DNA from: Heteronotia binoei
Lineage: Eukaryota
Reading direction: 5' to 3'
Length of the DNA: 64,000 nt
NCBI RefSeq assembly: GCF_032191835.1
Contig: NC_083235.1
Span: 18,228,001 to 18,292,000 of the forward strand
Shown here in pieces: positions 1 to 64,000 of this stretch. Positions within the stretch are counted from its first letter, which is position 1. Each line of letters starts with the position of its first letter. The notes beneath the pieces are model-generated. The model was not told the DNA's origin and did not search any database. It was given only the letters and a program-made list of their open reading frames with translations. The translations under genes were made by a program, and so were the position numbers.

Positions 1-18
1 ACCAAGGAAAGGGCGTGC

Positions 19-1356
19 GTGGTTGTGGAGGAAGTGCACTCTGTCCCAAGCGCCTATCGTGACCTGATGGAGGTGTTTAGCGAGCGAGAGGCTAACCAAC
101 TACCCCCCCCCCACCGAAGCACTGACTGCACCATAGAACTGATCCCGGGGGAGAGCTTGCCCCGAGCCAAACTCTACCAGATGGGGTGGGTGGAGAAGAA
201 GGAGCTACGCAAATTCTTAGACCAGAACCTGGAGCGGGGCTTCATAAGGCCCGCTACGGCCCCCCACGCGGCCCCCGTGTTGTTCCGCAAGAAAAAGGAC
301 GGCTCGCTTAGACTTTGCACTGATTTTCGCGGGATAAATGCGATTTCCATGTCCAACGCCTACCCCATCTCCCTCATCCGAGACTTATTAAACACGGTGT
401 CGGGGGGGGGGGGAATCTTTACAAAGCTGGACTTAAGAGACGCGTACTTCCGAGTGCGCATCAAGGAGGGGGATGAGTGGAAAACGGCGTTCAACACCCC
501 GATGGGCCAGTTTGAGTACCTGGTCATGCCGTTCGGACTACAGGGAGTGCCGGGGGTGTTTATGAATTTCATAAATGATGTGCTTAGAAAATTTTTGTAT
601 AAGGGGGTGGTGGTGTACCTGGATGACATCATTATTTACTCCCCGGACGAGCAGTCCCATGTGAAATTGGTGAGTATCCTGTTGGAACACCAACTCTACG
701 CCAAGCTATCCAAATGCGAGTTCCACCGCACGAACTAGACTACCTGGGGTTTCGAGTGTCCAGGGAAGGTTTAGCCATGGACCCTGCAAAGGTGCAAGCG
801 GTATTGGAGTGGGCCCCCCCGAGAACACGTAGGCAGCTCCAATCTTTTCTCGGGTTCGCCAATTTCTACCGGAGGTTCATAGAGGGGTTCGCCCAAATCG
901 CCCTGCCCCTGACAGAGTTGTTAAAAACCAAGGGGAAGGGGCTGGATGCCAAGCGGCCGGGAGCCCGGTTAAATTGGACCCCCCACTGCCAGGCCGCTTT
1001 CGACCAGCTCAAGCGCCTTTTCACTAGCGAGCCGGTCCTAAGCCACCCCGACGAGCAGAAAGCCTTTGTGGTGCAATGTGACGCCTCCAATGTAGCCGTA
1101 GGAGCCATTCTCATGCAGAAAGATGGGGAGGGGAAACTACAACCCTGTGCCTATATCTCCCGCAAGTTCTCGGACGAACAGCGCAATTGGTCCGTGTGGG
1201 ACAAGGAGGCGTTCACAGTCATGTTCGCTCTAAAGACTTGGCGGTCCTGGCTTGAGGGGGCGAAAGTGCCGTTCGAGGTGTAGACGGACCATAAGAACCT
1301 CGAGGCCCTCACGGGGAAAAGAAAATTGAGTGAGAAACAGATTCGGTGGGCGGGCT
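19..1356 (+). pseudogene. Gypsy pol fragment: reverse transcriptase + RNase H, disrupted
   Basis: ORFs 19-738 and 714-1283 carry RT/RH motifs in different frames; in-frame TAG at 1281-1283. Confidence 0.92.
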
Positions 1357-1422
1357 TAAGAAAAGCCATGTTAGATCAGGCCAATGGCCCATCCAGTCCA
1401 ACATTCTGTGTCACACAGCGGC

Positions 1423-1489
<67 letters not shown>

Positions 1490-1895
1490 TGTGGCTAATA
1501 GCCACTGATGGACCTCTGCTCCATATTTTTATCTAACCCCTTCTTGAAGGTGGCTATGCTTGTGGACACCACCACCTCCTGTGGCAGTGAATTCCACATG
1601 TTAATCACCCTTTGGGTGAAGAAGTACTTCCTTTTATCCGTTTTAACCTGTCTGCTCGGCGATTTCATCAAATGCCCACGAGTTCTCGTATTGTGAGAAA
1701 GGGAGAAAAGTACTTCTTTCTCTACTTTCTCCATCCCATGCATTATCTTGTAAACTTCTATCATGTCACCCCGCAGTCGACGTTTCTCCAAGCTAAAGAG
1801 CCCTAAGCGTTTCAACCTTTCTTCATAGGGAAGGTGTTCCAGCCCTTTAATCATTTTAGTTGCCCTTTTCTGAACTTTTCTGAACTTTCTCCAAG
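1357..1895 (-). mobile_element. 5'-truncated CR1 LINE 3' fragment inserted in Gypsy RNase H
   Basis: ORF 1495-1854 ([28 protein letters not shown]) is the CR1 ORF2 C-terminus; 3' UTR has (TA)n(CA)n; the host frame joins as IRWAG-FFSKFDFTLKHIPG. Confidence 0.93.
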
Positions 1896-1896
1896 T

Positions 1897-3380
1897 TCTT
1901 CTCTAAGTTCGATTTCACCCTGAAACACATCCCGGGGACCCGAAACTTTCTGGCTGACGCTCTATCCCGGCTCCCGCAACACGAGAGCCAAAGGGAGAAG
2001 GTGGTGGACTCACTAATCTCACCCACCCAGGTGGCGGGCATGGTCACCACCCGATCCCAAAAGAAGAGGGAACTAGGAGGGGTCAGCAGCGAGCGCATCG
2101 CTCTGGAGGCCAAAAGGGAGGGAGGAGGGCGGCCCGAGGGGGTGCAGAAGGAAAAAGATGGACTGTGGTATAAAGGGGAAAAACTATATATTCCGAAAAG
2201 TCTGAGGCGAGAGATTTTGCAGCTCTGTCACTCGTCCAAACTAGCGGGACACTTTGGCTATGTGAAAACCCTCCATCTGGTAAATCGGCAGTACTGGTGG
2301 CCGTCCCTCCGGAAGGACGTGTCCGATTTCGTGACAGGCTGCCCGGTGTGCATCATGGCTAAGAAAAGGGGGGGAAACCCCCCTGGCTCCTACAGCCTCT
2401 AGAAACGGCTACACGCCCCTAGGCATCTATGGACTTCATAGTGGAGCTACCCCCCTCCAGAGGGAAGATGGTGATTTTGGTAGTCGTGGACACGTTCTCA
2501 AAACAAGGCCACTTCATCCCCTGTGCTCAGTTGCCCACTGCAAAGAAGCTAGCGGCCCTGTTTTTTGATCACGTGGTAAAACTACACTCATTCCCAGATA
2601 AGGTCATTAGCGACCGCGGGCCGCAGTTCGTTGCCACCTTCTGGTGGGAGTTCTGCAAGCTAATGGGGATCGAGCAGGGGCTGAGCTCGGCCTATCACCC
2701 CCAGACAGATGGGCAGACGGAGAGGGTGAACGGGGTGCTGGAACAATACTTAAGGTGTTTTATCAACCAGCGCCAGACCGACTGGGTGGACCTACTCCCC
2801 TTTGCTGAATATGGCTACAACAACAGTGTGCATAGCTCCACCAAAGCCTCCCCCTTCGCCACGGTGTTTGGTTACGAAGGGAAACCAGTTCCCCTACTAC
2901 CAGGGGGGGAAACCCAGGGAGCACCCTCAGCCTTTAAGCAATGGTGGCAGGGTCCCAGCCAAAGTTGGCCAGCCATTCAAGAGAACCTAGAGGCCGCCAA
3001 GGAAGCTTATAAAAAGCAGTACGACAAGTCCCATGTACCAGCCTGGGACTTCAAGGTCGGAGACTCAGTATTTCTATCAACCAAGAATCTACCTCTCTCT
3101 CAACCATCTAGGAAACTGGCTTGTAAAGTCCTAGGTCCCTTCAGAATCAAAAGGGTAATTAATCCAGTGACTGTAGAACTGGACTTGCCACCTGCCCTTG
3201 GTAAAATCCACCCTGTATTTCATTGCAGCTTGCTCCATCGGGATCCGGGGCCCTCGAGTTGGCATCCTCAACCACCAGGAGCCCTCCCTCTTCCGGGGAG
3301 CGACCAAAGCCTGTCGGCCCACGAGGTCCTGGACTATAAACACGATCGACCCCTTCCACAGCCCCGGGCCGTGGAGGGAG
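1897..3380 (+). pseudogene. Gypsy integrase, frameshifted
   Basis: HHCC finger (CHSSKLAGH...CPVC), DDE core (MDFIV, SDRG, TERVN), GPF/Y module (VLGPFRIKRVINPVTVELDLP); frameshift near 2390-2430. Confidence 0.9.
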
Positions 3381-3397
3381 CCTGGGGGGGGGCAGCA

Positions 3398-3805
3398 TGT
3401 CAAGTCTGCTTTAATTCTGGTCAAGTCTGTACCCAAACTTTGATTCAGAAGAGATGTATCCTGGGTAAAGTCATATTATATTCCAATGCTGCTAGCTTGA
3501 TCCTTCCTCACCCCCCTCCGTTCCTTTGTTATGTAGTGTTGCTTTGAAATGGGAATATGGGAGAGATTACAGAGCCTTCTCAGGCAAGGGTGCCGGGGGA
3601 GTCGGAAGGCGGGTAGGCACTCAAGGCCACACCAGCCCTGAGAACGAAATGGTAACATCAATGTGTGAATGTGCCCTGCATAGAGAACCCCTCCCTCAAG
3701 AATCCCTTTGAAGTGTACCTTAAATGCAGACCTTACTGGATGCTATTCAGTCTTTCAATCTCTGCTGTAGTCGATAGTCATGATAACAATAAACTAGTAA
3801 CTTTG
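3398..3805 (+). repeat. Probable 3' LTR of the Gypsy element, right end lost
   Basis: Starts TGTCAAG right after the PPT; AATAAA near its end; no partner LTR in the window. Confidence 0.6.
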
Positions 3806-3819
3806 TTCACTGCCACAGG

Positions 3820-3875
<56 letters not shown>

Positions 3876-3877
3876 TG

Positions 3878-6842
3878 TAGCTAATAGACGCTGATGGACC
3901 TCTGCTCCATATTTTTATCTAACCCACTCTTGAAGCTGGCTATACCTGTAGCCGCCACCACCTCCTGTGGCAGTGAATTCCACATGTTAATCACCCTTTG
4001 GGTGAAGAAGTACCTCCTTTTATCCGTTCTAACCTGACTGCTCAGCAATTTCATTGAATGCCCATGAGTTCTTGTATTGTGAGAAAGGGAGAAAAGTACT
4101 TCTTTCTTTACCTTCTCCATCCCATGCATAATCTTGTAAACCTCTATCATGTCACCCCGCAGTCGACGTTTCTCCAAGCTAAAGAGCCCAGCATTTCAAC
4201 CTTTCTTCATAGGGAAAGTGTTCCAAACCTGTAATCATTCTAGTTGCCCTTTTCTGCACTTTTTTCAATACTATAATATCCTTTTTGAGGTGCGGTGACC
4301 AGAATTGCACACAGTATTCCAAATGAGACCGCACCATCGATTTATAGAGGGGCATTATGATACTGGCTGATTTGTTTTCAATTCCCTTCCTAATAATACC
4401 CAGCATGGTGTTGGCCTTTTTTATTGCAATCACACACTGTCTTGACATTTTCAGTGACTTATCTACCACGACCCCAAGATCTCTCTCTTGGTCGGTCTCT
4501 GCCAGTTCACACCCCATCAACTTGTATTTGCAGATGGGATTCTTGGCCCCAATGTGCATTACTTTGCATTTGGCCACATTGAACCTCATCTGTCACGTTG
4601 ACGCCCACTCACCCAGCCTCAACAGATCCCTTTGGAGTGCCTCACAATCCTCTCTGGTTCTTACCACCCTGAACAATTTAGTGTCATACGCAAACTTTGC
4701 CACTTCACTGCTTACTCTCAACTCCAAATCATTTATGAACAAGTTAAAGAGCATGGGACCCAGTACTGAGCCCTGCGGCGTTCCACTGCTTACCGTCCTC
4801 CGCTGCGAAGACTGCCCATTTATACTCACTCTGCTTTCTATTAATTAGCCAGTTTTTGATCCACAAGAGGACCTGTCCTTTTACTCCATGACTCTCGAGC
4901 TTACTAAGGAGCCTTTGATGAGGAACTTTATCAAAAGCTTTCTGGAAGTCAAAGTAAACAATATCTATCGGGTCTCCTTTGTCCACATGTTTGTTCACCC
5001 CCTCGAAGAAATGTAACAGGTTAGTGAGGCAAGATCTTCCCTTACAGAACCCATGCTGAGTCTTCCTCAATAACTCGTGTTCATCAATGTGCCTACTCAT
5101 TCTGTCCTTGATAATGGTTTCTACCAACTTTCCTGGTATTGAAGTCAGACTGACTGGCCTGCAGTTACCCGGATCTCTTCTGGAATCCTTTTTAAAGATG
5201 GGGGTGACATTTGCTCCTTCCAGTCCTCAGAAACGAAGGCAGATTTCAATGAAAGAGTACATATTTTTGTCAGAAGATCCACAAGTTCAACTTTGAGTTC
5301 TTTCAGAACTCTTGGATGTATGCCATCCGGACCTGGTGACTTATTAGTTTTTAATTCGTCCATCAGTTGTAGGACCTCCTCTCTTGTCACCTCAATCTGA
5401 CTCAGGTCTTTCAACACCCCTTCCAATAGAAGTGGTTCCAGAGCAGGCAAACACTTCTCATCTTCCACAGTGAAGATGGAGGCAAAAAATTCATTTAGCT
5501 TCTCAGCCATTTCCCTATCCTCCTTCAGTAATCCTTTGACCCCTTGGTCATCCAAGGTCCCTACTGCCTCCCTGGCTGGTTTCCTGCTTCTAATATATTT
5601 GAAGAAATTTTTATTGTTGGTCTTTATGTTTTTTGCAATATGCTCCTCATAGTCCCTTTTTGCCTGCCTGATCTCATTCTTACATTTGATTTGCCATTGC
5701 CTGTGTTTCCTTTTATTAATCTCACTCGGACTAGCTTTCCACCACTTAAAGGAATCCTCCTTACCTTTTACAGCTTCCATTACTTTGTTTGTTAACCATG
5801 CAGGCCTTCTCTTATACCTGTTTGTGCCTTTCCTAACTTGTGGTATATATTTTATCTGTGCTTCTAGGATTGTAGTTTTAAATATTCTCCAAGCTTCCCC
5901 ACGGGTTTTGACCGTATTTACCTTTCCTTTCAGTTTTCTCTTCACATGCCTCCGCATCTCAGAGAATTTACCCCTTTTAAAGTTAAACTTGGTCGTGCCG
6001 GTCTTTCGGGGCAACTCTCTATTTATACAAATAGTGAAATCAATAACGTTATGGTCACTGCTCCCAAGTGGTGCAATCACTTTTACATCTCTCACCAGGT
6101 CTTGGGCATTACATAGGACCAAATCCAGGATCGCTCCACCCCTGGTAGGTTCTGTGACCATCTGCTCCATAGCACAGTCATTGAGAGCATCTAAAAACTC
6201 AGTCTATTTCTCTCGACCAGAACACATATTGACCCAATCAATCTGCTGGTAGTTAAAATCACCTATGATGACACAGTTTTTTTGCCTAGTCACCATCTTT
6301 AAGCCTTCCATCATATTATAGTCGTCCTCTGTCTTTTGATTTGGTGGGCAATAACAAACTCCCATAGTTAAATTTCCTTTTGAGCCCTCTATTTCAACCC
6401 AAAGCATTTCTATAAGGGAGTCCAATTCTCTGGCCTCAGTCTTACTGGATCGTATACCCTCTCTGACATACAGAGCCACCCCACCTCCAACCCTTCCCTC
6501 CCTATCCTTCCAATATAACTTATATCCAGGAATCACCATGTCCCACTGATTTTCCTCATTCCACCAAGTTTCTGAAATTCCCACAATGTCTATGTTTCCC
6601 CCCAACACTAAACATTCCAACTCACCAATTTTACTTCAAAGACTTCTAGCATTTGTGTACAAACATCTATAATTTCCCAGGCAAGCTAGGCCCGCCACCT
6701 TCCTCCTGCCGCCTCGAGACTCTGGCAGGCAGTCCATTCTGTTTGTCACCGTCTTAGTGGACAACTCTGTTCCATTACCTGGTAGAAAAGTATCGGCTAA
6801 CCCTTCATGTCTTTGAGATGAGTCTTCCCGAATCAGAGACAT
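3878..6842 (-). pseudogene. CR1 ORF2 (APE endonuclease + RT), disrupted
   Basis: Six minus-strand ORF pieces (6636-6842 to 3881-4177) concatenate into a CR1 ORF2. Confidence 0.92.
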
Positions 6843-6871
6843 TTCATCTCCTGTCGGCTTTCCCCCTAGAT

Positions 6872-7778
6872 TTAGTTTAAAAATTGTTCTGCCACCTTTT
6901 TGATTTTAAGTGCCAGCAGCCTGGTTCCATCTAGGGACAAGTGGAGACCATCTTTTTTGTACAGCTCCCACTTGTTCCAGAAAGCATCCCAGTGCCTAAC
7001 AAACTTAAACCCTTCCTCCTTGCACCATCGTCTCATCCACACATTGAGACTTCTAATTTGTGCCTGTCTCTCCAGCCCTGCACGTGGAACAGGTAGCACT
7101 TCCGAGAAGGCTACCTTGGAGGTCCTGGCCTTAAGTTTCCCACCTAGCAGCCTAAATTTTTCTTCCAGGACCTCACGACTGTTTCCCCACATCATTGGCT
7201 CCAACATGCACCACGACCACCGGCTCCTCCCCAGCACTGTCTATCAGCCTATCTACTACACGCGTAATGTCTGCTACCTTCACACCAGGCAGGCAAGTCA
7301 CCATACGGTCAGTACGCGGTTTTGCCACCCAGCTGTCTACTTGCCTAAGGATCGAATCACCAACTACCAAGACCCTCCCTCTCTACCCGCCCAGGGATGG
7401 CTCCTTGGCGCGAAAGGATACCCGCTCACCAACCGAAGAAGAGGTCCCTTCTGAGGGCGCATTCCCCTTTCCCTCAGCCTGGTGCCCTGTTCCCTCTCGA
7501 CCCTCATGCTCCCTGGCAGCAACGGGGCTGCCACGTTCAGAGCAGGGCTCAACTAACACGTCCCCAAGAGTTTTCTGCAAGTGCCTAACTGACTGTCTCT
7601 GCTTCTCCAAATCAGTCACCTCAGCCTCAAGGGTACGAAGTCATTCCCTGAGGACCAGGAGCTCCTTGCATCGAGCACACACCCAAGACTTCTGTCCTAT
7701 GGGCAGATAGTCATACATGTGACACACAGTGCAAAACACTGGAAAGCCCCCACCCCCCTGCTGGCATTCTACCTTCAT
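6872..7778 (-). pseudogene. CR1 ORF1 (Zn-binding region + esterase), disrupted
   Basis: ATG at 7778 reads MKVECQQ...CTVCHMY...CARCKELLVLRE* (premature TGA); esterase pieces in ORFs 7173-7370 and 6872-7237. Confidence 0.85.
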
Positions 7779-8169
7779 GATAGCTTTTTAAAAATATGCA
7801 GTCTCTTTTTAAACCCTGTTTAAAAAGGAGAATGAATGGAGGAATGCATTCTTGTCGATTTTCCTGGACCCATCAATGGTTTTCAAAACCATAATCATGA
7901 TATCCTTCTTGAGAGGTTGGGTGGGCTGGAAATAGGGGAAACCATTCTTTGGTGATGATGCTCTTACTTGATTCACCAATTCCAGAAAGTGGTGCTGATA
8001 GGATTGCTGCTGAGCCTCATAGCATTTATGTAATGGACTCACAAAGGGCTCTATCTTATCCATTGCACTACCAAACATCTACATGAAACCTCTGTGAGTG
8101 GTCATCTGGAGACTTGGAGTGCGGTGCCACCAACAGGCAGGTGACACCCAGCTCTCTTTCTTCTTAACA

Positions 8170-8870
8170 GCTAAGTAAGGTGGGTCTGCAGAAGTCCTGA
8201 AGAGGTGTCTGGAGAAGCTAATGTGATAGAGGAGAGCCAATAAGCTGAAACTCAATCCAGGCAAGACCAAGGTGTTTTTCGGTCAATGGAGACTGCTTGG
8301 GGACTATGAAGTCAGTCTGTCCTGGACAGGGTTGCACTCCCTCTGAAGGAGAACACTTGTAGTTTGGAGGGTGCTATTGCTCCTTGGCCTTTGGTCTCTT
8401 TCATGGCCCATCGCACCTTTAATAAGGTTCACCTGCTTTGCCACCTACAGGCATTCCTCAAAAAGCATGATCTGCCCACAGTGATCACATGCACGTTAGT
8501 TTACTGTAATGCCCTCTAGGTGAAGCTGCCTCCAAAAACAGTTCTGAAACTTCAATTGGTCAAAAATGTAGCACCCAGTCTCGTATCAAGGGTTGGTTAC
8601 AGGGATCATATCATTGCTCTGTGGAAATATCTGCACTGGTTACCCATCTGTTATTGGACACAATTCAACCTTGAAAGCTCTAAACAGTTTGAGGTACTTG
8701 ATGGACTGTCTCCTCCCATATTTTCCAGCCCACTAGTTAAGATCTGCCTCTCAAACCTTGTTTTCTGTGCCCCCACCTTCAGAGATGAGGCAGGTGGAGA
8801 TTAGAGACAGGGCTTTTCTTGTGGTGGCATCTCACCTTTGAAACTGCCTCCCACTTGAGGTTTGCCTGGT
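8170..8870 (+). mobile_element. Old L2 LINE 3' relic
   Basis: Degenerate ANKLKLNPGKTKV and KLQLVKNVA...LHWLPI motifs resembling the L2 at 51577-55030. Confidence 0.7.
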
Positions 8871-9934
8871 AGGGATTGACAAGGACTGTGGTAAAGCAGT
8901 TAAGTTCAAAATCTGTGGCAGCCCATAGATGAAATCCTGAAGTGAACCAAACTGGGAGGATTGTTAATGAATTAAAAAGCCATGGAGAGTGGAAAACAGG
9001 GTTTAAATGGTTCCAAGCCATTTAAACCAAACAACTGGACAGAGTGGAGCTTCCAGCCACTCAGCTGTTTCTCCTGAAGACCAGAAAGCAGGGGTTCACT
9101 TTCTGCTGTTCACAAACCATCATGAGCCACCAAGAATTGTGCCCAAAATTTGTGGTAGTTCATTCCGGTTCTTCAGTTCATGAACTTACCGTAGCTTTGC
9201 AAACCCCAAACAGGCAAAAAATTGCAACAAACTTCTGTTTGTCAGTCAGTTTGTGTCCATCCCTATTGCCTGATACCAACTTGATTTTCTTCTAGGTACC
9301 AGGTTCAAATACATCTTTTTACCTAGGCCTTTAATTAGGGGGTTTTATCTTATCAGCTTCTTAATAGTCTGCTTCTGAATAGTTTTATGCAGCTTATGTC
9401 CAACAGCTTGGTTTTTAATGGCTTGCATTTTAATGGTTTTTAAAATGTTGTGCTTCTTAATTCTAAGACACCTTGAGCAGGACTCTAACAAGGTGGCATA
9501 GAAACATTCTAGCTAAACAAATAATAAAAGGACAGGATACGCATGCATGATGCAAGCACATTCCATTTAAATTAGCAATAATGATAAAAGAATGACGTAG
9601 TTTCCCAAGTGACTTTTGCAAAGAAAAAATGTGCATTGATAGACTTGCAAATAATCACTGACAATCAAAGACTCTGATACATCTACACACTTTTGATCAC
9701 AGTCCAATGAAGAGTNNNNNNNNNNNNNNNNNNNNNNNNNNNNNNNNNNNNNNNNNNNNNNNNNNNNNNNNNNNNNNNNNNNNNNNNNNNNNNNNNNNNN
9801 NNNNNNNNNNNNNNNNNNNNNNNNNNNNNNNNNNNNNNNNNNNNNNNNNNNNNNNNNNNNNNNNNNNNNCCCTCCAAGGAGAAAAGTGGTCTTAATATGC
9901 ATCAGTATATCAATCATGGTTGAACTGTGCACTC

Positions 9935-10732
9935 TCTGTTGCCACCATTTTCCTAATAGGTTTATCTAATCCCTGGAGCTCTAATAAGACTAGATATGAT
10001 GCAACCAAACATTGAATTCCCTGAACAACAGAGTTTCTTTAAACAGAAAACTGAATCACTGGGAAGCAGCTTTCATTACCAGGAACTGAGACTACTTAAA
10101 CAGCTTGAAGATGAATTCTTGTCTTGATATCTTCCCCCCAAACAAAGTCCTGGGGAAGGGGCTGGCATTCCATGCTCCCTTGTTTGTTCACCTTCAGCTG
10201 CTGTTCTAGTATCTGAAAAACTTTACATTCCAGATTGTCTACCTGAAGTAAAAATCTTCCAGTGGTTCAAATAATTTTACTTCCTCCAACATGGAGGAGT
10301 GTTTGGCATATTCCTGACACAAAGACAGGAAAGGAGATTTTTGAGGAATTCATTTTCAGAAGTTCGCTCCCTGTCTGCTTCTCATGAACCTGCCTTGTAC
10401 TGAATCAGGCCATCAGTCCATCAAGGTCAGTATTATCTACACTCTCTGTCAGTGGTGTTCTAGGCTTCAAGTAGACCTTTTTCATATCACCTATTTCCAC
10501 ATCCTTTTAACTGGAGATGCCAGAGATTGAACCTGGGACCTTCTACATGTCAAGCAGAGGCTTTACCACAACCATGGACCCTCCTCAAGAGTGTCTGGGA
10601 AGCTTAGGTTCTAATCTCCATTCTGTCATGAAGCTCACTAGGTGATCTTTGGCCAGTCACTCTATCTCAGCTGAAATTACCTCACAGAGTTCTTGTGAGG
10701 AAAAAATGAGGGGGAGAACAAAGTATGCTGCT
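9935..10732 (+). repeat. OR cassette upstream block A, copy 1
   Basis: Homologous to the copies at 20465, 27040, 43010, 56225 and 62260; shares an old tRNA-head SINE and a MIR-like segment. Confidence 0.85.
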
Positions 10733-10930
10733 CTGGAATGGCCTTGGGTCAGCCATAGCTCTCGCAGGAGTTGTCTTTGAAAGGGCAGCTTCTGTGAGAC
10801 CTCTCTCAGCCCCACCTACCCCACAGGGTGCCTGTCATGGTGGGGGGAAGGTAAAGTAGATTGTAAGCAGCTCTGAGTCTCTGATTCAGAGAGAAGGGTG
10901 GGGTATAAATCTGCAGTTTTCTTGTTCTTC
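10733..10930 (+). mobile_element. 5'-truncated tRNA-derived SINE with L2-like tail (Squam3/MIR-related type)
   Basis: Near-identical to the copies at 18461, 52585 and 56341; (TTC)-type tail. Confidence 0.8.
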
Positions 10931-12664
10931 GTCTCTTTCTGCCGGCTTACTTTGGGACAGGAGACTGCCACCCCAAGCTGCCAGTATGGACCCAGTCTTA
11001 GAAAACTATTTTTTTTACCATGTCCCAAGGGAAGTTATTTTAGAGAAACTACACAGGGGAGAAGCATGGATTCCTCTCCCCAGCACCAGAGCCCTGACAT
11101 AAATTTTGGTCTTTGGTAAAATCCTGTCTTTAGTTTGGAAGATTGCGGAAAATAAAATGGGTTAGGGTTGAAAGACTCATATAGAAAGGAGGGAATAAAA
11201 AATTATTTGAATGATGTGGGCAGGCCATGCACATAATGTCTGACACCCCAGAAAATGTTTCTGAAATATTGGTCGTCAGCTTCCCATACGTTCTCAGACA
11301 AATACTAGCAGGAGAATTGAAAACATCAGCTATACCATCTTAGGCTTGTGCACTTTGTTCATTCTCCTACAGATACTTTTAAAATGCAACAATCCATCAT
11401 CAGAGCAAACAATACATCTAATTCTCAAATTAAAAACAAATGAAGGAAGAGAAAGTGCATGGTTATGCTGTTCTCATCCATTCATTTCTAACAACTTAAG
11501 GCCACTTCTATTATCTAATATGCCCTTAAAATTTTGAATTGCTGTTGGTTTGATTACTGATAACAATTCTTACATCTTTAAGAACCATTCTAATGTGTTA
11601 GGTAATGCCGGCTGTTTCCCATCTCACACAAATACCATCCTCAGAAAGATCTGAGCATACAGCAGTACACCTCTGGGATCAGTAGCTTTAAATAGTAACA
11701 TAATTTCTGAGAGAAATGTCAGGTTTCAAATTAAGAACCAGTCCCCATATCTCAGAAACGGTCTTTTGTCTTGCTATCATGTATCCAGGCCTTGGATTCA
11801 GCCGGAGCTCACAAGAGCACAGCTCCTGAACCTTTCTTGAGGGTTCCCTCTCCTCCTCCCCACCTTGTCTTGAAAAGCAGCTGCAGCTGCATAACAATCC
11901 CTGGATGAGCACCACTACCTATTTTTCTACAAAATGACCCCTGCATGTATCTACAAGCTTTGGTGCTCTCAGAAAATAGGAAAGATGCTGCACAAAATAA
12001 TATATGAACAGAGAACTGTTTTAAAAAAAAAAAAACGAAAACAAACTATTTCCAGAAACCGGTGTGGGAATGTTTTAATATTCCAGGACATACTGCAAAA
12101 GGGAATTTGAAAGGAAAATCCAATGCTGGTTGGAAACCATAACCCAAAAGAGATCAATCCAGTCAAAGCAGAAGAGGACTGCTGGAGATGAGCCCAGCAG
12201 CATTAAAAAAAATCAGATGAAACCCAAGGAAGGTGCAAGGTAAAACATGGCAAGAAGGACAAATTAACATCTGTAAAAGCCAAATGGTTGTCGCTCTCAC
12301 TGTTTCCAGATCACATGGTTCTGTTTGCCATGTTTCACACTGCACTTTCTTTAATTTCACATGACTTTATGATGATCCTGCTCTGCTTGTCTTCAGCAAT
12401 CTGGAGTAGTCCTTGACAACTATGAATGGATAGATTTCTCTTTGCTTGGTTATTGTTTCCAGCTGAATTCCCTGTGGAAGATCTCCCTGCTCCAGCACTT
12501 CTGTTGCTTGTAATTTACAAATTACATAAAAATTAGCTCCTTAGGATATACCATCTATGCATCTGATGGAATTCTGACTTCCAAAAGCTTACTTGGGAGT
12601 GAGGTGGGGATGTTATTCATTAAGATACCATTGCACTTCTGCTTAACTGAGCTTCCCACCCACC

Positions 12665-13338
12665 TAGGCTTGCCAATCCCCAGGTCCCAGCGGGGGTTCT
12701 TCCGATTTCCCAGGCTCCTTCCCGCCCCCAGTCAGCTGGCCGGCAGGAGAGGGGAAAGCCCCGCCCCCAAAGCCACCATGTGACTATCCCCCTCCGGAGG
12801 CTCCAGTCTTTGACTGGAAAGCTTCCTCTTGGGATGGGGTGTCTGTGTTACTTGGAATAAGTTGGCTGCAACTTGTAAGTAGAGAGGCCAATCCCTCGCT
12901 TCAGAGTCGCCAAAAATGGGGTGGGAGGGAAATGTCTGCTAAGCACTTCATTATTCCCTATGTGGAGATCAATTCTCATAGGGTATAATGGGGAATTGAT
13001 CTGGAGGTTTTGGGGGCAATGGGGGAGCTGTTTTTTGAGGTAGAGGCACCAAATTTTCAGTATAGTATCTAGTGCCTCTCCCCAAATTACCCCCCAAGTT
13101 TCAAAACAATTAGACTACGGGATCCAATTCTATGAGCCCCAAAAGAAGGTGCCCCTATCCTTCATTATTTCCTATGGAAGGAAGACATTTAAAAAGGTGT
13201 GCTGTCCCTTTAAATGTGATGGCCAGAACTCCCTTGGAGTTCAATTATGCTTGTCACACGCTTTTTCCTGGCTCCGCCCCCAATGTCTCCTGGCTCCACC
13301 CCCAAAGTCCCCAGATATTTCTTGAATTGGCAACCCTA
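12665..13338. mobile_element. hAT-like MITE, TAGGGTTGCC-type TIR
   Basis: TIRs TAGGCTTGCC/GGCAACCCTA; perfect 8-bp TSD CACCCACC. Confidence 0.88.
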
Positions 13339-13403
13339 CACCCACCCCCCACCCTGTCTCTACTTCATTGCATCTCAAAACAAAACTGTAAAATGCTTTG
13401 AAG

Positions 13404-14208
13404 TAGGGTTCCCAAATCCCCCGCTAGGCCTGGAGACCCCCGATTTGGAGCCTCCTCCCCCCGCTGGCCATAAAAGGGAAAGCGGGGGGGAGGGGGAGAA
13501 CGGCAGCCCTTCCCACCCAGCCCCGATCGATCGCAGCAGCCAGAGCTCTTCCATTTTCTCAGGCTGCTTCCCGCCCCCAGTCAGCTGGCCGGTGAAGGGA
13601 GGGGAGCCCAGCCACTCCCCCAAAGGACCATGTGCCTTTGCGCCTCCGGAGGTGAGTTCTGCCGGCTTCCTATTCCATGCCATAAAGTGCCCAGCTGGTG
13701 TGCCTGTGTTGCTGTGAGAAGCTGGCAGCAACTCGTGAGTACAGAGTCCCCTGCATCAGATTTGCCAGAAATGGGGGGGGGGGGCGGGGGGGAGGGGGGT
13801 GGAGAGGGAAACGTCTTCTCATAGGGTATAATGGGGAATTGATCTGGAGGTTTCAGGGGCTCTGGGGGAGCTATTTTTTGAGGTAGAGGCACCAAATTTT
13901 CAATATAGTATCTAGTGCCTCTCCCCAAAGTATCCCCCAAATTTCAAAACGATTGGACCAGGGGGTCCAATTCTATGAGCCCCAAAAGAAGGTGCCCTTA
14001 TCCTTCATTATTTCCTATGGAAGGAAGACATTTAAAAAGGTGTGCTGTCCCTTTAAATGTGATGGCCAGAACTCTCTTGGAGTTCAATTATGCTTGTCAC
14101 ACTCTTGTTCCTGGCTCCGCCCCAAAGTCTCCTGGCTCCACCCCCAAAGTCTCCTGGCTCCACCCCCAAAGTCCCCAGATATTTCTTGAATTGGACTTGG
14201 CAACCCTA
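13404..14208. mobile_element. hAT-like MITE, same family
   Basis: TIRs TAGGGTTCCC/GGCAACCCTA; perfect 8-bp TSD CTTTGAAG. Confidence 0.88.
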
Positions 14209-14417
14209 CTTTGAAGACCAAAGAAAGAGAGGTAGCTTTTCTTTTTCCATACTCAGTCTTCTTAGTAAGAAGAAATTCTCTTCTTGTACAAGGGGCTCAA
14301 CTAAATATGAGCAGGGTGAACTTGAACAGAATGGTGCTTTTTGTATTTATAAATGCTTCCATTTACATTATCATCAAGCCCAGATCACAGTGGTTTACAA
14401 AAATATTCACCCTAGCC

Positions 14418-14927
14418 TAGGGTTGCCAAGTCCAATTCAAGAAACATCTGGGGACCTTGGGGTGGAGCCAGGAGACTTTGGGGGTGGAGCCAGAAGCAAG
14501 GTTCTGACAAGCATAATAGAACTCCAATGGGAGTTCTGGCCAACACATTTAAAGGGTCTGCGCACCTTTTAAATATCTTCCCTCTGTTGGAAATAATGAA
14601 GAATAGGGGCACCTTCTTTTGGGGCTCATAGAATTGGACCCCCTGGTCCAATCCTTTTGAAACTTGGAAGGTGTTTTGAGGAGCGGCATCAGATGCTATG
14701 CTGAAAATTTGGTGCCTCTAACTCAAAGAACAGCCCCCCTCCTAGAGCCCCAGATATCTAAAGATCAATTCTCCATTATTCCCTATTGAAATCGGGTCTC
14801 CGGGAATAATGGAGTCCCCAGTAGACATTTCCCTCTCCCCTCACCCTGCTTTCTGATGACCCTGAAGTGAGGGGAGGGCCTCCAAACCAGGGGATCCTCT
14901 GTCCCCACCTGGGGATTGGCATCCCTA
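14418..14927. mobile_element. hAT-like MITE, same family, opposite orientation
   Basis: TIRs TAGGGTTGCC/GGCATCCCTA; TSD 6/8 (CCCTAGCC/CCCCATCC); interior is the reverse complement of the two upstream copies. Confidence 0.82.
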
Positions 14928-14944
14928 CCCCATCCTGGAGAGTC

Positions 14945-15140
14945 CATGATGGCTTCAGCTTGGCTAATCTCTGAAACTAAATATGGGTCAACTCTGGTTA
15001 GTACTTGGATGGGAGATCATCAAGGAAGTCCAGAGCTGCTGCACAGAGGGCTACATAGAGCTTCTGTTTCTCCCTTGCCTTGAAACCTCTATGGGGGTCA
15101 GTAAAATTCAGTTATTACTTGATGGCACTTTCCACAACCA
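14945..15140 (+). mobile_element. 5S rRNA-derived SINE (SINE3-type), degenerate
   Basis: TGGTTAGTACTTGGATGGGAGA (14995-15016) matches the vertebrate 5S internal control region; it is followed by non-5S sequence ending in a retroposon-like tail. Confidence 0.65.
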
Positions 15141-15292
15141 TAAGTGATTATCAGCTCCATAGGCTCTGCAGTTTTCTGTGAATTTTATAGGGCAGAGAGT
15201 TACAAGGGCATCTGGCTTCAGTTAAGTAAAAGGCAAGAATTTAAAATTGTAATTTTTTTCAAAGCCAAAGACAAGTTTATTTTAATTTTAGG

Positions 15293-15472
15293 CAATGCTT
15301 TTTTTGTAGCAGGACCTCCTTTGCATATTAGGCCCCCACCCCGATGTAGCCAATCTTCATGGAGCTTACAGGAGGCCCTGTAAGAAGACCCCTGTAAGCT
15401 CTTGGAGGATTGGCTACATCAGGGGTGTGTGGCCTAATATGCAAAGGCGTCCCTGCTACAAGAAAAGCCCTG
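15293..15472. mobile_element. Palindromic MITE, CAGGGCTTTTTTTG-type TIR
   Basis: Fold-back structure homologous to 32297-32477; TSD poorly preserved. Confidence 0.7.
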
Positions 15473-16193
15473 GCTGTAGGCAATCAAGACTACCAAGAAT
15501 TTATGATACAGAAGATTAAAAGAAAAAATTTAATTTAATTTAAACTTTGAAGCATTCTGTAAAATCATTTAAAAGCTTTTTTGTACATTCACAATAGGAT
15601 ATACACAGATTTGTGAAGCCCNNNNNNNNNNNNNNNNNNNNNNNNNNNNNNNNNNNNNNNNNNNNNNNNNNNNNNNNNNNNNNNNNNNNNNNNNNNNNNN
15701 NNNNNNNNNNNNNNNNNNNNNNNNNNNNNNNNNNNNNNNNNNNNNNNNNNNNNNNNTGTTTGCCCTGATGTTGTGTAACTATTAAAATAGTGTACAGAAA
15801 GGTTTAAATCTTCAAAATCTTTAAAATCCAATTTTGTAAATATTTACAAGTTTGGGACGATTTCATAGAATGTTTCTTTGTCCATCAGAGTTTTAATTTA
15901 GTTTTATTTTTTCACTCTTTGTATCATATCTTCCAGGTATGTCTACAACTAAGAGAAGCCTGAATCTGAATATAATAAAATTTGAAAAACCAAAACAAGA
16001 GAGGAAACAAGCAAACTCAGGTCTTTTCTTTTATAGCCTTATTCTTCTTATAACACAGGCTAGGCTTATAACTGTTAACATGTGAGTGTTCTTTTTGTTA
16101 TTCATCTACCCATTTCTCCCAGTTGGCAGCCTAAACATTAAATCAGTCTCCTCACACAACTCCTTGCCCAGGGGGGAAGATGCGAAGCGGACA

Positions 16194-17126
16194 ATGAACT
16201 ACAGTGAGATGGTGGTGACTGAGTTCATTTTGCTTGGTCTCTCCAACCATCCTGTAGCTCGGGCCATCCTGTTCTGGATTGTTCTGGTTATCTACCTCAT
16301 CAGCTTAATGGCGAATGGTCTGATGATTATATCGATCATTACTGACTCCCACCTCCATACCCCCATGTACTTTTTCCTCAGCAACCTCTCCTTCCTGGAC
16401 ATTTGCTACACCAGTAGCAGCCTCCCACAGGTCCTGGTTACTCTCACCACAAAAAGAGCTACCATTTCCTTTGTGGCCTGCATGGCCCAGATACATATCA
16501 GCCTGTATCTAGGCACCACTGAGTGTGTCCTCCTGGCTGTCATGTCATACGACCGCTTTGTGGCCATATGCAGCCCACTGCACTACACAGTGATCATGAG
16601 CTGGAGAGTTTGTGTCCAAATGGCCATTGGAACATGGGGTATTGGCTTTATCCTGACCCTCATCCCTACAGTCATAGGCCCTAAACGATTCTGTGGCTCT
16701 AATGTCATCAACCACTTCACTTGTGAGGCCCAAACAGTTAGCAAGTTGATCTGTGGAGACACCCACATCAGTGATATTGTCTCTTTTATAACTGGTGTAT
16801 TGGCCCTTATTATTCCATTTGCTTTTATCTTGGTGACATATTTGAGAATTGGCCAGGCAGTCTGGCAGATCCGTTCTGACCAGGGATGGAGCAAGGCTCT
16901 TTCTACCTGTAGCTCTCACCTAATTGTTGTTGGCATCTTCTATGGTTCAGCCATGTCCATGTACCTTCAACCAAAATCCAAATACACCTCTGACGGGGAC
17001 AAGATGGTCTCTCTTCTCTATAAAGCTGTGACTCCCATGCTGAACCCTCTGATATATAGTCTGAGGAACAAGGATGTGAAACAGGCATTGCAGAAACTCT
17101 TTGGAGGAAAGCAATCTGGATATTAA
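16194..17126 (+). CDS. Olfactory receptor, class II (family 2/13-like), 310 aa, intact
   Basis: LHTPMYFFLSNLS, MSYDRFVAIC, KALSTCSSHL, PMLNPLIYSLRNKDV; seven hydrophobic segments; first ATG used instead of the track's GTG at 16086. Confidence 0.95.
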   Translation: MNYSEMVVTEFILLGLSNHPVARAILFWIVLVIYLISLMANGLMIISIITDSHLHTPMYFFLSNLSFLDICYTSSSLPQVLVTLTTKRATISFVACMAQIHISLYLGTTECVLLAVMSYDRFVAICSPLHYTVIMSWRVCVQMAIGTWGIGFILTLIPTVIGPKRFCGSNVINHFTCEAQTVSKLICGDTHISDIVSFITGVLALIIPFAFILVTYLRIGQAVWQIRSDQGWSKALSTCSSHLIVVGIFYGSAMSMYLQPKSKYTSDGDKMVSLLYKAVTPMLNPLIYSLRNKDVKQALQKLFGGKQSGY

Positions 17127-17744
17127 ATGGACTTCTTCACCTTTTGTCTGCCGCTATCTCTGGACCACTTTTATTTTGTTTATTGTTCTTAACAATGTAC
17201 ACTAAAGTTTTGACTAATATAATATTTCTTAAATTTGTTTTTGGATGAGTTGGTTTCCCATTCATGGAGAAGCAGGATATTCAATACCATTGTTATGTAT
17301 TGTTATTATCAGTGAAGTCTGAAGACAAATGTGTCAGACTAGTTCTTGGGAGACCAAGATTAAAACAATCTCCTATAACATTTTCTTTTTTACTTTGAAC
17401 TAGACCGCCTCAGTTAGCCTAACCTACTTCACATTGTTCTAGTAAATATAAAATGGAGATGGAATGAACGATCTATGCCACCCTGAGCTTCTTTCAGGAA
17501 AAGTAGTATTGCATATCTTGTGGAAAATATTGGAGTGGTCCCTTTATGAAAGCAACCCATGAAATGTTTAAGTCATTTCTACATTGTTTGAAGCACTTAA
17601 AATCAGTTGAAGCCTATAAGCTTGTAGATTTAGCTGCTAGAATAGAATCTAGGTCAGAGAGGTAGTTTAGCTAAGGAGAATTAGATAAACAGAGGCTAAA
17701 TGGCCATTTGGCAGCAATGAAAATCCTGTGAATTTAGGAGGAGT

Positions 17745-17825
17745 ATTTGTGAGTTCCCTGCATTGTGCAGGGGGTTGGACTAGATGACCCTGGAGGTCCC
17801 TTCCAGCTCTATTATTCTATGAATT
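17745..17825 (+). mobile_element. CR1 extreme 3' end fragment
   Basis: GGGTTGGACTAGATGACC...GGTCCCTTCCAGCTCT followed by an ATTCTATG-type tail. Confidence 0.65.
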
Positions 17826-18460
17826 TGGGGGGGGGGAGTATTTTGGCTGGAAATATGCCTATCTGACTGAAGTGGGGAAAATTATATAAGAGAAAAGTTC
17901 TCATCAGACATTAGCTGAGTCCAGCTTGAGATCTAAAGATAGATGGACATTAGCCAGTATGGGTGTCTAGCTGCTCTTGAAGCTAGTGAGAAAATTGTCA
18001 GATCAACCTGGGAAGAGAGATATTTATCAGTGATAACTGAGAGAAGAGAAAGAAATTTCCCAGGACAGAGTCTATATAAGCTTCAGAAATTTCCCACCAT
18101 CTTGCTGTCCCCTCAGAGGGTCCAAAGGCAGCTCTGGGGTGATTAGCCACAAGCTTGGTTAAAGATCTTTAACACAAGATTTGCTAACTAAGATTGAGTT
18201 GATAGAATTTAGAGAAGAGAAAGAATGAGAANNNNNNNNNNNNNNNNNNNNNNNNNNNNNNNNNNNNNNNNNNNNNNNNNNNNNNNNNNNNNNNNNNNNN
18301 NNNNNNNNNNNNNNNNNNNNNNNNNNNNNNNNNNNNNNNNNNNNNNNNNNNNNNNNNNNNNNNNNNNNNNNNNNNNNNNNNNNNNNNNNNNNNNNNNNNN
18401 NNNNNNNNNNNNNNNNNNNNNNNNNNNNNNNNNNNNNNNNNNNNNNNNNNNNNNNNNNNN

Positions 18461-18722
18461 TGGTTAAGTGTGCGGACTCTTACCTGGGAGAACTGGGTTT
18501 GATTCCCCACTCCTCCACTTGCACCTGCTGGAATGGCCTTGGGTCAGCCATAGCTCTGGCAGAGGTTGTCCTTGAAAGGACAGCTGCTGTGAGAGCCCTC
18601 TCAGCCCCACCCACCTCACAGGGTGTCTGTTGTGGGGGAGGAAGGCAAAGGAGATTGTGAGCCACTCTGCGTCTCTGATTCAGGGAGAAGGGCGGGATAT
18701 AAATCTGCAATTCTTCTTCTTC
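18461..18722 (+). mobile_element. tRNA-derived SINE with L2-like tail
   Basis: A-box-like TGGTTAAGTG and B-box-like GGTTTGATTCC; (TTC)n tail; 5' end runs into a gap. Confidence 0.85.
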
Positions 18723-19085
18723 TACTATGCTATGAGTACACTGTTTTGAGAGAACACTGGAAAATAAAATCTTATCTGCTGTTTATGAAGAAGTCTCTGT
18801 GTCCCATGCATTAGATCCTGTGAGAAATAGGTGCTTTGGGGAGTATGGTAAGAGTATGGTTTATGAATTATAAAAAGAGAAAATTCCTGTCAAGCATTGA
18901 TGTTTCTCAATAACCAGTCTTTTGTTTTGAATCAAAAGTTGCTTTATTGTAAGAAACTCAGAAGCTTTACCAAGGGCACATGCCTTGGAAGTAATGACAT
19001 ATACAGTGTTACACAGTTGCTATATATAGGATATCTTCAAAGGGTACCATACAGATGCCAGCTTGAGTCACGGGTTCAAGGGTTG

Positions 19086-19298
19086 AACATATGAACATAT
19101 GAAGCTGCCTTATACTGAATCAGACCCTTGGTCCATCAAAGTCAGTATTGTCTTCTCAGACTGGCAGCGGCTCTCCAGTGTCTCAAGCTGTGGTTTTCAC
19201 ACCTATTTGCCTGGACCCTTTTTTGGAGATGCCAGGGATTGAATCTGGGACCTTCTGCTTCCCAAGCAGATGCTCTACCACTGAGCCACCGTCCCTCC
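19086..19298 (-). mobile_element. tRNA-head SINE with CR1-like 3' tail
   Basis: Minus strand reads GTGGCTCAGTGGTAGAGC...GATTCAATCCC (A/B boxes) and ends in a repeated TTCATATG tail. Confidence 0.8.
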
Positions 19299-20299
19299 AA
19301 TAGTACTACATACTATCTCTTTTATTGCTAAGGAATTCAGGCTATTAAAAAAATCTCCCTTTCTCACACTTCTCTAAGCACAGATAAGAGTTGTCTGTGT
19401 GAACCTGGGGAAGAGGCGACATGAAAGTGGTACCAGCCAGGCTGTAGCATAAACATCCTTGGGCCAGATGGATTTATTACTTGCACAGGTTGTAAAGTAG
19501 GGGGGAGCAGTAGAAAACGGGTGACTTGCTCCTCGTCCAAGGAACCATTATGTTACAGAAATATGCATGCTTGACGATTCCCCAACAGCATTTAAATGCA
19601 ATCGCTTGTTAGACTGGCTTCAGGAGAAACAGCTGAGGGACTGGAAACTCCACTCTGTCCAGTTGTTTGGTTTAAATGCTGTTCACAAACCATCATGAGC
19701 CATCATGAATTGTGCCCAATGTTCATGGCAGTTCATCCCAGTTTTTCTGTTCATGAACTTAGGTTTGCAAATCCCAAACAGGCAAAAAAATGTGATGAAC
19801 TTTAGTTTGTCAGTTTGTGCCCATCCCTATTGCCTGGTGCCTGCTTTCTTTCTTTTAGGTGCCAGACTCAAGCACATCTAGGTTTTTAAATAGGGGTTTT
19901 GTCTTAGCTTTTAATGGCCTACTTCTGTTTTATGGGTAGTTTTTATGTAGCTTATGTCCAACAGCTTGGTTTTTAATGGCTTGAATTTCAATGGCTTTTA
20001 AAATGTTGTGCTTCTTAATTCTAAGACACCTTGAGCAGGACTCTAACAAGGTGGCATAGAAATATTCTAACTACATAAATCATAAAGGGACAGGATATGT
20101 ATGCATGATGCAAGCACATTCCATTTCAGTTAGCAATAATAATAAAAGGATGACTTGTATTTTCCCAAGTGACTTTTGCAAAGAAAAAAATGTGCGTTTA
20201 TAGAAGACTTGCAAATAATCACTGACAATCAAAGACTCTGATACATCTACACACTTTGATCACAGTCCAATGAAGAGTGCTTTTTTGTAGCTTGGACAT

Positions 20300-20387
<88 letters not shown>

Positions 20388-20388
20388 T
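20300..20388. repeat. (TTTC)n microsatellite
   Basis: Directly visible pure run. Confidence 0.97.
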
Positions 20389-20464
20389 CGCCATTTTGTG
20401 TCCCTCTAAGGAGAAAACTGGTTTTAAAAATGCATCAGCATATCAATCATGGTTGTACTGTGCA

Positions 20465-21300
20465 CTCTCTGTTGCCACCATTTTCTTATTGGGTTTATCT
20501 AATCCCTGGAGCTCTAATAAGACAAGATATGATGCAACCAAACATTGAGAATTCCCTGAACAACAGAGTTTCTTTAAACAGAAAACTGAATCGCTGAGAA
20601 GCAACTTTCATTACCAGAAACTGAGACTACTTACTCTGAAACATGAATTCTTGTCTTGATATCTTTTCCCCAAACTCAGTCCTGTGGAAGGGACTGGTAT
20701 TCTATGCTACCCTGTTTGTTCACCTTGAGCACACTGTTCAGCTGCTGTTCTAGTATCTGAAAAACTTTACATTCCAGACTGTCTACCAGAAGTAAGAATC
20801 TTCCAGTGGTTCAAATAATTTTACTTCCTCCAATGCAGAAGAGTCCTTGGCATATTCCAGACATGAAGGCAGGGAAGGAGATTTTTGAGGAATCCATTTT
20901 CAGAAGTTCACTCCCTGTCTGCTTCCCATGAAGCTACTTAATCAGACCATCAGACCATCAAGGCCAGTACACTGGCTGTCGGTAGTGCTCTAGGTTTCAG
21001 ATACAGCTTTTTCATATCACCCATTTCCTTGTTCTTTTTACTGGAAATGCCAGGGATTGAACCTGGGGCCTTCCACATGTCAAGCAGAGGCTGTACCACA
21101 AGCATAGACTCTCCCTCAAGAGTGTTACATTGGGATCTGGGGGGCCCAGGTTCTAATCTCCACTCTGTCTTGAAGCTGACTACATGATCTTTGTCCAGGC
21201 ACTCTTTTCCAGCTGAAATTACCTCACAGGGTTCTTGTGAGGAAAAAACTGAGGAGGGGAGAACAAAGTATGCTGGTCTGAATTCCTCAGCAGGAAAGGT
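20465..21300 (+). repeat. OR cassette block A, copy 2
   Basis: Homologous to copy 1; the homology extends upstream (19640-20280 matches 9090-9715). Confidence 0.85.
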
Positions 21301-21736
21301 GAGATAAAACATTGATTTGAATTATAGAATCAAAACACAATCCAAACAAAGCTTTACTTACCTTAGCCTCCTGAGCTCTGTGGCTTACTAGGGTGTAACT
21401 CTGCTTACAATGGCAGTATAACAATAGCAGTGCCATAGTTACTCTTCCAAGCCCATGAATTTCAATGGACTTAGAAAGGTGTAGAGTTCTGTGCAGATTT
21501 ACTCCAGTCTAAATCCACTGGAATCAATAGGTTTAATGTGAAGTAGCTCTGCATAGGATTGTACATAGGAGTGCTATAAACAGTGCTGAATAACGTAAAA
21601 TCAAAATTGGCGTAATCACTATACCAAGTTCTGGTGATCTTTTCGAACTAAGATTTTAGCTAAAGAGAATGGATTCAGACATCTTCCTTAATAGCAAAAA
21701 GCAGATGTGAGAAGTGCTAGGAGTATGCACTTGTAT

Positions 21737-21775
21737 GGCAAAAAACATCTGGAGAGCTACCATTGGCCACCCCTG
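21737..21775. mobile_element. Terminal fragment of a hAT MITE
   Basis: GGCAAAAAACATCTGGAGAGCTACCATTGGCCACCCCTG matches the end of the MITE at 49434-49557; followed by GTCTAGAC. Confidence 0.8.
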
Positions 21776-21836
21776 GTCTAGACAATAAAGCAGTCTCCTC
21801 ACGCACCTTCTTACCCGGGGAGAACATGCAAAGCAG

Positions 21837-23742
21837 ATGATGAACAACAGTGAGATAGTGGTGACTGAGTACATTTTGCTTGGTCTCTCCAGCTCTCCTG
21901 TAGCTCAGACCATCTTCTTCTGGATTGTTCTGGTTATCTACCTCATCAGCTTAATGGCGAATGGTCTGATGGTTATACTGATCATTACTGACTCCCACCT
22001 CCATACACCCATGTACTTTTTCCTCAGCAACCTCTCCTTCCTCGACATTTGCTTCACCAGCACCACCCTTCCACAGGGCTTGGTTACTTACACCACAGAG
22101 AGAACATCCATTTCCTTCATGGGCTGCATGGCCCAGATATACATTGGCCAGTATTTAGGCACCACGGAGTGTGTCCTCCTGGCTGTCATGGCATACAACC
22201 GCTTTGTGGCCATATGCAGCCCTTTACACTACACAGTGATCATGAGTTGGAAAATTTGTGTCCAAATGGCCATTGGAACTTGGGGTGCTGGTTTTATCCT
22301 GACCCTCATCCCTACCGTCACAGGCCCTAAATGGTTCTGTGGCTCTAATATAATCAACCACTTCACTTGTGAAGCCCAAACAGTTAGCAAGCTGATCTGT
22401 GGAGACACCCACTTTAGTGATATTGTCTCTTTTATCAGAGGCGTACTGGCCCTTATTGTACCATTTACTTTTATCTTGGTGACATATTTGAGAATCAGCC
22501 TGGCAGTTTGGCAGATCTGTTCTGACCAAAAGTTTGTGTCCAAATGGCCATTGGAACTTGGGGTGCTGGTTTTATCCTGACCCTCATCTAGGGTTGCCAA
22601 GTCCAATTTAAAAAATATCTGGGGACTTTGGGAGTGGAGCCAGGAGACACTGGGGTGGAGTTAGGGGGAGGGGGAAAATGGTGCCGGGGAGCGTGGCGAG
22701 CCGCCCTGTCTCGAAGCGGGCGACGTCGCTGCGCTGCTGCCGCCTCTTCTCGGCTCGCCATGGCTGCTCCTCCGAGATGGGCTCAGGCTGGGCCCATCTC
22801 GGAGGAGCAGCTGCGGTGGGTGGGGAGGGGGCGGTAGGGGCACGGCGCGGCGGCATCGCCCACTTCGGGATGGGGCGGCTCGCCATGCTCCTTGGCGCCG
22901 TTTCCCCCCTCCCCCCACTTCCATTTTTTTGGGAGCGGGGGAAGAGGCTGGAAATCCTGGGGTCCCCCACCAGGGCGGGAGGGTTGGGAAGCCTACCCTC
23001 ATCCCTACAGTCATAGGCCCTAAACGGTTCTGTGGCTCTAATATAATCAACCACTTCACTTGTGAAGCCCAATCAGTTAGCAAGCTGATCTGTGGAGACA
23101 CCCACTTTAGTGATATTGTCTCGTTTATCAGCGGCGTACTGGCCCTTATTGTACCATTTACTTTTATCTTGGCGACATATTTGAGAATCGGCCTGGCAGT
23201 TTGGCAGTTCCGTTCTGACCAAAAGTTTGTGTCCAAATGGCCATTGAACTTGGGGTGCTGGTTTTATCCTGACCCTCATCCCTACCGTCACAGGCCCTAA
23301 ACAGTTCTGTGGCTCTAATATAATCAACCACTTCACTTGTGAGGCCCAAACAGTTACCAAGCTGATCTGTGGAAACAACTACTTCAGTGATATTGTCTCT
23401 TTTATCAGCAGTGCACTGGTCCTTATTGTACCATTTACATTTATCTTGGTAATGTATTTGCAAATCATCCTGGCAGTTTGGCAGATCCATTCTGACCAGG
23501 GCTGGAGCAAGGCTGTTTCTACCTGTAGCTCCCACCTAGTTGTTGTTGGCGTCTTCTATGGTTCAGCCATGTCCATGTACCTTCATCCAAAATCCAAGTA
23601 CACCCCTGACAGGGAACAGATGATCTCTCTTCTCTATGATGCTGTGACTCCTATGCTCAGTCCTCTGATATATAGCTTGAGGAACAAGGATGTGAAAGAG
23701 GCACTGTGGAAACTCTTTGGAGGAAAGCGATCTGGACATTAA
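21837..23742 (+). pseudogene. Olfactory receptor pseudogene with triplicated TM4-ECL2-TM5 segment and MITE insertion
   Basis: OR N-half from 21837; a 278-bp unit occurs three times (starts 22251, 22529, 23222); frameshift gives TGA at 22578-22580; C-half open 23248-23742; MAYNRF replaces MAYDRF. Confidence 0.93.
22589..22995. mobile_element. hAT-like MITE (TAGGGTTGCC TIR), GC-rich interior
   Basis: Perfect 8-bp TSD CCCTCATC (22581-22588 and 22996-23003). Confidence 0.88.
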
Positions 23743-24226
23743 ATGGACTTCTTCACCTTTTGTCTCCCACTATCTCTGGACCACTTTTCTTTTGTTTATT
23801 ATTTTAACTTGTTCTTAACATTGTACACTTTCATGCTGCCTAATATAATCTTTCTTCAATTTGTTTTTGGATTAGTTGGTTTCCCATTCATGGAGCAGCA
23901 GGATATTCAATACTGTTGCTATGTACTGTTGTTATCAGTGAAGTCTGAAGACAAATGTGTCAGACTAGTTCTTAGGAGACCAAGATTAAAACAATCCGCT
24001 ATAACGTTTGCTTTTTTACTTTGAACTAGACAGTCTCGGTTAGCATAACGTACCTCACATTGTTCTGCAAATATAAAATGGAGATGGAATATCTATGCCA
24101 CCCTGAGCTTCTTGTAGGAAAAGTAAGATTGCATTTAAATGTTATAGCATGTTAGACTGGCTATGCTTGGGTGTATTACAAATTTTCTATCCTTATCTTT
24201 TCCAATTTTTTTTTCAAATTTGAGGA

Positions 24227-24502
24227 TAGGGTTGACAGATTCATGGTTGGAGCGGGGTTTCCCCCCATTTCAGGGGCTCTAATTTACCACCAGCTAGTTG
24301 GATGGCAGGGGAAGCCCCACCCACAAACAGCCCCCTCTGACACCAACATCATGGTGACATGATGTGCAGTGGTATCACTCCACCCTCCCTACTCCTGGAA
24401 ACCTCCCTCCCGCCCACCCCCGGATGGGTAAATAGCTGCCCTGAGCCTGCCTCAGCAGGGAAGATGGGGTATTGATCAAACTAATAAATAAATAAAACCC
24501 TA
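24227..24502. mobile_element. Possible hAT-like MITE (TAGGGTTG...AACCCTA)
   Basis: Short TIR match; TSD 7/8 (TTTGAGGA/TCTGAGGA). Confidence 0.5.
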
Positions 24503-24766
24503 TCTGAGGATGAGGAGAGTAAGGGATCAAGAGTAAAAGTACTGAGAAACATTGTGTCCATGTACATAGCTCACTCACCCTAAGAACATAAGAAAAGCCA
24601 TGTTGGATCAGACCAATGGCCCATCCAGTCCAATACTCTGTGTCACACAGTGGCCAAAAAAACAGGTGCTTTCAGGAGGTCCATCTGTGGAGCCAGGACA
24701 TCAGGAGCCCTCCCACTGTTGCCCCCCCAAGGACCAAGAATACAGAGCATCACTGCTTCAGACAGA

Positions 24767-25053
24767 GGGCGTTTTCGCACTTACCTTTTACTGGCTCGAC
24801 CACCCTCCTCACGCCGGCGGATCTGCAGGGATTTCGCACCAGAAGCGCCGGCGCAGCCAAAAGAGCCGGCAACTTCCGTCGTGGAGCCAGCTCAAACGTT
24901 TTCCTGCTTCTTGGCGGTTTCCGTTTGAGCTGGCTCCGCGACGGAAGTTGCCGGCTCTTTTGGCTGCGCCGGCGCTTCTGGTGCAAAATCCCTGCAGATC
25001 CGCCGGCGTGAGGAGGGTGGTCGAGCCAGTAAAAGGTAAGTGCGAAAACGCCC
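24767..25053. mobile_element. PIF/Harbinger-like palindromic MITE
   Basis: TIR GGGCGTTTTCGCAC; arms of ~130 bp; 3-bp TSD AGA restores the CR1 3' UTR seen at 50215-50245. Confidence 0.82.
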
Positions 25054-25804
25054 AGAGAGTTCCATCAATAACCTGTGGCTAATAGCCCTGATGGACCTCT
25101 GCTCCATATGTTTATCAAATCCTCTCTTGAAGCTGTCTATGCTTGTAGCTGCCACCACCTCCTGTGGCAGTGAATTCCATGTGTTTATCACCCTTTGGCT
25201 GAAGAAATACTGGTACATGTTGTAACCCAACTGCGGCATTCTAACCCGACTGCTCTGCAATTTCATTGAGTGTCCACAAATTCTTGTATTGTGAGAAAGG
25301 GAGAAAAGTACTTCTTTCTCTGCTTTCTCTATCCCATGCATAATCTTTTAAACTTCTACAATGTCATCCCTCAGTTGACGTTTCTCCAAGCTAAAGAGCC
25401 CCAAGAGTTCCAGTCCTTTTATCATTTTAGTTGCCCTTTTCTGCACTTTTTCCAATGCCTTAATATCTTTGTTGAGGTGCAGTGACCAGAATTGTACACA
25501 ATACTCCAAACGAGGCCACACCGTCAATTTATACAGGGGCATTATGATACTGGCTGATTTGTTTTCAGTTCCCTTCCTAATAATTCCCAGCCTTTTTATT
25601 ACAGTCGGCCTTTTTATTACAGTCTCACACTGCCTCGACATTTTCAGTGAGTTATCTGCCATGACCCCAAGGTCTCTCACTTGGTCAGTCTCTGCCAGTT
25701 CACACTCCATCAACTTGTATTTGTAGCTGGGATTCTTGGCCCCAATGTGAATTACTTTGCACTTGGGCACATTGAACCTCATCTGACACGTTGACGCCCA
25801 CTCA

Positions 25805-26412
25805 GTACCATTCAGCCAGTATCATAATGCCCCTGTATAAATAGATGGTGCAGTCTCATTTGGAGTACTGTGTGCAGTTCTGGTCGCCGCACCTCAAAAA
25901 GGATATTATAGCATTGGAGAAAGTCCAGAAAAGGGCAACTAGAATGATTAAAGGGCTGGAACACTTTCCCTATGAAGAAAGGTTGAAACGCTTGGGACTC
26001 TTTAGCTTGGAGAAACGTCGCCTGCGGGGTGACATGATAGAGGTTTACAAGATAATGCATGGGATGGAGAAAGTAGAGAAAGAGGTACTTTTCTCCCTTT
26101 CTTAAAATACAAGAACTCGTGGGCATTCGATGAAATTGCTGAGCGGACAGGTTAAAACGGATAAAAGGAAGTACTTCTTCACCCAAAGGGTGATTAACAT
26201 GTGGAATTCACTGCCACAGGAGGTGGTGGCGGCCACAAGCATGGCCACCTTCAAGAGGGGTTTAGATAAAAATATGGAGCAGAGGTCCATCGGTTGCTAT
26301 TAGCCACAGTGTGTGTGTATATATATATAAAAATTCTTTTGGCCACTGTGTGACACAGAGTGTTGGACTGGATGGGCCATTGGCCTGATCCAACATGGCT
26401 TCTCTTATGTTC
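25805..26412 (+). mobile_element. 5'-truncated CR1 nested in opposite orientation
   Basis: ORF 25845-26105 is the CR1 C-terminus; 3' UTR ends CTCTTATGTTC; possible short TSD ACTCA/ATTCA. Confidence 0.88.
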
Positions 26413-27039
26413 ATTCACCCAGCCTCAACAGATCCTTTTGGAGTGCCTCACAATCCTCTCTGGTTCTCACCACCCTGAACAATTTAGTGTCATCTGCAAA
26501 CTTGGCCACTTCACTGCTTACTCCCAACTCCAAATCATTTATGAACAAGTTAAAGAGCATGGGACCCAGTACTGAGCCCTGCAGCACCCCACTGCTTACC
26601 ATCCTCCACTGCGAAGACTGCCCATTTATACTCACTCTCTGCTTCCTATTAATTAGCCAGTTCTTGATCCACAAGAAGACCTGTCCTTTTACTCCATGAC
26701 TCTCGAGCTTACAAGGAGCCTTTGATGAGGAACTTTATCAAAAGCTTTCTGGAAGTCAAGGTAAACAACATCTAAATATCATTATTACTTCATCCTTTTA
26801 AACTGGAGATGCTAAGGACTGAACCTATGATCTTCAGAGTGCTAAGCAGATGCTTACCAGTGAGCCACAGCCCCTCACTGAGAGTGTTGGATTAGGCGCT
26901 AGGAAATTTGGGTTAAAATCTCCACTCTGTCATAAAGCTGACTTGGTGACCTGGGGCCAGTCACATATTATCAGCCTAAAGTACCTCACACGAGGTGGGC
27001 AGAAAACCTTTACAGTAACCAAGGCCTTTTGCTTGTTTG

Positions 27040-28080
27040 TAAGCATCAGACCCGAACCAGTTCAAATTAAACTTGGACATTTCCCCTTTTTTCTATGTTA
27101 TTTTGCATCACACCAAAGAGAAAAGTGACCTGAGAATGTTTCAATAGACTGGTCATGTTCCATTGTGCACTGTGGGTTTCATCACTGTTGCCACCATTTT
27201 CCTGTCAGGTTGTTCTAGTCCCTGGAGTTCTAGGAAGACCTGGTGGGATGCAGCCAAACACTTACAATTCCCTGAGCAATGGAGTTTCTTTAAACAAAAA
27301 GCAGAATCACTCTGAAGCAACTAAGAGATCTTCATTACTAAGAACTGAGACTGCTTATTGTGAAATAGCTTAAAGATGAGCTCTGCTCTTAAAATCTTCC
27401 AGCAAAACTCAGTTCCGTGGAGGGGGCTTGCATTCCCCATTTTCTCATTTTTTTCACCCTGAGGACATTCTTATTTTCAGATGCTGTTTTGAAGCAGAGA
27501 TGGAATATAGCATCTGGGGGAAAAAGTTACATCCAAGTTTCTCTACCTGGAGACAAGCTTCAAAAGGTTCAAACCATTCTACTTCTTCCAACCCAGGTGA
27601 GTGTGTATAGTAAGGGTCAAGCTTACTTGTAACACAAGGAGGGTGAAGAAGATCTTTGAGGAATCCATCTTCAGAAGTTTAGTCCCCATCTGCCTCCTGT
27701 ACTCTGCCTTACACTGAATCCATCCATCCGTCCATCAAAGTCAATATAGACAAAATCAGTATAGTGGCCTAAGGACTCAGGTAGAGGTTTTTCAAGTCAA
27801 TACTATCTCATCCTTTTAACTGGAGATGCTAGGGACTGAACCCAAGGTCTTCTGCATGCCAAGCAGAGCTCTACCAGTGAGCCACAGCCCCTCACTGAGA
27901 GTGTTGGAATAGGAGCTAGGAAATTTGGGTTCAAATCTCCACTCTGTCATGAAGCTGAATAGGTGACGTGGGGTATGTCACTTTTTCTCAGCCAAAAGTA
28001 CCTTACAGGATTCTTGTGAGGAAACAATGAGGATGGGAGAACAATGAATGCCTCTCTGAACTCTTGGGTGGAAAGGGAGA
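27040..28080 (+). repeat. OR cassette block A, copy 3
   Basis: Homology to the other copies. Confidence 0.85.
27481..27596 (+). other. Putative non-coding 5' UTR exon of the OR at 30691
   Basis: TTTTCAG| acceptor and CAG|GTGAGT donor; same sites in three other cassettes. Confidence 0.5.
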
Positions 28081-29494
28081 TATAATTTACTGATAGATTC
28101 CGAGTGTAACCCAAATCTACACCCTTCTAAGCCTTAAAGATGGCCAGCTGTGTTAGTATGTCTGTGGCAGCAGAAAAGAGTAAGAGTTCAGAAGGACTTT
28201 AAAGACTGACAAAAATTTGTGGTAGGGTGGAGCGGTGACTCACAAAAGCTCATACAAATACTACAATTTTTTTTAGTCTTTGGTGCTACGGGAATCAACC
28301 CCTTTCCTGCTACTGTCTATTGAATGCCTTCCTTCCTTTCAAGCTTCCTTGAACCAGTGATCTTGAGCAATGAAAAAAGAGCATTTATTTATTTAAGGAA
28401 AATACACATTCAGTGTTATCCTTTGATCTCCATCCACCAACAGATAAGGGACTATATTATCCTTCTATAAATTAGAAGGCAATTTTGTTAAAATTGGGGC
28501 AATCCATAACTCCTGATGGAAATTGTAATAGGCATTCCAGTATCATGTGGGGCAAGGGTGTCAACTCTTTTCAGTTGGCAAAGCTTTTCTGAATAAGGCA
28601 AATTACCATATCTCCCGTATAGGCAGCTGAAAGAGCTGTGTTCAAATGAGCATAAATGACCTACAGTAATGAGGGTAGGGTGGTTAGAGATGGAGAAATG
28701 CCTCCAAACTGGGTAGGGCATATTCTTCAAACTCAAATAGCTGAAGTAAAGTGATCTAGATCTTGTATATATAGTATAGTTAGTAAATATTTGTGTTTTC
28801 CAAGGCTCATGTCATCCTTCACTAGGCCAAATAATTTCTTGTCTATTTCTTGTATCCAGCAGGAACAGAACTGGTCTATTGAATTCAATGGTTTAGTAGG
28901 GTGTAACTCTGCTTAGAATGGCTTTGTAAACGTTCCATCCTAAAGATGCTCTTCCAAGTCCACTGACTTCAATTCTATGCAAAGTAACTCTAGTCTAAAT
29001 CTCCTGGAATCAATAGGCTCAACGTGGAGTAACTCTGTTTAAGATTATCCAGCAAGTGCTATAACCAGAGAGGTATAATACAAAATTAAAAAGAAGTTTG
29101 ATCACAATACCGAGTTCTGATGTCCTTTGTAAAACCAAGAATGCAAAGATTATCTTTTAAAGAGAATGGATTACATTTCCCTATTAGCTAAAAGTAGATG
29201 TGAGGAGACAGTTGCTAGCTGTATCTGCCCATATGACAACTGTCTTTCACCCCCATCCAGTTGTGTTGGGGGTAATGAGCTCTTTCAGAGAACTTGCACA
29301 GGAGAAAAGTATTAACCCCTCTCTACCAAGAATGCCCACTGCCTTTTTATTATTAATTTATTGTTTATAAAATTGTCAGGAGATCTTATTAGGGATTTCT
29401 CAGTTGACATATAATTTAGTGATGTTGCTAGGTCCAGGCGGGTAGCCATGTTAATCTGAAGCAGCAGAAGAAAGTTAGAGTTCGGTGGCACATT

Positions 29495-29640
29495 GAAGAA
29501 GAAGAAGAAGATTTATACCCCGCCCTTCTCTCTGAATCAGAGTCTCAGAGCAGCTTATACTCTCCTTTATCTTCTTCCCCCACAACAGACACCCTGTAAG
29601 GTGGGTGCGACTGAGAGAGCTCTCCCAGAATCTGCCCTTA
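29495..29640 (-). mobile_element. Truncated tRNA/L2-tail SINE
   Basis: (GAA)n tail and 3' half of the family at 18461. Confidence 0.78.
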
Positions 29641-30690
29641 TTAAGACCAGCAAAGTGTTTTTTAATAAAAACAAACAAATAAATAATGCATTAATAATAC
29701 TCTCCAAACTCATATAAAATAATGAAAAAAATAAGATAAGTAATAACACTTTGTTGGTCTTAATGGTGCCACTGGACTCTAACTTTGTTGTATTGGTGGT
29801 CTTGCATTAGCTACAAATGATATCTTACATTATAGCAACTCTTCTTTTATTATATGGATGCCAAACTGCTCTTGCAAAGCCCAGTTTATTTAACTAATAG
29901 ATGCAGTACTCATGGATTCATCACAGGAAGAATGCATAGGACTTAAGTGAACAGTGCAGTCTGTGAGTGATCTGCTATTTCTGAAGGATGATGAAACTGA
30001 TATTGGTAAGAAGGAGAGAATCAAAGATTATTTCAGTAACGTGTTCTGAGCATCCCGCAATGTTAGAGCAAAACCCAATAACTTTGGGTATACAATCTCG
30101 GACTTATGCATATGTGAGTGATGATAGTCATAAAAGGTAATAAAAGTTGCCTGCCAATTGGTGTTTCTGCAAGTCTAGGTAAATTACAAAAGGACATGTA
30201 TTTCCTAGTTGTTGTCCACCTAATTTACTTCTCAACATCAATCTGTACTGAGAGTTAGAGCATAAGACTGCAACTAAGCATGACAGCGAGAAGCAACTGT
30301 TTAGGTTTTCAAATTTTATTATAGCCAAAGGAAAGTTTATTTTAGTTGTTGGCCTGCAAGAATACAAAGAACTTGTGATACAGAATGCAATATACACTCT
30401 GTGAAATCATATATTCCAGATATTCCGGCTTGCCTACAACTAAGAGAAGTGTGACTTTTACTCTAATAAAATTTGAAACCCTGAACAAGAAAAGAAACAA
30501 GCAAACTCTGGTCTTTTCCTTTATAGCTTTATTCTTCTTGTAACTTGGTCTGACACAAGCTAGACTTACGACTGTTAACCAGTGAGTGTTCTCTTTGTTC
30601 TCCAGCTACCCATTTTCTTCAGTTCACAGCCTGAACATTAAAACAGTCCCTTCAGACAACTTCTTGCCCAGTGGAGAAGATGTGAAGCAG

Positions 30691-31629
30691 ATGATGAATA
30701 ACAACAGTGAGATAATGGTGACTGAGTTCATTTTGCTTGGTCTCTCAAACCATCCTGTGGCTCAAGCCATCTTCTTCTGGATTGTTCTGGTTATCTACCT
30801 TATCAACTTGCTGGGGAATGGCCTGATGGTTATACTGATCATAACTGACTCCCACCTCCATACCCCCATGTACTTTTTCCTCAGCAACCTCTCCTTCCTA
30901 GACATTTGCTACACCAGCAGCAGTGTCCCTCAGGCCTTGGTTACCTGCACCACAGAGAGAACCACCATTTCCTTCATGGGCTGCATGGCCCAGCTATACA
31001 TCGGCCTGTATTTAGGCACCACGGAGTGTGTCCTTCTGGCTGTCATGGCGTATGACCGTTTTGTGGCCATATGCAGCCCTTTACACTACATGGTGATCAT
31101 GAGTTGGAAAGTCTGTGTCCAAATGGTCATTGGAGCTTGGGGTGCTAGCCTTATGCTGACCCTCATCCCAATAGTCACAGGGTCTAAACAGTTTTGCGGC
31201 TCTAATATCATCAACCATTTCACTTGTGAGATCCAAACAGTTGGCAGGCTGACCTGTGGTGAGTCACACTTCATTGATGTTGTATCTTTTATCAGCGGCG
31301 CAGTGGCCCTTATTGTACCATTTACTTTTATCTTGGTGACGTATTTGAGAATTGGCCTGGCAGTTTGGCAGATCCATTCTGACCAGGGCTGGAGCAAGGC
31401 TCTTTCTACCTGTAGCTCTCACCTCACCGTTGTTGGCATCTTCTATGGTTCAGCCATGTCCATGTACCTTCAACCAAAATCCAAATATACCTCTGACAAG
31501 GACAAGATGGTCTCTGTTTTCTATGGAGCTGTGACTCCTATGCTCAACCCTCTGATATATAGTTTGAGGAACAAGGATGTGAAACGGGCACTTCAGAAAT
31601 TCTTTGGAGGGAAAGGATTCAGATATTAA
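30691..31629 (+). CDS. Olfactory receptor, class II, 312 aa, intact
   Basis: LHTPMYFFLSNLS, MAYDRFVAIC, KALSTCSSHL, PMLNPLIYSLRNKDV; no disruptions. Confidence 0.95.
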   Translation: MMNNNSEIMVTEFILLGLSNHPVAQAIFFWIVLVIYLINLLGNGLMVILIITDSHLHTPMYFFLSNLSFLDICYTSSSVPQALVTCTTERTTISFMGCMAQLYIGLYLGTTECVLLAVMAYDRFVAICSPLHYMVIMSWKVCVQMVIGAWGASLMLTLIPIVTGSKQFCGSNIINHFTCEIQTVGRLTCGESHFIDVVSFISGAVALIVPFTFILVTYLRIGLAVWQIHSDQGWSKALSTCSSHLTVVGIFYGSAMSMYLQPKSKYTSDKDKMVSVFYGAVTPMLNPLIYSLRNKDVKRALQKFFGGKGFRY

Positions 31630-31849
31630 ATGGACTTCATCATTTGTCTCCGTCTCTCTACCAGTCTTCATATATCACTTCATTTTTTATAATGAATACT
31701 GTTAAAATGCTGACCAATGGAATCTTCATTTTTAAAACGTTTGTATGAGTTGGTTTCCCATTAGGAGGAGAAGCAGGATATTATTTGTTGGTGTTGTTCT
31801 TATTGATAAAAGCATGCTCTGGAGGCTAACATGTCGGGAATCTTCAAAG

Positions 31850-32159
31850 GAAAGGAAAGGAAAGGAAAGGTCCCCTGTGCAAGCATCAGTCATTTCCGAC
31901 TCTGGGGTGACGTTGCTTTCACGTTTTCACGACAGACTTTTTACGGGGTGGTTTGCCATTGCCTTCCCCAGTCTTTTATACTTTCCCCCCAGCAAGCTGG
32001 GTGCTCATGTTACCGACCTCAGAAGGATGGAAGGCTGAGTCAACCTTGGGCCGGCTACCTGAACCAGCTTTCGCTGGGAGAGAACTCAGGTCATGATCAG
32101 AGAGTTCAGATCACAATACTGCAGTACTGCTGCTTTACCACTCTGTGCCATGGGGCCAC
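31850..32159 (-). mobile_element. Sauria-type SINE
   Basis: GGAAGGCTGAGTCAACC core; (AAAGG)n tail; 11-bp TSD AATCTTCAAAG. Confidence 0.85.
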
Positions 32160-32296
32160 AATCTTCAAAGACTCAGGTTCAAATAAGCTGCCATTGTATT
32201 GCTCTTTTAATTTAATGTCAGTCACTCTCTCCTATCCTAACCTACTTCACAGAGCTGCTGAGGGAATAAAGTGAAGTTGGAACAAATTATGTTGGT

Positions 32297-32477
32297 CAGG
32301 GCCTTTTTTGTAGCAGGAACTCCTTTGCATAGTAGCCCACACACCCTGGTGTAGCCAGTCCTCCTGGAGCTTACAGTAGGCCTTGTACCAAGAGCCCTGT
32401 AAGCTCTTGGAGGATTGGCTACATCAAGGGGGTGTGGCCTAATATGCAAAGAAGTTTCTGGTACAAAAAAAGCCCTG
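32297..32477. mobile_element. Palindromic hAT-like MITE
   Basis: TIR CAGGGCCTTTTTTG/CAAAAAAAGCCCTG; TSD 7/8 (ATGTTGGT/ATGCTGGT). Confidence 0.82.
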
Positions 32478-33439
32478 ATGCTGGTCACCCTGACCTCTTA
32501 AGAGCATGGGGCCAGAGTAGTGTAGAAGTTAAGAAAGGCAGGCTCAGATCTGGAGAACCTCAGTTGATTCTTGCTACTCCACAATAAGCTTTGTATTTGT
32601 GTCTGGACAAGAACTGATCATTGTAAGGGAAAAAACAAATTATTTGCCTACTAATTCTTCTCCCCCACCCAATAGGACTTATGAAGAGATATGGATGTTT
32701 TTGAGATGAGATTTTCACACAAGGTTTTGTCAGCACTATAGAATTAGAATTTCCCATGCAGTGGCATTTCTCCCTTCCAATCAGATCCTTGCGGAATCAG
32801 GAGTTGAAAGTTCTGAGCCAATCGCCTTTGGAGACAAGCCCTAAAGAAGGAAATGCCACAAAGGAGCCTGTGTCAATCTGTGAGTGCTCACTACTCCATG
32901 AGCAGCTCCAAACTCATGTGAATAACTTCCCACTGGGAGCTCTTTAGGATCAGGAAAAAAATCTGGGGGGGGGGGGGCGGAGAGAGAAAGAATCCCTCTC
33001 TTCCACCAGTGCTATTTCTTCATCAGCAAAATCAGCCTCTGAGCCTTTTAAATCAACATGCCTGGAGATGTGTCTCTGATTAAGAAATAAATACATTGGG
33101 ATCACTGCAGACCACAATGTAAAAAAATACGAAAAATGCCACGTGCAAATTAACTGTACTTGTCCAAATAAATATATAACAAAAGTGTTTCAGTAATTTT
33201 GATTAATAAAGTGCTATAATATAATTCTGCATTTTTATCCAATTTTTCAAATTATCCACATAACTATCACAAAAACATACCATTGTATAATTCCAATACC
33301 AAGTACAACTATATAGATATATAGATGTAGAGTCCTCTGCAGTTCACGCAATCATATTCACATCCACAAGGATGACATAAAACAAAATGTAAAGTCTATA
33401 GAAATCCTTCATCAAAGATAACCTCCTGGAGCCTGCAAA

Positions 33440-33610
33440 GTTGCTGTAAGAGGAAGTCTCACTATCATAGAGGATGGTGTGGAATTGTTTTCTGTGGCCC
33501 CAGAAGGTAGGACCAGAACCAATGGGTTGAAATTAAATCAAAAGAGTTTCCGGCTCAACATTAGGAAGAACTTCCTGACAGAGCGATTCCTCAGCAGAAC
33601 AGGCTTCCTC
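33440..33610 (+). mobile_element. CR1 fragment, second subfamily
   Basis: ELFSVAPEGRTRTNGLKLNQKSFRLNIRKNFLT; same family as 47040-47310. Confidence 0.78.
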
Positions 33611-34393
33611 AGGAGGTCGGGCGTTTGCTCGCTGGGTTCCCGAGAAGAGCCCGGCGTGCAATAGGGGGCAGATCCGGGTGTCTTTAAAAAACTTCCAAGG
33701 GAGCCTCCAAAGAGTGTAGTGGAGGGGGAAAGCAGCCTCACGGTGACGTCACATAGTGATGTCATTGTGGCACGCAAAACTATAAAAAATCAGGGATCTG
33801 GGACGGCGTGGGGGCGTGGTTCAGGGGTCTGTCTCTAGCAGCAGAACCCTTGGTGCTGGCCCTGGTGGCAGGCGCTGTTCACTGCTGCTCAAAGAGAAAT
33901 GAACTCTGTGCAGAGTTTATTTATTTCACTTATTTTATTTATATCCAATTTTTCTCTGGTGACCCAAAGTGAGCATCCAAGTCAGAGCAGGGATTCAAAC
34001 CTGTGTCTCCCAAATTCTAGGCCAGAGGTGGCCAAACTGTGGCTTGAGAGCCACATGTGGCTCTTTCACCCATATTGTGTGGCTCCCGAAGGTCAAGAAG
34101 GAACTTCATGCAGGCTTACTCTCAAGTAAGCTTGCTTAGCATTGGGATTTCAGTCAGCCTCTGAGCACTCACCCATATTCACATGGATGAATATTTCCAC
34201 CATGTGTGAATTGGGGAAGTAGGTCACCACTGCTGTAGAATGATCTTGCTTTGAGCAGAGGGTTGGACTAGTCCCACTGCATCATCCAGGAAACTGGATC
34301 TCAAGCTGAGCACCCCTCACTGTGCTACGTCAGCATGGCAGGGCCATACAGTTCAGTGATGCAAACAATGGGCATTATTAGATCACCCACTGC

Positions 34394-34785
34394 TAGGGTT
34401 GCAAGTCCCCAGCTTCCCAAAGCGGAGGACACTGTCACGCACGGAGCATGCACGCGACACAATGATGTCACCCGGAAGTGACATCGTCAAAATGGCAGTG
34501 CCCATGTGGGGCTGTTCTAGGTGTTTCCGGGAAAACTCTATGGTTTTTCCTGGACGCTCTAGCCATTTGGGAGGTTAAAACTCTATGGTACCTATGCACC
34601 ATAGAGTTTTGACCTCCCAAATAGCTAGAGAGCCCAGGGAAAACCATAGAGTTTTCCTGGAAACGCCTAGAGCGGCCCTGCATGGGTGCCACCATTTTTA
34701 TGACATCATATCCAATGTGGACCGGCGGGTTGGGAACCTCCTGGGCAGGAGAACCCCCACCCAGACCTGGGGATTGGCAGCCCTA
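34394..34785. mobile_element. hAT-like MITE (TAGGGTTGC TIR) with a long internal hairpin
   Basis: Perfect 8-bp TSD CCCACTGC. Confidence 0.87.
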
Positions 34786-35102
34786 CCCACTGCATCATCC
34801 AGAAAACTAGATATCAAGTTGAGCAGCCTTCACTATACTACAAGCCAACAGGATAGGGTCACATTGTTCGGTGATGCAAACAATGGCCATTATTAGATCA
34901 CCCACTGAATCACCCATAAAACTAAATGTCAAGATGAGAAGCCTTCACTGTGCTAGAAATCAGCATGATAGGGCCCTGCAGTGGTGCAAACAATGGGCAT
35001 TATTGGATCACCCACTGCATCATCCAGCCAACTGAATGTCAAGCTGAGCAGCCCTCATTGTGCTACAAACCTGCAGTGTAGGGCCAGGCAGTTCAGTGAT
35101 GC

Positions 35103-35944
35103 TGTGACGGAACCGGCCCGATTCTGCCTTCAGACCCGGTCCCGTCAGCTCCCTATTGAGTCGCCAACTCCTGGAGGGAGCTATTTCTCCTCCTGCCCCT
35201 TGGGCGCGCTGCCACCACCTGCTCAGTCCCGGGGTTCAGATTGAGAGGAACAGGATTCCCAATCCCCCTCTCCAGCTATGAGGCTAGGCCTCCAGGTCCT
35301 CTGCCACCCTGTACTTGGGTTTCACAGAGACCTTAGCGCTTCTTTGGGGCACCCCTGGAGGATTGGCACCTTATCCAACTGCATGCCTTCCCCCCCTTCA
35401 CCTGGGGCCCCCTTTTTAACACAGCGTGGTCTAAAGCGGTTTGGGGATCTATGTGGTACAGAGTTTGACTGCCAGCATTTTAAACAGAAAAAACATATTT
35501 ATTTAAAAGAGAAAAATATAGGGAAAGAAAAACAAAAACAAAAACAGTTGCATCTACAAAATTAGCACAGCACAGCCCAGCCCAGCAAACAGCATGACAA
35601 AGGAAAGGTGTTTATAAACGCTTTCTACTGTCCCTGGTCTAACCTTGTCCTGTCTTGAGAATTACTTACTTGGTCTGCCTGCCTGGGAGCCTCCCAGGCA
35701 GGAGCCTCCATTGCTCACCACATGCTCGATCGAGCCCCAGTTCAAATCTGCCTTCTCTTCCTGCCTAACACATGCAAGGAACAACAGCACTTCCTGCCTC
35801 TCTAGGAGATTTTCCCCCTAGCGTTGTTGGTTTGGCTCTGGAAGGGAGGGGGGGAGTGAGGGGAAGGCTACCCAGCCTGCTGAGGGATTTACTGATCCCT
35901 GCCAAATGAAGCACCACCACTGACTAAAATGGCATTTCTCCACA
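35103..35944 (-). repeat. 3' LTR (842 bp)
   Basis: Direct repeat of 38648-39489; on the minus strand it follows the PPT AAAGAGGGGGA. Confidence 0.95.
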
Positions 35945-35955
35945 CGTCCCCCTCT

Positions 35956-38499
35956 TTAAATTCTGAGCCGGAGGGGTTGCCTCCTACAGAGGTGACCCCG
36001 TAGCAGAATCCAACCAAACAAGGAGAAACCCATTAACCAAAACATTACACAAACATTCAGGTATTTCTCCAATAATACACAAAGTCCCACAACCTCGGTG
36101 TCCATGTCCTTTCTGGACAAAACGTTGCATTGCTGCATGCCGAAGGAATGTCCAGTCTTTAAGATGTACTCCTCCATCTCCCAGGACCACCTCTGGAGTT
36201 TGGTGCTCTCCCTCCGTTGCTGCTGTTGCTGGGGTGAGTGGTCCATCAAAGGAGGAAATTCCTGGCCCCACATATGAGGTTGGAAACTGCCCAGTTCCCA
36301 CACAGTTGCCTCTTCTTTATCCCTCATTGGTGGAATGTTCCCTCTGTCCACTCTGTCCTCCCAGAAAACTACCTCTGGTGCTGCAAACAATTGCTGTCCC
36401 AGCTTCTTTTTGTCTCCTTCCTTCCTACCTATATGCACCACCCTGGACCTCGCAGAGAATGGCTGTGGTATATTCACCTGCCCCACTTGAACTGCCTTTC
36501 CCATTTTCTCCATAGCCCCCACACAGGTAGCATCGTCCAGGTCATCCACAATCACATGGGGTCCCTCCCATTCCACTTTCCGTTCACCAGTATGAAGTGG
36601 CAGGACATCCATCACACTAGCCCCTGTCTCAGCTTCTGCGAACTCCACTTTCTGGTCCCTTGCCACCTCACACAGTGTTTCCAGCCTAGGGTCACTTTGA
36701 ACCTCAGACAGGAAGAGTTCTGGCTGCCCCAGACTTCCTATCATCTGTTCCTTCAAGCCACCCCTAGTCCCACTGTTTCCAGAACACTCAACCCAAGTTT
36801 GACCTGGGTTCTCCGCCCCCTCAGTTGGTTTTTCAGTGTCAGCCAACTGAGCTCCTTCCTGCCTGGAAGGCTCCACCGCATCCTGCTGCCCTTGCGGAAA
36901 TTGGCACCCCTCTTCCCATTGGGCACACCCTCCTGCAGGGCTTGAGACAGGCTGGTCCTCCCCCTCCCTGGTTGGTGGTGAGGTGGCTTCCCTAAAGTTG
37001 CCTTCCTCCCCCCACCTTCCCCTGAGGGTTTGGCTTGGGTTCTCAGTCCCCTCGGTTGGTTTTTCAGCACTACCCAACTGACCCCCTTCCTGCCTGGAAG
37101 GTCCCACAGCTTCCCAGGATTCCTGTCTGCCCTGCTTCACGACGACCTGTTTTGAGAGCGTCTCGGACGATCCCACTTCCTGATCCACAGCTACTTGGTG
37201 AACCGGTTCCCACCTAAGGCCGCTCAGGACCCCCTTCTGGAACCGCTCCCGTTCCCCCAAGCCTTCAGCTATGTGCTCCTCTGAGCCCACATTAGCCTTG
37301 CTGCTCTCAGAACCTCCTGTGAAATCTCCACTCTCCACCTCGGTCTCTTCAGCTTGCACATCCTTTACGCTAGACAGGTTCCTTTCCTTGCTAGGAACAT
37401 CGACAGCCTCTTGCTGCACTTGGGGAAAGCTACACCCCTCTTCCCCTTGGGAACACCCTCCTCCAGGGCTTGAGATAGGCTGGTCCTCCCCCTCCTGGGT
37501 GACTGCCCTCTCTTCATCCTCAGTAACCTGGGCTATTTCCCCCTCCCTGGTTGGTGGTGAGGTGGCTTCCTTAAAGTTGCCTTCCTCCTCCCACTTTCCT
37601 CTGAGGGTTTGGCTGCTGGTTACAGCATTGATAGAGTACTGGCCAACCAACAAATCCCGGCCCAATAACACTGGAACTGTTTGTTCCTTCATTACCCCAC
37701 ATTCAGAATAGGATTTACCTTCTTGTGGAGCCAAACCCCTGAACTGCTTTCGGGAGTGGTCTGGCCCCAGTTTAAACCTTTTAAATACAGTGGCTTTATA
37801 GGCCGCAAAAGTTATCCCCCCATATTCCATAGGCATGCTGTAATAGATGGCTGAAAGCTCTCCAGTCAGGTTGCTACAGAGGTAAGACATATAGTCCTCC
37901 TCTGCAATCCCCCACTGTTTGGCTGCCCTCTCAAAGTTGGAGAGGTATGTGGAGGGGTCTTCTCCCTCCTTGTACACTGCAAAGTCTTCGGGGGTGACTT
38001 TGATCGTTCCGCTTAGTTCAGCTTCCAGACGTAGCACCTCAAGCTCATGGCGACGTTGCTCTTCCTGCTCCCGTCGGCGGAGCTCAGCTTGTCTCAGCTC
38101 CCTCTCTGCTTGTCTTTCCTCTCTCTCTCGTTCCTCCTCTCTGCGGATCTCAGCTTGTCTCAGCTCTCTCTCTCTTTGTCTTTCCTCCCTCTCTCGTTCC
38201 TCCTGTCTGAGGATCTCATCCCTCTCTGCTTGTCGTTCCTCTCTCTCTCGTTCCTCCCGTCTGCGGTCTCGGTCCGCCTCGATACGCATTCTCTCCAGTT
38301 CCATCTGTAGCCGCAAGGTTGCTTCTGACTGGGTAGGGGGCACTTTTGCAGGTGCCCCTGCATGCTTATGATACTCCAACAGGAGGTCTGTCATATCTAC
38401 TACAGTCATGTTGTCACACTCCAGCTTGTGCTTGGCACACTCTTCCTGGAGCTGTGGCTTTGTCATCTCCAGGATTTCCAGCCTCTTAGCACGCTCCAT
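35956..38499 (-). CDS. 847-aa Gag-derived fusion ORF (coiled coil, capsid/SCAN-like region, remnants of PR, IN and RNase H)
   Basis: Uninterrupted ORF from an ATG ~130 nt after the PBS; motifs YLSNFERAA, VPVLLGRDLL, WEGPHV, DHSP...LQRWSWEMEEY. Confidence 0.8.
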   Translation of the reverse strand: MERAKRLEILEMTKPQLQEECAKHKLECDNMTVVDMTDLLLEYHKHAGAPAKVPPTQSEATLRLQMELERMRIEADRDRRREEREREERQAERDEILRQEEREREERQRERELRQAEIRREEEREREERQAERELRQAELRRREQEEQRRHELEVLRLEAELSGTIKVTPEDFAVYKEGEDPSTYLSNFERAAKQWGIAEEDYMSYLCSNLTGELSAIYYSMPMEYGGITFAAYKATVFKRFKLGPDHSRKQFRGLAPQEGKSYSECGVMKEQTVPVLLGRDLLVGQYSINAVTSSQTLRGKWEEEGNFKEATSPPTREGEIAQVTEDEERAVTQEGEDQPISSPGGGCSQGEEGCSFPQVQQEAVDVPSKERNLSSVKDVQAEETEVESGDFTGGSESSKANVGSEEHIAEGLGERERFQKGVLSGLRWEPVHQVAVDQEVGSSETLSKQVVVKQGRQESWEAVGPSRQEGGQLGSAEKPTEGTENPSQTLRGRWGEEGNFREATSPPTREGEDQPVSSPAGGCAQWEEGCQFPQGQQDAVEPSRQEGAQLADTEKPTEGAENPGQTWVECSGNSGTRGGLKEQMIGSLGQPELFLSEVQSDPRLETLCEVARDQKVEFAEAETGASVMDVLPLHTGERKVEWEGPHVIVDDLDDATCVGAMEKMGKAVQVGQVNIPQPFSARSRVVHIGRKEGDKKKLGQQLFAAPEVVFWEDRVDRGNIPPMRDKEEATVWELGSFQPHMWGQEFPPLMDHSPQQQQQRRESTKLQRWSWEMEEYILKTGHSFGMQQCNVLSRKDMDTEVVGLCVLLEKYLNVCVMFWLMGFSLFGWILLRGHLCRRQPLRLRI

Positions 38500-38627
38500 C
38501 CTAACTAACTAAACTTTCCCTACTCCAGTTGACCCGAAAATAAAACAAAACCTCTGTTGCTTTCTGGGTGCTTGCACGTATCAAAAAAACAAAAATGCCT
38601 AGCCAATCAAGTTCTCTGTTTGTTCTT

Positions 38628-38645
38628 ATCCCACCGCTGCCGCCA
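38628..38645 (-). promoter_or_regulatory. Primer-binding site, tRNA-Leu
   Basis: Minus strand TGGCGGCAGCGGTGGGAT, 17/18 complementary to the vertebrate tRNA-Leu(AAG/TAG) 3' end as recalled (ATCCCACCGCTGCCACCA). Confidence 0.8.
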
Positions 38646-38647
38646 AG

Positions 38648-39489
38648 TGTGGTGGAACCGGCCCGATTCTGCCTTCAGACCCGGTCCCGTCAGCTCCCTA
38701 TTGAGTCGCCAACTCCTGGAGGGAGCTATTTCTCCTCCTGCCCCTTGGGCGCGCTGCCACCACATGCTCAGTCCTGGGGTTCAGATTGAGAGGAACAGGA
38801 CTCCCAATCCCCCTCTCCAGCTATGAGGCTAGGCCTCCAGGTCCTCTGCCACCCTGTACTTGGGTTTCACAGAGACCTTAGTGCTTCTTTGGGGCACCCC
38901 TGGAGGATTGGCACCTTATCCAACTGCATGCCTTCCCCCCCTTCACCTGGGGCCCCCTTCTTAACACAGCGTGGTCTAAAGTGGTTTGGGGATCTATGTG
39001 GTACAGAGTTTGACTGCCAGCATTTTAAACAGAAAAAACATATTTATTTAAAAGAGAAAAATATAGGGAAAGAAAAACAAAAACAAAAACAGTTGCATCT
39101 ACAAAATTAGCACAGCACAGCCCAGCCCAGCAAACAGCATGACAAAGGAAAGGTGTTTATAAACGCTTTCTACTGTCCCTGGTCTAACCTTGTCCTGTCT
39201 TGAGAATTACTTACTTGGTCTGCCTGCCTGGGAGCCTCCCAGGCAGGAGCCTCCATTGCTCACCACATGCTCGATCGAGCCCCATTTCAAATCTGCCTTC
39301 TCTTCCTGCCTAACACATGCAAGGAACAACAGCACTTCCTGCCTCTCTAGGAGATTTTCCCCCTAGCGTTGTTGGTTTGGCTCTGGAAGGGAGGGGGGGA
39401 GTGAGGGGAAGGCTACCCAGCCTGCTGAGGGATTTACTGATCCCTGCCAAATGAAGCACCACCACTGACTAAAATGGCGTTTCTCCACA
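38648..39489 (-). repeat. 5' LTR (842 bp)
   Basis: About ten substitutions from the 3' LTR by eye; no indels seen. Confidence 0.95.
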
Positions 39490-39662
39490 GATGCAAACAA
39501 TGGGCATTATTGCATCACCCACTGCGTCATCCAACCAACTGGATGTCAAGTTGAGCATTCCTCACTCCGCAAAAAGCCAACATGATAGGGCCACACAGTT
39601 CAATGATGCAACAATGGGCATTATTGTAGGACCTCCTCTCTTGTCACCTCTATTTGACCCGA

Positions 39663-41356
39663 GTCAAATTGAGGTGACAAGAGAGGAGGTCCTACAGCTG
39701 ATTGACGAATTAAAAACTAATAAGTCACCAGGTCCAGATGGCATACATCCAAGAGATCTGAAAGAACTCAAAGTTGAACTTGTGGATCTCCTGACAAAAA
39801 TATGTAATCTTTCATTGAAATCTACCTCCGTTCCTGAGGACTGGAAGGTAGCAAATGTCACCCCCATCTTTAAAAAGGGTTCCAGAGGAGATCCGGGAAA
39901 TTACAGGCCAGTCAGTCTGACTTCAATACCGGGAAAGTTGATAGAAACCATTATTGAGGACAGAATGAGTAGGCACATTGATGAACACAAGTTATTGAGG
40001 AAGACTCAGCAAGGGTTCTGTAAGGGAAGATCTTGCCTCACTAACCTGTTATAGTTCTCTGACTGAGGGGGTGAACAAGCATGTGGACAAAGGGGACCCA
40101 ACAGATATTGTTGACTTCTAGAAAGCTGTTGATAAAGTTCCTCATCAAAGCTCCTTAGTAAACTCGAGAGTCATGGAGTAAAAGGACAGGTCCTCTTGTG
40201 GATCAAAAACTGGCTAATTAATAAGAAGCAGAGAGTGAGTATAAATGGGCAGTCTTTGCAGTGGAGGACGGTAAGCAGTGGGATGCCGCAGGGCTCAGTA
40301 CTGGGCCCCATGCTCTTTAACTTGTTCATTAATGATCTGGAGTTGGGAGTAAGCAGTGAAGTGGCCAGGTTTGCAGATGACACTAAATTGTTCAGGGTGG
40401 TGAGAACCAGAGAGGATTGTGAGGCACTCCAAAGGGATCTGTTGAGGATGGGTGAGAGGGCATCAACATGGCAGATGTGGTTCAATGTGGTCAAGTGCAA
40501 AGTAATGCACATTGGGGCCAAGAATCCCAGCTACAAATACAAGTTGATGAACTGGCAGAGACTGACCAAGAGAGAGATCTTGGGGTCGTGATAGATAACT
40601 CACTGAAAATGTCAGGACAATGTGTGATTGCAATAAAAAAGGCCAACGCCATGCTGGGAATTATTAGAAAGGGAATTGAAAACAAATCAGCCAGTATCAA
40701 TGCTCCTGTATAAATCGATGGTGTGGTCTCATTTGGAATACTGTGTACAATTCTGGTCACTGCACCTCAAAAAGGATATTATAGCATTGGAAAAAGTGCA
40801 GAAAAGGGCAACTAGGATAATTAAAGGTTTGGAACACTTTCCCTATGAAGAGAGGTTAAAACGTTTGGGGTTCTTTAGCTTGGAGAAACGTTGACTGCGG
40901 GGTGACATGATAGAGGTTTACAAGATTATGCATGGGATGGAGAAAGTAGAGGAAGTCCTTTTCTCCCTTTCTCACAATACAAGAACTCATGGGCATTCGA
41001 TGAAATTGCTGAGCAGTCAGGTTAAAACGGATAAAAGGAAGTACTTCTTCACCCAAAGGGTGAATAACATGTGGAATTCACTGCCACAGGAGGTGGTGGC
41101 AGCTACAAGCATAGCCAGCTTTAAGTGGGGATTGGATAAAAATACGGAGCAGAGGTCTATCAGNNNNNNNNNNNNNNNNNNNNNNNNNNNNNNNNNNNNN
41201 NNNNNNNNNNNNNNNNNNNNNNNNNNNNNNNNNNNNNNNNNNNNNNNNNNNNNNNNNNNNNNNNNNNNNNNNNNNNNNNNNNNNNNNNNNNNNNNACAGA
41301 GTGTTGGCCTGGATGGGCCTTTGACCTGATCCAACATGGCTTCTCTTATGTTCTTA
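39663..41356 (+). mobile_element. 5'-truncated CR1, decayed, gap in the 3' UTR
   Basis: RT pieces (KSPGPDGIHP, PQGSVLGP, FADDTKL) and a CTCTTATGTTCTT end. Confidence 0.92.
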
Positions 41357-43009
41357 AGCCACGTGCTGCTCTTTCACACATATTGTATGGCTCCCAGAGG
41401 TCTAGGAGGAACTTAATGTGGGCTTACTCTCAAGTAAGTGCGCTTAGCATTGGGACCTCAGTCAACCTCCTAGGTCTGACCCACATATAGGTGATGGTGT
41501 GAAGTGGGAAAGGAGGGGAAGATAAGCAGGCTTACAAGCCCTTCTCTATCATGGAGGCTGACCAGAGACCGAGAGCAAGGAAAGAGAATGTAGCAGCCAA
41601 GGGAGCCACTGGAAGGAGAGGCAAATTTAAAGAGAGCTGTGTTAAGTTTCCCTTTTGTTTCATAGTGCTAGTAGAAGCTATTTACTAACCCTGTGGTCAC
41701 ACGCACCTTTAGTTCCGTCTTACCCATGGTTCCCGTTCGGATTTTATGAGCACATCCAGACAACCCCATCTGTACCTCGAACACAACTCGTCAGCATCCC
41801 AACTTGCCTCGGTTTGATGTTGGTGTTATTTGATCCCAGAGAAAGTCCAGCCCTTTCCCCAGAAGCAGCACATATCCAGGTTATTCCTGTTTTGACAGCT
41901 CATGCAGGGTACTGCCCCTTGGGATGTTTGGCACCTGCCATCTGCCCCACCCATCTTTTAAAAAAAAAACAACCCAGCAGACCTGTGCACGATCAGATCA
42001 TCGGGAATCTGTGGTGAGGCTTCTGCTTCTCTGATCAATACAGGATCTGCAAGAGCATTATCCCAGTATTCAGAACAGAAAAAAAAAATATTTTTTCAAT
42101 GTGGAGGATTTCCAGATATCATAGTCACTGCCCGTTTCCAGAAAAGTAGTCCCTGGCAGTCCCCTAGTTTGAATCAGCAACATTAATTCCTGGAACTTCC
42201 CTGTCCCCCTGAAGCAACATTTGACTCCCCACCTCCCAATGGTTCGGTGCATGTTCAATGAAAACCGCATGGCAGGAATGATTGCTCAGCAACTGATTGA
42301 GAGTGAGACGACTTTGGATCTGCTTGATTGGTTGTGCACATGTTCCAAGAAAAGAGCATAACAGCATTCAATACGTCTGATCGTTCATCAACAGGATGAT
42401 ATTGGGATGAGTCGCATTCTCGGATGCTCATCTGATTGGCCCCACATCGAATCAATATTTAACAGTTCAAATTTGAGTGCTGCATGCCCACTTTTAATGT
42501 GACGTGTGACCACACCCTTGGTGTCAAGGCAAAGAGAGAGGCATAATGATGCAAACAGTGGTAAGTTATTTATGTGTTACATGTGTGTTTCCTTATACCA
42601 CTGGTGCAAAAAAAAATCCCTATAACTTTTCCCTATGCTGGTCTTATGGGGACTGTTATTTCCAGTGTTTGGTTTTTTATAAAGTTTTCTTCTAGCATGG
42701 TCATTTTGTCAAGTGTATACATATGCATTTTATCTTTCTGTGCAAAGAAAGTATTACAAGTTTTAAGGAAGATGTATGTAATGTTTGTTCATCTCTTGCA
42801 GCTCTCGAACACTTGCTGTTTATTCTTATGTTAAGTAAGTTTGGCCACCCCCCGTCCTAGTCCACTGCTGAAATCGAATCTGAGCATTTCAGCATAGGAG
42901 AGATAAGAGGCAAGTGACAAGCTGGAGTCAGCCAAGGTACATCTACCTAATATAATTTTTCCCCTTTCTCTTCCTGCAGCTATTTAGCGTAAAGATGGGA
43001 ACAGAAGTA

Positions 43010-44030
43010 TGGCTGAAGACCTTTTGCTTGTCTGTGAGAATCCGACCCAAACCAGTTCAAATTAAACTTGGGCATTTCCCCCATTTTTCTATGCTATTTT
43101 GCCTCCCTCCAGTGGAAAAAGTGGCCTGCTTCAATAGCTCAGTCATGTTCTCTGTGGGTTTTGTCTCTATTGCCACCATTTTCCTAATAGGTTCCTCTAG
43201 TCCCTGGAGCTCTAGGACGACTTGATGGGATGCAGCCAGACACTCACAACTCCCTGAACTACAGAGTTTCTTTAAACAGAAAGCTGAATCACTACAAAGC
43301 AACCAAAAGGTTTTCATTACCACAAACTGAGGCTGTTTATTCTGAAACAGCTTGAAGATGAGTTCTGTTCTTAAAATCTTCCAGCCAAACTCAGTTCTGT
43401 GGAGGGGGCCTGTATTTCCCACTCTCTCATTTTTTCACCCTGAGGACACGCTTCTTTTCAGATACTGTTCTGAAGCAGAAATAGAACATAACATCTGAAA
43501 AAAATTACATTCAAGTTTCTCTACCTAGAGACAAGTTTCAAGTGGTTCAAACCATTATACGTACTCCAATGCAGGTAAGTATTTGCTTATTCATAACACA
43601 AGGAGGGTGAAGGAGATCTTTGAGGAATCCATTTTCAGAAGTTCGCTCTAATCTGCTTCCTGTGATTCTGTCTTACAGTTAAGCACACCACCAGTACATC
43701 AAGATCACTTCTGACTACTCTGTGTGGCAGTGGATCCCCCAAAGTCTCAGGTATAGGTTTTTCCACATCAATACTATCTCATCCTTTTAACTAGAGATAT
43801 CGGGGATTGAACCTAAGACCTTCTGTGTGCCAAGCAGAGATTCTGTCACTCAGCCACGGCCCCTCCTGAGAGTATTGAATTAGGAGCTAGGTTCTAATTT
43901 CCACTCTGTCATGAAGCTGACTAGGTGACCTGGGACCCGTCACTTTTTCTCCGCCTCAGTGAAGGAATAATGAGGATGGGAGAGCAATGTATGCCTCTCT
44001 GTACTCCTCAGTGGGAAGGGGGATATAAAA
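43010..44030 (+). repeat. OR cassette block A, copy 4
   Basis: Homology to the other copies. Confidence 0.85.
43462..43574 (+). other. Putative non-coding 5' UTR exon of the OR at 47675
   Basis: CTTTTCAG| acceptor and CAG|GTAAGT donor. Confidence 0.5.
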
Positions 44031-44180
44031 ATATACAGATTGGTAGATTCACAATGCAATCCACCCCAACGCCCTTCTAAACCTATTGAGTTCAGTGGCT
44101 GAGTAGAGGGTAACTTTGCTTAGAAAGACATTATAACTGTGCCATCCTAAACAGTGGCCCTCTTCCAACTCTATAGATAT

Positions 44181-44672
44181 TGTTATGGGCAGTTTTTGCT
44201 TTACCAAAAACAACTCCCAGACAAGGGTGGTTTCAGCAACAAGCAGTTTTTATTGAAAATACATGTTTGCAAATCATGGAGAGAGGGCAAGACCCAAGGC
44301 AGGGGCCGTAAGGTTCCCGACGCAGCATGTCCTAGCTATCCCTCTGACCAATCAGGTCCCAGCGGAGGGCTTCCAATCTTTGCTCATGCCTGACGTAATG
44401 ATCTCATCCTACCCTTACATGGACATTTCCCCCCTGTGTCCTGCATGATTAATATGTGCTTAGAGAGAAAAATAGTTAAATGCAAGCATAGCATTTTGGT
44501 AAAACTCGGGACTTTCCAGCAGTTATAAATAAATAACTTGCTGGCCAAGCGTTTTTTACAGCTTGGCCTGAGCGTGAGCAATTGTTGTCCGTTTTGTCAG
44601 GCAACTGCTGACATGGCTGAAGGGGCTTTTTCTTAGGTATGGTGGGCAAGAGACCTGTATTTATCCATATCA
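44181..44672 (-). mobile_element. Probable solo LTR (492 bp)
   Basis: TGTTATGG...CCATATCA ends; 4-bp TSD ATAT; minus-strand AATAAA near 44250; absent from the paralogous cassettes. Confidence 0.7.
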
Positions 44673-44759
44673 ATATTAATGGACTTGGCTAGGTGTAGCT
44701 TTGCAATTCTATGGAGAGTTACTCCAGTCTAAATCCACTGGAGTCAACAGGCTCAATGT

Positions 44760-44839
44760 GGATTAACTTTGTATAGGATTAACTTTGTATAGGATTAACT
44801 TTGTATAGGATTAACTTTGTATAGGATTAACTTTGTATA
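44760..44839. repeat. Minisatellite, 5 x 16 bp GGATTAACTTTGTATA
   Basis: Five exact copies. Confidence 0.95.
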
Positions 44840-45242
44840 GGATTGAACAGCAGCTGCTATAAACAGTGTGATACAATATAAAGTTAAAAGTGAGAGTGAT
44901 CACTATAGTGAGTTCTGGTGTTCTTTTAAAACCAAGAATTTAAAAATTCTCTTTTAAAGAGAATGGATTACATTTCCTGACATGTTCCCTAAGAGCTTTT
45001 TAAAAATGTTAGAAGATTAATTCCCTCCACATCCTGCTGAGCCTTGTCGGAAGGAATGATCTCTTTCAGAGAAATTGCACACAGGAGAAGTATGAACTGC
45101 TCTCTCCCAGTGACACAGCCATGGCTTACATTTGGGCCTAGCTATTGATCGTTTGTCAATAAAGATGTCAGGAGGTCAGATCAGGGATTTCTCAATTTGC
45201 ATATAATTTGTACATGTTGCTTTAGTGCCGAATGATATAATA

Positions 45243-45556
45243 CAGTGGTGGCCAAACTTGCTTAAAACAAGAGTCACATAGAATAAATGTCAGATGTTTG
45301 AGAGCCGCAACACACAAATGTCAGATGTTTAAGAGAAGGGAGGGAGGGAAGGAAGGCAAATAGGGAGGGAGAGGTGGAAAGAAAGCCGCTTTAACTTTCA
45401 ATGCATTGTCCAAACCACCAGCTGGTTTGAAGAAATGATTCAAAGAGACAAATACCCTTTGAAAGCCAGCTGATGGAGCAGTGGGGTTCTCAAGAGCCAC
45501 ACAACATGTGTGAAAGAGCCACATGTGGCTCCTGAGCTGCAGCTTGGCCACCCATG
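45243..45556. mobile_element. hAT-like MITE (CAGGGGTGGCCAAAC-type TIR)
   Basis: TSD 7/8 (ATATAATA/ATTTAATA); reverse complement of 46209-46522. Confidence 0.8.
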
Positions 45557-46208
45557 ATTTAATATATCATAGCAGCTCTCTCTCTCTCTCTTCTTTTTTT
45601 GCAGACACAGCATTGTTCTTGCAGAACTCTATTCACATCTGCAATTATTTTGTTTCGTTTACAATGCAGCCAGCTGCTGGAGCTATCTAGCTAAAATCCA
45701 GTACTCATGGATTCATCCAGACACAGGAAGAATGCACAGGAGTTAAGAGAACAATATGCAGTCTGTGAGTGATGTGCTGCTCTTACTTCTGAAGGAGGCT
45801 GAAAATAATACTGGTTAGAAGGAGGGAGTCAAAAACTATTTGGGTGACATATGTTCCAAGTTTCCCATAGACGCTTAGGCAATATTAGTGCAAGATCTAA
45901 TAACACCAGCTTTCTTGGACTTCTGTATTTGCTCCTCTCCTGTATATGTTATCATGTGTCAATGGTGTCTTTTGGATCTGTGCAAACTGAAGAGTTGCAA
46001 TGCAAAATAATATATGCACACAGATCTAACATTAAAAATTACCATATCTGGAGAAACTGGGGAAATTTTAATCTTCCCACATGTACTGTTACCAGTCAAT
46101 TATTCTTCTATAAAAGAAAATGCAAAGAGAGAATATGACAGAAAAGTGCTGAATTAAATTAATGCAGCTCTCCCCCAAGCCTGAACAAGAGTTTTGATAT
46201 TCTCTAGG

Positions 46209-46522
46209 GGTGGTCAAACTGCAGCTCGGAAGCCACATGTGGCTCTTTCACACATATTGTGTGGCTCTTGAAGCTCCCGCCACCCTGTTGGCTGGCTTGG
46301 ATAAGGCATTTGTCTCTTTAAATCACTTCTCCAGGCCAAGCCAGCTGGCAGCTTGGACAATGCATTTAAAGTTAAAGTTGCTTTCTTTCCACCTCTCCCC
46401 CCATCTATTTTCCTTTCTGCCTGCCTGCTCTCAAACATCTGCCGTTCATGTTTTGTGGCTCTTGAACGTCTGATGTTTATTTTATGTGGCTCTTATGTTA
46501 AAAGCAAGTTTGGCCACCCCTG
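46209..46522. mobile_element. hAT-like MITE, same family, opposite orientation
   Basis: Right TIR TTTGGCCACCCCTG followed by CTCTAGGT; left TIR slightly eroded after CTCTAGG. Confidence 0.78.
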
Positions 46523-47039
46523 CTCTAGGTCAAAGGCTCTAATAAGTTAGTCAGCATGAATCACTAACCAAAGAGAAATCAGTCGATTCAGAATGGGCAA
46601 AAAATGTTGAAGAGGTACAGAGTAGGGTTAACATAAAATCAGATGAAATCAAGGAAAACACAGGATAAAACATAAGAAGCAGAAATAATTAGCATCTGCA
46701 GAGGACCAGATCATGATAGTACCTGCCCTTCCAGATGTTAGTTTGTTGTCCTTGCCATGTCTCACACTGCGCCTTGTGTTGATTTTGTCTTTTTTTAATC
46801 TTAATTCTCCTCTGATCTTCAGCAAGTAGGAATGGTCCTCACCCACCCTCAATGGATTGATTTATCTTTCCATGGTTATTGCTTGCCACTAGCTTTCTTG
46901 TCTGTGTTTCTACTTCCACACTTCTGCTGCTTGTAACTTATAGCATAAATATTTAGCTCCTATGGATGTACCAACCATGCATTGATAAAGTGAATTTTTC
47001 AGACTGAATATTCTCACTTCTGGTTATGTTTAGCCCGGT

Positions 47040-47310
47040 ATGTTTAGCCTAGAGAGGAGACAGCCGAGAGGTGATGTGATCACCATCTTCAAGTTCTTGA
47101 AGGGCAGTCATATAAAGGATAATGCAGAGTTATTTTCTGTTCCCCCAGAAGGTCAGACCAGAACCAATGGGTTGAAATTAAATCAAAAGAGTTTCCGGCT
47201 CAACATTAGGAAGAATTTCCTAACACTTGGAACAGTTCCTCAGTGGAACAGCCTTCCTCTGCAGGTGGTGGGCTCTCCTTCTTTGGAGGTTTCTCAACAG
47301 AAGCTAGAAG
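47040..47310 (+). mobile_element. CR1 fragment, second subfamily
   Basis: MFSLERRQPRGDVITIFKFLKG...LKLNQKSFRLNIRKNFLT. Confidence 0.8.
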
Positions 47311-47674
47311 TACTCTTTCAGGTTTTTCAGTGATTTCACAGAATTTATATTGGTTCCTTTAACCATCAGAGTTTGAATGTAACTTTCTTTTTCACCCTCT
47401 ATATCATCTATTCCAGTTATTCAGGCATGCCTACAACTAAGAGAAGTTTGACTTTTACTTTATAACCCTAAACATGAAAAGAAATAAGCAAACTCACATC
47501 TTTCCTTTTGTAGCCTTATTCTTCTTGTAACTTGGTCTGACGCAAGCTAGACTTATGACTATTAACCACAGAATGTTCTTCTTCTTCAGCTACCCATTTT
47601 CTTCAGTTCACAGCCTAGGCATTAATGCAGTCCCTTAAGACAACTCCTGGCCCAGTGGAGAAGACACAAAGCAG

Positions 47675-48613
47675 ATGATGACCAACAACAGTGAGATAGT
47701 GGTGACTGAGTTCATTTTGCTTGGTCTCTCCAACCATCCTGTGGCTCAGGCCATCTTCTTCTGGATTGTTCTGGTTATCTACCTCATCAACTTGCTGGGG
47801 AATGGCCTGATGGTTATAATGATCATTATCAACTCTCACCTCCATACCCCCATGTACTTTTTCCTCAGCAACCTCTCCTTCCTAGACATTTGCTACACCA
47901 GCAGCAGTGTCCCTCAGGCCTTGGTTACCAGCAGCACAGAGAGAACAACCATTTCCTTCATGGGCTGCATGGCCCAGATACACATCAGCCTGTATCTAGG
48001 CACCACGGAGTGTGTCCTCCTGGCTGTCATGGCATACGACCGCTTTGTGGCCATATGCAGCCCTTTACACTACACAGTGATCATGAGTTGGAAAGTTTGT
48101 GTCCAAATGGCCATTGGAACTTGGGGTACTGGTTTTATCCTGACCCTCATCCCTACCGTCACAGGCCCGAAACGGTTCTGTGGCTCAAATGTCATCAACC
48201 ATTTCAGTTGTGAGGCCCAAACAGTTGGTAAGCTGATCTGTGGTGACACTCACTTAAACAATATTGTTTCTTTTGCCAACAGCATACTGGTCCTTATCGT
48301 ACCATTTACTTTTATCTTGCTAACATATCTGCGAATTGGCCTAGCAGTTTGGCGGATCCGCTCTGATCAGGGCTGGAGCAAGGCTCTTTCTACCTGTAGC
48401 TCTCACCTAGCTGTTGTTGGCATCTTCTATGGTTCAGCCATGGCCATGTACCTTCAACCAAAATCTAAATATACCTCTGACAGAGACAAGATGTTTGCTG
48501 TTTTCTATGGAGCTGTGACTCCCATGCTCAACCCTCTGATATACAGTCTGAGGAACAAGGATGTGAAACGGGCATTGCAGAAACTCTTTGGGGGAAAGCA
48601 TTCCAGATATTAA
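47675..48613 (+). CDS. Olfactory receptor, class II, 312 aa, intact
   Basis: All canonical OR motifs present; no disruptions. Confidence 0.95.
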   Translation: MMTNNSEIVVTEFILLGLSNHPVAQAIFFWIVLVIYLINLLGNGLMVIMIIINSHLHTPMYFFLSNLSFLDICYTSSSVPQALVTSSTERTTISFMGCMAQIHISLYLGTTECVLLAVMAYDRFVAICSPLHYTVIMSWKVCVQMAIGTWGTGFILTLIPTVTGPKRFCGSNVINHFSCEAQTVGKLICGDTHLNNIVSFANSILVLIVPFTFILLTYLRIGLAVWRIRSDQGWSKALSTCSSHLAVVGIFYGSAMAMYLQPKSKYTSDRDKMFAVFYGAVTPMLNPLIYSLRNKDVKRALQKLFGGKHSRY

Positions 48614-48866
48614 ATGGACTTCTTCACCTTCTGCCACCATCTCTCTACCAGTCCTCATTGGTTTATAATTTTCTTCATTTTTCATGCTGGACACTGCTAA
48701 AATGGTGACAGTTACAATCCTCACTTTTAAAGATGTGTTTGTGGGAGTTGGTTTCCTGTTTATTTTTGTTGATAACAGTATACTCTGGAGACTAGCACTT
48801 CAACTAGATCATGTTTAACAGCCAGTTTCCCTCCGGAACTTTTGGTGCCTGAGTTGAACCAGAGAA

Positions 48867-49300
48867 ACATAAGAACATAAGAGAAGCCATGTTGGATCAG
48901 GCCAATGGCCCATCCAGTCCAACACTCTGTGTCACACAAGAACCTAAGAGAAGCCGTGTTGGATCAGGCCAATGGCCCATCCAGTTCAACACTCTGTGTC
49001 ACATAAGAGAAGCCGTGTTGGATCAGGCCAATGGCTCATCCAGTCCAACACTCTGTGTCACATAAGAGAAGCCGTGTTGGATCAGGCCAATGGCCCATCC
49101 AGTTCAACACTCTGTGTCACAGAAGAACATAAGAGAAGCCATGTTGGATCAGGCCAATGGCCCATCCAGTCCAACACTCTGTACACACAGTGGCCAAAAA
49201 ACCCAGGTGCCACCAAGAGGTCCACCAGTAGGGCCAGGACACTAGAAGTCCTCTCACTGTTGCCCTCCCAAGCACCAAGAATACAGAGCATCACTTGCCT
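48867..49300 (-). mobile_element. CR1 3' UTR fragment with its terminal ~60 bp repeated five times
   Basis: Tandem ATAAGAGAAGCC(A/G)TGTTGGATCAGGCCAATGGCCCATCCAGT(C/T)CAACACTCTGTGTCAC units. Confidence 0.88.
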
Positions 49301-49433
49301 CAAGGGAGATCCCAAGTAAGAGTCCAGGGGCATCCAGGCAAAAGTCCAGGAAAAGTCCCAAGAAATAGTCCAGGGGAAGTCCTAGAGAAGACTTTAGGGA
49401 GATCCCAGGGAAAATTCAGGAGAGATCCTAGGG

Positions 49434-49557
49434 CAGGGGTGGCCAACGGTAGCTCTCCAGATGTTTTTTGCCTACAATTCCCATCAGCCCCATGGTGGCT
49501 GGGGCTGAAGGGAGTTGTAGGCAAAAACATCTGGAGAGCTACCGTTGGCCACGCCTG
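49434..49557. mobile_element. 124-bp palindromic hAT MITE
   Basis: TIR CAGGGGTGGCCAACGG; TSD 7/8 (TCCTAGGG/TCCTAGGC). Confidence 0.87.
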
Positions 49558-50094
49558 TCCTAGGCCATAACCACACAAACCGTTCTGGGTCAGTGAGCAA
49601 CAATGACTCTCTGTTTCTTCTGGGACTAGGGAAGAGGAAATATCCTATTTCATTTTTTTCTTGCATTCACTGATTTATCAATCCTTGGCCTGACTTCTCC
49701 CTTCATGCTGCCAGTTTCTGTGAATTTCTTTGTAGTATAAAAGAATATTGTATTTTTTTAATGTTCAATAAACTATTAAAATACAAAATGCATAATGCAT
49801 ACATATTCTAAAATCACAGATTGATACACAGTTAGCATTGGGTAATGCATACTTTGTGATGGACATTTTTGGTTCAAGGAAACAAAATATAATATGAAGA
49901 TGAAGAATTGTTGATTCCATTTGCAGAAGAGTAAATAAAACTGAAATACAGATTTAGAGTTGAAACTGTGGAGGTGAGAATGTTGAAATCATTCATACTG
50001 CAACTTGGCGCCTCTCCTCTCTTGAGAGATAATTGACGAGTTAATTGATGTCTTCATATTCTTTGCATGTCCTCTTAACTCACAAGGTCTAGGA

Positions 50095-50414
50095 GATCTT
50101 GGAATTCACTGCCACAGGAGGTGGTGGTGGCTACAAGCATAGACAGCTTCAAGAGGGAATTGGATAAACATATGGAGCAGAGGTCCATCAGTGGCCATTA
50201 GCCACAGCGTATTGTTGGAACTCTCTGTCTGGGGCAGTGATGCTCTGTATTCTTGGTGCTTGAGGAGGAAACAGTGGGAGAGCTTCTAGTGTCCTGGTCC
50301 CACAGATGGACCTTCTGATGGCACCTCGTGGTTTGTTTTTTTTTGCCACTGTGTGACACAGAGTGTTGGACAGGGTGGGCCATTGGCCTGATCCAACATG
50401 GCTTCTCTTATGTT
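50095..50414 (+). mobile_element. CR1 3' end fragment
   Basis: GGAATTCACTGCCACAGGAGG through CATGGCTTCTCTTATGTT. Confidence 0.85.
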
Positions 50415-51126
50415 GTTACCCATGTTTGGAAGTCAATCCCCAGGTATGTTCAGGCCTGACTTGCACTGGGAAGGACAACAGCACACCTGGAAATTTGGCT
50501 TAGATCTCCACACTTCCATACTTGTTTTCCAACTTAAAACGAGCCAAAGAGCTGCTGTTTGCCTCACAGGAGAAACATAGCCCATCAGAAGACATAAATT
50601 CTCCCAGTAGAACCAATAGCAGCTCCCCAGGCCCTTTCAAGTCAGAAAAATTGCATAGGTAGAAGGCTTAATCCTCCTCTCATCATGTGCTGTGATCCTA
50701 ATCTGAGAATCAGCTTCTAAGTGTGGAAACTCATGTGTACATCTGAGCCACAGGACCCATGGCAGTTGCTAAGCTGCATAAGGATTTTTGTTACACATGA
50801 ATTGATTTCCATCCAGTGGCTGCAAAAGGAGAGGAATCATGGAGGCACCCCTTCCTTTGGCTTCCTTGGATGTGAGTTTTATACTTTTTGTGTTAACTGC
50901 CTTGAGTTGCTGTTTTAACAGAAAAGAGATGATCGGTTGAACTCGAGTTGGAACAGGAAAGAGAGGAGTTGCACTGGCAAGCAAGTGGGGGAGAAATCCC
51001 CACAAGCTTTAGGGCGCAATCCCTCCTTGCCACCCCATTGGCCCTGTTTTCCGTCCACAGATATCAAAAGGGAAAGAAGGGGGATCCTTTTTTAAAGAAT
51101 CAAGGATGCTCCCAGTAAAAACAAAA

Positions 51127-51377
51127 AGAAGACCGCAGATTTATACCCTGCCCTTCTCTCTGAATCAGAGTCTCAGAGCAGCTTACAATCTCCTTTATCT
51201 CTTTTCCCCACAACAGACACCCTGTGAGGTGGGTGGGGCTGAGAGAGCTCTCACAGCAGCTGCCATTTCAAGGACAACTCCTACGAGAGCCATTCCAGCA
51301 GCAGAAGGGGAGGAGTGGGGAATCAAACCCAGTTTTGCCAGATAAGAGTCTGCACACTTAACCACTACGCCAAACTG
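51127..51377 (-). mobile_element. tRNA/L2-tail SINE with an internal deletion
   Basis: Homologous to 18461-18722. Confidence 0.82.
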
Positions 51378-51576
51378 TCTGGAAAAACTGGCAAGGAAAA
51401 AGGCATGACATTAAAGCCAGACCAGTTCTCTGGCAACTTATAATTGTTCCTTTGCACCAAATGAGAGACTTGTGCTAGAAGGATCCACACCTTGAAGGCT
51501 TTATTTTTCCTGTTTCTTTCCTTGGATCTGCATCACTAATAGACAGAATATTAATTTTCCGTTCTCTTGTGATCTA

Positions 51577-54500
51577 GTTCAAGTTCAAGTTTATTTATAT
51601 CCCGCCTTTCCCACCGAAGTAGCTCAGGGCGGCTCACAACACATAAAAATCTAACAATAATTTGAATTTAAAACATCTTACACAGTTAAAACAGTAGAAT
51701 AATAAAACATATAAAACATATAACGGCAGTCTATCAGAACTACACTCAGCTTCTAATGCCAGTTAATTATAAGCCTGCCAGAAGAGGGCTGTCTTACAGG
51801 CCCTGCAGAACTGACCAAGGTCCTGCAGGGCCCTCACCTCTTCCGGCAGTTGGTTCCACCAGAAAGGAGCCGTTATGGAGAAGGCCCTGTCCCTGGTGGA
51901 TTGCAGGCGGGCCTCCTTTGGCCCGGAGATAACAAGCAGATTTTGAGATCCCAATCTCAGTACTCTCTGGGGAACATCTGGGGAGAGACAGTCCCTAAGG
52001 TAGGCAGGTCCTAGGCCATATAGGGCTTTAAAGGTAATAACCAGCATCTTGTACTGAACTCAGTATATTATTGGCAGCCAGTGCAGAGTCCGGAGCCCTG
52101 GCCGAATGTGCTCCCATCTTGGGAGCCCCAATAACAACCGGGCCATGGCATTCTGCACTAACTGCAACTTCCGGGTTTGGCACAAGGGCAGCCCCATGTA
52201 GAGGGCATTACAGTAGTCCAACCTCGAGGTGACCGTTGCATGGATCACCATTGCTAGGTCGTCACGCTGCAGGAAAGGAGCCAGCTGCCTCACCCGTCTA
52301 AGATGAAAAAATGCAGATTTAGCAGTGGCTGCTATCTGAGCCTCCATTGTTAAGGAAGGCTCCAATAGTGCCCCCAAACTCCTGACCTTGTGCGCCGCTG
52401 TCAGTGGCGCACCGTCAAAAACTGGCAGGGGGATTTCCCCTCCCAGAACACGACGACCCAAGCAAAGGACCTCTGTCTTCGCTGGATTTAGCCTCAGCCC
52501 GCTCAGCCTGAGCCACCTGGCCATGGTTTGTAACGACCGGTCCAAGTTTTCTGGGATGCAGGCCAGCCATCCATAAGCAGATAGAAAATATTGGATTTAT
52601 ATCCCACCCTCCACTCCGAAGAGCCTCAGAGCAGCTCACAATCTCCTTTACCTTCCTCCCCCACAACAGACACCCTGTGAGGTGGCTGGGGCTGGAGAGG
52701 GCTCTCACAGCAGCTGCCCTTTCAAGGACAACCTCTGCCAGAGCTATGGCTGACCCAAGGCCATGCCAGCAGGTGCAAGTGGAGGAGTGGGGAATCAAAC
52801 CTGGTTCTCCCAGATAAGAGTCTGCACACTTAACCACTGCACCAAACTGGCTGGTGACAACCCAGCCCATACCTTCGGGCAATCTGGGCAAGGGGGCGCA
52901 TATAGATGTTAAATAACATCGGGGAGAGAACCGCTCCTTGAGGCACTCCGCAATCAAGCGTGTGTCTCCGGGTCAGCTCACCCCCAATCGCAACCCTTTG
53001 TCCCCGACTCTCAAGGAAAGAGGAAAGCCATTGTAAGGCCAACCCCTGAATCCCCGCGTCAGCGAGGTGGCAGGTCAGTAGCCGATGGTCGACCGTGTCG
53101 AACGCTGCTGACAGGTCCAACAACATCAGCACCGCCGAGCCGCCCCGGTCCAGATGCCGTTGAAGGTCATCTACCAGGGCAACCAACACCGTCTCCGTCC
53201 CATGGCCCAGGCGAAAGCCGGACTGAAGGGGATCAAGGATGGAAGCATCCTCCAGGAAACTCTGTAGCTGCATCGCCACTGCCCTCTCGATAAGTTTGCC
53301 CAAAAAGGGCAAGTTCGAGACTGGCTGGTAGTGTACCAATGCGGCCGGTTCTAATGTTGTTTTTTTCAAGAGGGGGCGGACCACCGTCTCTTTAAGCGGT
53401 GTTGGAAAGTGCCCCTCCCTCAGGGATCAATTTATGATATCCCGTACAGGATATCTAAGCTCCCTCTGGCAGGATTTAATCAGCCAGGAAGGGCATGGGT
53501 CCAAATTGCAAGTTGTTGGGTGTGCAGATAAGAGGATCCTGTCAACTTCCTCCAGGCTGAGAGCACTGAAACCATCCAGAACATGATCCGAAGACAGGCA
53601 CGGTTCCTTGGGTTCGCAAACTGTCTCTAATATGGCAGGGAGGTCGCGGCAGAGTGACGCGATCTTATCCGCAAAAAAATTTGCAAAAGCCTCACAGCCA
53701 ATCTCCAATTCATTAGAATTTGGTCTGCCTTGTGGCAGCGTTGTAAGATTCCGAATTATATTGAATAGTTGTGCCGGGCGCGAAATTGCAGATGCAATCT
53801 TAGCCGCAAAGTATGTTTTCTTTGCAGTTTTGACTGCCATCTCATAGGACTTCATAATCTCTATAAGATGTTCGAGTCGCTTTGTCTCGAATACGCCACC
53901 ATTGCCTCTCTAGTCGTCTGAGTCCCTGTTTTAATTGCCGCAACTCTTGGTTATACCACGGTGTCGGCTTTAAACGCGGGCGCAGAGGAGGCCTAGGTGC
54001 GATCTCATCAATGGCTCTGGAGAGCCTATCATTCCAAGACTCCACCAAATCATCCAAGGAATCGCCAGGGGGCCAGGGATCCCATAGCGCCATCAGGAAC
54101 CGTTCCGGTTCCATCAGGCTCCGCGGGTGAGATAAAATACACTCTCCGCCTAAACAGGTTTGGGGTGGCACATCCACACGAGCCTTGAGGGCATAGTGAT
54201 CCGACCATGGCACTGCTTTAGCAGTTATATTGTTCACTAAAACTCCCGCCGCGAAAACCAGGTCTAACATGTGCCCTGCCTGATGGGTGGGCGTTGTAAC
54301 AATTTGGGAGAGTCCCAGTGTCACCATGGATGACACCAGGTCCATCGCCCAATTGGAGGCCGCGTCATCGGCATGAACATTGAAGTCACCCAAGACCAGA
54401 AGCCTTGGGCACTCCAATGCCCAGCCCGCCGCGGCCTCCATCAGGGATGGAAAGGCACCAGCCGGAGCGTTAGGCAGACAGTACACCAGCCAGATCGCCA

Positions 54501-55030
54501 ACCCCTCCCCACCGTCCCACATCAGACCGGCACATTCAATGCCCTTGATCTCCGGGGCCGGGAGAGCCCGAAAGGAGTAAACCTCTCATATGAATAGTGC
54601 CACTCTCCCCCCCCCACCCGCTAGTCCGCGACTGGTGAAAGACCGAGTATCCCAGGGGGGGCATCTGGGTGAGAGCTACAGTCTCCCCATTGTGCACCCA
54701 GGTCTCGGTCACGCATGCCAGGTCCACATCCTGCTCTAGTTGGAATTCCCGAAGGGTAGCGGTCCTATTATTGATGGAACTGGCATTACATAACACCAGT
54801 GACAGAGGCGAGTAATTTCACCTGGCCCCACTACCTGTCACCATCGGGATGGGATGCAGGCTGGAAGGTGGCCGAGCACTGTCATGTCTCAGCCTCCTTC
54901 CCTTATAATTCTGCCTGTTCCCACCGTCATACCTTCCCCTCCTCAGGAGTACAGGAATCCCCAGGCCCGTCATTTCCTACTGGTGGCCACCAGCTCCTCG
55001 ACTGGCAGAATAGTTATACCTATATCTAGT
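51577..55030 (-). mobile_element. L2 LINE, most of ORF2, decayed
   Basis: APE (LCNASSINN, CVTETW, LGDFNVH), RT (DLSAAFDTVDH, PQGAVLSP), C-terminal LDYCNAL and LHWLPI; (TTGAAC)n tail; 5' limit approximate. Confidence 0.92.
52585..52852 (-). mobile_element. Full-length tRNA/L2-tail SINE inserted in the L2 RT
   Basis: Family match; no TSD; host bases missing at the site. Confidence 0.88.
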
Positions 55031-56340
55031 GATCCCATAGCTAATAAAGTCTCCCTGCTTAAGAGGGGACTGTGTTTCAGATTCCTCCCTGCACTCCTGG
55101 CCTTTCACTCATGCAACTACATACATACAGGGGAAGTGCTGAAGCAACTAGGATACTTTGTCCTTTGTATATGCTCAGAAGCAGCCTTTATTAGTGTTGC
55201 CCAAGCCACTGGTAACAAGGGAGGTTGGATTTAGTTTGAGATGGTGGCACAGAAGAAGAACACGCTTATATACATGTAAACATGCCTACACGCATGCAAG
55301 TGCACATAGACCTAATCTATTGCTGTAGTCCCATGAGCAGTTTGATCTGATATCGTTGTTGTTTCCTTCTGGATGTAAAGTGTACGATCAAACAGCAACA
55401 TCTGCCTCCTGTTCCCCAGTTGCTGGCACCCCGTTCTGACCCACCTTTATGGATTTCTGCACTTTCACCCTGCATTTCTAGCTGTCTGAACTCCCCTGCT
55501 GCAAAGTTAAGCTATTTGGGAAGTCTGAACCTTCTCTTCCATTTTTGCCTCTCTTTTAAAAATCAGGTAGCGATGTCCACATATCTGTATAATCGTCCCT
55601 GGCATTGTCCATCACTGCTTGTACATTGAAATGGCCACTCCTAGGGTACTTGTTTCTGAGCAACAAATCCTCCCCCCCAAAAAAACCTCTCTCTTGTTTC
55701 TGCATTAGAGTTGCTGTTTGAGAACATCCCATGATTGACACAAGACTAAATGTACTGAATTCATTGTACTACTCTCAGGTAAATCTGCACTTTACCTCCT
55801 TTTCATGTATTCCAAGGAAGAGAGGAGAAGGGAAGGAGGCTGAGAGGAACCAGAGTACTTGGCAGAGGGATTGTGGAGCTGTCAAAAAGGAGCTGGAGCT
55901 TCAGATACACACTTATGACCATGGATGGGGGTGGGTGGGAAAGGATGCCACAAAAATCTGAATGATTGGCCATGGGGTGAGCACGCAGTGAAGCCGGTTC
56001 AGGGTGGGATCAAGACTTCCCATTACAAATAAAACATTCTGTGTGGCCAGATCATGCCAAGCCTGTAGTGTGACTGCAGCCTATGACAACCAGAGGGGAA
56101 GGCAGGCTACCAAAGGAGAATTCCAAATCCTGCCTAATGGAGGAATAGATGAGTGTCTGGGGTGACTTTCTGTCCCAACTTCCAGGCAGGCTTGCATGCC
56201 AGTGAGAAGAAGTTGCCTTTTGCTTGCTTGTGAGCATCAGACACAAACCAGTTCAAATTAAATTTGGATTTCCCTCTTTTCTTTTCTATGCCACTTTTCA
56301 TCCCTCCAGAGGGAAAAGTGGCCTAAGAATGCTTCAATAG

Positions 56341-56384
56341 AAGAAGAAGAAGAAGAAGAAGAAGAAGAAGAAGAAGAAGAAGAA

Positions 56385-56420
<36 letters not shown>

Positions 56421-56687
56421 ATTGGATTTATATCCCGCCCTCTACTCCGAAGATTCTCAGAGCAGCTCACAATCTTCTTTACCTCCCTCCCCCACAACAG
56501 ACACCCTGTGAGGTGGGTGGGGCTGGAGAGGGCTCTCACAGCAGCTGCCATTTCAAGGAAAACCTCTGCCAGAGCTATGGCTGACCCAAGGCCATGCCAG
56601 CAGGTGCAAGTGGAGGAGTGGGGAATCAAACCCAGTTCTCCCAGATAAGAATCTGCACATTTAACCACTACACCAAACTGGCTCTCC
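56341..56687 (-). mobile_element. Full-length tRNA/L2-tail SINE with (AAG)n(GAT)n tail
   Basis: Family match; TSD AATAG (56336-56340 and 56751-56755) encloses the SINE plus 63 extra bp. Confidence 0.9.
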
Positions 56688-57073
56688 AAAATGGAAGAGA
56701 AGGTTCAGACTTCCCAAATAGCTTAACTTTGCAGCAGGGGAGTTCAGACAAATAGCTCAGTCATGTTCTATTATGCGCTGTGGGGTTTGGTCTCTGTTGC
56801 TACCATTTTCCTATTAGGTTCATCTAGTCTCTGGTGTTCTAGGATGATCTGATGGGACACAGCCAGACACAATTTCTGAACTACAGAGTTTCTTTAAACA
56901 GAAAGCTGAATCACTAGGAAGCAACAAAGAGGCTTTCATTACCACACAAATTGAGACAGCTGAAATAGCTTGAGTTCTTCTCTTAAAATCTTCCCGCCAA
57001 ACTCAGTTCTATAGAGGGGACTTGTATTCCCCACACCCTCATTTTTACACCCTAAGGACACTCTTCTTTTCAG

Positions 57074-57181
57074 ATGATTTCTGAAGTAGAAATGGAACAT
57101 AGCATCTGAAAAAAAAGTTTACATTCTCAACCTGGTGACAAGCTTCAAGTGGTTCAAACCATTCTACTTCTACCAGTCCAG
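57074..57181 (+). other. Putative non-coding 5' UTR exon of the OR at 59587
   Basis: CTTTTCAG| acceptor and CAG|GTGAGT donor. Confidence 0.5.
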
Positions 57182-58065
57182 GTGAGTGTTTATAAGTAAG
57201 GGTCTTGCTTACTCCTAACACAAGGAGAGTGAAGGAGTTCATTGTGGAATCCATTTTCAGAAGTTTAGTTCCGATCTGCTTCCTGTACTCTGCCTTACAC
57301 TGAATCAGTCCAGCAAGGTCAGTATAGTCTACTCTGAGTGGCTTAAGGTCTCAGTTAGAGGTTTTTCAAGTCAATACTATCTCATTCTTTTAACTGGAGA
57401 TGGTAGGGATTGAACCTATGACCTTCTGTGTTCTAAGCAGAAGCTCTACCACTGAGACACAGGCCCTCTCTGACCCTGTTGAATTAGGAGCTGGGAAATC
57501 TAGGGTCAAATCTCCACTCTGCCATGAAGCTGACTAGGTGACCAGGGTCCAGTCACTTTTTCTCCTCCTAAATTACCTCACAGGGTTCTTGTGAGGGAAT
57601 AATGAGGAAGAGAGAACAATGTATGCCTCTCTGAGCTCTTTACTGGGAAGGGAGATATAAAAATATAACCGACGGATAGATTCACAGGGCAATCCAAATC
57701 TACACCCTTCGAAACCTATTGAGTTCAACAGCATAGTAGGGTTTAACTCTGCTTAGAATGGCATTATAACCATGCCATCCTAAACAATTCCTTTTCCAAG
57801 CCCATTGACTTCAATAGACATAGAAAGGAGTAGCTTTGCAGTTCTATGCAGAGTTACTCCAATCTATATCCACTGAAGTCAATCGGTTCAGTGTGGGTTA
57901 ACTCTGTATAGGATTGCACAGCAACTGCTATAAACAGAGAGGTACAATACAAAATTAAAAGCAAGAGTGATCGCTATAGCCAGTTCTGGTGTTCTTGTGA
58001 AATAGAGAATTTGAAAATTTTCTTTTAAAGGGAATGGATTATATTCCTAAACATTTTCCTTAATA

Positions 58066-58362
58066 AAGGTAAAGGTAGTCCCCTGTGCAAGCACCAGTCG
58101 TTTTTGACTCTGGGGTGACGTTGCTTTCACAACGTTTTCACGGCAGACTTTTTATGGGGTGGTTTGCCATTTCCTTCCCCAGTCATCTACACTTTCCCCT
58201 CAGCAAGCTGGGTACTCATTTTACCGACCTCGGAAGGATGGAAGGCTGAGTCAACCTGGAGCCAGCTACCTGAACCAGCTTCTGCTGGTATCAAACTCAG
58301 GTCATGAGCAGAGGGCTCCGACTGCCGTACTGCAGCTTTACTACTCTGCACCATGGGGCTCT
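58066..58362 (-). mobile_element. Sauria-type SINE
   Basis: Homologous to 31850-32159; TSD 12/13 ATTTTCCTTA(A/G)TA. Confidence 0.85.
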
Positions 58363-59334
58363 ATTTTCCTTAGTAGCTAAGAGCAAATGTGAGGAGAGCT
58401 CTTAGTTGTATGTACCTGTATGACAACTATTTTTTCTCCAGTGTCCTGCTTTGTGAGGAGGAATGATCTCTTTCAGGAAAATTGCGCAGGAGAGAAAAAT
58501 GAACTGCTTTCTCCCAATGACACAGCCATGACCTAAATTTGGGCCTTCCTCTGCTTTTTATTATACATTGTTAATAAAAATGTCAGGAGGTCTGATCAGG
58601 GATTTCTCAATTCACATATAATTTGGTCTTGTTACATTAGCGACAAATTATATATTATATCATAGCAGCTCCCCATTTTATTGTGGACAGAGAATTTCTC
58701 TTACAAAATTCTATTCATGTCTGCAATTATTTCTTTTAACTACTGGATTCATCTGGCTCCCAGACAGTATTCAAGGATTCACCCAGACACAGGAAAAATG
58801 CACTGTAGTTAGGTGAATAAAATGCAGTCTGTGAGTAATCTTCCTACGCCCCCCCAGGACAGAACAGAGATGTTGCTTTGTTTTTTTTAATCTCATTACA
58901 TATGCTAAACCCACTTTCACCAAGTAGGGCGATATATCCACGGTATTCCATTGTATTTCTCTTTTAGGACAGTGCATCAGAATAATGCTTTTGTATTGAC
59001 GTACTCAAACAAGGGATATGGGCTGTTTATCTCATTACATATATTAAACCCATCTTCTACTATATTTTAATGTATTTTTTCCTAATGGCAAACAAGAATG
59101 ATGTATATATTTATGTTACATGTTAAAAGGTAAATTAGTTGGACAGGAAAAAACTTCTGGGAAAGAAATGCCTTCTTTTTGACCCAGGTTTATTAGCAAT
59201 AGAATAATGAACAGGCATTCTCACATTCTGTTACTGTTTTATGGTTTCCCATGCCAATTCAAAGGTTTTCTGGATTTGTTAACTTTATTATTCTGTTATT
59301 GGTTTTTAACTTTGTACCACTTGGCATTCCAAAC

Positions 59335-59465
59335 CCCACCAGCTATATGTAGCTCTGCTTACTGTACTTCATTCCTTGTCTGAAGAAGTGTGCATGCACA
59401 TGAAAGCTTACGTTCTGAATAAAACTAAGTTGGTCTCAAAGGTGCAATTGACTTCTATTTTGTTC
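59335..59465 (+). mobile_element. Penelope-like terminal fragment
   Basis: TGAAGAAGTGTGCATGCACATGAAAGCT...AATAAAAC...TTGGTCTCAAAGGTGC; a reverse-complement copy lies at ~63605-63675; family call from recalled similarity. Confidence 0.5.
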
Positions 59466-59586
59466 AACTGTTAACCCATGTGTGTTCTTTTTGTTTTTCA
59501 ATGACCCATTTTATCCAATTCACAGCCTAGACATTAAATCAATCTCCTCACACAGCTCCTTGCCCAGTGGAGAAGATGCGAAGCAG

Positions 59587-60522
59587 ATGATGAACAACAG
59601 TGAGATAGTGGGGACTGAATTCATTTTGCTTGGTCTCTCGAACCATCCTGTGGCTCAGGCCATCTTCTTCTGGATTGTTCTGGCAGTCTATCTCATCAAC
59701 TTGCTGGGGAATGGCCTGATGGTTATACTGATCATTACTGACTCCAACCTCCATACCCCCATGTACTTTTTCCTCAGCAACCTCTCCTTCCTAGACATTT
59801 GCTACACCAGTAGCAGCCTCCCACAGGTCTTGGTTACTTTCACCACAGAAAGAACTACCATTTCCTTCATGGCCTGCATGGCCCAAATACACATCAGCCT
59901 GTATCTAGGCACCACAGAGTGTGTTCTCCTGGCTGTCATGGCATATGACCGCTTTGTGGCCATATGCAGCCCACTGCACTACACAGTGATCATGAATTGG
60001 AGAGTTTGTGTCCAAATGGCTATTGGAACATGGGGTACTGGCTTTATCCTGACTCTCATCCCTACAGTCATAGGCCCTAAACGGTTCTGTGGCTCTAATG
60101 TCATCAACCACTTCACTTGTGAGGCCCAAACAGTTAGCAAGCTGATCTGTGGAGACACTCACTTTAGTGATATTGTCTCTTTCATCAGCAGTGTACTGGT
60201 CCTTATTGTACCATTCACGTTTATCATGGTGACGTATTTGCGAATTGGTCTGGCAGTCTGGCAAATCCGTTCTGACCAGGGATGGAGCAAGGCGCTCTCT
60301 ACCTGTTGCTCTCACCTAATTGTTGTTGGCATCTTCTACGGTTCAGCCATGGCCATGTACTTGCAACCAAAATCCAAATACACCTCTGAAGGGGACAAGT
60401 TGGTCTCTCTTCTCTATGGAGCTGTGACTCCCATGCTCAACCCTCTGATATATAGTCTGAGGAACAAGGATGTGAAACGAGCCCTACATAAACTTTTTGG
60501 TGGAAAAGGATCTGGATATTAA
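59587..60522 (+). CDS. Olfactory receptor, class II, 311 aa, intact
   Basis: All canonical OR motifs present; first ATG used instead of the track's GTG at 59482. Confidence 0.95.
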   Translation: MMNNSEIVGTEFILLGLSNHPVAQAIFFWIVLAVYLINLLGNGLMVILIITDSNLHTPMYFFLSNLSFLDICYTSSSLPQVLVTFTTERTTISFMACMAQIHISLYLGTTECVLLAVMAYDRFVAICSPLHYTVIMNWRVCVQMAIGTWGTGFILTLIPTVIGPKRFCGSNVINHFTCEAQTVSKLICGDTHFSDIVSFISSVLVLIVPFTFIMVTYLRIGLAVWQIRSDQGWSKALSTCCSHLIVVGIFYGSAMAMYLQPKSKYTSEGDKLVSLLYGAVTPMLNPLIYSLRNKDVKRALHKLFGGKGSGY

Positions 60523-61054
60523 ATGGACTTCTTTATGGTCTGCTTCCATCTCTGGACTACTCTTTGTTTGTTTATTATTTTAACGTTCATGGACGGTGAA
60601 GTGCTGAGTAATGTAATCTTTCTTCAATTTGTTTTTATATGAATTTGTTTTTCATTCATGGAGAAGCAGGGCATTCAATATTGTTGTTATGTATCGTTGT
60701 TATCAGTGAAGTCTGAAGACAAATGGATCAGACTAGTACTTGGGAGACCAAGATTGAAACAAACAATTTGCCATGATGTTTTTTTTTTTGTTACTTTGGG
60801 CCAGTCAGTCTCTATTAGCCTAACCTACCTAGGTGAGGGTCTGGAGGAATGGTCTGTTGTACAAGTTTTTACATGTTTTCTACTGCAGAACATTATTTTG
60901 ACTCCTAAATAACATGCTGAGTGATAGAACTTTCTGAGTAATTATGGGTCAGTCAATCAGCAAATGAAAGAAATAGTGACATCAGCGGATGTGGCCTAAT
61001 ATGCAAACAAGTCCCTGCTGAGCTTTTTCTACAAAAAAAACCCTGGAAGAACTT

Positions 61055-61650
61055 GAATAACAGTCCACTCCAGGGCTCATTCCTCACTCCAGTTCTTTTC
61101 AATCTATACATCTCTGACGTTCCTGAGATGATATCCAGGATGGGTTTTGTTTGTTTTTTGCCACTGTGTGACACAGAATGTTGGACTGGATGGGCCATTG
61201 GCCTGATCCAACATGGCTTCTCTTATGTTCTTTTGTTCTTAAGTTTGCTTATGCTGATGACATGGCAATTGCAGTAAGGCATAAATAAACTGAAAGGACT
61301 GAGGAAATACTGACTAGGGACCTCAAAATTTTGACTTACTACTACCATAAATGGCAGCTAATCCCAAATCCAAGAAAAACACAAGGCTCCTGTTTCCATC
61401 TCAGTAACAATCTTGTCAACCATGAACTTAACGGTTTATCATAATGGCACCCAACTGACACACAACCATACACCTAAGTACCTTGGCATTACCCAGGGCA
61501 GGACCTAAAGCTACAAAGGCACTCTTACCAATGTAGCAGTGAAAATACATATGCAAAACAATATTCTCCATAACTTATGTAGTACATCTTGGAGTGCATC
61601 TGCTACAACACTTAGCTGCTCAGTTTTGGGTGATCCAGATCCACTTTGCA
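61055..61650 (+). mobile_element. Old Ingi/Vingi-like LINE RT relic interrupted by a CR1 tail
   Basis: QGSFLTPVLFNLYISD, then KFAYADDMAIA after the insert, then PKYLGIT and TSWSASA-like remnants. Confidence 0.6.
61140..61240 (+). mobile_element. CR1 extreme 3' end
   Basis: GCCACTGTGTGACACAG...CATGGCTTCTCTTATGTTC. Confidence 0.82.
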
Positions 61651-62537
61651 CTCTGATACACCAGCATATTTAGATCGCAGTACAGTTGATAGCTTATTTA
61701 TTTTACTTATATCCAGTGCTTTTATTTTTGTAGAAAAAGCCCAACAGTAACCCATTTGTACATTAGCCCATACACCCCCTGATGTAACCACTGTTTCACA
61801 CAGGGCTTTTGATATAAAAAGCCCAGCATGAACTCATTTGCATATTAGGCACACCCCTGATGCCAAGCCAGCCAAAACTGCATTTCTTTGTATTCCTGCT
61901 CAAAAAAAGCTCTGGTTATATCATTTGTATCCTACTTTTTCCTCTGGGGACCCAGTGTGGTTTACATCATTTCCCCCTCCATTTTATCCTCACAACAACC
62001 CTGTGAGGTAGGCAAAGCTGAGAGTGCGTGACCAGCTCAATATCACCCAGTGACCTTCCATGTCAGAATGGATGTTCACACCTGTGTCTCCCAAATCCTA
62101 GTCCAATAATCTAACCACTGCACCACACTGTTGGAATATAATCTTTGCCTTTGAACACAGGAGAGAAATAAGGAAAGTTATTCTGGTGGCAATCTAACAT
62201 CAATCAAGATATATTTAGCTTAATTTCCCCCCTTCTGTGGATGGAGCCAGAGGCACAACTAAAAACCTTTTGCTTGTTAGTTTGTGATAATCAAACCTGA
62301 ACTAGTTCAGATACAATTTGGATGTTTTTACCTTTTTTTCCCTATGCTATTTTGTATCCCTCCAGGGAGAAAAGTGGCCTGAGAATGCTTCAATAGATCA
62401 GTCATGCTGTGTGGTTTGTCTCTTTTGCCACCATTTTCCTATTAGGTTTGTCTAATCCCTGGAGCTCTAGGATGATCTGAGGCGCAGCCCAACACAATTC
62501 CCTGAACTACAGAGTTTCTTTAAACAGAAAACTGAAT

Positions 62538-62633
62538 CACTAGGAAGCAACTAAGAGGTTTTCACTAGGAAGTAACTAAGAGGTTTTCACTAGGAAGCAA
62601 CTAAGAGGTTTTCACTAGGAAGCAACTAAGAGG
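62538..62633. repeat. Minisatellite, ~3.8 x 25 bp CACTAGGAAGCAACTAAGAGGTTTT
   Basis: Directly visible; one substitution in unit 2. Confidence 0.93.
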
Positions 62634-62763
62634 AACTGAGGTTTATTCTGAAACAGCTTGAAGATGAATTCTTCTCTTAAAATTGTCCTGCCAAACTCAT
62701 TTCTGTGGAGGGAACTTGTATTCCCCACTCCCTCATTTTTTTCATCCCGAGGATACTCTTTAG

Positions 62764-62871
62764 AAGTTGTGAAGCAGAAATAGAATTTAGCATCTGAAAA
62801 CTTTTATATTGTTTTCTCTACCTGGTGACAAGCCTCAAGTGGTTCAAACCATTCTACTTCCTCCAATCCAG
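62764..62871 (+). other. Putative non-coding 5' UTR exon of a downstream OR
   Basis: CTCTTTAG| acceptor and CAG|GTGAGT donor. Confidence 0.45.
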
Positions 62872-63599
62872 GTGAGTGTTTATAGTAAGGGTCTTGCTTA
62901 CTCCAAACACAAGGACAGTGAAAGAGATCTTTGTGGAATCCATTTTCAGAAGTTTAGTCCCCATCTGCTTTTTGAGTCAGGCCATTGGCCGATCAAGGTC
63001 AGTATAGTTTACTCTGAGTGGCCTAAGGTCTCAGGTAGAAGTTTTTCAAGTCAATACTACCTCATTCTTTTAATTGGAGATGATAGAGATTGAACCTAAG
63101 ACCTTCTGGTTGCCAAGCAGAGGTGCTACCACTGAGCCACAGGCTCTCCCTGAGAGCACAGCATTAGGGTCTTGGGAAACCTAGATTCAAATTTCCACTC
63201 TCTCCTGAAACTCACTAGGTGATCTGGGGCCAGTCACTTTTTCTCCACCTAAATTACCTCACAGAGTAGTTGTGAGGGAATAATGATAAAGAGAGAACAA
63301 TGTATGCCTCTCTGAAATCTTTAGTGGGAAGGGAGAGATAGAAATATAACTGGTGGAAAGATTCACCTACACCCTTATAAAGTTATTGAGTTCGAAGGCT
63401 GAGTAGGGTGTCCCTCTGCTAAGAATGGCATTATAACAGTGCCATCTTAAACAGAATTACTCTTTCAAGCCCATTGACTTCCATGAACTTGGACAAGTGT
63501 AGCTTTGCAATTCTATCCAGAGTTACTCCAGTGTAAATCCATTGGATTCAATCAGCTCAATGTGGATTAACTCTGTATAGGATTTAAAAAAAAAATTGA

Positions 63600-63700
63600 A
63601 TCTGGTGCCACCTTTAAGACCAACCAAGTTTTATTCAAGGTGTAAGCTTTCATGTGCAAGCACACTTCTTCAGATACAGTGAAACAGAATTTCCTCAGCC
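63600..63700 (-). mobile_element. Penelope-like fragment
   Basis: Reverse-complement similarity to 59335-59465; may extend further right. Confidence 0.45.
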
Positions 63701-64000
63701 ATTACATAAAGGAAGAGGGAGGATGGATGGGGGTTTTAGTTGCCAGGATGGGCTAATTAGAATCAAGACAGAGACAGGAACAAAAATGGAAACCCATATA
63801 GGCAGAGGTTGTGCAGTAAATTATCATACAGCATAATGCAGATGTTGAACGGATTAAAGGGTCAAACAGGAATAATAAGCTCAGTTTATATGGTTACGAT
63901 TTTTAAATTCAATTCTGGGGGTGTGCAGATTTATGTCCCTGTCCCCAGTCCAAATAAATACATTCCAGTGTCTGCTATTCATTACATTACATTACAATCT

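What the first reader, a model, noticed from the sequence alone, without database searches (positions are those of the whole stretch)
35956..38499. Enzyme-less Gmr1-like LTR element keeps one 847-aa ORF through several in-frame deletions
Seen in one frame: Gag N-terminus, E/R coiled coil and capsid-like YLSNFERAAKQW...FKRFKLGPDHSRKQFRG. It then jumps to the protease tail (VPVLLGRDLL) and an acidic linker. Next come an integrase-start remnant (VQSDPRLETL), the integrase GPY/F module (RKVEWEGPHVIVDDL) and RNase H remnants (VWELGSFQPHMWGQEF..MDHSP, LQRWSWEMEEY, NVLSRK). The PR active site, IN core and RT are absent. Established: PR-IN-RT/RH order defines Gmr1-like Gypsy elements, whose gag gave rise to the SCAN domain. 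Inference: at least three junctions stayed in frame (1-in-3 chance each) and the remnants are diverged yet stop-free. This suggests a mobile non-autonomous family under selection to make this protein, e.g. a packaging helper, a dominant-negative Gag or a domestication intermediate.
Basis: partly seen in the sequence, partly recalled or inferred. Interest (0 to 1): 0.78.

Follow-up and report, generated by a model that had tools for sequence, protein, structure and literature searches.

The report
Enzyme-less Gmr1-like retrotransposon with open ORF
This is a recently inserted, cut-down Gmr1-like LTR retrotransposon in what looks like a gecko genome; its single 847-codon gene joins a well-kept front half of the capsid protein to badly decayed enzyme leftovers that have stayed free of stops, so the reading frame itself seems to have been preserved.

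Summary
An 847-aa ORF (35956-38499, minus strand) fills the 2.7-kb interior of a complete LTR element. The element has 842-bp LTRs that are 98.8% identical, TG..CA ends, a 5-bp target duplication, a PBS and a PPT.

Against its closest relative, a Sphaerodactylus gecko Gag-Pol model (P0001), the ORF maps collinearly and entirely in one frame. The order is Gag N-terminus, coiled coil, capsid NTD, protease tail, a duplicated acidic linker carrying the integrase lead-in, the integrase SH3/GPY-F module, and the C-terminal half of RNase H. The capsid CTD (SCAN), zinc knuckle, protease DTG, integrase core, RT and the first half of RNase H are missing.

Capsid NTD and protease tail evolve at the same rate as in P0001. 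The integrase and RNase H leftovers evolve much faster (ML branch 1.49 vs 0.02) and have lost about half of the family-invariant residues. Even so they carry no stop or frameshift (simulated chance about 0.015 for 154 codons).

This decay far exceeds the LTR divergence, so the lineage was copied in trans while already enzyme-less. Sister copies could not be obtained. Closest analogues are mouse IAP 1-delta-1 and plant TR-GAG elements.

The parts
38648..39489 (-). 5' LTR (842 bp, TG..CA ends; TATA-like at 39161 and AWTAAA at 39048 in element orientation)
   Evidence: 98.8% identical to 35103-35944 with no gaps; motif scan
35103..35944 (-). 3' LTR (842 bp)
39490..39494 (.). Target-site duplication GATGC, copy next to the 5' LTR
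   Evidence: Identical 5-mer at 35098-35102. The joined flanks recreate an intact paralogous unit of the surrounding 110-115-nt tandem repeat
35098..35102 (.). Target-site duplication GATGC, copy next to the 3' LTR
38628..38645 (-). Primer-binding site, 18 nt starting TGG, 2 nt after the 5' LTR
   Evidence: Read directly. The resemblance to the 3' end of a tRNA-Leu is from memory and was not tested
35945..35957 (-). Polypurine tract abutting the 3' LTR; overlaps the stop codon by 2 nt
35956..38499 (-). Single 847-aa ORF, Gag N-half fused in frame to pol remnants
38359..38499 (-). Gag N-terminal three-helix domain (aa 1-47), SAP-like
   Evidence: pLDDT mostly above 90; weak Pfam SAP hit, E 0.0044; aligns to P0001 from residue 1
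38014..38331 (-). E/R-rich single long helix or coiled coil (aa 57-162), containing in-frame 66-nt and 54-nt tandem repeats
37696..38004 (-). Capsid N-terminal domain (aa 166-268), conserved
   Evidence: 71% identical to P0001; balanced relative rates; 12 of 12 conserved columns kept; top fold matches are dArc1, PNMA2 and Arc capsids
37687..37704 (-). Junction 1 (aa 266-271): capsid NTD joined to the protease tail at a shared VMK microhomology; removes SCAN/CA-CTD, zinc knuckle and protease DTG
37615..37695 (-). Protease C-terminal tail with the LLGRD motif (aa 269-295), conserved
   Evidence: 73.5% identical to P0001; balanced relative rates
37126..37614 (-). Acidic linker copy A plus a degenerate integrase lead-in (aa 296-458)
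   Evidence: Matches P0001 526-702; composition
36631..37125 (-). Duplicated linker modules and copy B, ending in the integrase lead-in motif (aa 459-623)
36412..36630 (-). Integrase C-terminal SH3/GPY-F remnant (aa 624-696), decayed
   Evidence: Matches P0001 1021-1094, where Pfam finds Integrase_p58_C and SH3_Tf2-1; 25:3 and 25:0 unique changes; 8 of 14 conserved columns kept
36340..36411 (-). Unassigned 24 aa between the integrase and RNase H remnants (aa 697-720)
   Evidence: No significant match; a possible faint RNase H N-half alignment
36097..36339 (-). RNase H C-terminal half remnant (aa 721-801), decayed, with two 2-codon in-frame gaps
35959..36096 (-). 46-aa hydrophobic/basic tail beyond the point where P0001 ends; no homolog found

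Best explanation
This is a young insertion of a non-autonomous Gmr1-like (Ty3/gypsy-type) LTR retrotransposon. Its nearest relatives are in geckos.

Shown:
- The element is structurally complete for replication in cis (LTRs, PBS, PPT, target duplication) but encodes no protease active site, integrase core, RT or whole RNase H.
- Its one ORF is an in-frame mosaic: Gag N-terminal domain, coiled coil, capsid NTD, protease tail, duplicated linker with the integrase lead-in, integrase SH3, and the RNase H C-half.
- Capsid NTD and protease tail are as conserved as in the closest relative.
- The integrase and RNase H pieces have decayed about as fast as unconstrained sequence.

Inferred:
- That decay (about 0.3 substitutions per site) is roughly 50 times the per-copy divergence since insertion. 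The lineage therefore went on being reverse-transcribed and integrated by a helper element's enzymes long after it lost its own.
- The integrase/RT deletions are old. The deletion that removed capsid CTD, zinc knuckle and protease core is recent, so for most of its history the lineage was probably a Gag-protease element dragging a decaying tail.
- Throughout, stops and frameshifts were purged although amino-acid changes were not. This points to element-level selection for uninterrupted translation to the natural end of the ORF just before the PPT.
- The likeliest reasons are a translation-dependent effect in cis, as reported for the mouse IAP 1-delta-1 gag-pol fusion, or avoidance of RNA decay triggered by a premature stop followed by a long 3' UTR. 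Which of these applies is not shown.
For: Structure:
- LTR pair, TG..CA ends, 5-bp duplication, PBS, PPT, and a paralogous empty site.
- Collinear one-frame homology to P0001.
- Relatives show SCAN plus PR-IN-RT-RH.
- Catalytic motifs are absent.

Constraint split:
- Identity to P0001: Gag NTD 71%, PR tail 73.5%, SH3 46%, RH 42%.
- Tajima tests, ORF-unique vs P0001-unique: Gag 9:10 and 9:13, PR tail 6:4 to 3:5, SH3 25:3 and 25:0, the RNase H alignment block (aa 701-810) 38:3.
- Conserved columns kept: Gag 12/12, SH3 8/14, RH 10/19.
- ML branch lengths: Gag 0.231 vs 0.251; SH3+RH 1.487 vs 0.022.
- P0001's RNase H is 66-72% identical to alligator copies, while the ORF's is only 37-38%.

Open frame:
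- 0 stops in frame against 33 and 47 in the other sense frames.
- Simulated P(no stop) at d = 0.3 is 0.015 for the 154 remnant codons and about 2e-7 extrapolated to all 576 downstream codons. It is 0.61 for the 0.6% expected since insertion.
- The only indels in the remnants are multiples of 3.
- No out-of-frame homology and no one-directional editing spectrum.

Analogue: the IAP 1-delta-1 gag-pol fusion acts in cis (PMC6466679).
Against: - Only one copy was available. No sister copies, no autonomous partner and no relative's DNA could be examined, so there is no real dN/dS and no copy-level test of ORF retention.
- The neutral divergence (about 0.3) is inferred from amino-acid decay, not measured at synonymous sites.
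- The finding was picked because it has a long ORF, which is an ascertainment bias.
- Stops in the last 80 or so codons would create only a short 3' UTR, so the RNA-decay idea does not explain the open RNase H remnant. Taken alone that remnant is not improbable (about 0.12, extrapolated from the per-codon stop rate).
- Conservation of Gag and the PR tail could come from recombination with a co-packaged helper RNA rather than from selection on this element's own protein.
- P0001 is a gene model that itself lacks RT, and its DNA could not be checked.
Confidence: 0.65

Rival explanations
1. Neutral relic. This is a dead deletion derivative whose ORF is open only because the copy is young, and the in-frame junctions are luck. 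Nothing selects for the frame.
For: The LTRs are 98.8% identical, and the chance of no new stop since insertion is about 0.6. Junction 1 may be private to this copy. No second copy lies in the window or in any searchable collection. The finding was chosen for having a long ORF.
Against: The SH3 and RH remnants have lost 47-53% of family-invariant residues and sit on a branch about 70 times longer than the sister's. That decay must predate the insertion, yet it left no stop (P about 0.015 for 154 codons) and only in-frame indels. Four or more junctions are all in frame, about 1% by chance.
Confidence: 0.12
2. The whole fusion protein is functional as protein, for example as a packaging helper or a dominant-negative Gag that poisons helper capsids, or it is on its way to host domestication. 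Its remnants would have been repurposed and then kept by amino-acid-level selection.
For: The capsid NTD, N-terminal domain and coiled coil are intact and predicted with confidence. The internal linker duplicates give NG86 dN/dS of 0.43 over 90 codons. The ORF is open to the end.
Against: The capsid CTD/SCAN dimerisation domain and the RNA-binding zinc knuckle are gone. The remnants are unrecognisable to Pfam except for one sub-threshold RNase H hit, and they changed at positions invariant from frogs to alligators. Intact young LTRs, a target duplication and a position inside a LINE argue against a host gene. The dN/dS sample is tiny, and NG86 biases it downward.
Confidence: 0.12
3. The apparent constraint on Gag NTD and the protease tail is not selection on this element's own product. 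It reflects repeated template-switch recombination with co-packaged helper RNA, which keeps refreshing the 5' part.
For: Only the 5' block (Gag NTD and PR tail) is sister-like, and it changes abruptly to decayed sequence further 3'. Junction 1 sits at a microhomology typical of template switching.
Against: This does not explain why the decayed 3' part stays open. It cannot be separated from purifying selection without the helper's sequence. It is compatible with the main explanation rather than exclusive of it.
Confidence: 0.2

Closest known systems
Gmr1-like Ty3/gypsy LTR retrotransposons of deuterostomes; closest protein is Sphaerodactylus townsendi LOC125435398 (P0001)
   Same: LTR, PBS and PPT architecture. 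Gag with an N-terminal domain, coiled coil and capsid NTD. Remnant order is PR, then IN, then RH. Sister to P0001 with 100% bootstrap in a Gag+SH3+RH tree. The domain order and the link between SCAN and the capsid CTD are as described in bioRxiv 10.1101/2025.03.03.638093.
   Different: No SCAN/CA-CTD, zinc knuckle, PR active site, IN zinc finger or core, RT, or first half of RNase H. The linker is duplicated. The surviving IN and RH pieces are heavily decayed.
Mouse IAP 1-delta-1 elements
   Same: A non-autonomous LTR element made by an internal deletion that fuses gag to pol in one ORF. It depends on helper proteins in trans. The fusion's translation is reported to help retrotransposition in cis (PMC6466679).
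   Different: IAP is a class II endogenous retrovirus with one 1.9-kb deletion. Here there are at least four junctions in a Gmr1-like element, most of the pol part is decayed beyond recognition, and no cis effect has been tested.
TR-GAG and GAG/PROT-retaining non-autonomous LTR retrotransposons of plants
   Same: LTR elements that keep a Gag (or Gag-protease) ORF, lack the enzymes, and sometimes carry partly decayed pol fragments (PMC13570524).
   Different: Those are plant Ty1/copia and Ty3/gypsy lineages. Here Gag is only its N-terminal half, and the ORF reads on through the decayed pol fragments to the normal end of pol.
Gag-derived host genes (SCAN-domain proteins, Arc, PNMA, PEG10)
   Same: Capsid-type fold in the N-terminal half; top structural matches are dArc1, PNMA2, Arc and PEG10.
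   Different: This copy keeps young LTRs and a target duplication, lies inside a LINE, and lacks the very SCAN domain that hosts co-opted.

Membership tests
Gmr1-like Ty3/gypsy LTR retrotransposons | pol order PR-IN-RT-RH (integrase upstream of RT/RNase H) | tested here: met
   The remnants lie in the order PR tail (aa 269-295), IN lead-in (aa 596-623), IN SH3 (aa 624-696), RH C-half (aa 721-801). Full-length relatives P0013, P0021 and P0030 show PR-IN-RT-RH. RT itself is deleted, so the order is shown only for PR, IN and RH.
Gmr1-like Ty3/gypsy LTR retrotransposons | Gag whose capsid C-terminal domain is SCAN-like | tested here: not met
   No Pfam SCAN hit in the ORF. The ORF stops matching P0001 at residue 250, while SCAN spans 227-314 there. 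The domain was deleted in this copy and is present in the sister and all relatives.
Gmr1-like Ty3/gypsy LTR retrotransposons | LTRs with TG..CA ends, short target duplication, PBS and PPT | tested here: met
Gmr1-like Ty3/gypsy LTR retrotransposons | Placement within the clade by RT phylogeny | not testable with these tools
   RT is absent. As a substitute, the Gag+SH3+RH tree puts the ORF sister to P0001 (bootstrap 100) among SCAN-bearing PR-IN-RT-RH proteins.
Non-autonomous Gag-retaining LTR retrotransposons (TR-GAG type) | Terminal repeats, PBS and PPT with a Gag ORF and no enzymatic domains | tested here: met
   Gag is only partial (no CA-CTD, no zinc knuckle).
Non-autonomous Gag-retaining LTR retrotransposons (TR-GAG type) | A multi-copy family mobilised by a helper | not testable with these tools
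   No other copy in the window. Trans-mobilisation is inferred from decay far exceeding LTR divergence.
IAP 1-delta-1-type gag-pol fusion elements | Internal deletion that fuses gag to pol in frame in a helper-dependent element | tested here: met
IAP 1-delta-1-type gag-pol fusion elements | Fusion protein or its translation promotes retrotransposition in cis | not testable with these tools
   Needs an experiment. Only indirect support exists, from the stop-free decayed tail.
IAP 1-delta-1-type gag-pol fusion elements | Belongs to the IAP (class II ERV) lineage | tested here: not met
   All homologs are Gmr1-like/SCAN-bearing gypsy-type proteins. This is an analogue, not a member.
Domesticated gag-derived host gene | LTRs lost or decayed, and a fixed host locus under purifying selection | tested here: not met
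   LTRs are 98.8% identical, with an intact target duplication, inside a LINE's 5' repeats.

The most novel reading that the evidence does not exclude
A long-lived lineage of enzyme-less Gmr1-like elements survives only while ribosomes can read from the Gag start to the natural end of pol. Hundreds of codons would then be kept open as meaningless 'spacer' coding sequence, through a cis requirement for translation or a shield against RNA decay. If general, this would be a rule for how single-ORF LTR elements give rise to successful parasites of their own kind, and it would explain why similar Gag/IN-tail/RNase H layouts turn up in frog and gecko gene models.
Probability: 0.25. Interest if true: 0.7.

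Novelty: new variant of a known kind. Interest (0 to 1): 0.45.

Why it matters
Non-autonomous LTR elements are usually described as either non-coding (TRIM, LARD) or Gag-only. This copy shows a third state in a vertebrate Gmr1-like lineage: one ORF with a conserved capsid front, and a long tail whose sequence is free to drift while its frame is not.

If sister copies confirm this, the element gives a natural test of whether translation itself, rather than the protein made, determines which defective retroelements get copied. So far that idea rests mainly on the mouse IAP 1-delta-1 experiments. It also adds squamate material to the history of the capsid lineage that gave rise to the SCAN domain.

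Tried and rejected
- **PDB sequence search.** It returned only poly-ubiquitin. Each repeat scores about 4 bits, and single ubiquitin has E around 1. This is a summed chance match and was rejected.
- **Pfam.** On the whole ORF and on four pieces it found nothing except a sub-threshold RT_RNaseH hit and low-complexity noise. Pairwise homology was needed instead.
- **Compensated frameshifts as the source of remnant divergence.** Rejected: tblastn of nine relatives against all six frames of the interior gives significant matches only in the ORF frame.
- **One-directional RNA or DNA editing that avoids stops.** Rejected: the inferred single-step changes are spread over all types (T>C 9, G>A 8, T>G 7.8, A>G 7.3 and so on), and 28 of 86 changed residues need two or more nucleotide changes.
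- **Remnants from a divergent but functional lineage.** Rejected: about half of the columns that are at least 90% conserved in all functional relatives are changed.
- **dN/dS between the two internal linker copies.** The value is 0.43 on 90 codons. The sample is too small and the duplication age is unknown, so this is inconclusive.
- **Search for sister copies.** None in the window. No full-length relative other than P0001 in 5.8 billion protein clusters. Nothing in viral or metagenome contigs.
- **The look-up of encoding contigs was closed.** The DNA under P0001, P0005, P0011 and the Logan fragments could not be read.
- **Saito et al. 2008 (PMC2413153)** is not held and is cited only through the review PMC6466679.
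- **Literature search for lizard TRIM-Gag fusions** found no report.
Full report
**What is there.** The minus strand carries an ATG-to-TAA ORF of 847 codons at 35956-38499. It is flanked by two 842-bp direct repeats, 35103-35944 and 38648-39489, which differ at 10 positions with no gaps, 98.8% identity.

In element orientation the repeats begin with TG and end with CA. An 18-nt primer-binding site starting TGG lies 2 nt after the 5' LTR. A 13-nt polypurine tract abuts the 3' LTR and overlaps the stop codon. Both ends are bordered by the 5-mer GATGC.

The element landed in the 110-115-nt tandem repeats at the 5' end of a CR1-type LINE. Joining the two flanks after removing one GATGC recreates an intact neighbouring repeat unit, which serves as a paralogous empty site. 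The 148-nt leader has no upstream ATG, and the LTR holds a TATA-like box and a poly(A) signal in the expected order. The interior is 2703 bp, and the ORF fills almost all of it.

**Is the ORF more than chance?** Its frame has no stop. The other two sense frames have 33 and 47 stops, and the antisense frames have 17 to 29.

**What the ORF is made of.** Pfam alone is nearly blind to it, giving only a sub-threshold RT_RNaseH match at aa 731-778 (E 0.002-0.009).

A phmmer scan of aa 166-847 against 1.84 billion representative proteins gave 66 hits. The best by far is P0001 (E 1e-99), a 1273-aa predicted protein of the gecko Sphaerodactylus townsendi. Shorter related fragments come from Gekko kuhli, Eublepharis macularius and alligator.

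P0001 contains SCAN, a CCHC knuckle, a protease DTG, the integrase zinc finger, core and SH3, and RNase H. More distant full-length hits (P0013, P0021, P0030) have SCAN followed by PR, IN, RT and RH, which is the Gmr1-like order. That order, and the identity of SCAN with the capsid C-terminal domain, are described in bioRxiv 10.1101/2025.03.03.638093.

BLASTP of the ORF against P0001 gives a collinear mosaic:

| ORF residues | P0001 residues | Segment |
|---|---|---|
| 1-271 | 1-250 | Gag N-terminus, coiled coil, capsid NTD |
| 252-458 | 487-702 | Protease tail, acidic linker, integrase lead-in |
| 489-623 | 526-691 | Second copy of the linker |
| 624-696 | 1021-1094 | Integrase SH3/GPY-F |
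| 721-801 | 1189-1273 | C-terminal half of RNase H |

tblastn of nine relatives against all six frames of the interior finds significant matches only in the ORF frame. The ORF has no CCHC, D[TS]G, YxDD or DAS motif.

An AlphaFold model of aa 1-300 (mean pLDDT 88.9) shows three parts: a three-helix N-terminal domain, one long helix over aa 57-162, and a helical bundle over aa 182-255. Its best PDB matches are retrotransposon-type capsids, namely dArc1, PNMA2, Arc and PEG10. Probabilities are 0.96-0.98 but E-values are weak (0.04-0.06), because the long helix dilutes the score.

- Only the capsid N-terminal domain survives.
- The SCAN domain and zinc knuckle are deleted as well.
- The linker is duplicated.
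- There are at least four in-frame junctions.

**Two kinds of segment.** Identity to P0001 is 71% in the capsid NTD and 73.5% in the protease tail. It is only 46% in the integrase SH3 and 42% in the RNase H half. The low values are not ordinary lineage divergence. P0001's RNase H half is 80% identical to a Eublepharis fragment and 66-72% identical to alligator copies, whereas the ORF's is 36-38% identical to those.

| Test | Capsid NTD | Protease tail | Integrase SH3 | RNase H half |
|---|---|---|---|---|
| Identity to P0001 | 71% | 73.5% | 46% | 42% |
| Tajima counts, ORF-unique: P0001-unique | 9:10, 9:13 | 6:4 to 3:5 | 25:3, 25:0 | 38:3 (over aa 701-810) |
| Columns ≥75% conserved that are kept | 12/12 | n/a | 8/14 | 16/34 |

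Further points:
- The SH3 and RNase H Tajima tests give p below 1e-4 with close outgroups and p of 0.003 or lower with distant ones.
- Among RNase H columns at least 90% conserved in relatives, the ORF keeps 10 of 19, and no functional relative keeps fewer than 89%.
- On a fixed tree where the ORF and P0001 are sisters (bootstrap 100), the terminal branches are 0.231 and 0.251 substitutions per site for the capsid NTD. For SH3 plus RNase H they are 1.487 and 0.022.

The front of the protein is as constrained as in the relative, and the enzyme leftovers have drifted essentially freely.

**How much drift, and what it implies.** In a simulation on the element's own codons, unconstrained substitution at 0.3 per site changes 47.5% of residues. 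This matches the 47-53% loss at family-invariant columns. At that level the chance that the 154 remnant codons hold no stop is 0.015, and extrapolated to all 576 codons downstream of junction 1 it is about 2e-7.

The only length differences in the remnants are multiples of three: two 2-codon gaps in RNase H and one 1-codon gap after the SH3. By contrast, the LTRs imply only about 0.6% change per copy since insertion, for which an open frame is unremarkable (P about 0.6).

Two inferences follow:
1. The decay predates this insertion. The lineage was reverse-transcribed and integrated by someone else's enzymes after it had lost its own, so it is a mobile non-autonomous lineage.
2. During that history stops and frameshifts were removed although amino-acid changes were not.

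Compensated frameshifts and one-directional editing do not explain this.

**Order of events.** Both sides of junction 1 (capsid NTD and protease tail) are still sister-like with balanced rates. The protease tail's 9 differences in 34 residues are unlikely (P about 0.01) if it had drifted as long as the SH3 and RNase H pieces. The simplest reading has two stages:
1. The integrase-core and RT deletions are old.
2. The loss of capsid CTD, knuckle and protease core is recent. It occurred at a shared VMK microhomology and may even date from the reverse transcription that made this copy.

For most of its history the lineage would then have been a Gag-protease element with a decaying but open tail. 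That resembles the plant families that retain only GAG/PROT domains, some of which also carry decayed pol fragments (PMC13570524).

**Mechanism.** Why the frame is kept is not shown. The nearest precedent is the mouse IAP 1-delta-1 element. It has a 1.9-kb deletion that creates a gag-pol fusion ORF, depends on helpers in trans, and has a fusion reported to act in cis to promote retrotransposition (PMC6466679).

A second possibility rests on general knowledge of long-3'-UTR RNA decay and was not tested here. A premature stop in an element whose ancestors always terminated just before the PPT would expose a long 3' UTR and destabilise the genomic RNA. This explanation cannot account for the open last 80 codons. 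Taken alone, though, those codons are not improbable (about 0.12, extrapolated from the per-codon stop rate).

A protein-level role for the whole fusion (helper, dominant-negative Gag) is not excluded. It fits poorly with the missing dimerisation and RNA-binding domains and the loss of invariant residues. Domestication is excluded for this copy by its young LTRs and target duplication. Conservation of the 5' block might also reflect recombination with helper RNA rather than selection on the element's own product.

**Limits.**
- Everything rests on one copy and on protein comparisons.
- No second copy exists in the window.
- No other full-length relative appears in the protein collections.
- Viral and metagenome contig scans found nothing.
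Neither sister copies nor the DNA under the gecko and frog gene models could be read, and no true dN/dS could be computed.
- The only codon-level estimate, between the two internal linker copies, is 0.43 on 90 codons and is inconclusive.
- The tRNA-Leu assignment of the PBS is from memory.
- An age of a few million years for the insertion would follow from the 1.2% LTR divergence only under an assumed lizard substitution rate.

**Verdict.** This is a new variant of a known kind: a helper-dependent LTR element that keeps a gag-derived ORF, here in the Gmr1-like lineage of a squamate. Its unusual feature is a long tail whose frame is kept while its sequence drifts. Interest is moderate until sister copies are examined.

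Noticed in passing
P0004 (Hemicordylus capensis LOC128347919) and P0006 (Sceloporus undulatus, named TRIM5-like); not in the window: Lizard gene models that join a TRIM-type RING (P0004 also has a B-box) to a Gmr1-like Gag (capsid NTD, SCAN, CCHC). After the geckos they are the closest relatives of this ORF's capsid NTD, at 39-42% identity. A TRIM fused to a capsid domain would be a candidate restriction factor. No paper describing it was found.
   Followed up: partly
P0005 (Mixophyes fleayi), P0001 (Sphaerodactylus), P0011 (Eublepharis), P0024 (Gekko kuhli); not in the window: Several annotated proteins show similar cut-down layouts. The frog model has Gag, knuckle, protease, integrase C-end and RNase H but no integrase core or RT. 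The gecko models lack the RT core. These could be real recurrent deletions or gene-model splicing; the DNA could not be read.
   Followed up: partly
window 38359-38499 (-), ORF aa 1-47: The Gag N-terminus folds as a confident three-helix unit and gives a weak SAP-domain hit (E 0.0044, below threshold). This may be a nucleic-acid-binding module at the start of Gmr1-like Gag.
   Followed up: partly
window 16086-17126, 21837-22580, 30586-31629, 47675-48613, 59482-60522 (+): A same-strand cluster of olfactory receptor ORFs. The first was confirmed by Pfam 7tm_4 (E 4e-51). The one at 21837-22580 is short (247 aa) and probably broken.
   Followed up: partly
window 19-3547 (+): Pieces of an ordinary Ty3/gypsy element in the usual RT, RNase H, integrase order, split into at least three ORFs. 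It is unrelated to the Gmr1-like element.
   Followed up: partly
window 34273-35102 and 39483-39609; 39491-41329 (+); 4357-6170; 52060-54522 (-): LINE material. 110-115-nt tandem repeats form the 5' end of a CR1-type LINE into which the element inserted. There is a second CR1-like fragment and a separate endonuclease-plus-RT LINE on the minus strand.
   Followed up: partly
window 19224-19296 and 27821-27891 (-): ARAGORN calls tRNA-Pro(GGG) and tRNA-Ala(GGC). With these unusual anticodons inside a repeat-rich receptor cluster, they may be SINE heads or pseudogenes.
   Followed up: no
window 9716-9869, 15622-15756, 18232-18460, 41164-41295: Four runs of N, 132-229 bases long. They were left as they are.
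   Followed up: no
window 35278-35565 and 38823-39110 (+): Each LTR carries the same 95-aa ORF on the strand opposite to the element. The two copies differ by one residue. No homolog was sought.
   Followed up: no
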